Below are positions 1-64,000 of a stretch of 64,000 bases of DNA, piece by piece. Each line of letters opens with the position of its first letter. The stretch's first letter is position 1. The notes below the pieces were generated by a model. It was given only the letters and a program-made list of their open reading frames with translations. It was not told where the DNA came from and searched no databases. Position numbers and translations under genes: made by a program. This DNA comes from an uncultured Chthonomonadaceae bacterium (lineage in GTDB: Bacteria > Armatimonadota > Chthonomonadetes > Chthonomonadales > Chthonomonadaceae), in the NCBI GenBank assembly GCA_963835065.1, contig CAWIEK010000049.1, positions 416,001 to 480,000 on the forward strand, given 5' to 3'.

Positions 1-950
1 GTCAGACGCCCCGGCAATACGCCCATCCGCGCCGAATCCCGATGCATACAACTGTCAGCGACGAATAAGTAGGTTGATAGTTGATAGTTGATAGTTGATA
101 GCGCAGCCATTGCTTCTGTCTTCTGTCTTCTTTCTTCTGTCTTCTCTCCTTCTGTTCCCTTTTCCCTTTTCCCTTCTTCCTCGACTGTTGCCAGCAATCC
201 CAATTGGCCGCGCGCGTGGCCGGGAAGGGGGAACAGGCGCAGGGAACCGTCCTGAAACAGATCATGCGTGGCTCCTAACGGGCCGAGCGGCGCATCCTTA
301 AAGTCGTCAACGAACAGGGCGCGTTCGGCGAAATCAGGCGGGAACAGGGCAGGAAGCAGGGCGCGGCGTACCGCTTGAAAGCCCCGGCGCGATTGGGCAT
401 CTGTCCAGGCGCTCCGGGAAACGACAAGTCGCGCGTTGGGAAAGTCGCGCAGTCCGGCAGCGTGATCGCCGTGCAGGTGTGAAAGAATCACGTATTTGAT
501 GTCGTCGGGCTTCAAGCCGAAGCGCGGCAACTGCGCCGCAATCGCCAGTTCCGGCTGAATGTGGAGGGGCGTCACCCATCGGTAAAAACGCCAGGGGAAG
601 GAATGGGTTGCGGCCACAATGCGGGGCGCGTAGCCGGTGTCCCATAGTATCCAGCCGTGCCGGGGATGCTGCATCAGGGCAACAAGGCAATGGCAGTGGA
701 TCGGCTTCCAGGGCAGGCCGCGTTTCAGCGCCGCCGCCAAAGTGTGACAATAGCCGGTATCCAGAATATGGCATTGCAGCAATTCAGTGGCGTTTACGCT
801 CTCATCTACAGCAGACGCTTTGCTTTCATCTCTTAAAGACGCTTCGCTCTCGCCTTCCGAAGCCGCTTTCATTATTATCGCAAATCCGTCTGCCGCGCCG
901 ACTTCCTCTGCCGCGTCTGCTTTCCCGGTTCCATCAACACGGCTTGTCAT
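1..950 (-). CDS. MBL-fold metallo-hydrolase (3' end runs off the window; not in the ORF track)
   Basis: Hand translation from ATG 950 (ATGA overlap with upstream stop) stays open to the edge. Motifs: ILDTG, WILWDTGY, SHLHGDH, LPGHARGQLGLL, YLFVAD. Confidence 0.85.
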   Translation of the reverse strand, partial: MTSRVDGTGKADAAEEVGAADGFAIIMKAASEGESEASLRDESKASAVDESVNATELLQCHILDTGYCHTLAAALKRGLPWKPIHCHCLVALMQHPRHGWILWDTGYAPRIVAATHSFPWRFYRWVTPLHIQPELAIAAQLPRFGLKPDDIKYVILSHLHGDHAAGLRDFPNARLVVSRSAWTDAQSRRGFQAVRRALLPALFPPDFAERALFVDDFKDAPLGPLGATHDLFQDGSLRLFPLPGHARGQLGLLATVEEEGKREKGTEGEKTEERRQKTEAMAALSTINYQLSTYLFVADSCMHRDSARMGVLPGRL

Positions 951-1954
951 GCTTCCGCCCATTCCTTCCACCAGGGCAATTGCACAATTGCCGCAAAGGT
1001 CATATCCGCGTAAGTTCTTCCATCCGGCAGAAAATGCGCGTTGTCAAGGTAGCTGTACGCGCCGTAATGCCCGTGCGGCCCGATCTCGTACACAGCCATG
1101 CGGCCTTCTTTCAAGGCGCGGGCGCAGGTTGACATTGACAGCCGGCGCCCCGGAAACAGCCATGCGCCCACTTTGCTCCAGCCGTCCTTTTCCCCGGTTA
1201 ATTGCGCAAAGCGAACGACGGCCTTGAAACCTTGCGGCGAGCCGAACGCGCCTCCCAACGCCACAACGTAAATCGGTTCATAGCCCTGTTCGCGCAGCGC
1301 GGGGGCGCAGGCAAGCGCCACTTGTGCCCCCGCGCTGCCGCAAACAAACAGCACAGGACTGCCCGACGGAACGCCCGCCAACCGCAAACGCTCAACAGCA
1401 ATCCGCGCCACATCCTTGCCATACGACCCTTCGCAAACCGCAGCAAGGGCAAACTGCCAGAAGTTGTGCAAGCCCCAAACCCAAAGCGGCGGGCGCGTCC
1501 ATCCCATCAGCCGCCATATATCCGCCCTGCGAAACCGCCTGTCCGTTTCCCCATTTACGGGCAGGTTCCCCTTCACAACCACACTGCCCGGACATTCCGC
1601 CGCCAGTCGCTCGACAAACGCCTGCTGTTCCGGCAGCCACTCGGAGTCGCCATAATCACTCACGCCCGAAAGCCACACAATCGCTCTGCGCAAAGTTTCC
1701 TTGCCGGCATACGGCAATGTAACTGCCCCGGCAGTTCCTGCGTCTATGGGACAATTGGCCGAAGGCCTAGCTAACCGGGTTTTTATAACCCGGTTTTCGC
1801 CTACGGTCTTGCGCCCATACGCGACATTTGTAGACGGACGCCGCCATAATCGCCACCAATGCAGCGTTTCGCCAAGCGTCAGCAGCAGGCCACCAACCGC
1901 CAATCCGCCGCCCGCCATTGCCGCCCACTTTAACAAGCGTTTCCAGCGTTTCAT
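947..1954 (-). CDS. Membrane-anchored alpha/beta-hydrolase-like protein
   Basis: Start MKRWKRLL at 1954 overlaps the upstream stop. N-terminal TM; CGSAGAQ nucleophile-elbow-like motif; late His in GPHGHYG. Confidence 0.55.
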   Translation of the reverse strand: MKRWKRLLKWAAMAGGGLAVGGLLLTLGETLHWWRLWRRPSTNVAYGRKTVGENRVIKTRLARPSANCPIDAGTAGAVTLPYAGKETLRRAIVWLSGVSDYGDSEWLPEQQAFVERLAAECPGSVVVKGNLPVNGETDRRFRRADIWRLMGWTRPPLWVWGLHNFWQFALAAVCEGSYGKDVARIAVERLRLAGVPSGSPVLFVCGSAGAQVALACAPALREQGYEPIYVVALGGAFGSPQGFKAVVRFAQLTGEKDGWSKVGAWLFPGRRLSMSTCARALKEGRMAVYEIGPHGHYGAYSYLDNAHFLPDGRTYADMTFAAIVQLPWWKEWAEA

Positions 1955-3210
1955 GGCTGCGGCTTTTCCGTCCGGCGGCGCACAAAGCGGAACGTGCCGC
2001 CCGGTTCGATCTGCATCACATGCCCGCGCCAAACAATACGCTGCGGCGACAGCAGCGCGACAAGCAATTGCAGGGGCAATAGCATCTGAATGACGGGAAC
2101 CCACCACGAAAAGCGCCAGGGCGTGGAATGACGCAGATAGGACATATTGAAATGCGCGAAAATCAGGTAACTGTAGCCAAGATAAACGCCTTCCACGCCC
2201 CACATCCAGGCGCGGGGATGCGCCAGAGTCAGGATGAGCCACAGCAAGGGAAACAACGCGGCAGCCAGTCCCACGCCGAACGCGACCAGGCGCTCACGAA
2301 ACGGCAGCGCCTTCATAATGGTTTCACGCGGAAAGATGAACCAGCGCTGTATCAGGCTCATGTAATGACGCATGTCCTTTACGTCTGTAGCGATGCCGTG
2401 CAGAACCGGCGTTTGCGCCAACTTCCACCCGGCCTGCCGAAATCGCTGCGCAACCGCAAAATCATCCATCAGGCTTGTTTCCAGCCCGTCGAAACCGCCC
2501 ACTTTATTCAGCGTGTCGCGCTGAACCACGTAAAACATGCCGTTGATAGTGAAGGGTTCCATCAGGTAGGTGTACGGAATGTAGGTGAGCAGGCTGTGAC
2601 TGTTGACAAAGCAGGCGACAAGGCGCGACCAGATGTTGCCGAAGCAAACGTAACACGGCAGCCCAAACGCAAGGCCAACGCCCGGTTCCCGCAGATACTC
2701 CAGGCACACTTCCAATGCGTCATCGGGCAGCATGGTGTCATCATCCAGTACACAGATAACATCCCCGCTCGCCTGTTTCGCTCCTTCAATCAGCTTCACC
2801 ATTTTCGGACTGTGCCGGTCTTCGGGAGGAGGCAATAGAACGATACGAATGTTCCTGTCAGCATATTCCGTTTCCAATGCCGCGCAAATCCGCCGCCCTT
2901 CCCCGTCCTCCGCATCCAACAGCCACACATACTCCAATTCATGCGCCGACTGTATCTCTAAATTGTGCTTCAGGCAAGTCGGCAATGTCACATCGCCGCT
3001 CAGAATGGGCTGAAGGATGGAGATTTTCGATTGACGATTTTCGATTGCCGATTGCCGATTGTGGATTACACTTTCCTGCTCTGTCTTCTGTCTTCTGTCT
3101 TCTGTCTTCTTCGAGAAAAAGTGAACGACGCAGGCGTGTTTCCAAACGCGCTCTATCAGCGCCAGGGCTGCCAACGCCAGCAGGAATATGTTCAGAAAAG
3201 AGGAGGGCAT
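1951..3210 (-). CDS. GT2/GT21 ceramide-glucosyltransferase-like glycosyltransferase
   Basis: ISILQPI, PKMVKL, LDDD, LMDD and IQRW motifs; N- and C-terminal TM segments. Confidence 0.85.
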   Translation of the reverse strand: MPSSFLNIFLLALAALALIERVWKHACVVHFFSKKTEDRRQKTEQESVIHNRQSAIENRQSKISILQPILSGDVTLPTCLKHNLEIQSAHELEYVWLLDAEDGEGRRICAALETEYADRNIRIVLLPPPEDRHSPKMVKLIEGAKQASGDVICVLDDDTMLPDDALEVCLEYLREPGVGLAFGLPCYVCFGNIWSRLVACFVNSHSLLTYIPYTYLMEPFTINGMFYVVQRDTLNKVGGFDGLETSLMDDFAVAQRFRQAGWKLAQTPVLHGIATDVKDMRHYMSLIQRWFIFPRETIMKALPFRERLVAFGVGLAAALFPLLWLILTLAHPRAWMWGVEGVYLGYSYLIFAHFNMSYLRHSTPWRFSWWVPVIQMLLPLQLLVALLSPQRIVWRGHVMQIEPGGTFRFVRRRTEKPQP

Positions 3211-4448
3211 CAGGGCAGTACCTCATACGTGCCGTCCTTGAACACGCGAATATGCTGCCCGCGCCAACCCACTTTGCTGCCGGCAAGCATCGTTAAAAGC
3301 GCCTGCCAGGGCGTTGCCAGAATCACCCACAGCAGCAGGGGCCAGCGATGCAGCGGAGGACGCCGCGACAGGAAGCGTGACGCGCAAACGCCCGCCATGA
3401 CCGCAGCGACAATCAGCGCGGCGGACAAACACAACAGCGTTTCCAACGAATGAACCCTCAGCATGAGCAGCAGCAAACAGGCCGGGAACAGGTTCGCCAG
3501 GCTGAATAGGGACGATACCAGGCGTTCATACCCGCTTGTCATCGGCCACAACATGCGCCCCGTAAACACGAACCAGCGGTGTATTTGCCGATGAAACGCC
3601 GCTATCGTGGGCAGGTCGTTGTTGACATCATAAATGGCAGGCGTCTGCACAAGCCGCAAGCCCAGTGACCGAACGCGGCGAGCGATTTCATGGTCGTCAT
3701 TCAGCAAGCCTTCCATGTTATCAAGCCCGCCCGAACGCGCGAACACGTCCCGGCGCAATCCGAAGAAATGCCCTGTTAGAGTGTAGGGATCGCATACATA
3801 CGTCAGGGGAATGTAGCTCGGCAGGGCGTTGGCATTAACAAACCAGCTCATCAGGCTCGATCCGATGTTGTCCCAATTTGTATAGCAGGGCAGGCCGAAC
3901 ACGCCCCCCGCGCTCCTTACATGCAGATGCCGTACAAAGGCAGTCAGATTGTCGGGGCGCGGCGCAATATCGTCGTCTATGAAGCACAAAATGTCACCCG
4001 CCGCCTGCGCCGCGCCCGCCTGCATCTTTGCCACCTTGCTCGCCGGATTTGCGGCAATGGAAGCGTGTGGCGGCGTGTCATGGCCTTGCGTTTCCGGCTC
4101 ACCCGCTTGTGCCGGAATGATTTGCGCGTCCAAATTAGGCCACGCTTCCCGCCAGGCGCGGCAAACCGCCTGCGTTTCCTCATCCCAAGCATCGCACACC
4201 AGCAGATGCTGCACCCTGCCCGGATAATTCAGCAGGGCGCGGGCAGTCAAGTTATGCGCCAGCCCGCTTGCGCCCCGTGTTATGGGTTGTATCAGAGACA
4301 CGCGGGGCCATGCTTCCGGCGCTTGCGGCTCCGCGCGCCGGAAAAAGCGCCAGATACAGACTAGTTTCCAGCCCCTGTCCAGCGTGAACAGCGTCAGCAG
4401 TATTTGCGCGGCAACATTGCCTGTTAAATTATTCGTCAAAAAGAACAT
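3210..4448 (-). CDS. GT2/GT21 ceramide-glucosyltransferase-like glycosyltransferase (paralog)
   Basis: VSLIQPI, SKVAKM, IDDD, LNDD and QIHRW motifs; TM segments. Confidence 0.85.
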   Translation of the reverse strand: MFFLTNNLTGNVAAQILLTLFTLDRGWKLVCIWRFFRRAEPQAPEAWPRVSLIQPITRGASGLAHNLTARALLNYPGRVQHLLVCDAWDEETQAVCRAWREAWPNLDAQIIPAQAGEPETQGHDTPPHASIAANPASKVAKMQAGAAQAAGDILCFIDDDIAPRPDNLTAFVRHLHVRSAGGVFGLPCYTNWDNIGSSLMSWFVNANALPSYIPLTYVCDPYTLTGHFFGLRRDVFARSGGLDNMEGLLNDDHEIARRVRSLGLRLVQTPAIYDVNNDLPTIAAFHRQIHRWFVFTGRMLWPMTSGYERLVSSLFSLANLFPACLLLLMLRVHSLETLLCLSAALIVAAVMAGVCASRFLSRRPPLHRWPLLLWVILATPWQALLTMLAGSKVGWRGQHIRVFKDGTYEVLP

Positions 4449-4645
4449 GGCGTGAACTGATTATAACAATGCTTGAACAGATTATAACAATTTACTCCCT
4501 GCGTGTCAACTGTCGTTCTTCCTAATTACCTACAAAGATTACGGGACATTCTGCCATAATTCTTAACAGCGCTTCTTATCATTCGACGCGAATGTTTCCT
4601 GAGCGCCTGCCATCATTCTTAGGACACCTAATCTGGAGAAAATGT

Positions 4646-6058
4646 ATGTTTGACGGAGAAGCAGAGGATGGGACGGCTTCGCAGATCGTTTACTCGCTGG
4701 CAGGAATCCTGTCCGCGTTGAGCCATGCGCTGGATTTGACGAGCGGCCATTCCATCGGCCATGCGCAGCGTACATGCCTGATCGGAATGCGGATTGCCCG
4801 CGTCAGTGGTTTGGACAGCGATTTGCAACATTCTTTGTACCATGCGCTGTTGATGAAGGATGCGGGCTGTTCCAGTAATGCCGCGCGCATGTACGAGATT
4901 TTCGGCACGGACGATATTGCGCTCAAGCAGCAGGCGCGTATTACCGACTGGTCGAACCTGATGGAAGCGACAAAGTATGCCGCAGCCAACGTCCTGCCGC
5001 ATGGCCCACTGCTCGAACGCGCCCGCCGTATCCTCAAAATCGCTGTCAATCCCACCGGAACAACGACGGCGTTTTCTCATTCCCGGTGTGACCGAGGCGC
5101 ACAGATCGCGCTGGCGATTGGGTTAGGCGAAGACGCCGCGCTTTGTATCCGGCAGTTGGAAGAGCATTGGGACGGGCACGGCGCTCCCCTGCATTTGAAG
5201 GGTGACGCCATTTCCCTGCTCGCCCGAATTGCGACACTTTCGCAAACGCTGGAAGTGTTTGCCACCACCTTCGATGTACAAACAGCGTATGACGTGCTGC
5301 ACAAGCGAGCAGGGAAATGGTTCGATCCCGAACTGGTACGCGCCGCCGATTCCTTTGCTAAGGACGCTTTTTTCTGGCATGCCGTGCAGACCGATCCGCG
5401 CCACGCCCTGCTCACGATGGAATCGCGGGCGGCTGTCGAAGTCGCTACGGAGCAGCGCATTGACGCTATTTGTGACGCCTTCGCTCAGATCATTGACGCC
5501 AAATCGCCGTTCACGGCGGAACACTCTTCCCGTGTCCGTGATTTCAGCGTGGAAATGGCGCAGGCGATGGGGTTTGCGCCCGCCCGCCTGACTGTTTTAC
5601 GCCGCGCCGCCCTGCTGCACGATGTGGGCAAACTGGGCGTGTCCAACGCCATCCTCGACAAGCCCGGCAAGCCGGATAACGACGAATGGGCCGCAATCCG
5701 CAAGCATCCGCAGTTCACGCAGCAAATTCTCAGCCACATTCACGGTTTTTCGCGCCTGACCGAGATTGCCGCCGCGCACCACGAGCGTTTGGACGGCAAA
5801 GGCTATTTTCGCGGATTGGGCGCGGAACATCTTGATTTGGACATGCGTATCCTCGCGGTTGCCGACGTATTCGACGCGCTTTCCGCCCAGCGGCCTTACC
5901 GCGACGCCCTGCCCCTGCCGCAAGTTTTCGCCATTCTGGACAAGGACGCGGGCACGGCATTGGATGCGGAATGTATCGGCACTCTGAAGGAAATCTACCG
6001 AGACGGCGATCTGCGCGCTCCCGCGCGCGTTGCGCCGCCACTTGTATTCGCGGCCTAA
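4646..6058 (+). CDS. HD-GYP domain phosphodiesterase (tandem HD domains)
   Basis: HS.RV, LLHDVGK, HHERLDGKGY and ADVFDAL...RPYR motifs; degenerate N-terminal HD domain (EHWDGHG). Confidence 0.9.
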   Translation: MFDGEAEDGTASQIVYSLAGILSALSHALDLTSGHSIGHAQRTCLIGMRIARVSGLDSDLQHSLYHALLMKDAGCSSNAARMYEIFGTDDIALKQQARITDWSNLMEATKYAAANVLPHGPLLERARRILKIAVNPTGTTTAFSHSRCDRGAQIALAIGLGEDAALCIRQLEEHWDGHGAPLHLKGDAISLLARIATLSQTLEVFATTFDVQTAYDVLHKRAGKWFDPELVRAADSFAKDAFFWHAVQTDPRHALLTMESRAAVEVATEQRIDAICDAFAQIIDAKSPFTAEHSSRVRDFSVEMAQAMGFAPARLTVLRRAALLHDVGKLGVSNAILDKPGKPDNDEWAAIRKHPQFTQQILSHIHGFSRLTEIAAAHHERLDGKGYFRGLGAEHLDLDMRILAVADVFDALSAQRPYRDALPLPQVFAILDKDAGTALDAECIGTLKEIYRDGDLRAPARVAPPLVFAA

Positions 6059-6195
6059 ACTCACTTCATACCAGTACCGAAAACTCGCGCTATGTCATAG
6101 CGCGAGTTTTTCGCTTTATGTGCCGCAATTGGAAGGATATACGCCCCTGTTTATGGAACAGGAACGGCAGCACGGAACAGGAGCAAAGAACTATT

Positions 6196-8529
6196 ATGCG
6201 CGTCTGGTTAGGATGGGGAGCGGTTTTGCTGATGACACTGCTGACGGCGACGGGACGAACACAAGCGCGACAGGAATATACGCGGGATTATGCCGGGGGG
6301 CAATTGCGCGTTCGGCTGGTCACGCCGGAAACCGTTCGCGTATTGTTCGCGCCGAAGGGCGCGAACGAGAATTTTCCGCGCGTTCCGCTTGTTCTGCCGC
6401 AGCCGAAGATGAAGGACGGCTTTACGGCGAAGGAACATGACGATTATACGGAATTGCTGTCCGCCAAACTTAAGGTGTATGTACATTATGACAAGCCCCG
6501 CGTGGATTTTTATACGCGCAACGGCGTTCCTATCAGCATAGATGGGGAGGGTATCGGCAATGTAGGCGGGCAGCAGCAGGATCAGCGCGTCATAAATGTG
6601 GATGAGGAATTTTTCGGGTTCGGGTTGCAGTTCCACAGCATGGCGCAGCGGGGCAAAACCAAAACCCTCAAAGTCAATGCCGATCCGAGTACCGATCTGG
6701 GCAATTCCCATGCCGTTGTGCCGTTTTTCCTCAGCACGGCTGGCTACGGCATCTATCTCGACAGCCACGCTTACACCTATTTCGATATGGGCAAGGCCAA
6801 CCCGGACCGGCTTTCCTTCCAAACTCCCGACCCCGTTCTGGATTATTATTTCTGCTACGGTCCTTCCTTCCATGACCTGCTTTCCCGCTATACGCAGTTG
6901 ACCGGGCGCATGCCCATGCCGCCCAAATGGGGATTGGGCTTCTGGTATCGCATGAAATCGGATTGGAAGCAGGACAAGGCCGAAGAAGTGGCCCGCGCCT
7001 TTCGTTCGCATGACATACCCTGCGACGTGATCGGCCTGGAACCCGCCTGGCAGACACACGCGTATTCCTGCTCCTACCTGTGGAACAAAAACCAGTTTCC
7101 CGACCCCGCCGCCTTTGTGCATACCATGCGCGACCAGCATTTCCACGTCAATCTATGGGAACATGCGTATGTCCATCCCACTTCACCCATCCACGACCCG
7201 CTGCAGCAGGCGAAAGCCGTCGGAGATAAACTCGTTTGGGGCGGCCTGGTTCCCGATTTTACGCGACCCGAAGCCCGAACGCTGTTTGCCGATTTGCACC
7301 AGAAAGAACACATTGACCTGGGCGTGGACGGCTACAAATTGGATGAGTGCGACGGTTCCGATTTCACGGGCGGCTGGTTTTTTCCCGATGATACGCAGTT
7401 TCCGTCCGGCATGACGGGCGCGCAAATGCACAATGTCTTCGGCCTGCTGTACCAGAAAACGTTCCATGAGATTTTCGACAAACAAAACAAGCGCAGTTAC
7501 TTTCTTGTCCGGGGAATGTTCGCGGGCGGGCAAGGGTATCCAAGCGTGATTTACAGCGATTGGTACGGTTTCAAGGAGTACGTGCGGGCGTGTGCCAATT
7601 CCGGTTTCAGCGGCGTTTTGTGGTGCCCCGAAATCCGGCAGACGGCCAGCAGCGAAGAGTTCATCCGGCGTTTCCAGACCGTGTTTTTCAGCCCGCTTGC
7701 CATGATCAACGCCTGGGCGGACGGGGTGACGCCCTGGGAAAAAGGGCCGGAAGTGGAGCGCATTTTCCGCCAGTACGCGGATTTACGGATGCGACTAACG
7801 CCCTACCTGTACAGCGCGTTTCGGCGCATGAACGAGACGGGCCTGCCGGTCGTGCGCGCCCTGGTCATGGACGCGCCGCAGGATCGGAACACGTACAGCA
7901 TTGACGACGAGTTTTTGTACGGCGATGCGTTTCTGGTCGCGCCCGTGTTGAGCGGCAGCGAACGCGGCATCTATCTGCCCATCGGCACGTGGATAGATTG
8001 GGCAACGGGCGAAACCTTCGTCGGCGGGCAGACGATGATGTACAAAGCGCCGCTGGAGCGCCTGCCCCTGTTCGTTCGCGCCGGGAGCATGATTCCCATG
8101 CAGCCGCGTATGCGCTATGCGAATGAAGTTCCCGTAGAAACCCTGACACTGCGCGTATTTCCCGGCAATGTGTTTGAAACCCACCATACGACGCTGTACG
8201 AAGACGACGGCGAAACCCTGGACTACCAGAAAGGTAAGGGCGTCAGTATCGGCCTGTCGTCCATCGCCACGCCAACAGACATTACGCTGCGCGCTGATGC
8301 GCCCAAAGGTGAGTACAAGCCGACATGGAAAACCTTCGCCTGGGAAGTGATGGGCATTACGGCGGAACCCAAGCGCGTCCTGATCGGCAACATTCCCTTA
8401 GAGCGGCTTGCCAGCCCCACACCGGAGGCCATCCATGACGCAAGCGGATATTCTTACGACGCGAACGCGCATATCCTGCGCATCTACGCGCCCTACGGCA
8501 AAGCGCAAATCATTCGCGTATTCAAGTAA
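6196..8529 (+). CDS. Secreted glycoside hydrolase family 31
   Basis: Signal peptide; YTQLTGRMPMPPKWGLG, FPDP, GYKLD nucleophile, FLYGDAFLVAPV, LYEDDGET. Confidence 0.92.
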   Translation: MRVWLGWGAVLLMTLLTATGRTQARQEYTRDYAGGQLRVRLVTPETVRVLFAPKGANENFPRVPLVLPQPKMKDGFTAKEHDDYTELLSAKLKVYVHYDKPRVDFYTRNGVPISIDGEGIGNVGGQQQDQRVINVDEEFFGFGLQFHSMAQRGKTKTLKVNADPSTDLGNSHAVVPFFLSTAGYGIYLDSHAYTYFDMGKANPDRLSFQTPDPVLDYYFCYGPSFHDLLSRYTQLTGRMPMPPKWGLGFWYRMKSDWKQDKAEEVARAFRSHDIPCDVIGLEPAWQTHAYSCSYLWNKNQFPDPAAFVHTMRDQHFHVNLWEHAYVHPTSPIHDPLQQAKAVGDKLVWGGLVPDFTRPEARTLFADLHQKEHIDLGVDGYKLDECDGSDFTGGWFFPDDTQFPSGMTGAQMHNVFGLLYQKTFHEIFDKQNKRSYFLVRGMFAGGQGYPSVIYSDWYGFKEYVRACANSGFSGVLWCPEIRQTASSEEFIRRFQTVFFSPLAMINAWADGVTPWEKGPEVERIFRQYADLRMRLTPYLYSAFRRMNETGLPVVRALVMDAPQDRNTYSIDDEFLYGDAFLVAPVLSGSERGIYLPIGTWIDWATGETFVGGQTMMYKAPLERLPLFVRAGSMIPMQPRMRYANEVPVETLTLRVFPGNVFETHHTTLYEDDGETLDYQKGKGVSIGLSSIATPTDITLRADAPKGEYKPTWKTFAWEVMGITAEPKRVLIGNIPLERLASPTPEAIHDASGYSYDANAHILRIYAPYGKAQIIRVFK

Positions 8530-8550
8530 GAAGGTATTCAGCAACTAAAA

Positions 8551-9726
8551 ATGATAGACATCGAACGCGCCCGCCGGGAAACGCCTGGCTGCGAACAAAT
8601 AATCCACTTCAACAACGCGGGAATGTCGCTGACGCCTGCGCCCGTTACCAACGCGGTTCTTCAGCATTTAGCGCGGGAAGGGGTTCGGGGCGGCTATGAG
8701 GCGGAGTTGGAAGCGGAAGCGGCGATAGCGCGTACCTATGATGCCCTTGCCGGCTTGCTGAACTGCGGGATGGACGAAATCGCGGTTGTGGAAAATGCTA
8801 CCCGCGCCTGGGATATGCTGTTTTACTCCATTCCCTTAAAAGCCGGAGACAGAATCCTCACGGCGCAGTGCGAATACGGCAGCAACTTCATCGCCATGCT
8901 GCAGCGCGCCAAACAAACAGGCGCGATTGTGGAAGCGGTTCCCAACGACGAGTACGGCCAGTTCTCTGTCCCGCATTTGCAGCAAATGTTAGACAAGCGC
9001 GTAAAACTGATCGCCATGACGCATGTGCCGACAAACGGCGGGCTGGTCAATCCGGCGGCGGAAGTGGGGAAAGTGGCGAAGCAGGCGGGTGCGTTGTATC
9101 TGCTGGACGCCTGCCAATCTGTCGGGCAGATGCCCCTTGATGTGCAGGCGATTGGCTGCGATATGCTTACGGCAACCGGGCGCAAATTCCTGCGCGGGCC
9201 GCGCGGCACGGGCTTCTTATATGTGAGCCGAACAATTTTGGAAACGCTTGAGCCTCCGTTTCTGGACATGCAGGCGGCGGAATGGACTGCGCCGGACAGT
9301 TACCGCATACGCCCGGACGCCCGCAGATTTGAAACCTGGGAAACCAACATTGCCGCTAAAATCGGCTTAGGCGTCGCGGTAGATTACGCGCAAAGTTGGG
9401 GATTAGAAGCCATTGAACAGCGCGTCACGGGACTTGCCACAACCCTGCGCGAACAGTTGCGGCAGATACCCGGCGTGACCGTCCGCGATCAGGGACGGCG
9501 GCAATGCGGCATCGTCACGTTTACGGTTGACGGCGTGGCTTCCCTGCAAGTCAAGGAGCGTTTGACCGCGAACAATATCAACGTTTGGACTTCCCCGCGC
9601 CGCAGCACCCTGCTGGATATGGAAGCGCGCGGATTGGCCGATGTTGTCCGCGCCTCCGTCCATTACTACAACACCGAAGCGGAAATCGCGCAAGTGTGCC
9701 ACATTCTTTCACAATTTTGCGTGTAA
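8551..9726 (+). CDS. Class V PLP aminotransferase / cysteine desulfurase-like protein
   Basis: HFNNAG, LDACQSVG, TGRKFLRGPRGTG (PLP lysine), VRASVHYYN. Confidence 0.9.
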   Translation: MIDIERARRETPGCEQIIHFNNAGMSLTPAPVTNAVLQHLAREGVRGGYEAELEAEAAIARTYDALAGLLNCGMDEIAVVENATRAWDMLFYSIPLKAGDRILTAQCEYGSNFIAMLQRAKQTGAIVEAVPNDEYGQFSVPHLQQMLDKRVKLIAMTHVPTNGGLVNPAAEVGKVAKQAGALYLLDACQSVGQMPLDVQAIGCDMLTATGRKFLRGPRGTGFLYVSRTILETLEPPFLDMQAAEWTAPDSYRIRPDARRFETWETNIAAKIGLGVAVDYAQSWGLEAIEQRVTGLATTLREQLRQIPGVTVRDQGRRQCGIVTFTVDGVASLQVKERLTANNINVWTSPRRSTLLDMEARGLADVVRASVHYYNTEAEIAQVCHILSQFCV

Positions 9727-9740
9727 ACCTGCTTTTCCCC

Positions 9741-9804
9741 TTGACAATCCTTACAATCCGGTTTATAATACATCCACTGCGGATATATCCGTAGTGGATG
9801 TATT
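9741..9804 (+). promoter_or_regulatory. Consensus sigma70 promoter with overlapping 38-bp palindromic operator
   Basis: TTGACA(9741)-N17-TATAAT(9764). Palindrome AATACATCCACTGCGGATA|TATCCGTAGTGGATGTATT at 9767-9804 (1 mismatch), directly upstream of the PadR gene. Confidence 0.85.
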
Positions 9805-9833
9805 GGCAAGTCCCACTTTCACAAGAGGAGAAC

Positions 9834-10235
9834 ATGACGGAATTACCCACACCGGAACAACTTCTGCCGCTCACGCCCGCCGTGCTGCATATCCTGCTGG
9901 CATTGGCGGATGGGGAACGGCACGGGTACGGCATCATGCAGGCGGTTGCCGCGCAAACAGACGGCAGCCTGCGCATGGGGCCGGGAACCCTGTACGGGTC
10001 GCTGAAACGGATGCTGGCAAGCGGTCTGGTGGAAGAGTCCGCCGAGCGTCCCGACAGCGAACAGGCGGATGTCCGCCGTCGCTATTATCGCCTGACTGAG
10101 TTCGGCAGCCGCGTTCTTAAAGCGGAAATGCGGCGCTTGTCCTCTCTTGTCCGCCTGCCCGCCGCGCAGCGGCTGCTTGACAGCGCCCATCTGCTTAACA
10201 ATGCCCGCCTGGAAATGCCGGAAGGGAGCCAATAA
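9834..10235 (+). CDS. PadR-family transcriptional regulator
   Basis: HILLAL, HGYGI, GPGTLYGSLKRM and RRRYYRLT motifs; GAGGAG SD. Confidence 0.93.
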   Translation: MTELPTPEQLLPLTPAVLHILLALADGERHGYGIMQAVAAQTDGSLRMGPGTLYGSLKRMLASGLVEESAERPDSEQADVRRRYYRLTEFGSRVLKAEMRRLSSLVRLPAAQRLLDSAHLLNNARLEMPEGSQ

Positions 10236-10236
10236 A

Positions 10237-10803
10237 ATGAAGCGTCAATTTCTGCCTCTTTCATGTGGCCTGTACCGCCGGCTGCTGGCTGCTTATCCTG
10301 CGGATTTCCGCCGCGAATATGGCGACGAGATGCAGCAGGCGTTTTACGATGCCTGCCGACAGGCGCTGCAATCGCGGGGCGCAGCAGGATTGGCGGGGTT
10401 TTGGATACACATAATGAGCGATCTGGCAGCATCCGTCTGCAAGGAGCGTTTTACGACTATGGACAAAAAATCTACCTTCTTCTGCCTGCTGGCCTTCGCG
10501 TTAGGCATCTTGGCTGGCTACCTGGATTTCCACAGCAAGGAAGTTCAGGGGCCGGTGTTGATCCTTCTGGTTTTCACGTTTGTTTTCGGCTTTGCGCTGC
10601 CCTGCCGCGCCTGGCGTTGGGCGCTGATTATCGGTGGCGGCATTCCCCTTTGCCACATCGTCAACGCGCTGCTCCGGCGTCCGCCGCCCTACCCCGTCGA
10701 ACCAAACCTATTTGCCACCTGCCTCGCCTTTTTCCCCGCGTTCATGGGCGCGTACATGGGCGCGATGCTGCGCCGACTTACGCAATGGACATTCACCGCT
10801 TAA
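10237..10803 (+). CDS. PadR-associated membrane protein
   Basis: LYRRLLAAYPADFRREYGDEM N-terminus typical of PadR partners; 4 TM segments. Confidence 0.75.
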   Translation: MKRQFLPLSCGLYRRLLAAYPADFRREYGDEMQQAFYDACRQALQSRGAAGLAGFWIHIMSDLAASVCKERFTTMDKKSTFFCLLAFALGILAGYLDFHSKEVQGPVLILLVFTFVFGFALPCRAWRWALIIGGGIPLCHIVNALLRRPPPYPVEPNLFATCLAFFPAFMGAYMGAMLRRLTQWTFTA

Positions 10804-10915
10804 GCCGAACATATCGGAACAGACCGTTGACACGCAGGAGTTGATTTTTAGGAGGAATCGGCGTGGCTTACGGCCAAAACACCACTAATTCTTTATGACA
10901 TTAATGAGGCGGACT

Positions 10916-11587
10916 ATGGACTTGCAGGACGATAAGGCAGTTACGGACAAAGCAAATACGACGCATTGGCAGCAATGGCACGAGAACTACGCGAGTGCCG
11001 ATTCTTCGCTTTCCCGACGCCTGGCGGTGGTTCGCGGGCGTATTGGACAGGCTTTGGAGCAGTGTCCTCTCGGCCCAATTCGCGTAGCAAGTATCTGCGC
11101 CGGGGATGGCCGCGATTTGCTCGGCGTCCTCCCAAACCATCCCCGCGCTAATGACGTTTCGGGGCGGCTGGTGGAGTTGGACCCCGTTCTGGCGGAACAA
11201 GCGCGAAGCCATGCTCCTGCGTCCATCGAAATCGCCTGTCGGGACGCCGGGTACAGCGATGCGTATGAGGGCGCGGTTCCGGCAAACCTGCTGCTGTGCT
11301 GCGGCGTATTCGGCAATGTCAGTGACGCCGATATTCTGACCACCATCCATGCGTGGCCGATGCTGTGCGCGTCCGGGGCAACCGTGATCTGGACACGGGG
11401 CGCTTTCAGTTCCGGCCCTGATTTGCGAGACACTGTGCGGCAGTGGGTACGAGACGAGGGCTTCGAGGAAGTCGCGTATGACGGCCCGCCGGAAAAATAT
11501 GGCGTCGGGGTTGCCAGAATGGTCCGCAGCCCGGAACCGTTTCAAAAAGGCGTACACTTTTTCACGTTTTGTAAAACCAATAAATGA
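10916..11587 (+). CDS. Class I SAM-dependent methyltransferase
   Basis: SICAGDGRD motif I, LVELDP, CGVFGN. Confidence 0.8.
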   Translation: MDLQDDKAVTDKANTTHWQQWHENYASADSSLSRRLAVVRGRIGQALEQCPLGPIRVASICAGDGRDLLGVLPNHPRANDVSGRLVELDPVLAEQARSHAPASIEIACRDAGYSDAYEGAVPANLLLCCGVFGNVSDADILTTIHAWPMLCASGATVIWTRGAFSSGPDLRDTVRQWVRDEGFEEVAYDGPPEKYGVGVARMVRSPEPFQKGVHFFTFCKTNK

Positions 11588-11602
11588 GGAACCTGTTCAA
11601 GA

Positions 11603-13360
11603 ATGAGAAAACCATTGATGCCGGTTTGGTGCGTCCTGAGCGCGGCTGTCCTGAGTATGACAGGCATATCCGCTGTCCCGCAAACACGAGTAAAAACCGG
11701 TGTCGCGTCTATTCCGGTGAAACCCGGTAAATCGGGGGTTGCGTCCGTTCCGCAAACCATGACCTCGCCCCTGGGCCACCAACTTTCTCTCGTATGGCAC
11801 GATGAATTCGATGCTGTTCCCGACAGGGATGGCAAGCCGTATATTGACCGTTCCAAATGGCAGACGACGTTCTGGCAGGGTTCGAGCGAGCGGACGCTGT
11901 TCAGCAACGTCGAGGCGCAGTATTATGTGGACAAAGATTACAACGGCGAAGGCAGTATCCATCCCGAAGCCAACGGCACACTCAATCCTTTCTCCTTTGA
12001 AACGCCGGGTATTCTGACCATCAAGGCGTGGAAAACGCCCGAAGAACTGTGGCGCAAGTTTTACATGGGCGAACAGCGCCCGTTTGCTTCCGGCTTGCTG
12101 ATTTCTGACAGGAGGTTTACGTTCCAGTATGGCTATGTGGAAGGCCGGTTCAAACTGCCGGGCGCGCGCGGCGCGTGGCCGGCCTTCTGGCTGCTGGGCG
12201 ACGATCCGACCAAAGCCACCGAAGTGGAAGCGCACCAATGGGGGCCGGAAGTGGATGTGTTCGAGTTCTTCGGCCATCGCCCGACCAAGCACAGCGCGGG
12301 CATCATTGCCCGCGAAGGCGAGGAACTCCCCTGGAAATTCGGCTATAACGAAGTCGGCGTGGACATTTCCAAAGATTTCCACACCTGGGGGCTGGAATGG
12401 GACCCGGAAAACATGGTGTTCACTTTTGACGGCAAGGTGTGGGCAAGAAGCAAAACCGCGCCCTCCTTTAATCGCCCGATGTACCTGCTCATCAATCTGG
12501 CGGTGGGCGGGCAGTGGTACTCGCAGGAAATGGACGCCAACAAAACCCCCTACAAGCCCTGGCAGGTGGACGAAACTTCTATGCCCTGGAAGATGCAGTG
12601 CGACTATGTGCGTGTGTACCAGTCGAAAGACAACGCCGCGCAAATCGCCGCGTATCGCGCCAGAGACAAAGCGCTCAACAACCACCTGACCCGCGAAGTC
12701 TGGACGGACATACGCGGCAAACGTGTAGCCGATATTCCCCTTGCCGACAAACCCCACACCGTCACCTACCTGCGCGATTTCGAAGCGCCTACGAGCGTTG
12801 GCATCAACTACGGCACGCGCCTGCGCGGGTTTCTGACGGCTCCCATGACGGGAGATTACACCTTCTGGATTGCGGGGGATGACAACTGCGAACTGCGCTT
12901 GAGTACGGACGACAAGCCCGCGAACGCGGTAAAAATCGCAAGCGTCACATCGGGAGACGGCTACACGGGACGGCGCGAATGGAACAAATTACCCGAACAA
13001 AAATCAGCCCTCGTTCGGCTCGTGGCAGGCAAGCGCTACTACATCGAGGCGCTGCAAAAGCAGGATGTGGGTGGCGACAGCCTTTCCGTCGGCTGGCTCA
13101 AACCCGGTCAAACCGGGAATGCGCCGTCTGAAATCATACCCGCGTCCGTCCTTGCGCCCTGGGACAGTCAAACACTGCCAGCAAGACGCCTTAGAGCCTA
13201 TCCCAATAGGCCGGGGATTGAAAATCCCCGGCAGGAAAGTGCAAGCGTCTTTCAGACGCGAATTCGCGCCTATCGGGATAGGCTCTTAGCAGCCTCTTCT
13301 GCTGGTTACTTTCAGTACCAACCCCATTGGTATAGGCTCTCAGGGTTCGTAAATCTATAA
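11603..13360 (+). CDS. Secreted GH16 glycosidase with PA14 domain
   Basis: WHDEFD, WPAFWLL, EVDVFE catalytic motif, FHTWGLEW; PA14 part GDYTFWIAGDDN...GKRYYIEALQK. Confidence 0.9.
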   Translation: MRKPLMPVWCVLSAAVLSMTGISAVPQTRVKTGVASIPVKPGKSGVASVPQTMTSPLGHQLSLVWHDEFDAVPDRDGKPYIDRSKWQTTFWQGSSERTLFSNVEAQYYVDKDYNGEGSIHPEANGTLNPFSFETPGILTIKAWKTPEELWRKFYMGEQRPFASGLLISDRRFTFQYGYVEGRFKLPGARGAWPAFWLLGDDPTKATEVEAHQWGPEVDVFEFFGHRPTKHSAGIIAREGEELPWKFGYNEVGVDISKDFHTWGLEWDPENMVFTFDGKVWARSKTAPSFNRPMYLLINLAVGGQWYSQEMDANKTPYKPWQVDETSMPWKMQCDYVRVYQSKDNAAQIAAYRARDKALNNHLTREVWTDIRGKRVADIPLADKPHTVTYLRDFEAPTSVGINYGTRLRGFLTAPMTGDYTFWIAGDDNCELRLSTDDKPANAVKIASVTSGDGYTGRREWNKLPEQKSALVRLVAGKRYYIEALQKQDVGGDSLSVGWLKPGQTGNAPSEIIPASVLAPWDSQTLPARRLRAYPNRPGIENPRQESASVFQTRIRAYRDRLLAASSAGYFQYQPHWYRLSGFVNL

Positions 13361-13397
13361 CTTGCCGAATGGACGGAAAGCCCAACTGCAAAGGATG

Positions 13398-13625
13398 AAA
13401 AAAGATATGTAGAGGCAGCGTCGAAATCTTGGCAATACAGCGCTTCCAGCCCGATGTCTCGTTGTGTCAAATTGTAGGAGAGAGGCGTCGTGACCTCAGC
13501 AGCGTCAGGGCGAACGGGAGGGGTGAAACATAGGCTTTGCACCTCCCTTCTTAGTTGATAGTGGATAGTTGATAGGAACTACCAGCGTTCAGCCACCTTA
13601 CGTCTGAACAGTAGACGTTTGTACT
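13398..13625 (-). ncRNA. Candidate small RNA / micro-ORF transcript, copy A
   Basis: 162-bp core (13419-13580) nearly identical to the reverse complement of 59548-59709. Upstream GAACC-N16-CGTCTAA (13658-13631); micro-ORF MFHPSRSP at 13531-13505. Confidence 0.5.
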
Positions 13626-13916
13626 AATTTTTAGACGGCTATGTAGGGCAAAAGGTTCGTTTATTTCGCGTTATTTGGGGTTTTTGTGTTCTGCTCAAAG
13701 CGTTTGTTGCTCACAAGGCAACAAACGCTTTTTGGTGTCAATGTCCTTGAATTATTGCCGTATGCAGAGGCGTGAAAAAGAAAAAGAAAAATTCTTTACT
13801 TGCGGTGCAACTAACTGTTGCGCAATCCAATCAATGAGTGTGAAGGACGCGGAATACACAACGATACGAACCAGCCGCGCCCACCAAGCAATTTTCAGAA
13901 ACAAGGCAACCACCTG

Positions 13917-14096
13917 ATGTTTGAAGCGAACCTACAACCGCAGACAACGCGCCGCAACGATTGGCAACCGCAACCCACTTTTCCGAGTTGCGATGGTCAG
14001 ATACGCTTTATTGGCCTATGTCAAAATACTGCCGCCTGCCTGCGCAATAATCGCAATAATCGTAAACGCCCCAATGGGACAGGAGGAAACGCTTAA
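13917..14096 (+). CDS. Putative 59-aa leader peptide of the tRNA array
   Basis: AAGG upstream of ATG 13917; ends ...LRNNRNNRKRPNGTGGNA*; stop codon lies in the loop of a 9-bp hairpin. Confidence 0.55.
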   Translation: MFEANLQPQTTRRNDWQPQPTFPSCDGQIRFIGLCQNTAACLRNNRNNRKRPNGTGGNA

Positions 14097-14163
14097 CCCG
14101 TTTCCTCAGCCAGCGAAAACTCTTCGCCCACTGTCCCAACAATAACCGGCGCAGTGGGCTTTT
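14075..14163 (+). promoter_or_regulatory. Attenuator: antiterminator versus intrinsic terminator
   Basis: TGGGACAG(14075-82)/CTGTCCCA(14131-38) and GAGGAAACG(14083-91)/CGTTTCCTC(14099-107) compete with terminator GCCCACTG(14126-33)/CAGTGGGC(14152-59)+TTTT. Confidence 0.65.
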
Positions 14164-14274
14164 GTATGCCTAAAATGCTCGTTTGTTCGGTGTTATATTG
14201 GTGTTCGGTATTCAGGTGTTCAGGCAATGCCTCTTCTCTAATGCCTAATACCTAATATCTAATGCCTTGTCCCT

Positions 14275-14346
14275 GCGCTCGTGGTGTACCGGTCAACATG
14301 CCTGCCTGTCGAGCAGAAGAAGCGAGTTCAATTCTCGTCGAGCGCG
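14275..14346 (+). tRNA. tRNA-Asp(GTC)
   Basis: Acceptor GCGCTCG/CGAGCGC; anticodon loop CT-GTC-GA; T-loop TTCAATT; G73. Confidence 0.9.
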
Positions 14347-14388
14347 TGAAGTTAGTTGATAGTAAATAGTTGATAGTTGATAGGCCAT

Positions 14389-14463
14389 GCCCTTGTAGCT
14401 CAGCGGATTCAGAGCATCGGGTTGCGATCTCGAAGGTCACAGGTTCGATCCCTGTCAGGGGTA
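14389..14463 (+). tRNA. tRNA-Arg(GCG)
   Basis: Acceptor GCCCTTG/CAGGGGT; TCGGG-TT GCG AT-CTCGA; T-loop TTCGATC. Confidence 0.9.
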
Positions 14464-14476
14464 TTGGGTTCGTTTT

Positions 14477-14496
14477 GCACCTTGATAACTGCATAG
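14477..14496 (+). promoter_or_regulatory. rRNA-type boxA-like antitermination motif
   Basis: GCACCTTGATAACTGCATAG resembles the (G)AACCTTGAAAACTG(C/A)ATA boxA motif of rRNA leaders and spacers. Confidence 0.55.
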
Positions 14497-14515
14497 TGAA
14501 CATTGTGTCTTGTTT

Positions 14516-14588
14516 GCGTCGGTGCCCGAACGGTTAAGGGAGCGGTCTGCAAAGCCGTATTGTGTCGGTTCAACTCCGACCCGGCGCT
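14516..14588 (+). tRNA. tRNA-Cys(GCA)
   Basis: Acceptor GCGTCGG/CCGGCGC; GCGGT-CT GCA AA-GCCGT; U73. Confidence 0.92.
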
Positions 14589-14672
14589 TGAAGGGAGTTG
14601 ATAGTTTTTAGTTGATAGTTGATAGACACGCGCTTTCCTATCAACTATGGACTATCAACTATCAACTGCTTC

Positions 14673-14745
14673 GGAAGCGTAACTCAACGGTTAGAGTATT
14701 CGCCTTTTAAGCGAAGGGCTGGAGGTTCAAATCCTCTCGCTTCCA
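14673..14745 (+). tRNA. tRNA-Lys(TTT)
   Basis: Acceptor GGAAGCG/CGCTTCC; TTCGC-CT TTT AA-GCGAA. Confidence 0.93.
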
Positions 14746-14867
14746 TGAGGAACGGTGTTCAGGTATTCAGGTGTTCGGTGTTCAGGTTAAATACCTGCTC
14801 AGGCGCGCTAACTTGTAGAAAAGTATTTCCGAACACCTGAATACCCGAATACCTGAATACCGAATGA

Positions 14868-14939
14868 AGGGGTGTAGTTCAACGGGAGAACGATGGCTTC
14901 CAATACCATCTGTTGCGGGTTCAACTCCTGCCGCCCCTG
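14868..14939 (+). tRNA. tRNA-Trp(CCA)
   Basis: Acceptor AGGGGTG/CGCCCCT; G73; ATGGC-TT CCA AT-ACCAT (C31-A39 mismatch). Confidence 0.85.
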
Positions 14940-14964
14940 TTTACGAAAAAGTGAGTTGCACAGC

Positions 14965-15038
14965 GCCGACCTAGCCCAATTGGTAGAGGCCGTTGGTTCA
15001 GAACTAACGGGTTGGGGGTTCGATTCCCCCGGTCGGCA
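14965..15038 (+). tRNA. tRNA-Leu(CAG) with short variable loop
   Basis: Acceptor GCCGACC/GGTCGGC; A73; GTTGG-TT CAG AA-CTAAC; variable region is only GGGTT. Confidence 0.85.
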
Positions 15039-15141
15039 TTAGGAGAGAGGTCAGGATTCAGGGGTCAGGGGTCAGTCACGACTTTCTGCCGGCAGGAACA
15101 CAGACTTTGGAATTGGGAGGGAACAGCAAGTAGGAAAGTAT

Positions 15142-15213
15142 GCCGACGTAGCTCAGTGGGAGAGCAGCTGTTTCGTAAACAGCAGGTCAGCGGTTCGAAT
15201 CCGCTCGTCGGCT
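15142..15213 (+). tRNA. tRNA-Thr(CGT)
   Basis: Acceptor GCCGACG/CGTCGGC; GCTGT-TT CGT AA-ACAGC. Confidence 0.95.
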
Positions 15214-15225
15214 TGGGCGTACAAA

Positions 15226-15296
15226 CGGGGTGTAGTGAAACGGAATAACGGCTTGCTTGGGACAAGCTATTACAGGTTCAATTCCTGTTACCCCGA
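15226..15296 (+). tRNA. tRNA-Pro(TGG)
   Basis: Acceptor CGGGGTG/TACCCCG; A73; GCTTG-CT TGG GA-CAAGC; weak D-stem. Confidence 0.85.
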
Positions 15297-15314
15297 TGAT
15301 TTCGTGTGTGCTGC

Positions 15315-15386
15315 GCGGGGGTCCTCTAACGGTTAGGAGACGTCTCTTTCAAGGACAAAACGCGGGTTCGACTCCCGTCCTCCGTA
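15315..15386 (+). tRNA. tRNA-Glu(TTC)
   Basis: Acceptor GCGGGGG/CCTCCGT; CGTCT-CT TTC AA-GGACA. Confidence 0.87.
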
Positions 15387-15469
15387 TGAGAAGAGGTTGA
15401 GGGTTGAGGGTTGAGAGTACCGGCAACGGCTACTTCTCTCATTCTCCACTCTCCACTTTCACTCAGTTT

Positions 15470-15543
15470 GCGCGAGTAGCTCAATCCGGTGGAGCGAACG
15501 CCTTACAAGCGAGGGGCTGCGGGTTCAAATCCTGCCTTGCGCA
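15470..15543 (+). tRNA. tRNA-Val(TAC)
   Basis: Acceptor GCGCGAG/CTTGCGC; loop CT TAC AA; anticodon stem has only 3 Watson-Crick pairs. Confidence 0.85.
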
Positions 15544-15564
15544 TTTAGTATGAGAATATAGTTT

Positions 15565-15637
15565 GCCTCCGAGGTCAATTGGAAAAGGCGTCACGCTTCG
15601 AACGTGGATACAGCAGGTTCGATTCCTGCCGGGGGCA
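15565..15637 (+). tRNA. tRNA-Arg(TCG)
   Basis: Acceptor GCCTCCG/CGGGGGC; TCACG-CT TCG AA-CGTGG; A instead of U at position 8. Confidence 0.85.
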
Positions 15638-15734
15638 TGGGTAGGGAGTAGGATGTGGGGAGTGGGGAGTAGGAAAAACAGGATATTACAGTACAGGTCT
15701 ACTCCCTACTGCCTACTCCCTAACCCCTATATTT

Positions 15735-15807
15735 GCAAGAGTGGCGCAATTGGTAGCGCGTTTCACTGCCGTCGAAATGGTTGCGGGTTCGACTCCCGTC
15801 TCTTGCA
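15735..15807 (+). tRNA. tRNA-Gly(GCC)
   Basis: Acceptor GCAAGAG/CTCTTGC; TTTCA-CT GCC GT-CGAAA; discriminator A. Confidence 0.85.
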
Positions 15808-15846
15808 TGAATTGTGTTGAGCCTTGTGTTTGGATGGTCTGCATTG

Positions 15847-15921
15847 GCCGGGCTAGCTCATGCTGGTTTGAGCGCACTTCTTATAAAGGTGAGGACGTGG
15901 GTTCAATTCCCATGCCCGGTA
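15847..15921 (+). tRNA. tRNA-Ile(TAT)
   Basis: Acceptor GCCGGGC/GCCCGGT; A73; CACTT-CT TAT AA-AGGTG. Confidence 0.88.
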
Positions 15922-15952
15922 TGAAGATGCAAAGATGGTACGGCGTTTCTGA

Positions 15953-16024
15953 TCCCCTGTAGCTCAATGGTGGAGCGTTCGGCTGTTAACCGAAGGGTTG
16001 CTGGTTCGAGTCCAGCCGGGGGAG
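15953..16024 (+). tRNA. tRNA-Asn(GTT)
   Basis: Acceptor TCCCCTG/CGGGGGA; G73; TTCGG-CT GTT AA-CCGAA. Confidence 0.95.
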
Positions 16025-16029
16025 TTTGC

Positions 16030-16100
16030 GCACCTGTCGCTTAATGGGAAAGCCCACTCCTGATAAGGGTGTCACGAAGGTTCGATTCCTTCCGGGTGCA
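16030..16100 (+). tRNA. tRNA-Ile(GAT)
   Basis: Acceptor GCACCTG/CGGGTGC; CACTC-CT GAT AA-GGGTG. Confidence 0.9.
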
Positions 16101-16214
16101 TGGGAATAGGGTTTTAAGGTTTTAGGGTTGTATGGTTTCAGGTGTTGGGGAATAAGTATTTGGGGAACGGTGAAGGGCGCGAGTTGTGGTTACGGATAGG
16201 TTTGAAGGGGATGC

Positions 16215-16286
16215 GCCGCAGTAGCTCAGTGGTAGAGCGCCATGCTGAAAACGTGGACGTCGTCCGTTCAACTCGGACTTGCGGCA
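16215..16286 (+). tRNA. tRNA-Phe(GAA), integration target
   Basis: Acceptor GCCGCAG/TTGCGGC; CCATG-CT GAA AA-CGTGG. Confidence 0.93.
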
Positions 16287-16287
16287 T
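16227..16287 (+). repeat. attL (61-bp direct repeat, 3' part of tRNA-Phe)
   Basis: Identical to 31490-31550 except T16279 versus C31542. Confidence 0.95.
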
Positions 16288-16402
16288 TGTTAGGGTTGTG
16301 CGTAGGTAGAGTACCCGCTCCTACCTGTGCGCGTTGCGGGTTTAAGCCGTGTCTCTACCCCGCCATGTTGCTGTCATTAAGCACTCTGAAAGGACAGCAA
16401 CC

Positions 16403-17398
16403 ATGCTTCTTTACACCCTGATTGGCGACTATCTGCAAGCCCTGCGCGTGGAACAAGGCGCGGCGGCGACCACGCAGAAAGGCTATACCGCCCAAATTCG
16501 CCACTTCCACACCTGGCTGACAGCAAACGGCTACCCGGAACCGATACTTGCCGACTTCAACGCGCCCGTTTGCCGCCGCTTCCTGTACTATTTGAGCGGC
16601 AAAGGTTTGAGGCCGCGCAGCATCCGTTCGTACTTCCACCCCCTCAAAGGCTTCGGCGAATTCCTTATCCGCAACGGCGTTCTTACCGACAATCCGGCAA
16701 AGACTGTCACCCTCCCGAAGAAGGACGCCGCCCTACGCAAGACGATCACGGACGAAGAAATCGCCCTCCTGCTGGACGCCTGCCACCGCAACCGCAACCC
16801 GCGCCGCGTGGCGTTGTGTCGCGCTGTTTTGTCTGTTCTGGTCTATGGAGGCTTGCGCCGCTCGGAACTGTGCGATCTGCGCCTGGAGGATGTGACGCTT
16901 CCCGACCCGAAGGACAACAAGAGCAAGGGCAGCCTACTTGTGCGTTGTGGCAAAGGCAGCAAGAGCCGTCGTATCTACCTGCCCGAGGAAGCCCTAACCG
17001 CGCTGAAAGAATGGCTGGCGCTGCGTCCGAAGAACTGCAAGCATCCCTATCTGTTCGTCTATGACGTGAACCGCCGACTTGGACATACAAGCCTGCAAAT
17101 GCTTGTGGAGGATGTGAAACATCAAGCCGGACTTGCGGGGCATGACAACATCAAGCCCCATTCGATACGTCACTGGCGGGCAACCGACCTGCTACGGAGT
17201 GGCGCCAACATTCGGGACGTGCAGGCGTTTCTAGGCCACAGCAGCCTGACGGTTACGGCTATCTACTGCCATTCGTCGGAGGAGCAACTAAGGAACATCA
17301 GCGAACTGACGAACCTGCACAGCCAAACGCAGTCGCCGCCCGATCCACGCCTCGACCGGCAGGACGCGCGCCCCCGCTTGCGCCGGATTGCCCGCTGA
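16403..17398 (+). CDS. int: Tyrosine recombinase/integrase
   Basis: YGGLRRSEL (R), GKGSK (K), HSIRH, LGHSS and TAIY catalytic set; XerC/D-like N-terminal domain. Confidence 0.95.
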   Translation: MLLYTLIGDYLQALRVEQGAAATTQKGYTAQIRHFHTWLTANGYPEPILADFNAPVCRRFLYYLSGKGLRPRSIRSYFHPLKGFGEFLIRNGVLTDNPAKTVTLPKKDAALRKTITDEEIALLLDACHRNRNPRRVALCRAVLSVLVYGGLRRSELCDLRLEDVTLPDPKDNKSKGSLLVRCGKGSKSRRIYLPEEALTALKEWLALRPKNCKHPYLFVYDVNRRLGHTSLQMLVEDVKHQAGLAGHDNIKPHSIRHWRATDLLRSGANIRDVQAFLGHSSLTVTAIYCHSSEEQLRNISELTNLHSQTQSPPDPRLDRQDARPRLRRIAR

Positions 17399-17427
17399 AA
17401 AAGCAGACACCCGTATGCTTATTGGGG

Positions 17428-17472
17428 TAAAATAAGGGCAGGGTTCTTTGCGGGAACCCTGCCCTTATTTTA
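17428..17472. terminator. Bidirectional intrinsic terminator after the integrase
   Basis: Perfect 19-bp stem TAAAATAAGGGCAGGGTTC/GAACCCTGCCCTTATTTTA with a 7-nt loop. Confidence 0.85.
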
Positions 17473-17479
17473 GTGCCGT

Positions 17480-18625
17480 GTGCAGGCGAATGAAGCGATT
17501 AACACCCTCATTCTACCCGCATCCCGGCGCACTCGTCAACACTCGACGGAGGTTTGCGCTATGTTCTACTCCAAAAAAGCCAAAGCCACTTTGGACCGCA
17601 TCAAGTATTTCCAGACGAAGAAACAGGAAGGCTACGCCCGACGGCAAAAACTGCTTGCACCAGACAGACTACCGACAAGCACACCTGATGCTGTCGCACA
17701 AGCGCACATTGACCAGCGCGGTATTTACTTTGAAAACAGGATTCTTTTTTGGGAATGGTTTATCCAAACGGAAATCCACTTTGATCTGGAAACTGGAACG
17801 TTCACCTGTCCTATCGTTACTCCCCTTTTGGTACATGCTTGCGCGAACGCGGGGGAAATTCTACACATGTCTTATGCAGAGTATCGCGCCTACCGGCAAA
17901 TCGTGGAGGCTCCGCCGCACCATACATTGGCGAAGAAGTTTAACAGAGCGATGAAAGCGGCAATGGATGCCTCCGATGCCGCCAGTGAGCAACTCGTCTT
18001 TCAACAGATGTACGCAATAACCGAAGCCCTGTCTAAGCAGCACCCAGCATACAAGCCGACGCATGAAATCGAACATGACGCCTTAACTGGATGGATTGCG
18101 TCTCAAAAGGAACGATGGCATGTTCCGAGAGTAAACCGCCAACGCCCCGCGAACTTGGAAGCCGAAGTCCTGGAAGAAATGCGGAGCAGTGTCTTCCAGA
18201 TGCAACCGCGCGATCTACCTTTCTTTCCTGTCGCATTTGGTGAACCTTCCTTTATCAACCTGCCTACTCTTGTACGTGGAAGTGTGGCGAAGACTAACCA
18301 ATCAGACGAAGATAAGTGGAAAGATCATAATCCCGCGACACAGGCAAAATTGCGCGAAATGACAGAGCCGGCAGATGAAACGGAAGAAGTTCGGCTCCGT
18401 ATCGGGAACCGTCAAGCGTTTGAGGCTTTGCGGCCTCACGCGAGACTTAATCGGCGTGAGAATGAGTACTTTACCTGTTTGCTGGAAAACCCGGAACTCT
18501 ACTTCAATTCTTATGGCGGCAATCTGGCCGTGTCTAAGCGGTTGGGATGGACACCTGAGAATGTGCGCCGGGTGAAAAGTGATTGCCTTGCCAAACTCAC
18601 TGCCGCCGCGCAAAAGCATCCGTAG
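17480..18625 (+). CDS. Hypothetical protein with C-terminal sigma-region-4-like HTH
   Basis: C-terminus LNRRENEYF...AVSKRLGWTPENVRRVKSDCLAKL resembles a sigma r4 HTH. Start may instead be ATG 17561. Confidence 0.5.
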   Translation: MQANEAINTLILPASRRTRQHSTEVCAMFYSKKAKATLDRIKYFQTKKQEGYARRQKLLAPDRLPTSTPDAVAQAHIDQRGIYFENRILFWEWFIQTEIHFDLETGTFTCPIVTPLLVHACANAGEILHMSYAEYRAYRQIVEAPPHHTLAKKFNRAMKAAMDASDAASEQLVFQQMYAITEALSKQHPAYKPTHEIEHDALTGWIASQKERWHVPRVNRQRPANLEAEVLEEMRSSVFQMQPRDLPFFPVAFGEPSFINLPTLVRGSVAKTNQSDEDKWKDHNPATQAKLREMTEPADETEEVRLRIGNRQAFEALRPHARLNRRENEYFTCLLENPELYFNSYGGNLAVSKRLGWTPENVRRVKSDCLAKLTAAAQKHP

Positions 18626-18712
18626 CCGCAACAAACTTTTCCAAATATTTTTTCAGAAAGTTCTCACACTTGCCCCCTCCTCGCCGCCTACTGGTGAAGG
18701 AGGGATTTTTTT

Positions 18713-18913
18713 ATGCCAGCTATGCTACCGACACGCCGACTGGTTTGCATTTACGAGGGCAATCTTATCGGCCAGATGCAGCTTCTCGCAACTTCTTGCG
18801 ACCCGGAACTTATTACCATCGCCATGCAGAAGATGTTGCCCCATACGAACAGGCCAATGCGCAGGCCGCGAACCCGCAAACGCCGAGGCAAAGAAAATGG
18901 CCGGAATTGTTGA
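18713..18913 (+). CDS. Small hypothetical protein
   Basis: Strong SD AAGGAGG before the ATG; basic C-terminus. Confidence 0.45.
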   Translation: MPAMLPTRRLVCIYEGNLIGQMQLLATSCDPELITIAMQKMLPHTNRPMRRPRTRKRRGKENGRNC

Positions 18914-18989
18914 CAGCAATTCCGGCCAAGCAGAACGGACACAAACACGAGACAAACGGCCTTTGGACAAAGGCAAATTGAGGTGAACC

Positions 18990-19610
18990 ATGAACATTAT
19001 GACTGACAAGTGTGCCCTTGTCAACACGCCCCCGACCCGCAATATACGGCGGGACATTACCACTCCTCCGACGCACGTAGCGAAACCGGAAAGCGTCATT
19101 TTGCAGGCTTCTGCCGCCCATATCGAAACGGCGCGCGTCCTTGCGGGTATGCGTACATCGCTGCACGACGGACGGCGCAAGCCGCATGAAGATTTAGGCG
19201 CGGATGCCAACCGTGAGGCCGATTATGTGGGACTTCTCGCCGAATTGACGATCCTGATCGCGCTCATCGGCGCAGGCTTTCGCCCCACCCAATTTACGCT
19301 GTTGGCAAACCCGACGCCAAGCGGTCCCGACTTCGCTCTGAACGGCAAAACCTTCAATGTCAAGGCGTTGCCGATGGGCAAGCGCTTTCTGTGTGTCAAC
19401 GAACGTCAGCGCATCGATCCGCGCCAGCATAGCGATTTTTACTTGCCCATGCAGTTCTTGACGTCAACAACCTTACGCGTATTGAAGCCAATTGAGGCCG
19501 CTGCTGTTGCCACCTGGCCGTTGCGTGAAATGCACAGCGCCTACCGCTCGACAGACATTGCGGCCCTTTCCGCCTTGCACGATTTGAAGGAGGTGGCGCA
19601 ATGCCGGTAA
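18990..19610 (+). CDS. Hypothetical protein (possible PD-(D/E)xK-like fold)
   Basis: GAGG SD; GLLAE...PDF...FNVK pattern; overlaps the next start. Confidence 0.55.
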   Translation: MNIMTDKCALVNTPPTRNIRRDITTPPTHVAKPESVILQASAAHIETARVLAGMRTSLHDGRRKPHEDLGADANREADYVGLLAELTILIALIGAGFRPTQFTLLANPTPSGPDFALNGKTFNVKALPMGKRFLCVNERQRIDPRQHSDFYLPMQFLTSTTLRVLKPIEAAAVATWPLREMHSAYRSTDIAALSALHDLKEVAQCR

Positions 19611-19879
19611 AATTCCCCTTCGGCAAATTCAACGGCGTGGCCGTTGATAACATTCCGTCGTGGTACTTGACGTGGGCACTGAGCAACCTGACTGACCTGG
19701 ACACCGCGCTGCGTGACGACATGCAGCGCGTATTGCAGCAGCGGAAACCAGTACGCAAGCCCGCCCCACAAAAGCCTGTCTCTCGTAAGCCCGTTGGGAA
19801 GCGACAGGGCCAGCCCTCAAAACCAACCCCGGAAGCAATTCAGGCATCCATTCGCTTAATGAAGAAGGGAGGCGCGTAA
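19601..19879 (+). CDS. Small PFGK-motif (DUF3820-like) protein
   Basis: FPFGKFNG...IPSWYLTW motif; AGGAGG SD. Confidence 0.7.
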   Translation: MPVKFPFGKFNGVAVDNIPSWYLTWALSNLTDLDTALRDDMQRVLQQRKPVRKPAPQKPVSRKPVGKRQGQPSKPTPEAIQASIRLMKKGGA

Positions 19880-21544
19880 ATGGCAACCCTCCTTATGGAC
19901 GCCGTGAGCAAGCTGCGCGCTGAACCCGATCCTAATCACCCCGGCGATTTTCTGGCGGACTGCCCGGACTGCTGCCAGCGCGCGCTGCAATTGTGCAAGG
20001 ACGCCGAAAGCAATCTTGCCGCCTACTGCCCGAACTGCGGCAAAGGCGCCGGTCCCAAGTTTCGCAAGATGTTTCCCACAATGCCGTCCCTTCCCAAGCC
20101 CTTACCGCGCTCGACGCCTGACCCGCCACCGGCAGAAGCGGAATTGAACCGAGAACTGGCCGGCCTGCCTACAACCGATATGGGCAATGCCGAGCGACTG
20201 GTGAAACGCTTCGGCGCGGACTTGCGCTTCTGCCATAGTTTCGGAAAGTGGCTGATATGGGACGGCAAGCGCTGGAAGCCCGACGACAGCAGCGCGGCCA
20301 TTCGCCTGGCAAAGCGGACGGTACGCCTGATCCACGCGGAAATTGCCAGCATTGACGTGACGGATACGGACTCGGATAAAGCAATGGTAAAGGCGCTCAC
20401 GGCTCACGCGAAGAAGAGCGAGGCGAAAGAACGGCTGATGGCAATGCTGAAACTGGCGGAAAGCGAGGCGGAAGTTTCTGTCACCAGTGACGCGCTCGAC
20501 GCCGACGAGTGGCTGCTGAATGTCGCCAATGGAACGCTCGACTTGCGCACTGGAACCCTGCACCCGCATGTTCGGGCGGACCTGATTACTAAATGCACTC
20601 CCATCCATTATGCCCCGGTGACGTGTCCCTTGTGGACGAAGTTCTTAACCCGCGTAATCCCCGATGAAGCCGTACGCGACTATGTACAGCGCGCGTGTGG
20701 CTATGCCCTGACAGGGCGCACGTCGGCGCAGTGCGTGTTCTTCTTGTATGGCAACGGCAAGAACGGCAAGTCCGTGTTCACGGGCGTATTAGAACACTTG
20801 CTTGCCGAGTATTGGGGCAAGACGCGGGCAGAAACCTTGATGCAAAAACGCGATCAAGGCAATATCCCTAACGATGTGGCCGCGCTGCGCGGGTTGCGCC
20901 TGTGTACCGTGAGTGAAATCAACAACGGCCAGCGCCTGAACGAAGCCCTGATTAAAGACTTGACCGGCGGCGATACGCTGTCTGCCCGCTTTCTGCATCA
21001 GGAGTTTTTCAACTTCAAACCACAGTTCAAATTGTGGCTATACGGAAACCACAAGCCCGAAGTGAAAGGCACAGACGAAGGTATCTGGCGGCGGCTGCGC
21101 TTGATCCCCTTCAATGTGACCATCAGCGAGGAGGAGAAAGATACGGAACTGCCGGAGAAGCTGCGCGGCGAACTGTCGGGCATTCTTGCCTGGGCGGTAC
21201 GTGGGTGCATGGAGTGGCAGCGCGTGGGACTGGCCGAGCCGGAACCAGTCCGTCAGGCGACGCAAGCCTATCGGCATGAAATGGACAACACCGCGCAATT
21301 TCTGGCAGAGCGCTGCACAGATGCGCCGGACGAATGGGGCTTCTGCGCTGAATTTGGCGGCAATCTGTACGAGGCGTATGAGACGTGGTGCAAGCTAACC
21401 GGCGAACACGCCTGCACCAAACGCGCGTTTGGGGATATGTTGACGAAGAAAGGGTATGCGAAGAAGCGCAACGCCAAAGGGCAGCAGTATACCGGAATCC
21501 GGCTGTTGTCCGAGTCGGAAATGCAGGCAAGCGCCTGTGTATAG
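19880..21544 (+). CDS. Phage/plasmid P4-family primase/SF3 helicase with N-terminal Zn finger
   Basis: CPDC...CPNC; TDMGNAERL, WLIWDGKRW, LNVANGTLDL (D5_N); Walker A GNGKNGKS; IKDLTGGD; GIWRRL. Confidence 0.93.
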   Translation: MATLLMDAVSKLRAEPDPNHPGDFLADCPDCCQRALQLCKDAESNLAAYCPNCGKGAGPKFRKMFPTMPSLPKPLPRSTPDPPPAEAELNRELAGLPTTDMGNAERLVKRFGADLRFCHSFGKWLIWDGKRWKPDDSSAAIRLAKRTVRLIHAEIASIDVTDTDSDKAMVKALTAHAKKSEAKERLMAMLKLAESEAEVSVTSDALDADEWLLNVANGTLDLRTGTLHPHVRADLITKCTPIHYAPVTCPLWTKFLTRVIPDEAVRDYVQRACGYALTGRTSAQCVFFLYGNGKNGKSVFTGVLEHLLAEYWGKTRAETLMQKRDQGNIPNDVAALRGLRLCTVSEINNGQRLNEALIKDLTGGDTLSARFLHQEFFNFKPQFKLWLYGNHKPEVKGTDEGIWRRLRLIPFNVTISEEEKDTELPEKLRGELSGILAWAVRGCMEWQRVGLAEPEPVRQATQAYRHEMDNTAQFLAERCTDAPDEWGFCAEFGGNLYEAYETWCKLTGEHACTKRAFGDMLTKKGYAKKRNAKGQQYTGIRLLSESEMQASACV

Positions 21545-21645
21545 TCAGGGCGTTGTGTATAGTCGTGTATAGTGTGCGGAGGTTTTTTGTTTCAGCGCGT
21601 CTCGTGAAGTGAAAAACATGCACTAACTATACACGACTATACACA
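21536..21645. repeat. Iterons / putative replication origin
   Basis: GTGTATAGT three times forward and twice reversed; perfect 20-bp inverted repeat 21554-21573/21626-21645, right after the helicase gene. Confidence 0.75.
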
Positions 21646-21772
21646 CCCTACACAGAACACCGTTCTTTTGGGCAAAGAGAAGGCAGATGCCGCCCATCTA
21701 CAAAACATACGGACGTGGGTACATCAGGCACTTGAGGCCGAACTGATGCAGGGAGAACAAAGCAAATTTAGT

Positions 21773-22348
21773 TTAGCGGATACGGCGGAAATATGACAGC
21801 TCCCTGTTGAACTCTCGCAGGGTAAGTACTTGCCCGTCCGCGCTGACTTCAAAAGGCCAGGCCGTTGTGTCTCTTTCAATAAACTCCGCTTGTTGCACGG
21901 AAGGAGGGCCAACCAGCAGTTTGTCACCGGAGACATGGTACTCCCTTATTATGGTAGTCATACCTATAGGGGGTACAAACTCCTCTTTGCTTTGGACAGG
22001 TTCTTGGTAGGACAAAGTATGCTCATTAAAAGTGAGCATATTGTCAAAGACAAAGTTACTTTGTGACGTACTTATCCATACACCTATCAATCTATTCTGT
22101 GATGAGTGAGAGCGCATGAAGAACCATACCGAACCAATTCCCAGAACCACCAAGAGGACGCATAGTGGCTTTAGAAAACCTATCGCGCGAATGGTGGTTG
22201 GCTGTGTTGGTCTTTGATCGGGCGTTAGCATTTGCGTAGGAGGCGAGGCCGGAGGCGCGGTGAACACCGTTCGGTACTGGTGTCCGCATTGCGCACAGTG
22301 CGGAGCGTCGAGGGGAGCAGGGGTAGCGCAACGGGGACATTGTTTCAT
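21773..22348 (-). CDS. Zinc-ribbon + TM protein (AT-rich cargo)
   Basis: CPRC...CAQC followed by one TM and a soluble domain. Confidence 0.7.
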   Translation of the reverse strand: MKQCPRCATPAPLDAPHCAQCGHQYRTVFTAPPASPPTQMLTPDQRPTQPTTIRAIGFLKPLCVLLVVLGIGSVWFFMRSHSSQNRLIGVWISTSQSNFVFDNMLTFNEHTLSYQEPVQSKEEFVPPIGMTTIIREYHVSGDKLLVGPPSVQQAEFIERDTTAWPFEVSADGQVLTLREFNRELSYFRRIR

Positions 22349-22512
22349 GGTTTGCTTCTCCTGATGGGACTAAAAGGGCTTCACCAGATGCTCAAGCCTG
22401 TCTGTAATTGGGTTGGTGGTTCAGATTTCATAAAAGCAGTATAGCACAGGCGTCAAGCCCGACAAACATATACATGTGTACACAATCTTGTGTACAGAAA
22501 GCAGGTCACCGA

Positions 22513-22872
22513 ATGGCAGAATACCCCGTTTTTGATGCCGCAGGCTTCCGGCGTTTTGTGGAGCAGGATGGCCCCATCATCCACGACGCCATTCACAACC
22601 TGAACAATGTGGGCGAACAGCTGCAGGCCGCGCTGCAAGCCGCGCCCGCGTTGCTGGAAGGACGAACGCCACAAACGGCGAACCGGTGTGCCGACTATTT
22701 GCAGCAGATCGCCGTGACGTTGGCAGCGATCCAGCACGGATTGCTTGTTCTTGACCGCGACTTGGGCAGCATCGGCCTGGGTGTCAATCACGCGGCATTG
22801 GGACTGAGAAGCGAAGCCTTGCAAGCGGCACAGGCGCAACTACGACAACCGAAAGGACGGAGGACACGCTAA
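22513..22872 (+). CDS. Helical hypothetical protein, coupled to the following gene
   Basis: ATG 22513; TAATG stop/start overlap with 22872. Confidence 0.6.
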   Translation: MAEYPVFDAAGFRRFVEQDGPIIHDAIHNLNNVGEQLQAALQAAPALLEGRTPQTANRCADYLQQIAVTLAAIQHGLLVLDRDLGSIGLGVNHAALGLRSEALQAAQAQLRQPKGRRTR

Positions 22873-25142
22873 TGGCAGGCGAGAAAACCATGTTAGGCGT
22901 GGATGTGAATGTCGCGGCTCCCAACGCGCGGGAGTTGTTCGGCGACTTGCTGCGATGGGTGGAACAACTCAAGCAGGCCGCCAATGTGCAGATCAACATT
23001 GGCGTACCGGGCAATGTGGGCGCGGGAACCGGCGCGGGCGGCGCGGCGCAGGCGGTACGCAACTCCACGCAGGCCGGCAGTCCGGGCGGCAGTGGGTGGA
23101 GTCCTGCGGGGATGTACACCGGTGCGCCTGCCGCCATGAACAACAGCCAGCGGGCGTATGATGCGGCAAAGGGCGTAGGCTTTCAGGGCAGTTACAACGA
23201 GTGGAAGCAAGCGGAGTTTGAACAGGGGCAGGGACGGCGGCAATCGGCGGCGGAGCGCGAAAACGAACGTCGGCAGCAGCAGGCAGACTGGGCGCACGAC
23301 AACGGGATCAAGCGCCAGCAGGCGGATGAAGCGTGGCTGCTTAGAGACCGGGATCGTGGTCTCAAGCAAATGGACGCCGACTATGCGTGGCTGGACAAGC
23401 AGGACGCGGTTGCCGCCAAAGCCCGCGTTCCCTTCTCGGACGGACTTGGCAACCGGATGCGGCAGGGCTTCAATGTCCTCAACCCGATGGCCGCCAACAA
23501 CGACCTATACACGCGCGGCCAGCAGCGGTATGCTGCGCAAGCGGTGGTTGGACTCGCTACGCACACTATCGGAGGTGAACTGTCGCTGTATGCCAACAAC
23601 ACGGCCACTGGCGATTACAACCCCATGCAGGCGGCAGGACTGGCCGGCGCCGCCGCCGGTGGCTTTCTCGGACTGGCGGCAGGTGCGATAATCGGCTCCG
23701 TTGCGCCGGTTCCACAGCCAGGACTCGGCGCACTCATTGGGATGCAGGGCGGCATGACGACCGGAAGCGCGTATGCGCAGTCTGTCATGGCTCCCTTTAT
23801 GCGGACGCACAGTATGGCGCTGACGCTCTCGTCGATTGCCGCGCGCGAAGGCCGCAATGTCTACGACATGATCGGCGGGCATCACCACCGGATCGACACG
23901 CAGACCAGCGGATTGCAGCATCTGTCCGAAGAAATCAGTTTTCACGGCAAGACTGACCGTGAAATCTTAGGGATTAAGGCAGGACTCTACACCGGCACGG
24001 ACATTATCAGTGGGCCACAACTGGCGCAAACGTATGCCACGCTTGGCAGTGGCCTGCTGGCGGCGGGCAACGATCCGCGCCGCGCCTACGATTTATCGGC
24101 GAACTTAGCACGAAAGTACGGGCAGGCTGCGCCGCAGATGGCGACAATGGCGGCAGGCGTGATTGCGCAGACCGCGAAGTGGGGTGATAATCGGGGCGAC
24201 CTGATGCTGGCAACAGGACCGGAAGCCTTTGGGGCGTATGCGGACGCGACGGGCAAACCCGACTTCACGAAAGAACAACTGCAAGGCTATGGCGACGTGC
24301 AGCGCGCCGACTACCAGATGCAGGTAGCGGAGACAAACCCGCGCGGGCGGGGACAGGCCAAGCAAATCGTGTACGACGCGAAACTGAAAGCCCTGACGCC
24401 CTTTGGAACGGACACGTTGGCGTATCGGCAGGCGCAACAAGGCCGACGGCAAGCGGTATTGCAGGGCTACGAGGAACGCGACATTACCGCCTACGATATT
24501 CCGATGGCGGGACTGGAAGCCGAAGAACGCATCCATCAGGCCTTACCCTATCAGCCGGGCTACAACTATGGCGCGGCTTTAGAGCGCATGGGACTGCGGG
24601 CGAACCAGTTGAACACCGTCGGCAAGCGGTATCAATCCCTCATGGCAAAGGGACAGCTAAGCGAAGAAGAACAGAAGGCCACGTACAGCCAGTACCAGGG
24701 GATGCGGGTCGCGCAGGCGCAGGACGTGGCGGTTCTGGCGGAAGGCGGCGAAGACCGGGCGATGCTCCTCGCGGCAGGACGGGGTAACAGCCATAACCGC
24801 TACGACAGCGAACAGCAGGCGTCTATGGCGGTCTTCAACATCGGCCACCCAAGAAGAAGTCACGGCGCGATCAATGGGCAGCAACTTGCCATGCAGAACG
24901 CTTTCCTGCACAAGTACGATACGCCCGACTTCGATGCCGCCGGCGCGGCGATGCCGAAGGATAGAATGACAGGGATGGACTCTACGCAGGTCGTGGGCTT
25001 GCTGTCGCGCATTGCCGAAGCCGTCGAAAGCCGGGGCAAAGGCATGGGCAGCAGCGTCAATCCGGGTGAGGCGCGCGGCATGGTGACGGGGGCGCTTGCG
25101 CTCACTGATATTCTTGGTATGCCCCCGAAGAACACGAACTAA
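22872..25142 (+). CDS. 756-aa tape-measure-like or DNA-pilot-like protein
   Basis: Ala/Gly/Gln-rich, coiled-coil stretch, glycine-zipper hydrophobic segment GAAAGGFLGLAAGAIIG, and a C-terminal LLSRIAEAV motif like TMP ends; GGAGG SD. The function is inferred. Confidence 0.55.
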   Translation: MAGEKTMLGVDVNVAAPNARELFGDLLRWVEQLKQAANVQINIGVPGNVGAGTGAGGAAQAVRNSTQAGSPGGSGWSPAGMYTGAPAAMNNSQRAYDAAKGVGFQGSYNEWKQAEFEQGQGRRQSAAERENERRQQQADWAHDNGIKRQQADEAWLLRDRDRGLKQMDADYAWLDKQDAVAAKARVPFSDGLGNRMRQGFNVLNPMAANNDLYTRGQQRYAAQAVVGLATHTIGGELSLYANNTATGDYNPMQAAGLAGAAAGGFLGLAAGAIIGSVAPVPQPGLGALIGMQGGMTTGSAYAQSVMAPFMRTHSMALTLSSIAAREGRNVYDMIGGHHHRIDTQTSGLQHLSEEISFHGKTDREILGIKAGLYTGTDIISGPQLAQTYATLGSGLLAAGNDPRRAYDLSANLARKYGQAAPQMATMAAGVIAQTAKWGDNRGDLMLATGPEAFGAYADATGKPDFTKEQLQGYGDVQRADYQMQVAETNPRGRGQAKQIVYDAKLKALTPFGTDTLAYRQAQQGRRQAVLQGYEERDITAYDIPMAGLEAEERIHQALPYQPGYNYGAALERMGLRANQLNTVGKRYQSLMAKGQLSEEEQKATYSQYQGMRVAQAQDVAVLAEGGEDRAMLLAAGRGNSHNRYDSEQQASMAVFNIGHPRRSHGAINGQQLAMQNAFLHKYDTPDFDAAGAAMPKDRMTGMDSTQVVGLLSRIAEAVESRGKGMGSSVNPGEARGMVTGALALTDILGMPPKNTN

Positions 25143-25417
25143 TGCAGGGGGAAGCGGGAACCTTGCGGGTTTGTGCGCTTCTCCTGCCATTGCTGTAGGA
25201 GCGCGGCAAATTCGGGAGACTCATACGCCAATGCCTGCGTTGCCAGGTGAATATCCCGAATTTCCATCATCTTGAACACAAGGGCGTCGGAGGCTTCGCG
25301 CCCTTGTATCCTACCTTCGGAAGCGTCCTGCGCCAGTTGTTGAAAGTCATCGTAGAGCGCGACCGTCTGTGCCATCAATTGTTCAAACTTCGCTTTCAGT
25401 TCTCGTTCTAAATCCAT
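25139..25417 (-). CDS. Hypothetical helical protein
   Basis: GGAGG SD; 92-aa ORF. Confidence 0.6.
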   Translation of the reverse strand: MDLERELKAKFEQLMAQTVALYDDFQQLAQDASEGRIQGREASDALVFKMMEIRDIHLATQALAYESPEFAALLQQWQEKRTNPQGSRFPLH

Positions 25418-25638
25418 AGCAGCACCTCCGGCTTATGCCAATGTTAGATTTTCGCCCGTCCTGTACAGTCGTATCTTGGCAGGACAGGCAATTTATCGTG
25501 TACTTCTCCCGAGTTTTTGTGCCTTCTGGCACGGTTCGCACGGTTGTCTTTTTCTACACTCCCCGCCGCCACAACGCGCCGGAAACGTCGTATTTCCTCC
25601 CGGCACAACGTTCGGCACAATTTGTGCCAGTTTGGACA

Positions 25639-25944
25639 CTACAACGCTTGACGAAGGGCGCGCAGGGCGGCTTCCACGCGGGCGCGCATAGCGGCGTCGA
25701 GGGTGAGGGCGTCGAGTTGGGGCGTGACCTTGTTCCAAAAGTCGCGCTGTGCGTAGGGGCAGCGGGTGCGCGTGGCCTGGACACTGCCCAGATACTTCAC
25801 GACGCGCTGGCGGGGCTTGCCGTGGACGCGCGTGTTCTGCACCAGCACGGCGGAAAGCGTGTCTTTGCAGCCCTTCTCGCCGTTTGGCGTGGCGGCGCTC
25901 CACGTTTGGCGCGTTCCCTGTCTGTGTTTCCAACGAATGTACAT
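25639..25944 (-). CDS. Small protein resembling the IS1634 transposase N-terminal motif
   Basis: MYIRWK...LVQNTRVHGKPRQRVVKYLG; AAGGAG SD; no DDE domain. Confidence 0.6.
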   Translation of the reverse strand: MYIRWKHRQGTRQTWSAATPNGEKGCKDTLSAVLVQNTRVHGKPRQRVVKYLGSVQATRTRCPYAQRDFWNKVTPQLDALTLDAAMRARVEAALRALRQAL

Positions 25945-26054
25945 GCGGTTTCTCCTTTCTGCTTTGCTACTACGGGCAGGTGGAAAGGAGAGGTAATTGC
26001 CCTGTGAACGGCGTAGAGTCGCGCACAGGGCAACGTGATTCGATTACGGCCTAT

Positions 26055-26414
26055 CTACGCGGCCAGCGTGTCCGCGACGTGGGCCAGCACAAGGGTGCAG
26101 CAGGTGTCACTCGCTACCAGCATCTTGCCGGCCAGCGCGCGCACCTTCGCGGCGAAGTCTTCATTTCCAACATGTGGGGCAGAAACACCGTTTTGTACAG
26201 ATGCAGGGCTTTGCGCCCGCGAACAGTTCACCACGCCGAAGTCCGGGAAGTCTTTGCCAACGGTGAACGGGTTGCCGAAGTAACCATCACAGCGCAGGCG
26301 GTCGTCTCTCCTGCCGACAAAGACGTGATCGCTGTATTCCGGCAACTCCTGCCAGCCGTAGGGCAGGCTGGTGAGGTTTACGACGCGGGTTTGCGGGTTC
26401 GTTGCGGTGTGCAT
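26055..26414 (-). CDS. DUF4326-like protein
   Basis: VFVGR...YFGNPF...LAGKML...C...H pattern; AAGGAG SD. Confidence 0.6.
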   Translation of the reverse strand: MHTATNPQTRVVNLTSLPYGWQELPEYSDHVFVGRRDDRLRCDGYFGNPFTVGKDFPDFGVVNCSRAQSPASVQNGVSAPHVGNEDFAAKVRALAGKMLVASDTCCTLVLAHVADTLAA

Positions 26415-26486
26415 ACTTCTTCTTCTCCTTGTGCAGTGGGGTGTCAGGCCGGGAATGGGTACGGCTCCCGGCAGGCCGTGCGGGTG

Positions 26487-26882
26487 TCAGCGTCGAGTAC
26501 GCTTGTGCGTCATGTGGCGGATAGGTCGGCCTATGAGCGCGTCGGTAGACACAGCGGCTTGCGTGAGCAGGACGGGCGCGGGCGGCGCGTGGTCTACCAG
26601 CAGAGCCGAAGCGTAGTCCAGAAACTCGGCCTGTCGCTCCAGCATCAGCGCGACGGCCTGCTCCTTGTCGTCCGTGTCCGGCTCGGCGGCTCCGACTTCG
26701 ATGAAGGCGTACCCCAGGCGCATGTACAGGCCGTCAAAGAGTGTGTCGTCTTCCACGCGCTTGACGGGCGCGGGCGTGTCTGGCGGTTTGGGCGCGTCGG
26801 GCGTCGGCAGGCAGGGCGCAACCGGATCGTTCCAGTTCGGCTTGGGCGGGCGCGTCGGGCGGGGCAATTGTTTCGTGTGCAT
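26487..26882 (-). CDS. Hypothetical protein
   Basis: AGGAG SD; part of a co-oriented small-gene run. Confidence 0.55.
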   Translation of the reverse strand: MHTKQLPRPTRPPKPNWNDPVAPCLPTPDAPKPPDTPAPVKRVEDDTLFDGLYMRLGYAFIEVGAAEPDTDDKEQAVALMLERQAEFLDYASALLVDHAPPAPVLLTQAAVSTDALIGRPIRHMTHKRTRR

Positions 26883-27002
26883 GGTTCTTCTTCTCCTGTG
26901 TTGGTGGTAGAATGGAACCGGCAGGGCGTCTCACTTCTTGCCGGTTCGCAGGGTGTCGGGCGTAGGGAAGTTTGCCGCTTTCCTATGCCCGCTTTGTGTG
27001 TC

Positions 27003-27302
27003 TTACAGCGGCGGGCGGGCGGCGTCCTGTCGGTTTAGAATGGCTTCGCTGAACGGCAAGTCCAGTTCGTGCGTCATTTCCTGTTCCCAATAGCGCGTCA
27101 GGACTTTCAGGGCGCTTTTCAAGTCCTTGTGGCGCGTGACGAGTTGGCTCTTGCCCTTGTTGCCAATCATCTTTTGGGTTTGGCTGTGCAGGGCGAGCAA
27201 TTCCTGCGTGTGGGTAATGTCGAGCGCGCAGCGGGTTTGCAGGGCGTCCAGCACGTCTTTGACCGTGACGGTGGCAGGTCGGGGTGGCGCTTGCGTTTTC
27301 AT
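27003..27302 (-). CDS. Hypothetical protein
   Basis: Start MKTQ with GGAG upstream; co-oriented run. Confidence 0.5.
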   Translation of the reverse strand: MKTQAPPRPATVTVKDVLDALQTRCALDITHTQELLALHSQTQKMIGNKGKSQLVTRHKDLKSALKVLTRYWEQEMTHELDLPFSEAILNRQDAARPPL

Positions 27303-27383
27303 GTTCCGTATTCTCCGTAGGGTTGGTGTTGTGGCAGGGTAGCGAACTGGATACCCTGCCGGGTTGTCTGGCAATGGTGGCGA

Positions 27384-27605
27384 TTAGCCGCGCGGTTTCA
27401 TGCGGCCTTTGCGCGTCAGGGCTTTGGCGAAGTTGCAGGCCATGTGCCGGCCTGCGCTGTCGGTGCAGTCGTAGCGTTTCACGATGCTTTCAATCGCCGC
27501 GTGAAAGCCTGCCGAACATTCGTCTTTGGTGAACTGGTGGCGGCGGGCGTCGTGTCCGGGCTGGAACGCGCCGGGGTTCGTTTTGCGCGTGGTCTGCATC
27601 AGCAT
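27384..27605 (-). CDS. Small hypothetical protein
   Basis: AAGGA SD; 73 aa. Confidence 0.5.
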   Translation of the reverse strand: MLMQTTRKTNPGAFQPGHDARRHQFTKDECSAGFHAAIESIVKRYDCTDSAGRHMACNFAKALTRKGRMKPRG

Positions 27606-27715
27606 TGCTTTGGTTCCTTATCGGGTAGAATCGGAACCGGGAGGGCTGGTCAAGTTTTCCCGGTTCCGGGCTTAGGGAGTGTTGACGCACTTCCTAAGCC
27701 CTTCCTTGTTGGTGG

Positions 27716-28384
27716 TTACAGCGTCACCTTGTCGGCGGGCTGTAAGTCCAGACGGTTGCACAGTTCTTTGCCCCAGTATTCGCCAATGACGAGCAGGGCG
27801 GTTTCCAGTTGGCACACGCGCCTATCGCGGCTATCCTTCACGCCGATTTTGTACACGGATGCGAGTTCGCGGGCGGCTTCCAAGTCCTTGACCATGCGAA
27901 CCTGCAAGGCTTCCAGAAGGGCGCGAACCGTCAACACCGTTTCGTCCGGTTCCGGTACGGCGTAGGGCGCGGGCAGGAGACATTCGGGAACGCCTGTCAG
28001 CAAACGTTCGCGTTCGCCGTCCCACTCTTTGCAGTAGGCGTCAAGGGCGGATACTTCTTCTTCAACGGTCAACGTCAACGCCTGCTGCGCGTGTTCGGCC
28101 TGCAAGCGCAGTTCTTCTTTCACCCACAGGATATGCTTGCAAATGTCCCGATGCTTCTGCCAATCTTCACAGGTGCAGCAGGCGGCTTCCACGTTGACCG
28201 TATGAAAGCGATGTTCGGGCGTGTTCACATGGTAGGTATCCGGGAGCGGCGCGTCTTTCAGCGTTGCAACCTCAAAGGTATAGCCCTGCGCGGTCAACTG
28301 CTGCGCTTTTTCCCAACAGCGCGCCAACCTTACAGCCTGCTGCGCGTTGCGCGGTTTGTCGGTGTGCGTGAGTGTGTTCGTCAT
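27716..28384 (-). CDS. SWIM zinc-finger protein
   Basis: CTCEDWQKHRDICKH fits CxC-x(n)-CxH. Confidence 0.75.
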   Translation of the reverse strand: MTNTLTHTDKPRNAQQAVRLARCWEKAQQLTAQGYTFEVATLKDAPLPDTYHVNTPEHRFHTVNVEAACCTCEDWQKHRDICKHILWVKEELRLQAEHAQQALTLTVEEEVSALDAYCKEWDGERERLLTGVPECLLPAPYAVPEPDETVLTVRALLEALQVRMVKDLEAARELASVYKIGVKDSRDRRVCQLETALLVIGEYWGKELCNRLDLQPADKVTL

Positions 28385-28692
28385 TGTCGTATCCTTTCGG
28401 GTAGTAGAGTGTGCGTCTTCAGAACGTGCGTTGCGTCATGGCGGCTCTTTCACTTCCCGGCGTTCCTGCTTGATAACAGGTCGAGACTTTAACATCATTC
28501 GGGAAGTCTCTGTATGAAGTTTGTCTGCATCGTTCTTATGTCTCTATTATACACCTATTACGCACCTATAACCAGTAGACAAACAGGTAGACACGAAAAC
28601 TTTCTTGACTTTTTTACACCTATCTGCTATCATTTACACTATAATCAGGTGTGCAACGTCTCACATTTAGGTATCTGATAGGAGTGTGAACT

Positions 28693-28881
28693 ATGCTGAA
28701 AGAGAATGATCCGCGTTACGCTACACATTTCGCTATGTCGCTGCGTCTCAAACCGGGAACGGGGCAACTGCTGGAAGATATGGCGAAGCAAATGGATACC
28801 AGCAAGACGGCGGTTATCACGCGCGCCCTGCGAGAACTGGCACGGCGGGAAGGTATCGAAGTGAAGGAGGAAACGGCATGA
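28693..28881 (+). CDS. Ribbon-helix-helix (CopG-like) regulator
   Basis: MSLRL...LLEDMAKQMDTSKTAVITRAL; AGGAG SD; divergent from the leftward operon. Confidence 0.8.
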   Translation: MLKENDPRYATHFAMSLRLKPGTGQLLEDMAKQMDTSKTAVITRALRELARREGIEVKEETA

Positions 28882-29102
28882 GTGATAAAGACTTCATCGA
28901 ACAGGTACGCCGCAGGGCGATTGACGTAGCCGCCCTGATCGGCGCAAAGCAGTACGACGCGGCAGGCATTGCGGCCTTGACGCTTGCCAGTGACGCCGCC
29001 GCGCACAATGGACAGTACGCCATGCGGCAGGAACAGGCACACAGCGACGCCTACAAGCTGAACACGCTCACCGTACACCTTGACGCCGCCGCGCCGGAGT
29101 AA
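28878..29102 (+). CDS. Small hypothetical protein coupled to the RHH gene
   Basis: ATGA overlap; AGGAGG SD. Confidence 0.55.
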   Translation: MSDKDFIEQVRRRAIDVAALIGAKQYDAAGIAALTLASDAAAHNGQYAMRQEQAHSDAYKLNTLTVHLDAAAPE

Positions 29103-29541
29103 GAACGCAACGCCTGATTAGCCACGCCACGCCGCAAACGCGCTGTACGGGCCACGTGAAGTCACGGCGATGCCTTCGCGTGGGGAATGTCTGATATTAT
29201 CCGAGGGGGTGTCTTCTGCCGAAGCCGAACCCTCCCGAACACCAGAACACAAAAAAAGACGCCGGAACAATATTGTGCGGGCAGACGCACAATCGTTTGG
29301 GGTATCGCAACTGATTACTGTTCCCCTGCTGGTTTGGCCTGTTTGCTTGTGGGAGTACGTAGGAGTGTGTAGAGGCAGGGGAGAAGTCTCATCGTTCCCC
29401 TGTTTCCCAACACGGTGTAAAGACGGCAAGGCTGTCACTCATACGGCGGACGCAACAATGAGAAGATGACTGTGGAATGTCCAAACTGTGGCTACTTCTT
29501 GCAGCCGTAAACCATTGACAAGAACGCAAAGGTGTTGTCAC

Positions 29542-30021
29542 ATGCAATCAGCAAATAAGTTCTTTCCTGTTCTCATAACGGGTATGTTGACGGTCATTGC
29601 GTACTGTCTCTGGCAGTTAGCCTTGCCGCAAGACGTGACGGTTAGCAACCTTCTGGCCGACCCGCTTCGCTACAATGGCAAAAAGGTGCATCTAAAAGCC
29701 TATGTTGTTGCTAGTACGGGAGTTTCGACCATTGCGCTTATAAGCGATCAGAACACAGGCGTTACGGATAACATCGCCATTGTTCCCACACTGCCCGGCT
29801 TTGATTGGATCAAGCGCCCGTATGTAGACCTGACAGGAACCTTCAATGCAGAATCGAAGATACTCCATTTGACAGATGGACGTGTTCTTCAACCCCAAAC
29901 CGTACCTGACCCACCAGCACCTACAGTGCGCGCGCCTTTTGGTTCTGGAACATTTGACGATTTGCCGAAGCATCATTTGGATCAAACCCTACCCATTTAC
30001 ACCACCATTCCTCATCGATAA
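29542..30021 (+). CDS. Membrane-anchored OB-fold-like protein
   Basis: N-terminal TM; TVSNLLADPLRYNGKKVHL motif. Confidence 0.6.
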   Translation: MQSANKFFPVLITGMLTVIAYCLWQLALPQDVTVSNLLADPLRYNGKKVHLKAYVVASTGVSTIALISDQNTGVTDNIAIVPTLPGFDWIKRPYVDLTGTFNAESKILHLTDGRVLQPQTVPDPPAPTVRAPFGSGTFDDLPKHHLDQTLPIYTTIPHR

Positions 30022-30442
30022 AGAAGCCGTGTACGCGGTCTGTAGGGCGGATTGTTCACATTCGGGGCTATCGTTCGTCTCCGTGACTCTGAGCGGCCTT
30101 TACGGGGCATGGACAGGGCAGGGTAGAGAAACGTCGGCGTACATACGTGCAGGAACAAACGTTCAGGCTTGCGGAGGTGGGGCGGAAGCGTTACAATAGC
30201 CTACACCCGAACCACGGATAGGAGGAGTTTGGCATGGCAATGCGGAATGAAGATCGGCAAGCGTGGCAAGCCGCCTTTGCGCTGGCCTTGCGCCTGACAC
30301 GAAAGGAACCAGCGTCTGTCTGTGCAGGGAACGCACCTGCCGAAGCCGTAGAAGCCGCGCCGCTGCAACCGCCCCAGACGCACCACCGGGAGAATTCGGA
30401 CTAGTCCGGGTTTTGCCAGGTAAAGCCATAGGAAGTAACAGA

Positions 30443-30484
30443 CAACAGCCACAGGCCGCACGTTCGCGGTTCCTGTGGCTGTTG
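30443..30484. terminator. Strong hairpin downstream of the PEP-CTERM gene
   Basis: CAACAGCCACAGG/CCTGTGGCTGTTG with inner CCGC/GCGG. Confidence 0.6.
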
Positions 30485-30520
30485 AACTGTGCAGTCTATT
30501 CCCTGCCGTGTGCGTGACTC

Positions 30521-31138
30521 TCAGGCGGCAATACGCGCCTGTTTGGGACGGCGCAGGAAGGCGGCTCCGGTGAGGCTCAGGCCGGTGAGGAGGGCGAGTG
30601 AGCCGGGTTCGGGCACGGCGGCAGGGGTGGTGGAGGAGAACGTCAGGTTAGATTCGATGAAGAAGGTCACGTTACCAAACGAGGTTGTGAAGGTTGATGA
30701 TGATGAAAAAAGCAGGGCTACCGAACTTTGCGGAGCCGTCAACGTGAGCGGCCCCGCCGTCGGTGTAATTCCAAGCACACTGACCACTGTAGTGGGGTCG
30801 GAGAAGCCGGCACTCGCAACAGTGCCTCCCAAATTGTCTATTGCTGCGCCGAAGTTCGCGACGGTACCGGAGTTGCTTCCGAGGACAAGGTTGACCGTAC
30901 CCGCAAAATTGAACTGAAAGCCGAAACCCGTGGTCACGCCGGAAATGGGAGCCGTTTCCGTGAAGGTGAAGGTCTGGTTGTTGAATGGCGTCACTGATAC
31001 GCCAGGCACAAAAACTACGCCTGACGCCGTGCCACTCAGCACATAGGTTAGGTTTTGAGCGTGGGCGGCGTTGGGCGCGGCAAGGCAGGCAAGCGCGGCC
31101 AGAGCAAGGGTGTGACGAACGAGAAAACGGGTGTGCAT
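30521..31138 (-). CDS. PEP-CTERM sorting-domain protein
   Basis: Signal peptide ending AHA; C-terminal VPEPGSLALLTGLSLTGAAFLRRPK. Confidence 0.92.
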   Translation of the reverse strand: MHTRFLVRHTLALAALACLAAPNAAHAQNLTYVLSGTASGVVFVPGVSVTPFNNQTFTFTETAPISGVTTGFGFQFNFAGTVNLVLGSNSGTVANFGAAIDNLGGTVASAGFSDPTTVVSVLGITPTAGPLTLTAPQSSVALLFSSSSTFTTSFGNVTFFIESNLTFSSTTPAAVPEPGSLALLTGLSLTGAAFLRRPKQARIAA

Positions 31139-31489
31139 GGGTGAATACTCTTTCTGTGGCGGCAAAGCAGGGAATTAACGGTCTGTAAAAGTGTCCTGTA
31201 AAGGATATTGCAAGATTCATGCCAAACCGCCACATTTGCACAGTTTGCCCGCTTCTTTCTGCAAAACCCCGCATTTCTCCCTTTGAGGCAACCGGAATAG
31301 ACGCTTGTGTACGCACACAAAGGAATGTACAAACATGCGGCTTGTGTCTTTCGCGGGGCAGTGGCTAGAATGGGGAGTGCTAATACACGCGACGTGGAGG
31401 GGTAGAGCCACAAAACCGTCGCTTGCCTATGTAGAGTACAAGACTGTACCGCGCACAGGCCGGACTTAAACCCCTGACGCCGTAAAATG

Positions 31490-31550
31490 CAGTGGTAGAG
31501 CGCCATGCTGAAAACGTGGACGTCGTCCGTTCAACTCGGACCTGCGGCAT
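31490..31550 (+). repeat. attR (displaced 3' part of the original tRNA-Phe)
   Basis: 61-bp copy of 16227-16287; lacks the tRNA 5' acceptor strand. Confidence 0.95.
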
Positions 31551-31632
31551 AGAACAGGTGATGAACGATGAATGATGAGTGATGAATGAAATTTTGCTCA
31601 TCGTTCATCACTCATCATTCATCATTTTTTCC

Positions 31633-31719
31633 GGGGAGGTGGCCGAGTCCGGCTGATGGCGGCGTGGTGCTAACGCGCAGTACCTTCGGGTATCGCAGGT
31701 TCAAATCCTGTCCTCTCCT
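31633..31719 (+). tRNA. tRNA-Ser(GCT)
   Basis: Acceptor GGGGAGG/CCTCTCC; GCGTG-GT GCT AA-CGCGC; long variable arm TACC-TTCG-GGTA; atypical G32 and U73. Confidence 0.88.
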
Positions 31720-31793
31720 TTTGCATTAGTGAAAGTGGAGAGTGAGAGTAGATGCGGATTGGCCTCTCACTCTCACTCTCCACTCTCACTTGA

Positions 31794-32960
31794 TTACCTC
31801 TTCAATCGTCCTACCGCGCTGCTGCGCTGTGAGCGCAAACGTTGGGCGGTAATCCCCATCCCCAGGTCTTGCAGCGGTTCCACGAACTCTTCATACGGCA
31901 GTAACAGAGTTATCATAAGACCGAGCCAGGCGCCGAGCCAGGCTGCGCCTTCCACTCGGCCCCACGCCCCGCCACTGTCATGCAGCGAGATCAGAAACGC
32001 AAAGGCTGCCGTCCATCCGCCAAAAAGACCGCCCGCAAGCGCCAACACAAACGGCAGATTGGGCATACGGCGCGAGATGAGCCAACCGAAGACGCCTCCC
32101 AATACCAGCCACCCCACGTAGCGCCCAAACTCTATGGAAACAAAGGGCACATACGCCGACAGCAGGCTGAAAAGCAACTGGCCGCTCATGCCCGCCAGCA
32201 AGCCGAATAACGCGCCCCATCCGAGTAATCGCCAGAGCGCGGCAGGTGTCAGCAAACGCTTTTTATAGTAGCGGCGGAAGAACAGGAATTGTCCCATCCC
32301 CACCGCGCCTGTAAACAGCAAGGCCAGCAGCGCCATCCAGATTCCGGTAATCAAGGCCGCGCGCAATAGTGCCGGCAGTAAACTAGTAAGGCCATAATTG
32401 TCACCGGATGTGTTGAATTCGTAGACCTTCAGAAACGACTGACCGTGCAGAGTATAGACCAGAGAACCGCGTACTTCGTGCTGTCGGCCTTTTTCCAGAA
32501 TGTTTACGGTAAAAGGCGTCGGGTCGGGGTCGTTGTTGTTGCGGAAGTGATCCACATACACCTGATACTTGCCGGGCGGGGCGCTCCCATAAGGCCACCG
32601 GATATTCTCCACGGGCTGCGTCGTCAACTTGGTGGGGTCGGAATTGCTGTCCACGTCCAGAGTGCCGCCCGAGCGCGATCTCTTGTTCTTAAAGGAAATA
32701 TGTTCGCCATACGGATCCACGCAAGACAAATCCAAATCGTTGCGGTTGTTCCACGACAGGGATATTTGCACATCGCCCGACTGCCCGCCCGCCCGTTCCA
32801 AACGCTCCGATAGTTCGCTGCGCATGATTAACACGGGCGAGGCGCGGTCATCCAGATTGGAAGCCAGATGAATGTACCGGAAAAACCATTCCAGACCGCC
32901 CGCCATCGTCAGGCAGGCCAGCGCGCCGATCAGGGCAAACAGCAGGCGAAATCGAAACAT
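31794..32960 (-). CDS. YfaP/DUF2135-like domain protein with multi-TM C-terminus
   Basis: SLSWNNRNDLDL...GGTLDVDSN...VENIRW...PGKYQVYV, followed by Gly-rich TM helices. Confidence 0.75.
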   Translation of the reverse strand: MFRFRLLFALIGALACLTMAGGLEWFFRYIHLASNLDDRASPVLIMRSELSERLERAGGQSGDVQISLSWNNRNDLDLSCVDPYGEHISFKNKRSRSGGTLDVDSNSDPTKLTTQPVENIRWPYGSAPPGKYQVYVDHFRNNNDPDPTPFTVNILEKGRQHEVRGSLVYTLHGQSFLKVYEFNTSGDNYGLTSLLPALLRAALITGIWMALLALLFTGAVGMGQFLFFRRYYKKRLLTPAALWRLLGWGALFGLLAGMSGQLLFSLLSAYVPFVSIEFGRYVGWLVLGGVFGWLISRRMPNLPFVLALAGGLFGGWTAAFAFLISLHDSGGAWGRVEGAAWLGAWLGLMITLLLPYEEFVEPLQDLGMGITAQRLRSQRSSAVGRLKR

Positions 32961-34894
32961 CAGTGTTGTGTCCGGGGATCGCGGCGGCTCCCCCCATCCC
33001 GCGGGCTGGAAGGCTGTCCAAAATCAGGAAGCGAGGAGGGATGCAGCGTGGAGCCGTTGCCGAAGGTCCAGCGATTGGAAGCCGCTTCCGCGCTTTGCGT
33101 CGGCTGCGGACGGCGCGGCAGCGGCTCGTGAACGTCAATCAATTCCTCAATGGACTGCTGCAAGCGCGCGGCCTCGCCCACCGCCGCCGCCCGCGCTTCG
33201 CGTCTTCGCGTTTGCATTCCTGCGGGGAGTTCCACATTCAGGGCGCGCGTTCGTTGCTCTTCCAGATTGTGCAGATGCAGGCGCGTTCGCGTCAGGTTTG
33301 ATTCTATTTGCTCGACGGTGTACGCATGGTGAAACGCCGTTTGCACGTCTGGCTGCGCCCGCCGCTCGTCCAGCCAGGCGCGCTGCCGATGCGTCAGCCA
33401 CGCTTCGCGCAAATGCGTTTCGTTCTCGCTCCACCCTTTCGCCGTTTTATAGCCGAGATACGGGCCGCTGATCAGCGTACCAATGACAAGATAGACGATA
33501 AGCGGCAGTTCTTCCGAAGTGGGAATAGGAGCGGCAACGGCAGGCTGCGCGTTCGCAGAGGATGTGCGCCCATTTCCTGTAGAAGTATTCGCGGCAGAAC
33601 TGGAAGAAGAACTTGCGGGAGTAGTTACGGGCGTACCTTTGAAGCGATTTTGCCGAGCGATTTGCTGCTGATGCAGTTGACGGATGCCCAATCCCTCCGC
33701 CGTCACTTCCGCCACGCCCAGGCCGAGCGCAATTACGAGCAGCACAATCGCAATGCCCATGTTGCTTTGAAAGCGGGGCACATTGGGCTTATGCGCCAAA
33801 TCCGGGTCGCGGGTTTCCAAACTGCGCGCCAATGTCGCAACAGCCGTATGGAATAATTCACCCATCAGGTACACGATTACGAAGCCAAGCGCGCCGGACA
33901 GCGCCAATTGCGGCGCGCTGTCGGAACGCTGCAAGGTATCAATGTCCAGAATACCGACGAGCGTACCCAAACACAGCGCCAGCATCATGCCCGCTACCAG
34001 CGGAGCCAGAAACTGCATGAAGAACGACAAAATTTTTGCCAGCGTATCGTTATGCCCGACCGGGCCGACGCCATACTCGCCCGCCATTTCCTGCAAGGTG
34101 GGAACCGCATCGTTGAGCGCGTCTTCCACTACCTGCGGATTGATGCGGCCAATCGGCGCGTCATTAAGCGCGTTTTCGTCCGGCTCCGGCTCGTCATTGC
34201 GGCGACGGCGCGAACGGGAAGGCGTGACGAGGGGCGCGGGCGCGGCCACTTCGCAATGCAGGCCGGCGCGGGCGGCGGACTCGGCAAAAGCGTTTTGCGC
34301 CGTCAGCAGGTTCAATTCCAGTTCCTGCCCCTGCGCATTCAGGCGAACCACGTCCGCGTCAATACGCTGGATTTCGCGCTCGGCCTGTTCCCGTATGCGG
34401 GCAAACTGTGCCTGCGCTTCCTGCTCGACGTGCGCCTGTTCTTCGGCGGTCGCTGCGGCGCGAGTCCGGTAATTCCAGCGCAGCATCCACGCGCGCTTGG
34501 GCTGCTGCGGCAGCATCTCCCCGAACTCCGCCAGCATTTCCGACGCCTGATTGTCCGCCTCGGAACTGTGCGGAAGCGGCGGCACAAACCAGTTCAACTC
34601 GTCCTGTTCCGACAGCGAACTGTTCCAGAACAGGGATGGCGACCGGACGGCTTGTGGCTCTGCATTGTTTGAATTGGTGGAAGTTGCCATGCCCCGCTCC
34701 TCCGGCAATCGCCGCGTCGGCCCATACGCGGACGCTCCCGCGCTCCCCGTTCCCGGAGACATGCGCGCGGCTTCTTCCGCGCCCACCGGCGTCAGAACCC
34801 GCGCCGCCTCTGCCCCCACGTCTAAGGGATGATGCCCATTCCCGGCCACAACCGCCATTTCCGGCAATTCGGCGTCGCGCATATTGTCATCCAT
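32960..34894 (-). CDS. Coiled-coil multi-TM membrane protein
   Basis: 644 aa, about 4 TM segments flanked by coiled coils; coupled to the downstream gene. Confidence 0.7.
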   Translation of the reverse strand: MDDNMRDAELPEMAVVAGNGHHPLDVGAEAARVLTPVGAEEAARMSPGTGSAGASAYGPTRRLPEERGMATSTNSNNAEPQAVRSPSLFWNSSLSEQDELNWFVPPLPHSSEADNQASEMLAEFGEMLPQQPKRAWMLRWNYRTRAAATAEEQAHVEQEAQAQFARIREQAEREIQRIDADVVRLNAQGQELELNLLTAQNAFAESAARAGLHCEVAAPAPLVTPSRSRRRRNDEPEPDENALNDAPIGRINPQVVEDALNDAVPTLQEMAGEYGVGPVGHNDTLAKILSFFMQFLAPLVAGMMLALCLGTLVGILDIDTLQRSDSAPQLALSGALGFVIVYLMGELFHTAVATLARSLETRDPDLAHKPNVPRFQSNMGIAIVLLVIALGLGVAEVTAEGLGIRQLHQQQIARQNRFKGTPVTTPASSSSSSAANTSTGNGRTSSANAQPAVAAPIPTSEELPLIVYLVIGTLISGPYLGYKTAKGWSENETHLREAWLTHRQRAWLDERRAQPDVQTAFHHAYTVEQIESNLTRTRLHLHNLEEQRTRALNVELPAGMQTRRREARAAAVGEAARLQQSIEELIDVHEPLPRRPQPTQSAEAASNRWTFGNGSTLHPSSLPDFGQPSSPRDGGSRRDPRTQH

Positions 34895-35023
34895 GGCGTA
34901 AATCCTCGGGAGGCATCAGGCATTAGGCATTAGGCATTAGGAAAAAGTCGTGTCCGCTACTTGTACTCCATCTGACACAACCTGCTATACTAATGCCTAA
35001 TGCCTAATGCCTAATGCCTCCTC

Positions 35024-35752
35024 CTACTTCTTCTCAATCAGCGCCCGAAACTTGTTCAGGCCGTCCAGCGCGTCGCCGTTGCTGGAAATCACCAGGCGGC
35101 TGCCTAAAATGGAACCCAAGCGGCGTTCCAGCGTGGAGCGGAAGCCGTTTTCTGTGGACGCGCCCGCGAACCAGACGGCTTTCACGTTGCTGTGGTCGGC
35201 GATCTTCTGCGCGGCCTGTTCTTCGGCCTTTTTGTTGGTGTCCGTGTCTTCGCCATCCGTGAGCAGCAGGCAGGCGACGTTTTCGCCTTTGGCTTGCGCG
35301 GCCTGAATTGCCGTTTCCATTTCGTTCAGCGCTTTGGCGGGCAGGGTTCCCTGCGCGTCCTGATGATGGGCGATGCACTGATCTTCGTCCGGCCACATAT
35401 CCTCGGATTTGCGCGGCGTTTTGTCGCTGATCTCGTGCGCGTTCACATCGAATGCCCACAACTGTATTTCCGTGCCTTTGGGCAAGGCTCCGTCAATGGT
35501 GTTGTCCAGTACGCCGAACAGTTTTTGCCGGTCGCCTTTGCCGACGCTGTTGGTCACGTCCGCCGCGACGAGCAGATGCAGTTTCGTGCCGGGGGAGCGG
35601 TTGCCAAGCAGAAAGAAAGCGGCCAGTCCTAGGACGGCGATCAGGCCGACGGCGGAAAGCGCGGCAAGGGTATCATTGGATTTGTTGCCCGATGGGTGGC
35701 GGTTATCGCGGCGAGCGTAGGGGCGACCGTTGGCATTCCGGCTGGGTGGCAT
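35024..35752 (-). CDS. Membrane-anchored vWA domain protein
   Basis: TM, then MIDAS-like DVTNS, GT and LLTDGED. Confidence 0.8.
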   Translation of the reverse strand: MPPSRNANGRPYARRDNRHPSGNKSNDTLAALSAVGLIAVLGLAAFFLLGNRSPGTKLHLLVAADVTNSVGKGDRQKLFGVLDNTIDGALPKGTEIQLWAFDVNAHEISDKTPRKSEDMWPDEDQCIAHHQDAQGTLPAKALNEMETAIQAAQAKGENVACLLLTDGEDTDTNKKAEEQAAQKIADHSNVKAVWFAGASTENGFRSTLERRLGSILGSRLVISSNGDALDGLNKFRALIEKK

Positions 35753-36187
35753 GAAAAATCTCCCAAAGTCAAATTTAGCGCCCAAAACAGGGGCGGCAAA
35801 AGGTGAAATCTAACAGGCGGCAACGGCAAAATCAGATTGGAAAGCCAACACAGGATGAATATCAGCCGTCAGCAGCGACAAGCGTGTTGTAATTGCCACA
35901 GTATAACACGTTAAGGCCATATCCGCAAGTTCAGGCCGTGTCGGACACGGTACAGACGCGCCTTGCCTTTCATTATGCAGCCTCTATTTGCCTAATACGC
36001 GCCAAAGGCAAGGCAGGGTTCTCCATTTTGTAATTTCTGCGATACCTGTTTGTTCTTATCGGAGATTTGCCGGGTATTTTGCACTTTGCAGGGAAGTTCG
36101 CGCCCGATGGCGAAACCAACATTATAATGGCGGACGTCTAAACTTGCGATTGACGGACGGCTAAACCTGTGAACAAAGGGGAACATC

Positions 36188-38014
36188 GTGGCGGAACCGG
36201 AACCGAATTGGCGCAGCAAATGGGACGAAGACTGTCCTCTCACCATCGGCGTAGCCTTGCAGAATTGGGAACAGTGGTCGGATACTGCCCTGCGCGACGA
36301 ACTGAAGCGCATCCGCGATACCGGCTTTACGGCAGTGCGCGTACACTTTGACCGCGACAACGACATTGAAAAAATGGCGGGCATGTTGAACTGGCGTAAT
36401 CCCGACCGCTTTTTTGATGCCGCAGAACAAGCCGGATTAAAAGTCTGGTGCGCGCCGGGCAATCTGCCGCATCGAAGTTTAGATCCGCGCCAAAGTTTAG
36501 ACATATCTTCTGATATTGAAAATTGGGAAGACAGCGCGTTGGCGGATACTGTTCGATGGATACAGCGTTTTTGTCGCCAGTATCGCAGCCATCCGGCACT
36601 GTTGGCATGGCTAATGCAATTGGACTCGTACTTCTGGTACGATGTCGGCAATGAGGAGATTAGCAAAGAGATACTGGATCAATGGCGGCTGTTACTGCGC
36701 GCCTTTCAGGACGCAACTCCTGAACATCCCGTTCTCACATTGCATCCCTATTTTCCAGATGAACCCCGTCTATTTGTGACAGAGGGTATCGGCATGGCCG
36801 ATTCCTCTGCGCTTTTCGGCATCCCCAGCCTCTTTCCTGAAAGAGGCACTCCGTTCTACATAGAATGGGACCGTTCCTTCTATGCTACTTCCCAACAGTC
36901 TACCGATATTGCCGCTTCAACCTTTTCCGTTCTCTATAACATCGAGGGCGGCTCCACAAATGACCTGATGCAGCCATTTACCATGACAAGCGGTAAAATG
37001 CAGCGCATTTTGCTGATTGCGCTGGCAGCAGGCTTCAAATCGGTTGTGTTCGACAAGTGGAAGCCGAATACAAACACAAATCATGTGGGCCAGAGCGGGT
37101 TCGTGGACTGGCTGGATCGCGTCACCCCTGCGGCACAAGCCGCAGGCCATATCGCGCTTCTGGCAGAGCATTACCATCAGGAGCTATGGCATTTACGCGC
37201 CGCGTCCCATGTGCATATTCTTCTCACGCCAGGTTCAGAATATGAACTTCGGATTGGCGCAACGCAGGCATTGCTTAATGCCAATGTGCCCTTTGCCTTC
37301 GTTACGGAGTCGTCACTGATGAACGACACGTCGCCTCTGGCTCCCGTTTTGTTTCTGCCCGGTTCCGAAAGTATTTCCGAAACGCTGTTGGCAAAGTTAA
37401 AGACTCTCGTTGAAAACGGAACGCGCCTTGTCACCGAAGTTCCCACAGGCTATTTCAATGACCGGGAAGAATTGCTCAACACACGCCCCGGCTCGCCCTT
37501 CGAGCAACTATTCGGGGTAGGTATTGCAGGTATGTTTTATGGGGAACCACCCAATCCCAAAGACACTCGCGTTTCAAGTCAGTTACGCGCTCAGATTGTC
37601 ACGACAACAGCAAGGGCAGGCGGAGGAAGCGGCGAAGTTCCCGCCTTCACCGAAAACCGCGTCGGTAAGGGGCGCGCGCTCCTGATAAACCTTCCGCTTT
37701 CTCGAATAATCTACTACGATAACCTGCCCAACGCGCAATTAAGCCTGCTATCCTACATTTTGGGCAGCAGGCAAACCGAGCTGCCGGGACTGACCGGCTG
37801 TTTGCAGTTCCGCCGCCAAAGCCAGAACGCCGAACACATATTCCTCCTCAACGACAGCGCTCAGGAGCGTACCGTTTCCGTTTCTGTCGCCCCGTCGTTC
37901 CCAAACGTCACGGATGTTCTTGCCGACACAACGTTAGCCGTTACCGAAGGAAACGTTAGCGTCACCGTTCCCGCCGGTTCAGGCGTCTGGCTTCGCCTGT
38001 CTGCATCCGGCTAA
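36188..38014 (+). CDS. GH42-like beta-galactosidase with trimerisation domain
   Basis: GFTAVR, FFDAAEQAGLKV, YRSHPALLAW; C-terminal LFLPG...ENRVGKGRA. Confidence 0.65.
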   Translation: MAEPEPNWRSKWDEDCPLTIGVALQNWEQWSDTALRDELKRIRDTGFTAVRVHFDRDNDIEKMAGMLNWRNPDRFFDAAEQAGLKVWCAPGNLPHRSLDPRQSLDISSDIENWEDSALADTVRWIQRFCRQYRSHPALLAWLMQLDSYFWYDVGNEEISKEILDQWRLLLRAFQDATPEHPVLTLHPYFPDEPRLFVTEGIGMADSSALFGIPSLFPERGTPFYIEWDRSFYATSQQSTDIAASTFSVLYNIEGGSTNDLMQPFTMTSGKMQRILLIALAAGFKSVVFDKWKPNTNTNHVGQSGFVDWLDRVTPAAQAAGHIALLAEHYHQELWHLRAASHVHILLTPGSEYELRIGATQALLNANVPFAFVTESSLMNDTSPLAPVLFLPGSESISETLLAKLKTLVENGTRLVTEVPTGYFNDREELLNTRPGSPFEQLFGVGIAGMFYGEPPNPKDTRVSSQLRAQIVTTTARAGGGSGEVPAFTENRVGKGRALLINLPLSRIIYYDNLPNAQLSLLSYILGSRQTELPGLTGCLQFRRQSQNAEHIFLLNDSAQERTVSVSVAPSFPNVTDVLADTTLAVTEGNVSVTVPAGSGVWLRLSASG

Positions 38015-38039
38015 TACTCCGTCAAGAATGAACGATCCG

Positions 38040-38137
38040 GTAGGGGCGCTGCTAGCTGCGCCTTCGTTTGAGGAGTTGCGTCCTCGTTTGAACGAGGCGG
38101 CAGGATATGAGGAGGGTTCAGCAAGCAGAACACCTAC
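38040..38137. repeat. Degenerate GTAG-type REP pair (REPIN-like)
   Basis: GTAGGGGCGCTGCTAGCTGCGCC ... GGGTTCAGCAAGCAGAACACCTAC. Confidence 0.6.
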
Positions 38138-38181
38138 AAAGCACTCTGTTTCGCGTTACTTCCAAGTTCGAGGAGAAGATC

Positions 38182-38949
38182 ATGTTTGGGTTACGCTATA
38201 TTCCTCTGATGCTTGTTATTGCCCTGTGCAGCGCGTGTGCGCCCGTGCTTGCGCAAGGCGACATGCCGGTCACTTCGGCTACGCCTGCGCCCAAAACCGC
38301 GCCGCAGAACGACGAGTACGCGGTCCGCCACCGGTCTCTTCCCACCCTATATATGCAGGAAGCGTTTTCCAAAAACAACGCCGCCCTGCTGCTGCATCGA
38401 GCGGATGTGCGGCGTGAACTGCGCATCACAGACAAGCAGAACACGGCGATAAGTCCGCTATTGGACAATGCTTTTCAGGGAGCGCTCAATCAGGACGGGC
38501 TGGATCAGCTAATGAAAATCCTGTCGCCCAAACAGATGCAGCGGCTTCAGGAGTTGGATTCACAATGGCGCGGCCTGTTCCTCCTGTACAACCCCGATGT
38601 CGCAAAACAGTTTGCAATTACCGACGCCCAAAACATGGAATTTGCGCGTATCTATACCCAACTGACAACGAGCATTCGGGAGGAGATCGGAGGGCTTCGC
38701 AAAATAGCCCAGGTCTACGACGAAAAATATCCGCGTCAACAAGGCCCCATTCCCTCCGACGCCAAAGCGCGGATGCAGCAGGAAATCGCGGCGGAGGAAG
38801 GGAAGGTGTCGCAGCAAATAACTTCCGACATCGTAAAGGCGGAAAACCAACTCCTGCCGCTTCTCACGGCACCACAGAAGAAACAATGGAAAAGCCTGCT
38901 CGGTAAACCGTTCGTGTTCAAGGTACGCGACACCAAGAGACTGTCTTAG
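38182..38949 (+). CDS. Secreted helical protein with LTxxQ-like repeats
   Basis: Signal peptide; ITDKQ, LSPKQ, ITDAQ and LTAPQ...WKSLLGKPF. Confidence 0.7.
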   Translation: MFGLRYIPLMLVIALCSACAPVLAQGDMPVTSATPAPKTAPQNDEYAVRHRSLPTLYMQEAFSKNNAALLLHRADVRRELRITDKQNTAISPLLDNAFQGALNQDGLDQLMKILSPKQMQRLQELDSQWRGLFLLYNPDVAKQFAITDAQNMEFARIYTQLTTSIREEIGGLRKIAQVYDEKYPRQQGPIPSDAKARMQQEIAAEEGKVSQQITSDIVKAENQLLPLLTAPQKKQWKSLLGKPFVFKVRDTKRLS

Positions 38950-39074
38950 ATTTGAAATTTACCCCAAGTAAGGCAGGAGTTGCCGGTAATTATACCGAAT
39001 AAACGCTATAAGTCATCGTTCATCTACAGTGAGAACCGTTGAAGCCAATACGGATAAGTTAGAAAGCAACGCCC

Positions 39075-41777
39075 ATGCGAAGTCGAAGTCTTCAAATCGT
39101 TATCATCGTAATAGCCTGCTGTTTCACCATGCAGTCGCTTGTTGTTGGGCAGAATACCGCGCAGCAACCACACCAACAAGATGCAGCGAAACTACTAAAA
39201 GATATGAAGTCAAGAGACAATAACATTCGCAGCAATGCTGCTCTTGCATTGGAAGAACTGGATTTTCCTATTTCCTCTTCCATCCCGGCTCTTGTTGAAG
39301 CACTCAAGGATAAAGATACGGGAGTACGTCGAGTTACCGCTATCACTCTCGGCAAGATGGGAACATCCGCTGCTTCTGCTGCTCCTGCTCTGATTGAAGC
39401 ACTTAAGGATAAAGACACGAATGTTCGTTAGTTTTCTCCTCTGCCGCCTATGCCCTGAAGTCACATTAGGGCTCCGTTCGCATCTGTTATTCCTTGCATC
39501 ATAGAGTTCTCAAAGACAGCAACAGCAAAGTTCGTAAATTTCCGCAATACTGCTCTTGGATTTTACGGTACTCTTTCCGAACGTGTGGTTCCTATGCTTA
39601 TTAACTCCCTAAAGGACACGGATAATGAAGTTCGCGTTGCTTCTGTTTACGCACTGGCAAGAATTGGTAGCCGCGCTTCCTCAGCTATTCCTGCTCTAAT
39701 AGAGACGCTCAAGGACAGTGATATAAGCGTCCGCGATAGTGTCATCAACGCACTAGGAAATATAGGAAGTGACAATTTGATTGTCATCCCTCCGCTCCTT
39801 GAAGTGTTTACTGACAAGAATGGTGGTTTTCGTATTTCTTCCGCCGGAGTGTTAGCGCAGGTAGCGAATAGCATTGGAAACAAATCTAGCACCCTGTCTA
39901 TTACCAGCTTAGACGAAGCCATTAGGAGCCTACAATCGGTTCTAATTACACTAGAAGCATATCACGATACCACGTCAGAAAGTGCGTTAACTCTACAAGC
40001 AGACGTTGACACCATCAAGGGAGCCATTCATACTCTTCAAAGAGAGCAGCAATTCCGTACCCGCGAACGCATGGAAGACTGGGTATCACACAACAAGATT
40101 CTCGCTGGAATAGCAGCGTATCTCCTTCTTGTATTCAGTGTGAATGGGCTGCTACTGTGGGTACTGCCTATCTGGTTGCTGTATATCAACGAGCGGTGCA
40201 AGCCGGTGCCTGATGCCGGATTGCTCGCGCCTCTCAACGGGATTAAACTACCGGTAGGCTGGTTGCTTGGCTTCGGCTTGTTGCAGTCCAACAAGCGCGT
40301 ACTGGACGCATGGGTGAAGAAATACGCTGCGACGGCCTATGATCAACTGCGCAATCAAGAGACGTTCAAACAGCGTGAAGTATACGTGGAGTTACCTGCC
40401 CTGCTGAATGAAGCGAAGTCAAGTATAACGCCCATCACATTACAGCCACTATTCAAGGGCAATAGCGCGGCTTTGCTGCTTTGGGGCGAAGGCGGAAGCG
40501 GTAAGACTACGCTCACCTGTCAGATGGCACTGTGGGCATTGGCAGAAAATCCAAGTGGGCGATTGTGCGAAACGCATCGCATGTTGCCCGTCTTCATCGA
40601 GGCGAACTTGACAGCGGATAGTCTCAAAGGCGATGCGTTGCTGCTGAATGTCATTGGGAGGTACGTTCAGCAACTTAAGGGCGAGGCCAAGCCTCCCTCG
40701 GATGACCTGCTGCGGAACCTGCTGGAAAAGAAGCGTCTGCTACTTATTGTGGATGGCCTTTCCGAATTGGACAAGCCGACCCGCGACCTCTTTCTCTCTG
40801 ATGGCGTCGCGCTTCCCATCAACGCGCTCATCGTAACCTCCCGCGCTAAAGAGAAGGTTCCTACAACAAAATCGGCAATTCTCCAGACACGTTTAGTAGG
40901 CTTCGATCAAGTAGCAGGCTTCCTGCAAAAGTACCTTACACAGTGCGGCAAGCCCGATCTCTTCACGGACAGTCAACTTTCCGCTGATCTTGCGCAATTC
41001 TATCATCTGGTGGGGCAGCGCGAAATCACCGTTCTGCTGGCGCGTCTCTACGTGGATTATCTCATAGACGCAAAGGAAAACCCCCACAACCAACGCCTGC
41101 ACAACGTTCCCGAATTGATGGATGCTTACCTGAACGAATTGTGCCGCAAGGTGGACATCGCGCCGTACCAATTGCATGAGGTACACGAGATGGCGCGTCT
41201 TATCGCGTGGGAGTCCGTGCAAACGACCTTGACGCCTGCGGAAGCAAGGTACACCTATGTAGAGAAGGCGCTTGCCGCGCCGCGCCCGGATGGCGCGGCG
41301 ACTCTCTATCAGAGTGCCCCACGCGCCGCCATTGCCTTTTTTGTGGACACGCTGCACCTGCTACAAAAGCGGGGAATGAAGGAGGAGCGTACCGCATCCG
41401 CGCTCAATCTGACCGAGGATCGCCTCAAATTCGCCCTTGATCCGCCCTCCGAATACCTTGCGGCGCGGCATCTTGTCGTCAGCCTCTACCGCGAAGACCA
41501 ATCTTGTTGGGACGCTCGGCTCGATGACGCCGGAGCAAAGTGGAAGGCAGGACAGCCCGTTTCCGGCTTTGTCCTCGCCCTATACGATACTTGGAACGCT
41601 TTCGGCAAGGACGGCAACGTCAAGAAGTATGTACTGTCGGAGATGCAGAAGCGGTTCGATTTTATCAGTCCCGCCGCCTCAACGGCGTCGCCCCACAACC
41701 ACAAAATCCGCCCGATCTACCTGCTACCGCTGTGGTCAGTGCCGTTGCTCCGCAGAAGGTTTGATTCCGTGCAGTAA
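39075..41777 (+). CDS. Signal peptide + HEAT repeats + TM + NACHT NTPase (frame broken at ~39430-39585)
   Basis: Repeated IPALIEALKDxDxxVR in both fragments; TM; Walker A GEGGSGKT; Walker B LLIVDGLSE. Confidence 0.75.
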
Positions 41778-41839
41778 GCGTACCGTCTCAATCGCTCTGA
41801 GGAACGGCAAAACTGATTTCTACTTCTGCGCCGGACAAA

Positions 41840-43039
41840 TCACTGCCGTTGCGCCATTGGATGCCGCCGCACAATGCGCCACTGAATGCCGCCGCACAGG
41901 TCATGCCGCGTCAGGGTTTCGATCAGCGTGGTTCCTAAATTGCCGTGCGTGGCAACGGCAAAATTCGGCGGCAGGCCGGGGCCGTCGTCACATACCTGCA
42001 ATACGCAGCGCTCGTCCTGAACCCGGAACGTCACCCGTATCTGTTTCGCGCCGTGTTTGCCCGCGTTCAGCACCAGTTCGTTGGTAATCAGCGCGATTGA
42101 AGTGGCTTCCTTCACCGGCAGGTCTATCGCGTCCGCAGCCACTTCCGCCTTCAACTCCTTGCCCGACGCCGCCAGCGTCACCAGTTTTTGCAGCATCGGC
42201 TGAATGGCGACCCGGTTGGCCTGATGCTCGTGGCTCAGAAAGTCATGCACGGCGGCAACCGTTCGCACCTGCTGATAAATATCGTCCAGCACCCGGCCCG
42301 GTATCTGTTCCCCATGTTCCTGCCGGTTCATATCAATCAACGCGCCGATGGTTTGCAGGTTGTTCTTGACGCGGTGGTTCGTCTCTTTCACGGCCACTTC
42401 CAGACGCTCCGCGTTGTGCGAGGCTTCTCCCAACGCCCGGTGCAGCGCGACCACGTTCCGCCACGCCATCAGACCCAACAACACGCACACCACGCCCAAA
42501 CCGCCCATCGTTTCCAGCGCCCCCTGCTCCCACTCGCGCACCTGCTTGCTCAACCCGCTCGTTTGCCGCTTGATGTCGGCGCTTGCCGCGTCCATTTCCG
42601 CCAATCCCTGCTCAAACAGGGCTTCGCCGGGCAAGCTGCTGTCCATCGCCGTGTCCTGAATCAGCTTGTCGCCATACACGGCAAGCCATTGCTGCATCTT
42701 GCCCACGCCCGTCTGCCAGTCGGCAACCGCCTGCCCCGTCAATGCCCGCCGCGAAACTCCCTGCGCCGCCGTCTGCCATTCCTGCTTATGGGTTTTATAC
42801 AACTCGGCTCTGGCTTTGTCCAGCGTAAAGGAATAGGTGTAGATGTCATTGCGCAGGCGATGCGTGGCGGCAATGGTTTCATCAATACGCTCGTGCGCGG
42901 GGATCAATTGGGTTTCGATGTGGGTGTGGATCGCTTCCATCTTCCACTGACTCCACACAGGAACCATCAGCAGCAGCAGCAATCCCAACAGCGTCGGCAT
43001 AACCGCGCCGACAATGGCGCGAGAAGAGGTTGGTTTCAT
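41840..43039 (-). CDS. Membrane sensor histidine kinase (HisKA_2/HWE-like)
   Basis: Two TM segments; ETNHRVKNNLQ, NELVLNAGKH, DDGPG. Confidence 0.9.
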   Translation of the reverse strand: MKPTSSRAIVGAVMPTLLGLLLLLMVPVWSQWKMEAIHTHIETQLIPAHERIDETIAATHRLRNDIYTYSFTLDKARAELYKTHKQEWQTAAQGVSRRALTGQAVADWQTGVGKMQQWLAVYGDKLIQDTAMDSSLPGEALFEQGLAEMDAASADIKRQTSGLSKQVREWEQGALETMGGLGVVCVLLGLMAWRNVVALHRALGEASHNAERLEVAVKETNHRVKNNLQTIGALIDMNRQEHGEQIPGRVLDDIYQQVRTVAAVHDFLSHEHQANRVAIQPMLQKLVTLAASGKELKAEVAADAIDLPVKEATSIALITNELVLNAGKHGAKQIRVTFRVQDERCVLQVCDDGPGLPPNFAVATHGNLGTTLIETLTRHDLCGGIQWRIVRRHPMAQRQ

Positions 43040-43318
43040 CAAATTTACAGCCCCACTCTGCGCGTACTTTGCAGAAAGCTACACGTTCAAGGGAAGATAC
43101 ATCAAATTATTTTGAAAATAAGCGCGTTTGAGCCACTTTCCGACCTTTTAAGATGTAGACAAGTATGAATATAAAACGAAGGAGGAAATTTCCTACAGCC
43201 AAAAACTCGCTTGCTTCATTGACGACGCACAGCAACAATACGTTCGCAAGCAGGTAAATAATTTTCGCAGGCGGATGCGCGATTAAGCCGGACGCTGCTT
43301 AAAGAAAAGCGATTTCTA

Positions 43319-43374
43319 TTGACTTCAAACTTCGCGCAAGGTATACTAAACTATATCCGACTACTTTAGTCGGA
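43319..43374 (+). promoter_or_regulatory. suf promoter with IscR type-1-like operator
   Basis: TTGACT(43319)-N17-TATACT(43342); palindrome TCCGACTA-CTT-TAGTCGGA at 43356-43374. Confidence 0.8.
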
Positions 43375-43393
43375 AACAGTTCTGCGGGAGCCA

Positions 43394-43873
43394 ATGTTCA
43401 GGATGTTAAGCATCAGCAAGAAAACCGATTACGCTTTGATGGCGCTTTCCCACCTGACGCGCATCGAACCCGGACGTTCCGCCAACACCAAAGAGATCGC
43501 GGAGCAGTACAACATTCCTGTCGAATTGCTTGCCAAAATCCTGCAAAAACTGGCGAAGGCGAAACTCGTCGTTTCCACTGCCGGCCCGACCGGGGGCTAC
43601 AAACTGGCGCGTCCCGCTGTGGAAATCAGCGTTGGCGCGATTATTGCCGTTGTAGATGGCCCTCCCGCAATCGTACAATGTATGAAAGCAACCGCCAACG
43701 GCTGCGAACAGCACACAAAATGCACCATCCGCAAGCCGCTGGAACGCATCAACGCCCGCATTTTGCAGATGCTCAGTCTGATTTCCCTCGCCGAAATCAG
43801 CAGCGACGACACAAGCGTAACCTCATTCCCACTGGTCGCCCAACTCGGCCCTGCCGAACGCCGCGCCCATTGA
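43394..43873 (+). CDS. Rrf2-family (IscR-like) regulator of the suf operon
   Basis: DYALMAL, GPTGGYKLARP and three Cys (C-x6-C-x5-C). Confidence 0.92.
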   Translation: MFRMLSISKKTDYALMALSHLTRIEPGRSANTKEIAEQYNIPVELLAKILQKLAKAKLVVSTAGPTGGYKLARPAVEISVGAIIAVVDGPPAIVQCMKATANGCEQHTKCTIRKPLERINARILQMLSLISLAEISSDDTSVTSFPLVAQLGPAERRAH

Positions 43874-44004
43874 GAATTTACGATTTTCGATTTTCGATTG
43901 TGGATTGCAGATTTAGATTTGACGCTTGTACAGGAACATGATGTGAAGAGGCGAATGACTTTTCCCTTTTCCCTTTTTCCTTTTCCCTTGCATGAGGATA
44001 CGCA

Positions 44005-45453
44005 ATGACGACCTTAGAAACCATGGACCCGATACAGGCTTCCATCAGCCAGGATTACAAATACGGGTTTAGCTCCGACATCGAATCCGAATCCATTCCC
44101 AAAGGACTGAGCGAAGACGTGATTCGGCTCATCTCTTCCAAAAAGAGCGAACCGGAATGGCTGCTGGAATGGCGGCTCAAAGCCTATCGCCACTGGCTGA
44201 CGATGGAAGACCCGCTCTGGCATAACGTCAAAATCGCGCCCGTAGACTATCAGGAAATCATCTACTACAGCGCTCCCAAGCCCAAAAAAGTCCTGAACAG
44301 TCTGGACGAGGTAGACCCGGAACTGCTGGAAACCTTTGAGAAATTGGGCATTTCGCTGACCGAACAAAAGCGGCTGACGGGCGTTGCCGTAGACGCCGTT
44401 TTCGACAGCGTTTCCGTAGCCACAACGTTCAAGGAAAAGCTGTACGACATGGGCATTATCTTCTGCTCATTCAGCGAGGCCGTCCAGAACCACCCGGAAC
44501 TGGTGCGCGAATACCTGGGTTCCGTCGTGCCCTATTCCGACAACTTTTTCGCGACCCTGAATTCCGCCGTGTTCAGCGACGGCTCGTTCTGCTACATTCC
44601 CAAAGGCGTTCGCTGCCCGATGGAATTGTCCACGTACTTCCGCATCAACGCCGCGAATACGGGACAGTTCGAGCGGACGCTGCTGATTGCGGATGAAGGC
44701 GCTTACGTGTCCTATCTGGAAGGCTGCACCGCGCCCATGCGCGACGAAAACCAACTCCACGCGGCTGTCGTGGAACTGGTTGCCCTCAAGGGAGCGACCA
44801 TCAAGTACAGCACCGTGCAGAACTGGTATCCCGGCGACAAAAACGGCAAGGGCGGCATCTACAACTTCGTCACCAAGCGCGGCAAAGCCTTCGAGAACGC
44901 CAAACTGACGTGGACGCAGGTGGAAACCGGCTCGGCAATCACGTGGAAATACCCAAGCTGCATCCTGCTTGGCGACAACGCGGTGGGCGAGTTCTACAGC
45001 GTCGCGCTGACCAACAACTATCAGCAGGCCGATACCGGCACAAAGATGATCCATATCGGCAAGAACACGCGCAGCACCATTGTCAGCAAGGGCATTTCGG
45101 CGGGCCGGGGCCAGAACACCTATCGCGGCCTTGTCAAAATCAATGCCGGCGCGGAAAACGCCCGCAACTACTCGCAATGCGACAGCCTGCTGATGGGCGA
45201 CCGGTGCGGGGCGCATACCTTCCCGTACATCGAAGTGAAGAACCCTACCGCGCAGGTGGAACACGAGGCGTCCACGTCCAAAATCGGCGAGGACCAGATT
45301 TTCTACTGCAACCAGCGCGGCATCTCGACGGAAGACGCGGTCAACATGATTGTCAACGGCTTCTGCAAGGAAGTGTTCCGCGAACTGCCGATGGAATTCG
45401 CCGTAGAAGCGCAAAAACTGTTAGGCATCAGTCTGGAAGGCAGCGTAGGATAG
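44005..45453 (+). CDS. sufB: Fe-S cluster assembly protein SufB
   Basis: [36 protein letters not shown]. Confidence 0.97.
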
Positions 45454-45580
45454 GTATTCAGGTGTTCAGGTGTTCAGGTGTTCGGAGGGGTGATATAGCA
45501 ACAATTTATACAAAAGCAGGAATCTTCCTGAACACCCGAATACCTGAATACCTGAACACCTGCATTGTGTGGAGGGCGAC

Positions 45581-46300
45581 ATGACAACAACCGTTCCGGC
45601 GAAAACCGCTGCCGTTCCCAAAGAACCTTTCTACCCTGTCAGTGATGGAGAACCGATGGCTGAAACCAATTTACATTGGGATGTTACCGTCTATGCCACC
45701 GAAGCCTTACGAGAGCGTTACAAGGATCGTAATGACGTTTATGTCGCCAGTGACAACTTTCTCTATTATGAGAAGAACATTCCCAGTTCCGTTGTATCGC
45801 CGGACTGTTACGTCGTTTTCGGCGTTCCTTCCAGCCTGCGCGACTCGTACAAAACATGGGAAGAGGGTGGTCGCCTCCCTTCGGTGGTGATTGAAATCAC
45901 TTCCAAAAAAACACGCAAAGAAGATACCGGGCGCAAGCTGCAAACGTATCAAAACTTGCGCGTTGCCGAATACTTTTTGTTTGATCCCACTGCCGATTAT
46001 ATTAACGCGCGTCTGAGCGGTTACCGATTGGGAGCGCAGGGTTACGAACTGATGCAGCCGGATGATTGGGGCAGGCTGACAAGTCAGGAACTTGGCCTGC
46101 AATTGATGGCGGAAGGCAACCGTCTGCGTTACTATGACCCAATAACACGCGAAAAACTGCTTACAGATCAGGAAGTGCGGGAACTTGCCAGGCAGGAAGC
46201 GCAACGCGCCGAACAAGAAGCAAAACGCGCCGACACCGCCGAAGCCGAAATCGCGCGTCTTCGGGCGGAACTTGCCGCGCTGCAAACGAACAAAGCCTGA
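45581..46300 (+). CDS. Uma2/DUF820 family endonuclease-fold protein
   Basis: SDGEPMAET, SPD, VIEITS, EYFLFDP; coiled-coil tail. Confidence 0.9.
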   Translation: MTTTVPAKTAAVPKEPFYPVSDGEPMAETNLHWDVTVYATEALRERYKDRNDVYVASDNFLYYEKNIPSSVVSPDCYVVFGVPSSLRDSYKTWEEGGRLPSVVIEITSKKTRKEDTGRKLQTYQNLRVAEYFLFDPTADYINARLSGYRLGAQGYELMQPDDWGRLTSQELGLQLMAEGNRLRYYDPITREKLLTDQEVRELARQEAQRAEQEAKRADTAEAEIARLRAELAALQTNKA

Positions 46301-46381
46301 TGGGGCAAAACTGAATTTTGTGTTCCATGTACTTTGACAACGGATATTGTAACGTACATTGGCAACTGAGGATGAGAACTT

Positions 46382-47168
46382 ATGACGATGCTGGAAATCC
46401 GCAACCTCAAGGCGAGGGCGGGCGACAAAGAAATTTTGAAGGGCATTGACCTGACCGTGAACGCGGGCGAGGTGCATGCCATCATGGGCCTGAACGGTTC
46501 GGGCAAAAGTACGCTGGCGAGTGTGCTTGCCGGCAAAAGCGCGTATACGGTTACGGATGGCGAAGCGCGGTTTGAAGGACAGGACTTGCTGGAAATGGAC
46601 CCGGAAGACCGGGCGCGGGCGGGCGTGTTTCTCGCCTTTCAGTATCCTGTGGAACTGCCGGGCGTCAACAACACCTATTTCCTCAAGGCCGCTTTGAACT
46701 CCATACGCAAGGAGCGCGGCGAGGAAGAACTCGACGCGATGGACTTCATGAAGCTGGTCAAGCAAAAACTGAAAGTGCTGGACATTGACCAGAGTTTGCT
46801 TCAGCGTCCCGGTTAATGAAGGTTTTTCGGGTGGCGAAAAGAAGCGCAACGAGATTTTCCAGATGGCGGTTCTCGATCCCAAACTGGCGATTCTGGACGA
46901 AACCGATTCCGGGCTGGACATTGACGCCCTGCGCGCGGTTGGCGAAGGCGTGACCAAATTGAAGTCGCCGGAACGCGCCGTTGTCGTGATTACGCACTAT
47001 CAGCGCCTGCTCAACTACATCGCGCCCGACTTCGTGCATGTCCTGATGGATGGCCGCATTGTCCGTTCGGGCGGGCCGGATTTGGCGCTGCGGCTGGAAC
47101 ACGAGGGCTACGCCTGGCTGGAAGACGAGATCAAGCGCGAGTCGCCCCTGGCCGGCGTGGGAGCGTAG
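46382..47168 (+). CDS. sufC: SufC ATPase (frameshift at ~46810)
   Basis: GLNGSGKST in the first frame; [14 protein letters not shown] and LDETDSGLD in the second; extra base in CGTCCCGGTTAAT. Confidence 0.93.
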
Positions 47169-47182
47169 GAGAAGAAAATATC

Positions 47183-48521
47183 ATGACCACGCTTGCACCC
47201 ACTAATAGCATTGACGCCTTTCGCGCCGATTTTGAACGCGCCTTGCAGGATGCAACCGGAAGTATTCCCGGCTGGCTGCGGCAGCATCGGCAGGCCGCGT
47301 TTAATCGCTTTGCCGACCTGGGCTTTCCCACGCGCCGCGATGAAGAATGGCGTTACACGGACATTCGCCCGATTGCCGACACTGCCTTTGCCGTGCCGGA
47401 ATACGCGCAGCAAAACGTGACTGCCGGGCAGATCGGCGACTTGTTCTTTCCCACGTTCAAGACAAATCGGCTCGTTTTCGTCAACGGGCGCTATTCTGCG
47501 GAATTGTCGCAAATTCAGGAACTGCCCGCAGGCGTTCGCATCGGCAGTCTGCGCGAGTTGGTACAAAACAACCCGGACGAGTACCAATCCGTTCTTGAAC
47601 ATCGGCAACACAACAGCAAAACGGCGTTTACCGCTCTGAATTTTGCCTTTTTTGAGGATGGCGCGTACATCCATATCCCGCGTAATGGCGTTGTCGCGGA
47701 CCCGATTATGCTGATTTATGTGTCCAACGCGGCTGCCACGCCAACGGCTTCGCATCCGCTCACGTTCATCAGCGCGGGAGAAAACAGTCAGGCGACTGTT
47801 ATTGAAACGTATCTCGGCGTTGGCGCGGATGTGTATCTTACCAACGCGGTCACGGAAATATCTGTCGGCGGAAAGCGCCGTTCTCGACCATATCAAGATC
47901 ACGCAGGAACTTGGGGGCGCGTACCACGTCGCCACAACCGACATCACCTTGGCGAGCAAAGCGAACTTCACGTCGCACAACATTACGCTTGGCGGGCAGA
48001 TCGTCCGCAATGATTTCAACGCCGATTTGCGCGGCGAAGGCATCGAATGTACGCTGAATGGCGTGTATCATGCCAAAGACAAGCAGTTGATAGATAACCA
48101 CACGTCTATTGACCATGCCCTGCCGCACTGCAACAGCCACGAACTGTACAAAGGCATTCTGGACGGCAAGGCGCGAGGCGTATTCAACGGCAAAATTTTC
48201 GTGCGCGAGGATGCGCAAAAAACCGACGCCAAGCAGACCAATCAGACGATGCTGCTGTCGCCTGACGCGACTATCAACACCAAGCCGCAATTGGAAATCT
48301 TTGCGGATGACGTGCGCTGTACGCACGGCGCAACCGTCGGGCAACTCAATCAGGAAGCGCTGTTTTATCTGCGGACGCGCGGCATCGGCAAAAACGAAGC
48401 CCGCGCCATGCTGACATTTGCCTTCGCCAACGACGTTGTAAGCCGTATCAAGGTCGGCCCGGTACGCCTGATGCTGGAACATCTGCTGCTGACCGCTCTG
48501 CGCAATTCCGGGGAAGTTTAG
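47183..48521 (+). CDS. sufD: SufD (frameshift at ~47870)
   Basis: EEWRYT in the first frame; KPQLEIFADDVRCTHGATVG in the second. Confidence 0.92.
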
Positions 48522-48657
48522 CCGCTAAATAGTTGATAGTTGATAGTTGGTAGTCCGATAGAGACGCGGCATCTACGGAAACTCTCAACTATCAACTATC
48601 AACTATCAACTGTGTGGTACACGCGAATGGATGCAGGAACGAGGAGAAGTTAAGGCT

Positions 48658-49929
48658 ATGACAATCACTTTGGAGCGGCCTGCGGCGACAGCGCCGGATA
48701 TAAATAGACTGCCGTATGATGTGCAGAAGGTACGCGCTGATTTTCCTATTCTGAACGAGCGCGTTCACGGCAAGCCGCTGGTCTATCTGGACAACGCCGC
48801 GACGACGCAAAAGCCGCAATCCGTGCTGGATACGCTGACGCATTACTATGAGCATGACAACGCCAACATTCATCGCGGCGTTCATCTTCTCAGCGAGCGG
48901 GCGACTCATGCTTATGAGCAGGCGCGGGTGAAGGTGCAGAAGTTTCTCAACGCCGCCAAATCGAACGAGATTATCTACGTCCGCAACGCGACTGAAGGCA
49001 TCAACCTTGTGGCGCAAACGTATGGGCGCAGGAACATCGGCGAAGGCGACGAGATCATTATTTCCGCGATGGAGCATCACTGCAACATCGTGCCCTGGCA
49101 AATGCTGTGCGAGGAAAAGGGCGCGAAGCTGCGCGTGATCCCGATGAACGACGCGGGCGAACTGCTGCTGGATGAGTACGAAAAACTGATTACGCCGCGC
49201 ACCAAGTTCGTGTCCATCGTTCACATGTCCAACGCGCTCGGCACGATCAATCCGGTCAAGCAGATGATTGACACGGCCCATGCCAACGGGATTCCGGTTT
49301 TGGTGGACGCGGCGCAATCCGCGTACCATATTCCGCTCGACGTGCAGGCGTTGGACTGCGATTTTCTCGTTTTTTCCGGGCATAAATTGTACGGCCCAAC
49401 CGGAATCGGCGTACTCTACGGCAAGGAAGAGTTCTTGAATGCCATGCCCCCCTGGATGGGCGGCGGCGACATGATCCGCTCCGTGACGTTCGAGAAAACC
49501 ACGTACAACGCCCTGCCCTACAAATTCGAGGCGGGAACGCCCCATATCGCAGGCGGCATCGGCCTGGGCGCGGCCATTGACTACCTGAACCAATTGGGCA
49601 TGGATCGCCTTGCCGGTCACGAGCATGAGCTGCTGGAATACGGCACGGACGCGCTGCAAACGGTTCCCGGCCTGACCCTGATTGGAACCGCAGCGGCAAA
49701 GGCAAGCGTATTTTCCTTTGTGCTGGAAGGCGTCCACCCGCACGATATTGGAACCATTCTGGATCAGGAAGGCATCGCCATACGGACGGGCCACCATTGC
49801 GCGCAGCCCGTGATGCAGCGGTATTCCATTCCCGCCACTGCCCGCGCGTCCCTGGCCTGCTACAATACCAAAGAGGAAATAGATGTGCTGGTACGCGGCC
49901 TGAATCGCGTTGCGGAGGTAATGGGCTGA
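48658..49929 (+). CDS. sufS: Cysteine desulfurase SufS
   Basis: YLDNAATTQKP, SGHKLYGP, RTGHHCA. Confidence 0.96.
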   Translation: MTITLERPAATAPDINRLPYDVQKVRADFPILNERVHGKPLVYLDNAATTQKPQSVLDTLTHYYEHDNANIHRGVHLLSERATHAYEQARVKVQKFLNAAKSNEIIYVRNATEGINLVAQTYGRRNIGEGDEIIISAMEHHCNIVPWQMLCEEKGAKLRVIPMNDAGELLLDEYEKLITPRTKFVSIVHMSNALGTINPVKQMIDTAHANGIPVLVDAAQSAYHIPLDVQALDCDFLVFSGHKLYGPTGIGVLYGKEEFLNAMPPWMGGGDMIRSVTFEKTTYNALPYKFEAGTPHIAGGIGLGAAIDYLNQLGMDRLAGHEHELLEYGTDALQTVPGLTLIGTAAAKASVFSFVLEGVHPHDIGTILDQEGIAIRTGHHCAQPVMQRYSIPATARASLACYNTKEEIDVLVRGLNRVAEVMG

Positions 49930-50383
49930 TGTCGGAACTGCGCGATCTGTATCAGGAAGTGATTTTAGATCACAACAAGCGGCCCCGCAACTTCGGCGCG
50001 CTGCCCGACGCCACGCGCCACGCGGACGGCCACAATCCCTTATGCGGCGACCAAATTTCCGTATCCGTAAAGCTGAACGGCGACCTTATCGAGGACATAC
50101 GCTTTGAGGGACAGGGCTGCGCTATTTCCAAAGCGTCGGCTCCATGATGACGGCGGAACTGAAAGGCAAAACGCTTGCGGAAGCGGAAAGCATCTTCGGC
50201 GTGTTTCACGAAATGGTCGCCGGCCCGCAGGAATTGGAAGAAGACGAAATCGAAGCGTTGGGCAAATTGGCGGTCTTTTCCGGCGTCCGCGAATACCCCG
50301 CCCGCGTGAAATGCGCCAGCCTCGCCTGGCACACCCTTCACGCCGCCCTGGAAAATCAAGAGATGCCGGTGACGACAGAGTAG
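49929..50383 (+). CDS. sufU: SufU scaffold/sulfur-transfer protein (frameshift at ~50143)
   Basis: LYQEVILDH, NPLCGD and GCAISKAS, then MMT...RVKCASLAW in another frame. Confidence 0.92.
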
Positions 50384-50481
50384 GGATTAGGGATTAGGGG
50401 TTCGGGATTAGGAACATGCCGCTGCTGCTTTCTGCCTTCACACCCCTATATTCCCTTAATCCCTAATCCCTGGAGTTCTCT

Positions 50482-50808
50482 ATGGAACTATCCCCGATTG
50501 AAAAAACCGTATTGGAAGGCGAGATTATTGAGGCGATTCGGACGGTGTACGACCCCGAAATTCCCGTCAATGTCTACGACCTGGGCCTGATTTATAACAT
50601 TGACATCAGTTCGCAAGCCGATGTTCACATCCAAATGACGCTGACCTCGCCCGGCTGCCCGGTGGCGGGTACGCTGCCGCCGGAAGTGGAAGAAAAGGCG
50701 GAAAGCGTTCCCGGCGTCCGCGAAGCAAGCGTAGAAATCGTGTGGGAACCCCAGTGGAACATGGACATGATGACCGACGAGGCCAAACTGGATTTGGGAC
50801 TGTTTTAG
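50482..50808 (+). CDS. DUF59/SufT (MIP18 family) Fe-S assembly protein
   Basis: DPEIPVNVYDLGLIY, MTLTSPGCP. Confidence 0.93.
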   Translation: MELSPIEKTVLEGEIIEAIRTVYDPEIPVNVYDLGLIYNIDISSQADVHIQMTLTSPGCPVAGTLPPEVEEKAESVPGVREASVEIVWEPQWNMDMMTDEAKLDLGLF

Positions 50809-50832
50809 ACGCAACACGGTTCAAATAAGAAC

Positions 50833-50946
50833 CCGTAGGGACACAACATGTTGTGTCCTCCTCTGGTACATATTGTGTCCTTCTCCGGTAGAGGAAAGCG
50901 CGGACACGGTATAGAAGCGCGGACACAACATGTTGTGTCCCTACGG
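50833..50946. repeat. GTAG-type REP pair (REPIN-like)
   Basis: Perfect 26-bp inverted arms CCGTAGGGACACAACATGTTGTGTCC, each internally palindromic. Confidence 0.8.
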
Positions 50947-50972
50947 CATTTTATTGGGTTGAGGAGACGAAC

Positions 50973-51341
50973 ATGAGCGATACTTTAGAAGCGGTAAACG
51001 CAACCACGGCGGTGCTGACGCTGACGCCGAACGCGGTGCGGCAGGTAAAGTTTCTGATTAACAAGCAGGGCAATCCGAACCTCGGCCTGCGGGTCGGCGT
51101 CAAGGGCGGCGGCTGTTCCGGCCTATCCTATACCATGACGCTGGACGCAAACACAACCGAACGCGATCTGGTAACGGAAATTGACGGGATTAACGTAATC
51201 GTAGACCGCCGCGCCGTCAAGTTTTTGGAAGGCACAATGCTGGACTACTCCACCAAAAACCTGCTGGAAGGCGGCTGGCAGTGGAGCAACCCCAACGCGC
51301 AGCGCAGTTGCGGCTGCGGCACATCCTTCACGCCGAAATAG
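50973..51341 (+). CDS. A-type Fe-S carrier (IscA/SufA/HesB family)
   Basis: GGGCSGLSY, NPNAQRSCGCGTSF. Confidence 0.95.
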   Translation: MSDTLEAVNATTAVLTLTPNAVRQVKFLINKQGNPNLGLRVGVKGGGCSGLSYTMTLDANTTERDLVTEIDGINVIVDRRAVKFLEGTMLDYSTKNLLEGGWQWSNPNAQRSCGCGTSFTPK

Positions 51342-51412
51342 TCTAATCCAACATTTGACGGGGCATGAAGGAATTTAGCTGCTCTTAGTTTTACTTTTAC
51401 TCTTCTTATCCT

Positions 51413-51619
51413 TCAACTTCCATGCAAAACAGACTTCAAGAAACCTAAAGTAAAGCCTATGAAGTAGCATCCAATCCGCATCGCCCAAAAAGTGAAACCA
51501 TGTACAGGAACAAAGGCTGTAACCAAACACTCCAGTAGCCAGCCTTGCAAAATTCCTAATCCTGCTATCGTTATATAGAGGACGAATACAAGCCCTTCGT
51601 TTGGCATCCAGCACCTCAT
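51413..51619 (-). CDS. Small AT-rich hydrophobic ORF
   Basis: Two TM-like segments; weak support. Confidence 0.3.
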   Translation of the reverse strand: MRCWMPNEGLVFVLYITIAGLGILQGWLLECLVTAFVPVHGFTFWAMRIGCYFIGFTLGFLKSVLHGS

Positions 51620-51705
51620 AGGTCTTCAGAACTGATTAGAATTAGGGGAACAGCCCTACGCGCTTGCGTAAGGCTGTTTTGTTTCAGTCAGCTTTGAGAT
51701 GAATT

Positions 51706-52372
51706 TTACAAAGTAAAGGAGCCGTAGAAGGCGGTATTCTGATCCTTCTTTTCCCATGCGGAGCCGAGCGTTTTGTCGGCGATGCCGCTGGTTCGGGTGA
51801 AGCCGACACGACGGTCTTTCAGTTCCACAAGGGGCTTGTACCAGACGAGATGCGGCAGGGTGCAGCACTCGCGGTTGGGCATGGCCTCCACATTCAGCGT
51901 CGTCACGCCTTTTGCTTCCACCGCAAACGCTTCGTTCTTGCGCGTGAACACAATCGAAACACGCTTCACGTCCACCACTTTGCCTAGCGATTGCGCGTAC
52001 TTTGTTTTCAGCGCGTCCGCCAATGCGAGTGCCTGCGCGGGAGTGGCGCTGGAATCAATGTACAAAATGGAGCGCCGCTCGGCCTGCTCGTCTATCAGGT
52101 TGGCCTCACTGACAACAGAAGCGACTGCCGACAGGCCGTTCAGCAAAGTTCCGTTCCACGCGCCTTCGCGGATGTGCCACACCATTTCCGCTTCGCGCCC
52201 GGTTGTGGTCAGTTCGCCGTTGTAGTGACACGCGCCCGCAAACACGCTGGCCGTCCGCGCTTCCACGTAATCGCCCGCAAGATGGTTTGCCGCGCTTGTT
52301 GCCCGTCGGGGCCGCAAGTGTTGCCGTGCCGGACGCGCACAACAGGGACAGAGCCAATAAAGATTGTCGCAT
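51706..52372 (-). CDS. Secreted DUF1326-like protein (frameshift near 52300)
   Basis: Signal MRQSLLALSLL with GAGGAG SD in one frame; GDYVEARTASVFAGACHYNGE in another. Confidence 0.65.
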
Positions 52373-52549
52373 ACGTTTGTTCTCCTCAACGCGAAAAGTC
52401 GCTGCACTTGTCCCTATTATATCACGTTTGCTTCCCGGCTGTTTGTCTTGAACCATGATTTATGTGATTTTGATGATTACCATGAGAAACGCGCCTTCTC
52501 AATCATGGTAATCCTGAAAATCATGGTTCAAGACAAAACGCGCAAGCCG

Positions 52550-52759
52550 TCACTCCGCAAACAGCGACTTATAACAGGGTCTGTCCGGCTTGCAGTCGCC
52601 GGCATGGGCGCGTTCGCCGTCCGGCCCAATGGCCTGCATAGTAAGGCTGCACCAGCAATGGTTGGTCACATCCAGCAGGTGATCCTCTTCAGTAGGCATT
52701 TCCTGCAAAAAGTAATATTTCTTGCTGCGCAGTTCCCGGCAGAAGGGACTCGTCACCAC
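52550..52759 (-). CDS. Small Cys-rich protein
   Basis: CRELRSK...CWC...GPD...C...CY; GGGAG SD. Confidence 0.6.
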   Translation of the reverse strand: MVTSPFCRELRSKKYYFLQEMPTEEDHLLDVTNHCWCSLTMQAIGPDGERAHAGDCKPDRPCYKSLFAE

Positions 52760-52951
52760 TTCTTCGTGTCCACTCCCCTGTGCCGCTTGCCGTCCGTGCC
52801 TGTAGGCCGGATTCTACTGTCCGCTCATCCGTTTCCATCAAGTTTGCCATGTGCTTGCTGCTTTCCACATTCGCGTTTATTCGCGTTCATTCGCGGCTAA
52901 AGTTCTTCCCGTATTTTTAGTTTGTTCCGCGTATTTCGCGGTTCTCTAATC

Positions 52952-53947
52952 CTAGGCAATCGCCTGCTGTATGGCGCGGCGTACCAGCGTTTTGGTCAGG
53001 GGCACTTTGTAGCCGTTTTGCGCGAGGGGTATCGCACCGGCAAGGGCGGCTTCGGCTACCGCGTGAAGCGTGTCCGCGTTGACGGCTTTGCCTTTGAGCG
53101 CGGCTTCGGCTTTGGGCGCGCGCCACGGAATGGGAGCCACGCCGCCAAGCACGATCCGCGAATCCGTCACTTTGCCCCCACTGACCGTGAGCGCAACCGC
53201 GCAGGCCGACATCGCCCAATCCATAGACATCTTTTCGCGGAACTTCAGGTACGCGCTATGCGCGGCAAGCGGCGAGGCGGGAACCAGTATCGCCGTGACG
53301 ATCTCATTAGGCTTGAGAATGTTTTCCCGCAGGACGTTTTTGGTCGGCAGAATAAAGAACTGCTCCAACAGCACGTTGCGCGTTCCCGTTGGCCCGGCAA
53401 TCGTTACGCTTGCGCCGAGCGCCACAAGCGCCGTTGCCGTGTCGGACGGATGCACGATAAACGACGGTCCACCGCCCAAGATGGCGTTGTACTTGTTCTC
53501 GCCCGCCGCCGCATAGCACCGGTCGCCGCCTTTTTTCAGGCACACGATATGCTCGTTACGGTAATACCAGCAGCGCGGGCGCTGGCATAAATTCCCGCCC
53601 ATCGTACCCGCATGGCGTATCTGCGGCGAACCGATCACTTCCGCCGCCTGCGCCAGCGCGGGGAAATACTGACGCGCGGGCTGAAATTCGGCCACTTCCG
53701 CCACTTTGACGAGCGCCCCGATATGCAGCCCCGTTTTACCGTCGTAGTGTATGGTGTCTAAGCCGGGGATATGTTTCAGGTTGACAACGGCCTCCGGCTC
53801 AACCAGATGGTCTTTCATTTCCGTCAGCAAGTCCTGCCCGCCCGCCATCACGCGGATGCGGCGATTGCCGACGTCTTGCGCATCCAAAAGGCTGATCGCC
53901 TCCTTGACGCTGCCGGGATTATGCAAATCAAACGAGTTCATGCTCAT
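52952..53947 (-). CDS. Xanthine dehydrogenase family FAD subunit (PaoB/YagS-like)
   Basis: AGGQDLL, GTMGGNLCQRPRCWYYR, HPSD, LGGVAPIPWR. Confidence 0.93.
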   Translation of the reverse strand: MSMNSFDLHNPGSVKEAISLLDAQDVGNRRIRVMAGGQDLLTEMKDHLVEPEAVVNLKHIPGLDTIHYDGKTGLHIGALVKVAEVAEFQPARQYFPALAQAAEVIGSPQIRHAGTMGGNLCQRPRCWYYRNEHIVCLKKGGDRCYAAAGENKYNAILGGGPSFIVHPSDTATALVALGASVTIAGPTGTRNVLLEQFFILPTKNVLRENILKPNEIVTAILVPASPLAAHSAYLKFREKMSMDWAMSACAVALTVSGGKVTDSRIVLGGVAPIPWRAPKAEAALKGKAVNADTLHAVAEAALAGAIPLAQNGYKVPLTKTLVRRAIQQAIA

Positions 53948-54017
53948 ATTTTATCTCACTGCCATGCCGCGCCCGATGGCTGTACGGCAAAAATCCTTGT
54001 GCGCGACATGGGACACG

Positions 54018-54650
54018 TCAGCGCATTGCCCACCGCCGCAGATAAAACAACACCTGCCCGACAGCCAGCAGCAGCCCGCCGAGTATCATGGCAATCCCCA
54101 GGCCAAGCGACGGATGTTTGCCTTCCTGAAGGAGGACATAATTGGGCGCAAGCGAGTTGTCCAGTTTCGCCAGTTCCGCGCGGGTTGTCGTGTCTTCGTT
54201 CAAGCCGGTTTTCAGCATACCTTCGACGTCTCGCTTCGGGAATACGCGCTCCTTGTTGTCGGTGAGGTATTTCAGAGCCGCCTTGTCGTCCGTGATGCCC
54301 CGCGTGTCCCGAACCGTGTCCAGAATCGCCGGGTCAGTTGTTTCTACGAGCAGCAAGGTTTTCACGTCCTTGTCACTCAGCAGGTCATCTTCAGAAATAA
54401 TCGGCACGAACGCTTTCTTGAGGGTGTGGGTGGTTTTGTCTTCCTCGAACGCGGCGTCCGTCACGTTAAGCTGCGCGTTCTTGATGTGGAACCAGCCCTC
54501 TTTCGGCATCTCTTTCTTGAACTGCTCGAAGGTGAGTTCGCGCGCAGAGCGGAAGCGCAGGCTTTCCGTAGTCTCGATATAGCCAAACAGCAGCAGACAC
54601 CCCGTAGCGATAATTGCTCCAAGCGCAAGACGAATAGAAATTCCTCGCAT
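54018..54650 (-). CDS. Two-TM hypothetical protein inside the molybdoenzyme operon
   Basis: AAGGAG SD; N- and C-terminal TM segments. Confidence 0.7.
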   Translation of the reverse strand: MRGISIRLALGAIIATGCLLLFGYIETTESLRFRSARELTFEQFKKEMPKEGWFHIKNAQLNVTDAAFEEDKTTHTLKKAFVPIISEDDLLSDKDVKTLLLVETTDPAILDTVRDTRGITDDKAALKYLTDNKERVFPKRDVEGMLKTGLNEDTTTRAELAKLDNSLAPNYVLLQEGKHPSLGLGIAMILGGLLLAVGQVLFYLRRWAMR

Positions 54651-54785
54651 GTCAGTCTCCTTACCGGCAGCGTGATGCCAGCCACAAGCCTTCTTCAGAA
54701 TAGACAGGATTAAGTAAGATTCAAAGATCAGTTTTTCCCTATCTCCCCCTTCTCCTCTCCCCGTGTCCCCCGTGTTCCCCGTGGT

Positions 54786-57029
54786 TTATGATTTCTTCCG
54801 GCGCATTGCTTCCAGCCCGTCCAGAATTTTGTCGGGCGTGATGGGCAGGCTGTTGACGCGGATGCCGCAGGCATTGTAAACCGCGTTGGCAATCGCGCTT
54901 GCGCCCGGAATAGCGGCAGGTTCGGCCATGCCGATGACCACGTCGCGGGTGTCGCCGTCGTCAATCAGCGGGATCATTTCGGGCATTTCCAGACAGCCGG
55001 GCAGTTTGTACTCGTCCATTGTAAGGTTGAGCATGTTGCCCGTATACTCGTCTACGACGTGCTTTTCCAGTAGCGCATAACCCAACGCCTGTATCATGCC
55101 GCCGTTAAGTTGGCTTTGCACGGCGCGGCGGTTGAGCGGCAGGCCGCAGTCCTGTACTCCGACCATTTTCAACACGCGGACTTGCCCCGTATCCAGATCA
55201 ACTTCCACTTCGGCAAACTGCGCCCCATGTATGCCGCCGCCCGACAGTCCCGGCTTCCATTCGCCATGCGCGGCAAGCCCGCTCGCGCCCAATGTCGCGC
55301 AGGCTTGTTTCCACGTCAAGGCTTTGTTCGGGTTTTGTTTGGCGTAGATTTTGCCGCCTTCGGCAACCAAATCTTCCGGTTTGGCGTTCAGGGCGGGAGC
55401 CACTTTTGCGAACATCAGCAGGCGGGCGTTGTATGCGGCATCTTTTACGGCAGGCGCGAGGGAAGCCGTTGTCGTGCTGCCGCCGGATGGATTGGACATG
55501 CCATACGTGCTGCGCCCGATCCGCGCTTCGACAGATTTCAGCGGCAGCCCGAACTCTTCAGCGACAATCGCCGAGATATATGTGCGTGTTCCCGTGCCTA
55601 AATCCTGCGAGCCGACCTGCGCCACAATGGTTCCGTCCGACTTGATGAACACGTCTACCTGATTGGATGGCCCGCCGCCGCCGCCCCATGTCGCCATGCC
55701 GCAGCCCATGCCGCGCTTGCACGACTTGTATTTTCCAGACAGTTCACCGCCACCGGGTGTCTTGGGGCGCTTTTCCCATCCAATCTCTTTCGCGCCCATG
55801 TCCAATTGCCGATGAAACGCCATATCCTGCGTGTTCTTTTTGCGGAACTCAATCGGGTCCATGTTGATTTTGGCGGCAAGGTCGTCTACGAGCGATTCCA
55901 TCGCAAACGACACCTGCGGATGCCCCGGCCCGCGCATGGACAATGACGAATCCTGATGCGTGTTGACGTGCGACTTGTCCCGGTAGACGTTTTCCACGCG
56001 ATAAATGTACGGCAGCCCCGCCAATCCGCCCTGCCCTAAGCCGCCCAATTCGTACTGCTCGGTGCGCAGGGCGATCAATCTGCCGTCTTTGCTTGCGCCC
56101 GCTTTTACCTTTTGCACGGCTCCGTTGCGGTTGCCGCCCATGAGAAACTCTTCGGGCCGGTTCAGCATTAACTTCACGGGCGCTTTGGCCTGCTTGCTCA
56201 GTTGGCAGGCGACACCGCCGGGTAGCATCAGGCCGAACTTGCTGCCGAACCCGCCGCCCATATGTTCCACAACGGAAACCACATTGGGCGCTTTCAGTCC
56301 CAACGCGCTCGCCGCTTCGCCCGGTATGGAAAACGTCCACTGCGTACTGGCGTAAACCGTTGCCGTATCGCCGCCCCGGTAATCCACGACAACGCCATGC
56401 GTTTCCAGACACACGTGATGCTGCATCGTGATTTCGTATTCGGCTTCCACAATCGCGTCGCAATGCTCGAACGCCTTGTCCACGTCCTTCAAGTCGCCGC
56501 GCTTTTCGTCGTTTTGGACGTTGCCTTTTTGCCCGCGCTTGTACACTTCCGGCGCATCGGGTCGAATGGCCTGCGCATACGTAACCGCGTGAGGCCGCTT
56601 CTTGTACTCGACTTTAATAGCGCGTATGGCATCTTCGGCGATTTCGGGCGTAATGGCGGCAACGGCGGCAATCGGGTCGCCCTCGTACTTGGCTTCCTTC
56701 TTGCCCATGTTGATAACGGCCTTGACGCCGCTCATCTTCTCCGCCGCGCTCGTATCCACGCTGACGACTTCGGCGCTGGCATGGGGCGAATGGAGGATGC
56801 GCCCGTACAACATGCCCGGAACCCGCACGTCATACGTATACTTCGCCATGCCGCTTGCTTTGGCCGGCCCGTCCAATCGCTCCAGATCGGTGTTGAGCAG
56901 TTTGTGGCTGCCCCGCGCCCCCCAGGTCAGCCCGCCCACATCGTCAACTTCGATCTCCACGAGCGTATCCTGCCCGTTGACGACGCGCGGCACTTTTATC
57001 TTTTTCTTTTTCGGCGGTGTTGTTTGCAT
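54786..57029 (-). CDS. Xanthine dehydrogenase family molybdopterin subunit (PaoC/YagR-like)
   Basis: MGGGFGSK, MRGPG, QDLGTG, SGGS, GMAE. Confidence 0.95.
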   Translation of the reverse strand: MQTTPPKKKKIKVPRVVNGQDTLVEIEVDDVGGLTWGARGSHKLLNTDLERLDGPAKASGMAKYTYDVRVPGMLYGRILHSPHASAEVVSVDTSAAEKMSGVKAVINMGKKEAKYEGDPIAAVAAITPEIAEDAIRAIKVEYKKRPHAVTYAQAIRPDAPEVYKRGQKGNVQNDEKRGDLKDVDKAFEHCDAIVEAEYEITMQHHVCLETHGVVVDYRGGDTATVYASTQWTFSIPGEAASALGLKAPNVVSVVEHMGGGFGSKFGLMLPGGVACQLSKQAKAPVKLMLNRPEEFLMGGNRNGAVQKVKAGASKDGRLIALRTEQYELGGLGQGGLAGLPYIYRVENVYRDKSHVNTHQDSSLSMRGPGHPQVSFAMESLVDDLAAKINMDPIEFRKKNTQDMAFHRQLDMGAKEIGWEKRPKTPGGGELSGKYKSCKRGMGCGMATWGGGGGPSNQVDVFIKSDGTIVAQVGSQDLGTGTRTYISAIVAEEFGLPLKSVEARIGRSTYGMSNPSGGSTTTASLAPAVKDAAYNARLLMFAKVAPALNAKPEDLVAEGGKIYAKQNPNKALTWKQACATLGASGLAAHGEWKPGLSGGGIHGAQFAEVEVDLDTGQVRVLKMVGVQDCGLPLNRRAVQSQLNGGMIQALGYALLEKHVVDEYTGNMLNLTMDEYKLPGCLEMPEMIPLIDDGDTRDVVIGMAEPAAIPGASAIANAVYNACGIRVNSLPITPDKILDGLEAMRRKKS

Positions 57030-57144
57030 GGTAAACCTCAGAGGTTTCAGGTTTCAGGTGTCAGGTGTCAGGGAAATGCTTTCTCCATATAAACTTTGAC
57101 AAGAGCAAAGACGTTCTTCCCTGACACCTGAAACCTGAAACCTT

Positions 57145-57800
57145 CTACCCTTTCTTCGCCGCAGCCAGGGCCGCTTCAAAAATATGCGGATACGTTCCGC
57201 AGCGACAGACGTTGCCCGCGCAGGCTTTTTGCACGTCCTCGCGGGTCGGGTTCGGGTTGTGCTGCAAAAGCGCGTGGATGGACGTGATAAACCGGGCGTA
57301 CAAAAGCCGCACATCAGGGCGTCATGCTCCACGAACGCCTGCTGTACGGGGCTGAGTTGGCCGCTTGGCGTCAGCATCCCCTCTACAGTGGTGATCTGTT
57401 TTCCGGCCACGTCTACCGCTAATAACATGCAGGCATACATGGTTTTGCCGTCCACCAGCACGGTACACGCGCCACACGCGCCCTGATCGCATACCAGTTT
57501 GGGGCCGGTCACGGGCGGCTCGGCATGGTTGCGCAGGGCGTTGACAAGGGTAGTGCGCGGCTCAACCTGCATCGTCATAGCCTTGCCGTTGACATTGAGC
57601 GTGACGTTCTGAAAGCCTTTTTTCAGCGTTGCGGTTTCCGCCGCTTTGCCGAGGGGCGCGGCGTCCGCTTCTTTGGGCAGCAGAAGTTCCGCGCCCAGCG
57701 TGGTTCCGGCTCCGGCCACGCCCAGCCCGCGTAAAAATTGGCGGCGATTGACGCCGTTGGTTGGTTTATCGTTGGGTTCGTTTGGTTCGTTATCCGGCAT
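57145..57800 (-). CDS. Tat-exported 2Fe-2S subunit (PaoA/YagT-like; frameshift at ~57290)
   Basis: NRRQFL Tat motif; CDQGACGAC and CGFCTPG, then GNVCRCGTY in the shifted frame (one T missing in a T run). Confidence 0.9.
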
Positions 57801-57839
57801 AAACGTGTCTTTCGCTGCGGTCATAGAATGGAAAGTGTT

Positions 57840-57945
57840 CAAGCGCCTTTCCCAAAAGGGCGGCATTGGCGTCTGTAGGACGCTTGACCTTTCCTGCCGG
57901 GTACTTTCAGTACCCGGCCAACGGGGAGAGGCTCTCAGATGCAAA
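57840..57945 (-). promoter_or_regulatory. Candidate Moco-riboswitch-like leader RNA
   Basis: 10-bp stem with GAAA in the loop region, plus terminal GCCGCCC-TTTTG-GGAAAGGCG similar to the Moco motif GCCUCCC...GGAAAGG; lies upstream of the molybdoenzyme operon. Confidence 0.4.
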
Positions 57946-58084
57946 ACAGACAAAACGCATCAAGGAAATATGTAGATGCCATTCTCCTGCGTAGATACGC
58001 TGTGGAACAGGCAAATTCCTTCACTTACGGGAAAAAGAAGTATTTTTTTCTACGCGCCCTGCCGTTCTATTCAGGTCACAAGGA

Positions 58085-58645
58085 TCAACTTAAAACGTCG
58101 TCGGGCAGGCGGAGCAGTTCGCGCCTTGCGTCCGCGCCTATTTTGGCGTCGAGCCATTCCGCGAAGGCTACCTGCGACGCGAGTTGTTCGGTCAAAGAGG
58201 GTTCGACAATCGTAACGTCCACGCTCTCCGGCCACTCGAAATAGCCGAAGAGAGTTATGCGCTCACCGTCCGGCGCGTACAGGGCGCGCAGCCACGACTT
58301 TCGCGTACGCCGCAGATCGCGCAACCACTCCGTTCCCGTAAACTGATTATGCTGGAGGATAATCGCGCAACCTTGCCGCAAATACTGTTTCTCGCCGCGC
58401 GTAAGCAGATGCTGAAAATCTCCGCTGAAGGTGATATGCCCGCTGCTCTGTCCGTCACTCGCATAATAGTGGACAATGACACATTCCTGCATAAACAGCG
58501 AAGGGGTAGCCTGACACATCCAGCGCGTGACGCGCCGGAGTTCTTCTTTGGAACCGCAAAGAAACGTGAGCGGTTTTCCGGGTCCGGGGTTGAGCCGAAA
58601 CCAGTTTTGGAATTTGTACCAGAAGCGGGCAAAGCGGTCCTTCAT
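58085..58645 (-). CDS. Hypothetical protein
   Basis: Co-oriented ORF; no motif recognised. Confidence 0.55.
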   Translation of the reverse strand: MKDRFARFWYKFQNWFRLNPGPGKPLTFLCGSKEELRRVTRWMCQATPSLFMQECVIVHYYASDGQSSGHITFSGDFQHLLTRGEKQYLRQGCAIILQHNQFTGTEWLRDLRRTRKSWLRALYAPDGERITLFGYFEWPESVDVTIVEPSLTEQLASQVAFAEWLDAKIGADARRELLRLPDDVLS

Positions 58646-58733
58646 CTGCCTGCATCCCTTTAATAGACCTCTTTTATAAGTCGTTGCAAGTACGGCAAGC
58701 CTTATTTCATCCAACAGACTTTATGAAAGAGGG

Positions 58734-59381
58734 CTAATGTTTTGCTGTCGGGGCGGAGGATTTTTCCAATGGGCGGTAGACGCGCAGCCAACCGGCGGAA
58801 AGGTCCGGCAGGGTGTACACGTTTTCGGTCACATACAGTTTATCACCCCAATTTTGCTCCAAAACCTTGCAGGTCGCGCCATCTTCGCTCACTTGTTGGA
58901 TGACGGCGGTATGGTGATGCGTTGTGATGTGATAAATGCTTTGCCCGCGCCTGCCGTGAAATTCCGCATCCCGGAACTGAATGATGTCCCCGGCTTTCAC
59001 ATTGGTGCGGCGATGCTTGTCCAGGCTTTTCCCTGCCTCGCTCACTTCCAGACTCTGCTTGCCGTCTTTAACTTCGAGTTTGCAGAGGAGTGTGCCCCAA
59101 ACGTAATCGCCGCTTGCCGGAGCGTCTTTGAAATGCGTTTCCGCTCCGGCAGCCGCCAGCGCATCAGCGGCAAGCGCGGTACACTGCCCATCCCCTACCC
59201 TCTTTCCCAGCCGTTCACGGCAAAAGCGAACCATGCGCTCATTCAAATCTGCCGGTTGCGTCAGCTTCTGTTTGGAGGAGGCCGCAGACGAATTGCCGGC
59301 TTGCGCGACGGCAACAACAGTGCCAGCCATCAACAGCCCGGCTATAGCGGCACATCGCAGCATCCAACGTTGATATTTCAA
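58734..59381 (-). CDS. Secreted papain-like/CHAP-type Cys-His protein
   Basis: Signal peptide; GDGQC, GDIIQF, HHTAVI, EQN; GAGGAG SD with TTG start. Confidence 0.7.
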   Translation of the reverse strand: MKYQRWMLRCAAIAGLLMAGTVVAVAQAGNSSAASSKQKLTQPADLNERMVRFCRERLGKRVGDGQCTALAADALAAAGAETHFKDAPASGDYVWGTLLCKLEVKDGKQSLEVSEAGKSLDKHRRTNVKAGDIIQFRDAEFHGRRGQSIYHITTHHHTAVIQQVSEDGATCKVLEQNWGDKLYVTENVYTLPDLSAGWLRVYRPLEKSSAPTAKH

Positions 59382-59494
59382 AACTCCTCCTCATGCTAAG
59401 GGTTCGTATTTTTAACTTCAGAAAAAACACAGAAAAAAGAGCAAAATAACGCAAAACAAACGAACCCTTTGCCCCATTCAGCCGTCTAAACAGT

Positions 59495-59731
59495 AGAACA
59501 ACGTCTACTACACAGATGTTATACCCACAGGAAGGCTTAGCGTTCGCAGTTCCTATCAACTATCACACTATCAACTAAGAAGGGAGGTGCAAGTCCTATG
59601 TTTCACCCCTCCCGTTCGCCCTGACGCTGCGAGGTCACGACGCCTCTCTCCTACAATTTGACACAATGAGACATCGGGCTGGAAGCGCTGTATTGCCAAG
59701 ATTTCGACGATGACTCTACATACCCTTTTTT
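59495..59731 (+). ncRNA. Candidate small RNA / micro-ORF transcript, copy B
   Basis: Inverted near-identical copy of 13419-13580. Promoter GAACC(59462)-N16-CGTCTAA(59483); micro-ORF at 59598-59624. Confidence 0.5.
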
Positions 59732-59982
59732 CTAATCGTTTTTCTTCTTTTCAACATTTGTCTACTTGCAGCAATCCTGCCTTAACAGCCTCAACTTTGC
59801 TTGGAACGCGCAAGGACAGCGCAATCTTTTGCGCTGTCCTTTATTATACGCGAGGAATGGCTGCGAATAGCAAGCGCCTCACGACAACTTGTCGCATACC
59901 CGATCAAGCAGATGCTCGGTTAACACGCTTATCGCGTATCCGATCAAGCAGTATCAGACTTTCGCGTCTGCAACAGGCGCGT

Positions 59983-61572
59983 TTACTGCACCGTGAACGC
60001 TTGAATCGGGCTGACGGAGATGGAGGAGCCGACGGACGGGTCGTTGTTGGCGGGGGCGTACTGCGCCAGTACCACCACATAATAGGTATGGCCGGATTGC
60101 AGGGCCGGGCCGTTGTAGGTGGTCTGCGTGGTCGGCGCGGACACCAGGCTGCTGCCGGGCGTGTCGCTAAACTGCGGCCAGATGGGAACTACGCCGCCGT
60201 TGTTTGACTGCAAATCCGGGAAACGGTCATAGACGAGTACCTGATAATCGCCCGCGTTGTTGACCCCATTCCAGGTAAAGGTGGGCGTGGCGTTCGTGTT
60301 GGCGTTGGGCGAAGGTGACTGCACCTGAATGGCGTTGAGCGGCGAAACTTGAATGGTCACGTCGGCGGGGTTGCTGTTGCTGGTCTGGCTGTTGTTCGGG
60401 AAGTTGATGGTGTCGAGCCGCCCGACATTGTAGAAGTAACTGGTTCCGGGCGTCAACACCGGGTCCAGATCGTCGTAACGGTCGGCAAGCGGGTCGCGCA
60501 GGGTGGCAATGTCCTGAAAATTAGAATTGCCGCCGATGGCGCGGACGATGCTGTACCCGAACAGGTTGTTCAAGTCCTCAAAATCCCAGACGAGATCGGT
60601 TTCAATCAGCGAACCGGCAGGCGTCGTTCGCGTGGTCGTATTGCGCTTCCACGTTTTGTTGGCGCTCGCAAAACGGTTCTGCTTGAAGCCGCGCTTGTTT
60701 AACACGTAGGCTTTGATGGCATCCATCACGCTGTTGCCCGATTTGCCGGATATGCTGCGCGTGGGCGAGGCGGGAAACGTGAAACTGAACGCGCCGAAGT
60801 TTGCGACGGCAGGCAGTTGCGGGCTGGTCGTGGACGCGCTCAGGTTGAAATTGACATTACTGAGACTGGTATTGGTCAGGGTAAGATTGGCAGCGCTCTG
60901 GTTCAGATGGCCGGGATAGGAGGCGACGGCGGTATACGTGACTCCTCTGGGCAGATTGGGAACGGAGTAATTGCCGCCTGTGTCCGCATACACGGCAAAC
61001 GAGCTGAAGTTGGTAAAAGCCAGTCCGCCATTGCTCTGCTGCGCCGGGCCGGGCGCGATAAACACGCGGGCGTTCGGAAGCGCCTGATTGCCCGCATCCC
61101 GCACGGTTCCGCTGATGGTTCCCTGATTGGCGCTGTCGGAAACGACAAGGTTAATGTTGGCGGTGTTGGCCTCGCCGGTAAGAACTTCGACGGTATTCTG
61201 CCCGGAAAACGCGCGTCCGCTAATGGTCGCGGTGGCGGATACGGTTGTCACCAGGGAGGCTTGATTGGCGGGAACGGTGATGTTGGCGATGGAATATACG
61301 CCGCCCTGAGACGTGGTTGCGGTCTTGCCGGCAATGGTGACTTTCGCGCCGATAACGGGAGCGCCGTCAATATCCGTGACCGCGCCGGAAACAAGGCTGG
61401 TCGTGGCGGGCGTTCCGGGCGAGGGATTGTTGACTTTGTTTCCGCCCCCGCCGCAGCCCGTCAGCGCGCCAAAGCCAATCAACAGGGCAGTGGGAACAAG
61501 GACGCAAATCGAGTAAGCAGGCCGCTTCAAGGCTGTCGTGCGCGCGGCCAGGCGCGTTCGTGATGATTGCAT
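59983..61572 (-). CDS. Lipoprotein with carboxypeptidase-regulatory-like and FnIII-like domains
   Basis: Lipobox LTGC-GGGG; SGAVTD/SGTVRD beta-sandwich repeats; TYYVVV. Confidence 0.8.
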   Translation of the reverse strand: MQSSRTRLAARTTALKRPAYSICVLVPTALLIGFGALTGCGGGGNKVNNPSPGTPATTSLVSGAVTDIDGAPVIGAKVTIAGKTATTSQGGVYSIANITVPANQASLVTTVSATATISGRAFSGQNTVEVLTGEANTANINLVVSDSANQGTISGTVRDAGNQALPNARVFIAPGPAQQSNGGLAFTNFSSFAVYADTGGNYSVPNLPRGVTYTAVASYPGHLNQSAANLTLTNTSLSNVNFNLSASTTSPQLPAVANFGAFSFTFPASPTRSISGKSGNSVMDAIKAYVLNKRGFKQNRFASANKTWKRNTTTRTTPAGSLIETDLVWDFEDLNNLFGYSIVRAIGGNSNFQDIATLRDPLADRYDDLDPVLTPGTSYFYNVGRLDTINFPNNSQTSNSNPADVTIQVSPLNAIQVQSPSPNANTNATPTFTWNGVNNAGDYQVLVYDRFPDLQSNNGGVVPIWPQFSDTPGSSLVSAPTTQTTYNGPALQSGHTYYVVVLAQYAPANNDPSVGSSISVSPIQAFTVQ

Positions 61573-61751
61573 AATACAGAAGTTCTCCTTTGGGGGAAAT
61601 AGGGGTTTGACAAATACAGGCTGTGCTGTCTTGTATTACGCAGGCGAGAAGGGTTTTGTGACACGGGCACAGTCGCGCAGAATTCAAATCAAACGCGGTA
61701 TTCCCTACCCAACGCCTTTAGCCAGCGCAAGACAGGCGTTTTCAACACCTA

Positions 61752-63155
61752 TCATCCATCTAACCTGACCCCTGAATCCTGACCCCTGGCCCCTATTCTC
61801 ATCTTCACTCCCTCCCGCGGGCGCAGCGTAACGGCAGGCTGCAGCACAATGTTCTGACCGGACACGAGTTCAAAGCGGCAGGATTGCAGCAGGGTTGCCA
61901 GCACCAGAACGGACTCCATCAGGGCGAAGGTGTTGCCGATGCACACGCGCGGCCCGCCGCCGAACGGAAAATAAGCGTATTTGGGCAGGGTTCGGGCGAA
62001 ATCTCCCTCCCAGCGTTCGGGGCGGAACGTTTCGGGGTCAGGGAAAAAGCGGGCGTTACGATGAACGGCCCACTGGCTGATGATGATGGTGCTGCCTTTG
62101 GCAACGGCGTGACCGCCAATCGTACAATCGGCAAGGGCGCTGCGGCCAAGCACCCACGCGGGCGGATACAGGCGCAGGGATTCCTGTATCACCTGCTCCG
62201 TATACTTCAAGTTGGGCTTGTCGGCGGCGGTTGCGGGACGATTGCCCAAAACGGTTTCCACTTCCGCGCGCAGTTTCGCTTCCACGTCGGGATACTGCGC
62301 TAAGAGGTACAGCGTCCATGTCAGCGTCAGCGCGGTGGTTTCATGCCCGGCCAGAAACAGCGTCAGCACTTCATCCCGAATTTGCCTGTCCGTCATGGCC
62401 GCGCCGCTTTCGCTCCCCTCTCCTTCTTGCGCTTCCTCATCCTGCGCGCGCAGCAGCATGGACAGCAGATCGCCCTTGTCTTCCCCACTCGCGCGGCGAT
62501 CCGCAATCAGCTTGTACACAATCGCGTCGAGTTCGGCAACGGCGCGGGTCATTCCGGGCAAGCGCGGCGTGGGAACCCAGCCGGGCAGCATGGAAAGAAT
62601 GTGTATCCACTTTTGAAAATGGCTTTGCGTCAGTTCCAGCGCTTCCGACACGACACCCATGTTTTGCAGTTCCGAGCCGAACAGGGTTTTGAGCGCAATC
62701 GGCATCGTCAGCTGCGTCATTTCCTGATGAATGTCGCGCGTTTCGCCGTTGTTCCAGGTGGAGATATAGGAGCGCGTTTCGTCCACCATGATCTGCGCAT
62801 ACGCGGCAATGCGTTCGCGGTGAAACGCGGGCTGCGCCAATTTGCGCTGCCGCCGCCAGAAGTCGCCCTCACTCGTCAGCAGGCCGTTGCCGAACAGCAG
62901 CCTGCTGCGGCGCAGGCCGGGTCCCTTGCTGAAATTGCGGTACTGCGCCACCAGCACCTCTTCGATGTCGTCTGGATCGCCAAGCAGAAAGGCGCGGCGC
63001 GGCCCCAAACGCAGGGGAACCCAGTCGCCGTACTCGCGGGCGCAATACAGCAAAAAGTTGAGCGGGTCGCTGCGAAAAGCGGGCATGTGGCCCAACACAA
63101 CATTCCCCTTTGGGCTGTCAGCAAGCGCAGCAACAGACATAGACAAATTCTCCAA
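61752..63155 (-). CDS. Cytochrome P450
   Basis: AGHETT, ESLR, PERW, FGGGPRVCIG. Confidence 0.96.
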   Translation of the reverse strand: MENLSMSVAALADSPKGNVVLGHMPAFRSDPLNFLLYCAREYGDWVPLRLGPRRAFLLGDPDDIEEVLVAQYRNFSKGPGLRRSRLLFGNGLLTSEGDFWRRQRKLAQPAFHRERIAAYAQIMVDETRSYISTWNNGETRDIHQEMTQLTMPIALKTLFGSELQNMGVVSEALELTQSHFQKWIHILSMLPGWVPTPRLPGMTRAVAELDAIVYKLIADRRASGEDKGDLLSMLLRAQDEEAQEGEGSESGAAMTDRQIRDEVLTLFLAGHETTALTLTWTLYLLAQYPDVEAKLRAEVETVLGNRPATAADKPNLKYTEQVIQESLRLYPPAWVLGRSALADCTIGGHAVAKGSTIIISQWAVHRNARFFPDPETFRPERWEGDFARTLPKYAYFPFGGGPRVCIGNTFALMESVLVLATLLQSCRFELVSGQNIVLQPAVTLRPREGVKMRIGARGQDSGVRLDG

Positions 63156-63231
63156 TATTCATAGGAAACAGAATGATCGTTACTTCATGTACGTTCCGGC
63201 TTCCGTTCAAATTCGACACTTTTTCGTGTCC

Positions 63232-63999
63232 TCATGGCTGGGACTGCTGCATAAGCGCCCGTATCTGCTGCTGAAGAGTACGCGCCGATGGCGCATTGGG
63301 ATTTGCCTGCTTCAACTTTTGTAATTCTCTTTCGGCCTCGGCGGGCATGCCTGCTTTCACATACAGCAGGCCGCGCAGGTACAGAAAATCGCCCACGCTG
63401 TCTATTTGGCGGGCTGTCTGCGCATCCAGAACCTTGAACTGTTGGCTGTTGGAGAGAATATCCTCGCCGCTGCTGTTGGTGACGACAACCTGCCACGAAT
63501 ACAGGACGCCGGGACGCAAGGGTTTGCGCGGAGTCCATGTGGCAGTGGTCAGTTTCCCGCTGCCCGGAAGTTCAGCCGTGCTGTTTGCTTCCCGTATCTT
63601 GACTTCGTAATGCCAATTGCCGGCGAGCGCCTTCCATTGGAATTGCGGCGTTGGGGAAGCAACAATGGGGGCGACGGGCGCGAGCAAGGTAATGGCTCCT
63701 GCCCGCTCCTGCCCGCTGCCCATCGTCACCCCTGCTTGGGAGGCAACGCTTTTCATCTGCGCGCGGCCTGCCGCAAGGGCGGTTTCAGGATGGTCAAGCA
63801 GATGCGCCAGGCCAGCGTCCTGCTTTTGCAAGCGCGCTAAATTACCTTGCTTATCACGGAACCATTGTCCGCCCGCCGCCATTTCCGGCAGAGGAACAGC
63901 CCCGGCAAGCGGATTTTGCTTCAGCTGATTCTGCGCCGTTTGTAAGTCCTGCCGCGCTTGCAGAAACTTTTTTCTGAAGCTGCGCCACTTGCGTTTGGC
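63232..63999 (-). CDS. Hypothetical protein with Ig-like domain and C-terminal TPR (5' end outside the window)
   Basis: Frame open to the edge; PQFQWK...YSWQVVV; LRGLLYVKAG...AERELQKL. Confidence 0.6.
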   Translation of the reverse strand, partial: AKRKWRSFRKKFLQARQDLQTAQNQLKQNPLAGAVPLPEMAAGGQWFRDKQGNLARLQKQDAGLAHLLDHPETALAAGRAQMKSVASQAGVTMGSGQERAGAITLLAPVAPIVASPTPQFQWKALAGNWHYEVKIREANSTAELPGSGKLTTATWTPRKPLRPGVLYSWQVVVTNSSGEDILSNSQQFKVLDAQTARQIDSVGDFLYLRGLLYVKAGMPAEAERELQKLKQANPNAPSARTLQQQIRALMQQSQP

Positions 64000-64000
64000 T

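Follow-up and report, generated by a model that had tools for sequence, protein, structure and literature searches.

A candidate whiB7-type, translation-sensing attenuator ahead of a supernumerary tRNA array in soil Armatimonadota

In the erm and ARE-ABCF leader peptides, which are short and carry specific arrest motifs, ribosome stalling frees an antiterminator or a ribosome-binding site, and the leader ORFs of the amino-acid operons comprise roughly 14-32 codons. The tRNA genes of bacteria are thought to be controlled at their promoters, by growth rate, by the stringent response or by a repressor, as in Anabaena. Among the characterised systems, the one closest to the locus reported here, compared by description, is the whiB7/wblC leader of Actinobacteria, in which efficient translation of an upstream ORF (uORF) leads to a Rho-independent terminator and many translation stresses lead to an antiterminator and to read-through (PMC10274678). 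As that source describes it, the whiB7 uORF is comparatively long and variable between species, its composition sets which shortages are sensed, and it is enriched in alanine (PMC10274678). Furthermore, the trn L-array of Anabaena sp. PCC 7120 is described as a set of supernumerary tRNAs that stays silent until an impairment of translation induces it; its control is ascribed to tandem 9-nt direct repeats (TGTWNWWNWNNWGTANYNWA or a 21-nt form) lying over the -10 box and the start site, and the strings 'attenuat', 'terminator' and 'leader' are all absent from the main text of that article (PMC8421152).

We analysed a stretch of 64,000 nucleotides (the window) from the 8.0 Mb genome of a Chthonomonadaceae bacterium of the phylum Armatimonadota, in which a leader unit, composed of a conserved block, an ORF and hairpins, occupies the space between a strong hairpin at 13697-13735 and a tRNA array. 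From the comparison of related sequences and from folding models, we conclude that the region 13804-14168 is probably a whiB7-type, ribosome-dependent transcription attenuator, which would gate a supernumerary array of 16 tRNAs by the speed at which the leader is translated, and we put the probability of this reading at roughly 0.52. The upstream neighbour of the leader is a glycoside-hydrolase-16/PA14 gene (11603-13360, assigned with Pfam). An initial annotation of the window had described a 59-codon ORF, helices of 8 and 9 bp, a terminator with its TTTT and a gap of 110 nt before the first tRNA, and every one of these elements was recovered at its position; the first gene of the array, tRNA-Asp, starts at 14274, which is 110 nt past the T-run of the terminator. 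The features of the locus are as follows:

13697..13735: strong hairpin followed by a T-run, between the GH16/PA14 gene and the leader unit
13804..13852, + strand: conserved promoter-like or operator block, consisting of GGTGCAACTA, 12 bases, TCCAATCAAT, 2 bases and GTGTGAAGGACGCGG
13917..14096, + strand: leader ORF (uORF) of 59 codons plus TAA, from the ORF list and the comparison of three genomes
14075..14082, + strand: antiterminator 5' strand UGGGACAG, within the final uORF codons, from the minimum-energy fold
14083..14107, + strand: hairpin 1, 9 bp, with the UAA stop in its loop, from the fold
14113..14127, + strand: hairpin 2 (GCGAA/TTCGC), 5 bp, enclosed by the antiterminator helix
14131..14138, + strand: antiterminator 3' strand CUGUCCCA / CTGTCCCA, from the fold, with CTGTCC invariant in all three genomes
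14126..14168, + strand: intrinsic-terminator-like hairpin GCCCACTG/CAGTGGGC with inner pairs, then TTTTGTATG; a putative terminator
14164..14194, + strand: conserved block 3' of the terminator, with a consensus beginning GCCTGAATTGCTCGTTTG, kept in all three genomes
14274..16286, + strand: array of 16 tRNAs, predicted with ARAGORN and scoring 50-73 bits with Rfam

Upon searching 61 relatives and 42 genomes of the family with BLAST, we found homologues of the leader only in G002 and G001, which are the two other species of the genus, and in both of them the leader precedes the same, homologous array. The three carriers are related soil bacteria. The arrangement of uORF, antiterminator and terminator upstream of homologous arrays, whose conservation the initial annotation had put forward as a check, is kept in all three species. 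The upstream genes differ among the window, G002 and G001, and the homology starts about 30 nt before the conserved block at 13804-13852. Additionally, a contig from a public run (X2, record 9) spans 13784-14195 at about 84% identity and provides a fourth, partial witness, and the known spread of the unit is therewith one genus, represented by three genomes and one contig. The conserved block, when used to scan genome contigs, led back to the two known congeners only; a metagenome scan gave four loci, all without tRNAs and about as many as expected by chance, and scans of viral contigs gave 0 and 8 loci, none of them with tRNAs. Across 401 genomes of the phylum, BLAST with leader and array yielded single tRNA-sized matches only, mostly to tRNA-Thr. 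The BLAST search with the leader also gave a 24-nt match in another genome, G017, between sufB and sufC.

The array holds 16 tRNAs in 2.0 kb, or 17 if a displaced Ser-GCT is counted, and these are arranged head to tail in the order Asp, Arg, Cys, Lys, Trp, Leu, Thr, Pro, Glu, Val, Arg, Gly, Ile-UAU, Asn, Ile, Phe. The array of G002 comprises 16 tRNAs in identical order and that of G001 comprises 22. Fifteen of the 16 array anticodons are also encoded elsewhere among the 75 tRNA genes of the genome, making these genes spare copies, and the locus is an L-array in the sense of PMC8421152, that is, a long array of supernumerary tRNA copies. The sole anticodon unique to the array is that of tRNA-Ile(UAU); since the genome has tilS (178.5 bits, with the cut-off at 93.6), a lysidine tRNA probably reads AUA as well. 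The likeness to the Anabaena L-array lies in the long array of spare tRNAs, and the physiological logic proposed here is the same. The two loci differ in their surroundings, in that no HNH endonuclease gene lies upstream here and the GH16/PA14 gene is found instead. When at most one mismatch was allowed, the Anabaena operator motif was not found in the leader, and the window as a whole contained 1 and 0 matches to its two forms, the lone match, at 43030, being within chance expectation.

At -45.1 kcal/mol, the fold of 14040-14175 is more stable than chance would give: its z value is -4.28, and among 200 dinucleotide shuffles none equalled it. In this minimum-energy fold, 14075-14082 (UGGGACAG) pairs with 14131-14138 (CUGUCCCA) over 8 bp, forming the antiterminator helix, which encloses both a 9-bp hairpin with UAA in the loop (hairpin 1, in which 14083-14091 pairs with 14099-14107 around a loop of 7 nt) and the 5-bp hairpin 2. 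The strand at the end of the uORF, GGGACAG, is complementary to CTGTCCC, and the latter overlaps the 5' arm of the terminator, whose stem is formed by GCCCACTG (14126-14133) and CAGTGGGC (14152-14159) and is followed by TTTT (14160-14163). The trinucleotide CTG at 14131-14133 is common to the antiterminator 3' strand and the terminator 5' arm, and the pairing GGGACAG:CTGTCCC and the pairing GCCCACTG:CAGTGGGC with its U's are predicted to exclude each other.

When the three genomes are compared, the terminator hairpin is the consensus structure of the three sequences. Taken alone it folds with -18.1 kcal/mol in the window, -17.9 kcal/mol in G002 and -24.5 kcal/mol in G001, and of the 24 cells given by eight stem pairs in three genomes none is unpaired, one pair showing a compensatory change from A-U to G-C. 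Its loop is long, exceeding the limit of 8 set in a simple terminator scan, which is why the scan missed it, and the U-tract behind it is broken up in both the window and G001. The base of the hairpin 1 stem is kept in G001 with one compensatory change from G-C to A-U, and hairpin 2 is weakened in G002 and unrecognisable in G001. The antiterminator strands GGGACAGGAG and CTGTCC are invariant in all three genomes, amid a divergence of 33-45%; as none of the seven pairs (7/7) ever varies, this helix is without covariation support. A search of the leader against Rfam returned no family, the best match, the sole one at E<=1, reaching 16.3 bits against a threshold of 50, which is at chance level. 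Overall, the leader structure is real and conserved.

We then compared the energies of the two alternative conformers, computed from GGGACAGG to the end of the terminator stem. In the window the conformers are isoenergetic, with -33.3 kcal/mol for the antiterminator and -33.3 for the terminator, whereas the corresponding values are -31.5 and -33.8 kcal/mol in G002, and -28.2 and -35.9 kcal/mol in G001. The probability of the terminator was obtained from partition functions over the whole leader under a 33-nt ribosome mask, with a footprint, assumed by the analysis, of 18 nt 5' and 14 nt 3' of the first base of the A-site codon, and with a stalled ribosome represented by codons 20-48. For the window this probability is 0.02 with no ribosome, 0.95 with the ribosome at the stop and 0.00 with the ribosome stalled at codons 20-48; for G002 it is 0.03, 0.97 and 0.03-0.27, respectively; and for G001 it is 0.97, 0.98 and 0.93-0.97. 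Masked folding thus predicts a clean switch by ribosome position in two of the three species, the window and G002. In G001 the terminator is favoured at equilibrium under every ribosome mask, and the antiterminator is favoured transiently only, in growing transcripts, with a probability of up to 0.99; a switch in G001 would need kinetic trapping. The alternative folds that the initial annotation envisaged are predicted to act as a ribosome-dependent switch in the window and in G002, and not in G001, where the terminator always wins at equilibrium.

Taken together as a mechanism, these elements would work as follows. Transcription would start at the conserved block 13804-13852. A lead ribosome keeping pace with the polymerase would reach the UAA and, with 18 nt between the first G of GGGACAG and this stop, would cover GGGACAG; it would also open hairpin 1. 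With CTGTCCC left free, the terminator would form and transcription would stop at about 14163, leaving the array off. If the ribosome lagged or stalled within roughly the first 48 codons, or if none were loaded, GGGACAG would pair with CTGTCCC as soon as the latter was made, the 5' arm of the terminator would be blocked and the polymerase would continue into the tRNAs. Possible causes of such a lag include scarce charged tRNA, cleaved tRNA and ribosome-targeting drugs. The three-strand logic of antiterminator versus terminator resembles that of the amino-acid-operon attenuators (trp, his, leu, thr), as do the placing of the stop, by which a terminating ribosome would cover the antiterminator 5' strand, and the stretch of about 65 nt that separates the stop codon from the terminator's end. 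The locus differs from these attenuators in having no regulatory codon run, in its putative target, which is a set of tRNA genes, and in the length of its leader ORF, which is 56-59 codons. There is no upstream strand 1 to pair with GGGACAG, so an untranslated leader is predicted to read through and not to super-attenuate.

The question of where transcription begins bears on the alternatives. The block at 13804-13852 varies little, if at all, among the window, G002 and G001; no other part of the unit is so well conserved, and each genome has a single copy of it, always ahead of the array. We infer that it is a promoter. The best sigma-70 match within 13740-13916 reaches 7/12, and the block is unlike the consensus; upon comparing the block by eye with the sigma-54, sigma-70 and ECF-type consensus sequences, none was found to fit, and its arrangement of AAC, about 17 bases and TCAAT bears at most a possible resemblance to an ECF-type promoter. 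By the same sigma-70 measure, 30 of the 59 tRNA genes outside the array have a match of at least 10/12 within 160 nt upstream, a score reached by 10 of 2000 random 160-mers. In the leader, in the spacer between terminator and tRNAs, and in the array, the sigma-70 matches reach at most 7-9/12 in all three genomes, the conserved block at 14164-14194 has no sigma-70-like promoter above 8/12 in any of them, and the + strand within the array has no terminator-like site and no sigma-70-like promoter. A promoter downstream of the hairpin, which the initial annotation had named as a finding that would speak against attenuation, was thus not encountered in sigma-70-like form in either the spacer or the array. 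As far as the sigma-70 scan tells, the array appears to depend on transcription through the leader from a non-consensus promoter.

The same observations could be read as a constitutive, leaky terminator, behind a leader that may or may not be translated, which keeps a cryptic spare array low; an alternative sigma factor or a repressor would then act at the upstream block to provide the regulation, and GGGACAG:CTGTCCC would play no sensing role. We regard this as unlikely, though it is the alternative that survives best. Such an arrangement would suit the strong conservation of the block 13804-13852 and its dissimilarity to the near-consensus sigma-70 promoters of the housekeeping tRNA genes, and the promoter-level control of the Anabaena array offers a parallel, at least as that system is described (PMC8421152); however, if the repressor were Anabaena-like, the lack of the Anabaena operator motif in the leader would count against it. 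The folding results divide in a similar manner, since a terminator favoured under all conditions in G001 and an antiterminator without covariation are compatible with a leaky terminator, whereas the isoenergetic conformers of the window, the invariance of both strands of the alternative pairing in sequences that have otherwise diverged, and the constant 18-nt offset between stop and strand are not readily so. Preserving a reading frame through indels would, moreover, serve no purpose if the terminator were merely constitutive.

That the frame is preserved follows from the comparison of the leader ORFs. The uORF runs from the ATG at 13917 to the TAA at 14094-14096; its start, ATGTTTGAA, is kept in all three genomes, and its frame is the sole one open in all three, with 59, 59 and 56 codons. 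From the ATG to GGGACAGG there are 159, 159 and 150 nt, every one a multiple of 3, and the stop codon keeps a constant offset, beginning 18 nt past the first G of GGGACAGG in each genome. In G001, seven of the eight bases between GGGACAGG and the stop differ, yet the 18-nt offset stays. Between the window and G002, the ORF shows 0 gaps in 180 positions at 33% substitution, and the flanks show five single-base gaps in 213 positions. In the X2 contig there are eight single-base indels outside the ORF and, inside it, one 3-base deletion only, and the substitutions listed, which extend up to 14051, create no stop in the ORF. The length changes of the uORF are -9 and -3 nt, set against single-base indels that are common outside it. 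A further contig (X3, record 17, depth 3.9) has one gap within 13958-14135, which may be a frameshift or an error.

In contrast to the frame, the encoded peptide appears free to change. The codon differences between the window and G002 comprise 4 synonymous and 31 non-synonymous ones, as would be expected if translation itself is what matters, and the substitutions per codon position number 25, 16 and 18. The peptide shares 29 of 59 residues with that of G002 and has little beyond MFE and GTG in common with that of G001, the conserved residues coincide with the helix strands at the nucleotide level, and the peptide has no Pfam family and no homologue in a protein search. This suggests selection on the reading frame and not on the protein, and a kept frame with a free peptide is the pattern of a regulatory uORF, which argues against a functional small protein.

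Some properties of the ORF are compatible with its being incidental to a structured RNA without coding function, either a 5' leader or a small RNA, such as an element for pre-tRNA processing or stability, a reading that we consider quite improbable. The Shine-Dalgarno sequence is weak, consisting only of AAGG, AGG or GGA at about -14 to -11, a long spacing that is also used by other genes of the window. Stop codons are scarce in this sequence, the window has a second open frame (13921-14145), and the chance of an open frame is not low, at 0.20 for G002 when the window is taken as given and at 0.14-0.25 when the interiors are shuffled; the absence of selection on the peptide and the significantly stable fold would likewise be expected of a structured RNA. 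On the other hand, only the ATGTTTGAA frame is open in 3/3 genomes, the length of the ORF changes in multiples of three where the surrounding sequence tolerates single-base indels, the stop keeps its place with respect to the helix even where the sequence has changed, and the Rfam search, as given above, matched no known structured RNA family. The second frame, 13921-14145, was rejected as an alternative ORF, being interrupted by stops in both G002 and G001, and a longer ORF starting at TTG 13818 was rejected in turn, as G002 has a stop within it. An independent gene for a small protein (56-59 amino acids), with its own terminator and placed ahead of the array by chance, is very improbable, for although the conserved start, the preserved frame and a terminator directly after the ORF fit such a gene, the low peptide identity, the excess of non-synonymous changes, the lack of any family or homologue, the coincidence of the conserved residues with the helix strands and an array without a recognisable promoter of its own all count against it.

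Having weighed these alternatives, we return to the ribosome-dependent attenuator and to what its leader might sense. At 14043-14069 the uORF of the window contains CGC AAT AAT CGC AAT AAT CGT AAA CGC, which encodes R-N-N-R-N-N-R-K-R; its counterpart in G002 reads R-G-C-G-N-N-C-K-C, and in G001 it is absent. The initial annotation had seen in this run both an R/K-x-R/K arrest motif of the macrolide type and a specific stall site built from codons that the array tRNAs decode. The first proposal is not supported, as the R-K-R, the sole +x+ motif in the relevant place, is conserved in neither G002 nor G001, which sets the locus apart from the erm and ARE-ABCF leaders, and the comparison does not support the second, since the run is neither conserved nor enriched. 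Array-cognate codons, in a set that also took in ATG with a small effect on the counts, make up 37/59, 39/59 and 32/56 (63%, 66% and 57%) of the three leaders against 56% in the long ORFs of the genome, which is no enrichment, and a matching of leader codons to the array tRNAs was accordingly rejected. A specific stall site or a codon-matched loop is thus unsupported. Of the 20 amino acids, 17, 18 and 19 occur in the three leaders, with His, Val and Tyr lacking in that of the window; at P = 0.92, 0.74 and 0.31 against open shuffles these numbers are not above chance, and the idea of a leader built to hold all 20 amino acids was rejected because this diversity is at chance level. Feedback through a rare ATA codon and the array-only tRNA-Ile(UAU) was also considered, and is weakened by the presence of tilS; the in-frame ATA codons of G001 are, furthermore, placed elsewhere. 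No regulatory codon run is conserved in the leaders of the three genomes.

Attenuators of the whiB7-type subclass, however, need no single enriched codon. The likeness to whiB7 consists of a long uORF that varies between species and of a choice between terminator and antiterminator that is predicted here to depend on translation. The differences are that the target of whiB7 attenuation is a transcription factor, whereas here it would be a set of tRNA genes, whose products act on the very process that is sensed; that whiB7 belongs to Actinobacteria and this locus to Armatimonadota; and that the whiB7 uORF is alanine-enriched, whereas the present one shows no enrichment. The leader may possibly be a general sensor of decoding speed: with 17-19 of the 20 amino acids represented in its ORF, it would report general decoding speed and not the supply of one amino acid. 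We hold, tentatively, that this could amount to a self-correcting tRNA supply, in which the sampler ORF would serve as a decoding speedometer, a lag would release the spare tRNAs, and faster leader translation would then turn the array off again.

In a full-text search of the literature, which did not reach most subscription journals, no paper on an attenuator or uORF preceding a tRNA array came up. The novelty likely lies in a translation-sensing attenuator logic like that of whiB7 being placed before a spare tRNA array in Armatimonadota, as far as sequence comparison and folding indicate. If this is true, tRNA genes would be controlled in a new way, through translation itself, and it would offer a mechanism for the puzzling "cryptic" long tRNA arrays. 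Translation would then gate tRNA synthesis, providing a direct feedback between decoding speed and tRNA supply.

Upstream of the leader ORF (13917-14096), we observe a perfect 14-bp hairpin at 13697-13735, lying between an A-run and a T-run, which looks like a bidirectional terminator that closes the glycoside-hydrolase-16/PA14 gene and shields the leader of the array from transcription arriving from upstream. G002, which, like G001, is another species of the same genus with a homologous leader and tRNA array, has a related hairpin. Directly 3' of the terminator that lies between the leader ORF and the array, a block at 14164-14194 (consensus GCCTGAATTGCTCGTTTG) is kept in all three genomes. 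We found no sigma-70-like promoter in this block, which could belong to the terminator as its distal portion, or serve as a site of processing or binding.

The spacer 5' of tRNA-Asp, the first array gene, is occupied at 14195-14270 by dispersed repeats of approximately 7 nt (GGTGTTC, CTAATGC/CTAATAC and GTTGATA), which also fill gaps between the tRNA genes, for example at 14352-14385 and 14592-14665. Sequence matching 14200-14275 recurs at more than 40 further places in the genome. The corresponding spacer of G001 lacks the approximately 7-nt repeats.

Among the array tRNAs, tRNA-Ile with anticodon TAT (15847-15921) is the only one without the same anticodon elsewhere in the genome, which nevertheless encodes tilS; tRNA-Ile(TAT) is also found in the arrays of both G001 and G002. 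The last array gene, tRNA-Phe, has an integrative element of approximately 15 kb sitting within it (16287-31549), with the 3' part of tRNA-Phe (approximately 60 nt) duplicated at approximately 31490-31549. The genes located in and after this element are:

16349-17398, tyrosine integrase, carried by the element
19880-21544, D5-type primase/helicase, carried by the element
31633-31719, tRNA-Ser(GCT), after the tRNA-Phe 3' repeat

In G001 the array continues uninterrupted into Ser-GCT, Ala, Gln, Met, Leu and Ser, and therefore the insertion has severed Ser-GCT from the array's transcription unit in the window. G002 carries an insertion at the same site, but a shorter one.

Among the 75 tRNA genes of the genome containing the window, ARAGORN reported, outside the window, one tRNA with anticodon TTA, which would read UAA, as well as a tRNA-SeC and a tRNA-Cys with anticodon ACA. 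Genome-wide, a near-perfect TTGACA-17/18-TATAAT/TATACT promoter is found 10-75 nt upstream of approximately half of the non-array tRNA genes (30 of 59), and therefore the promoters of Armatimonadota, a little-studied phylum, look classically sigma-70-like.
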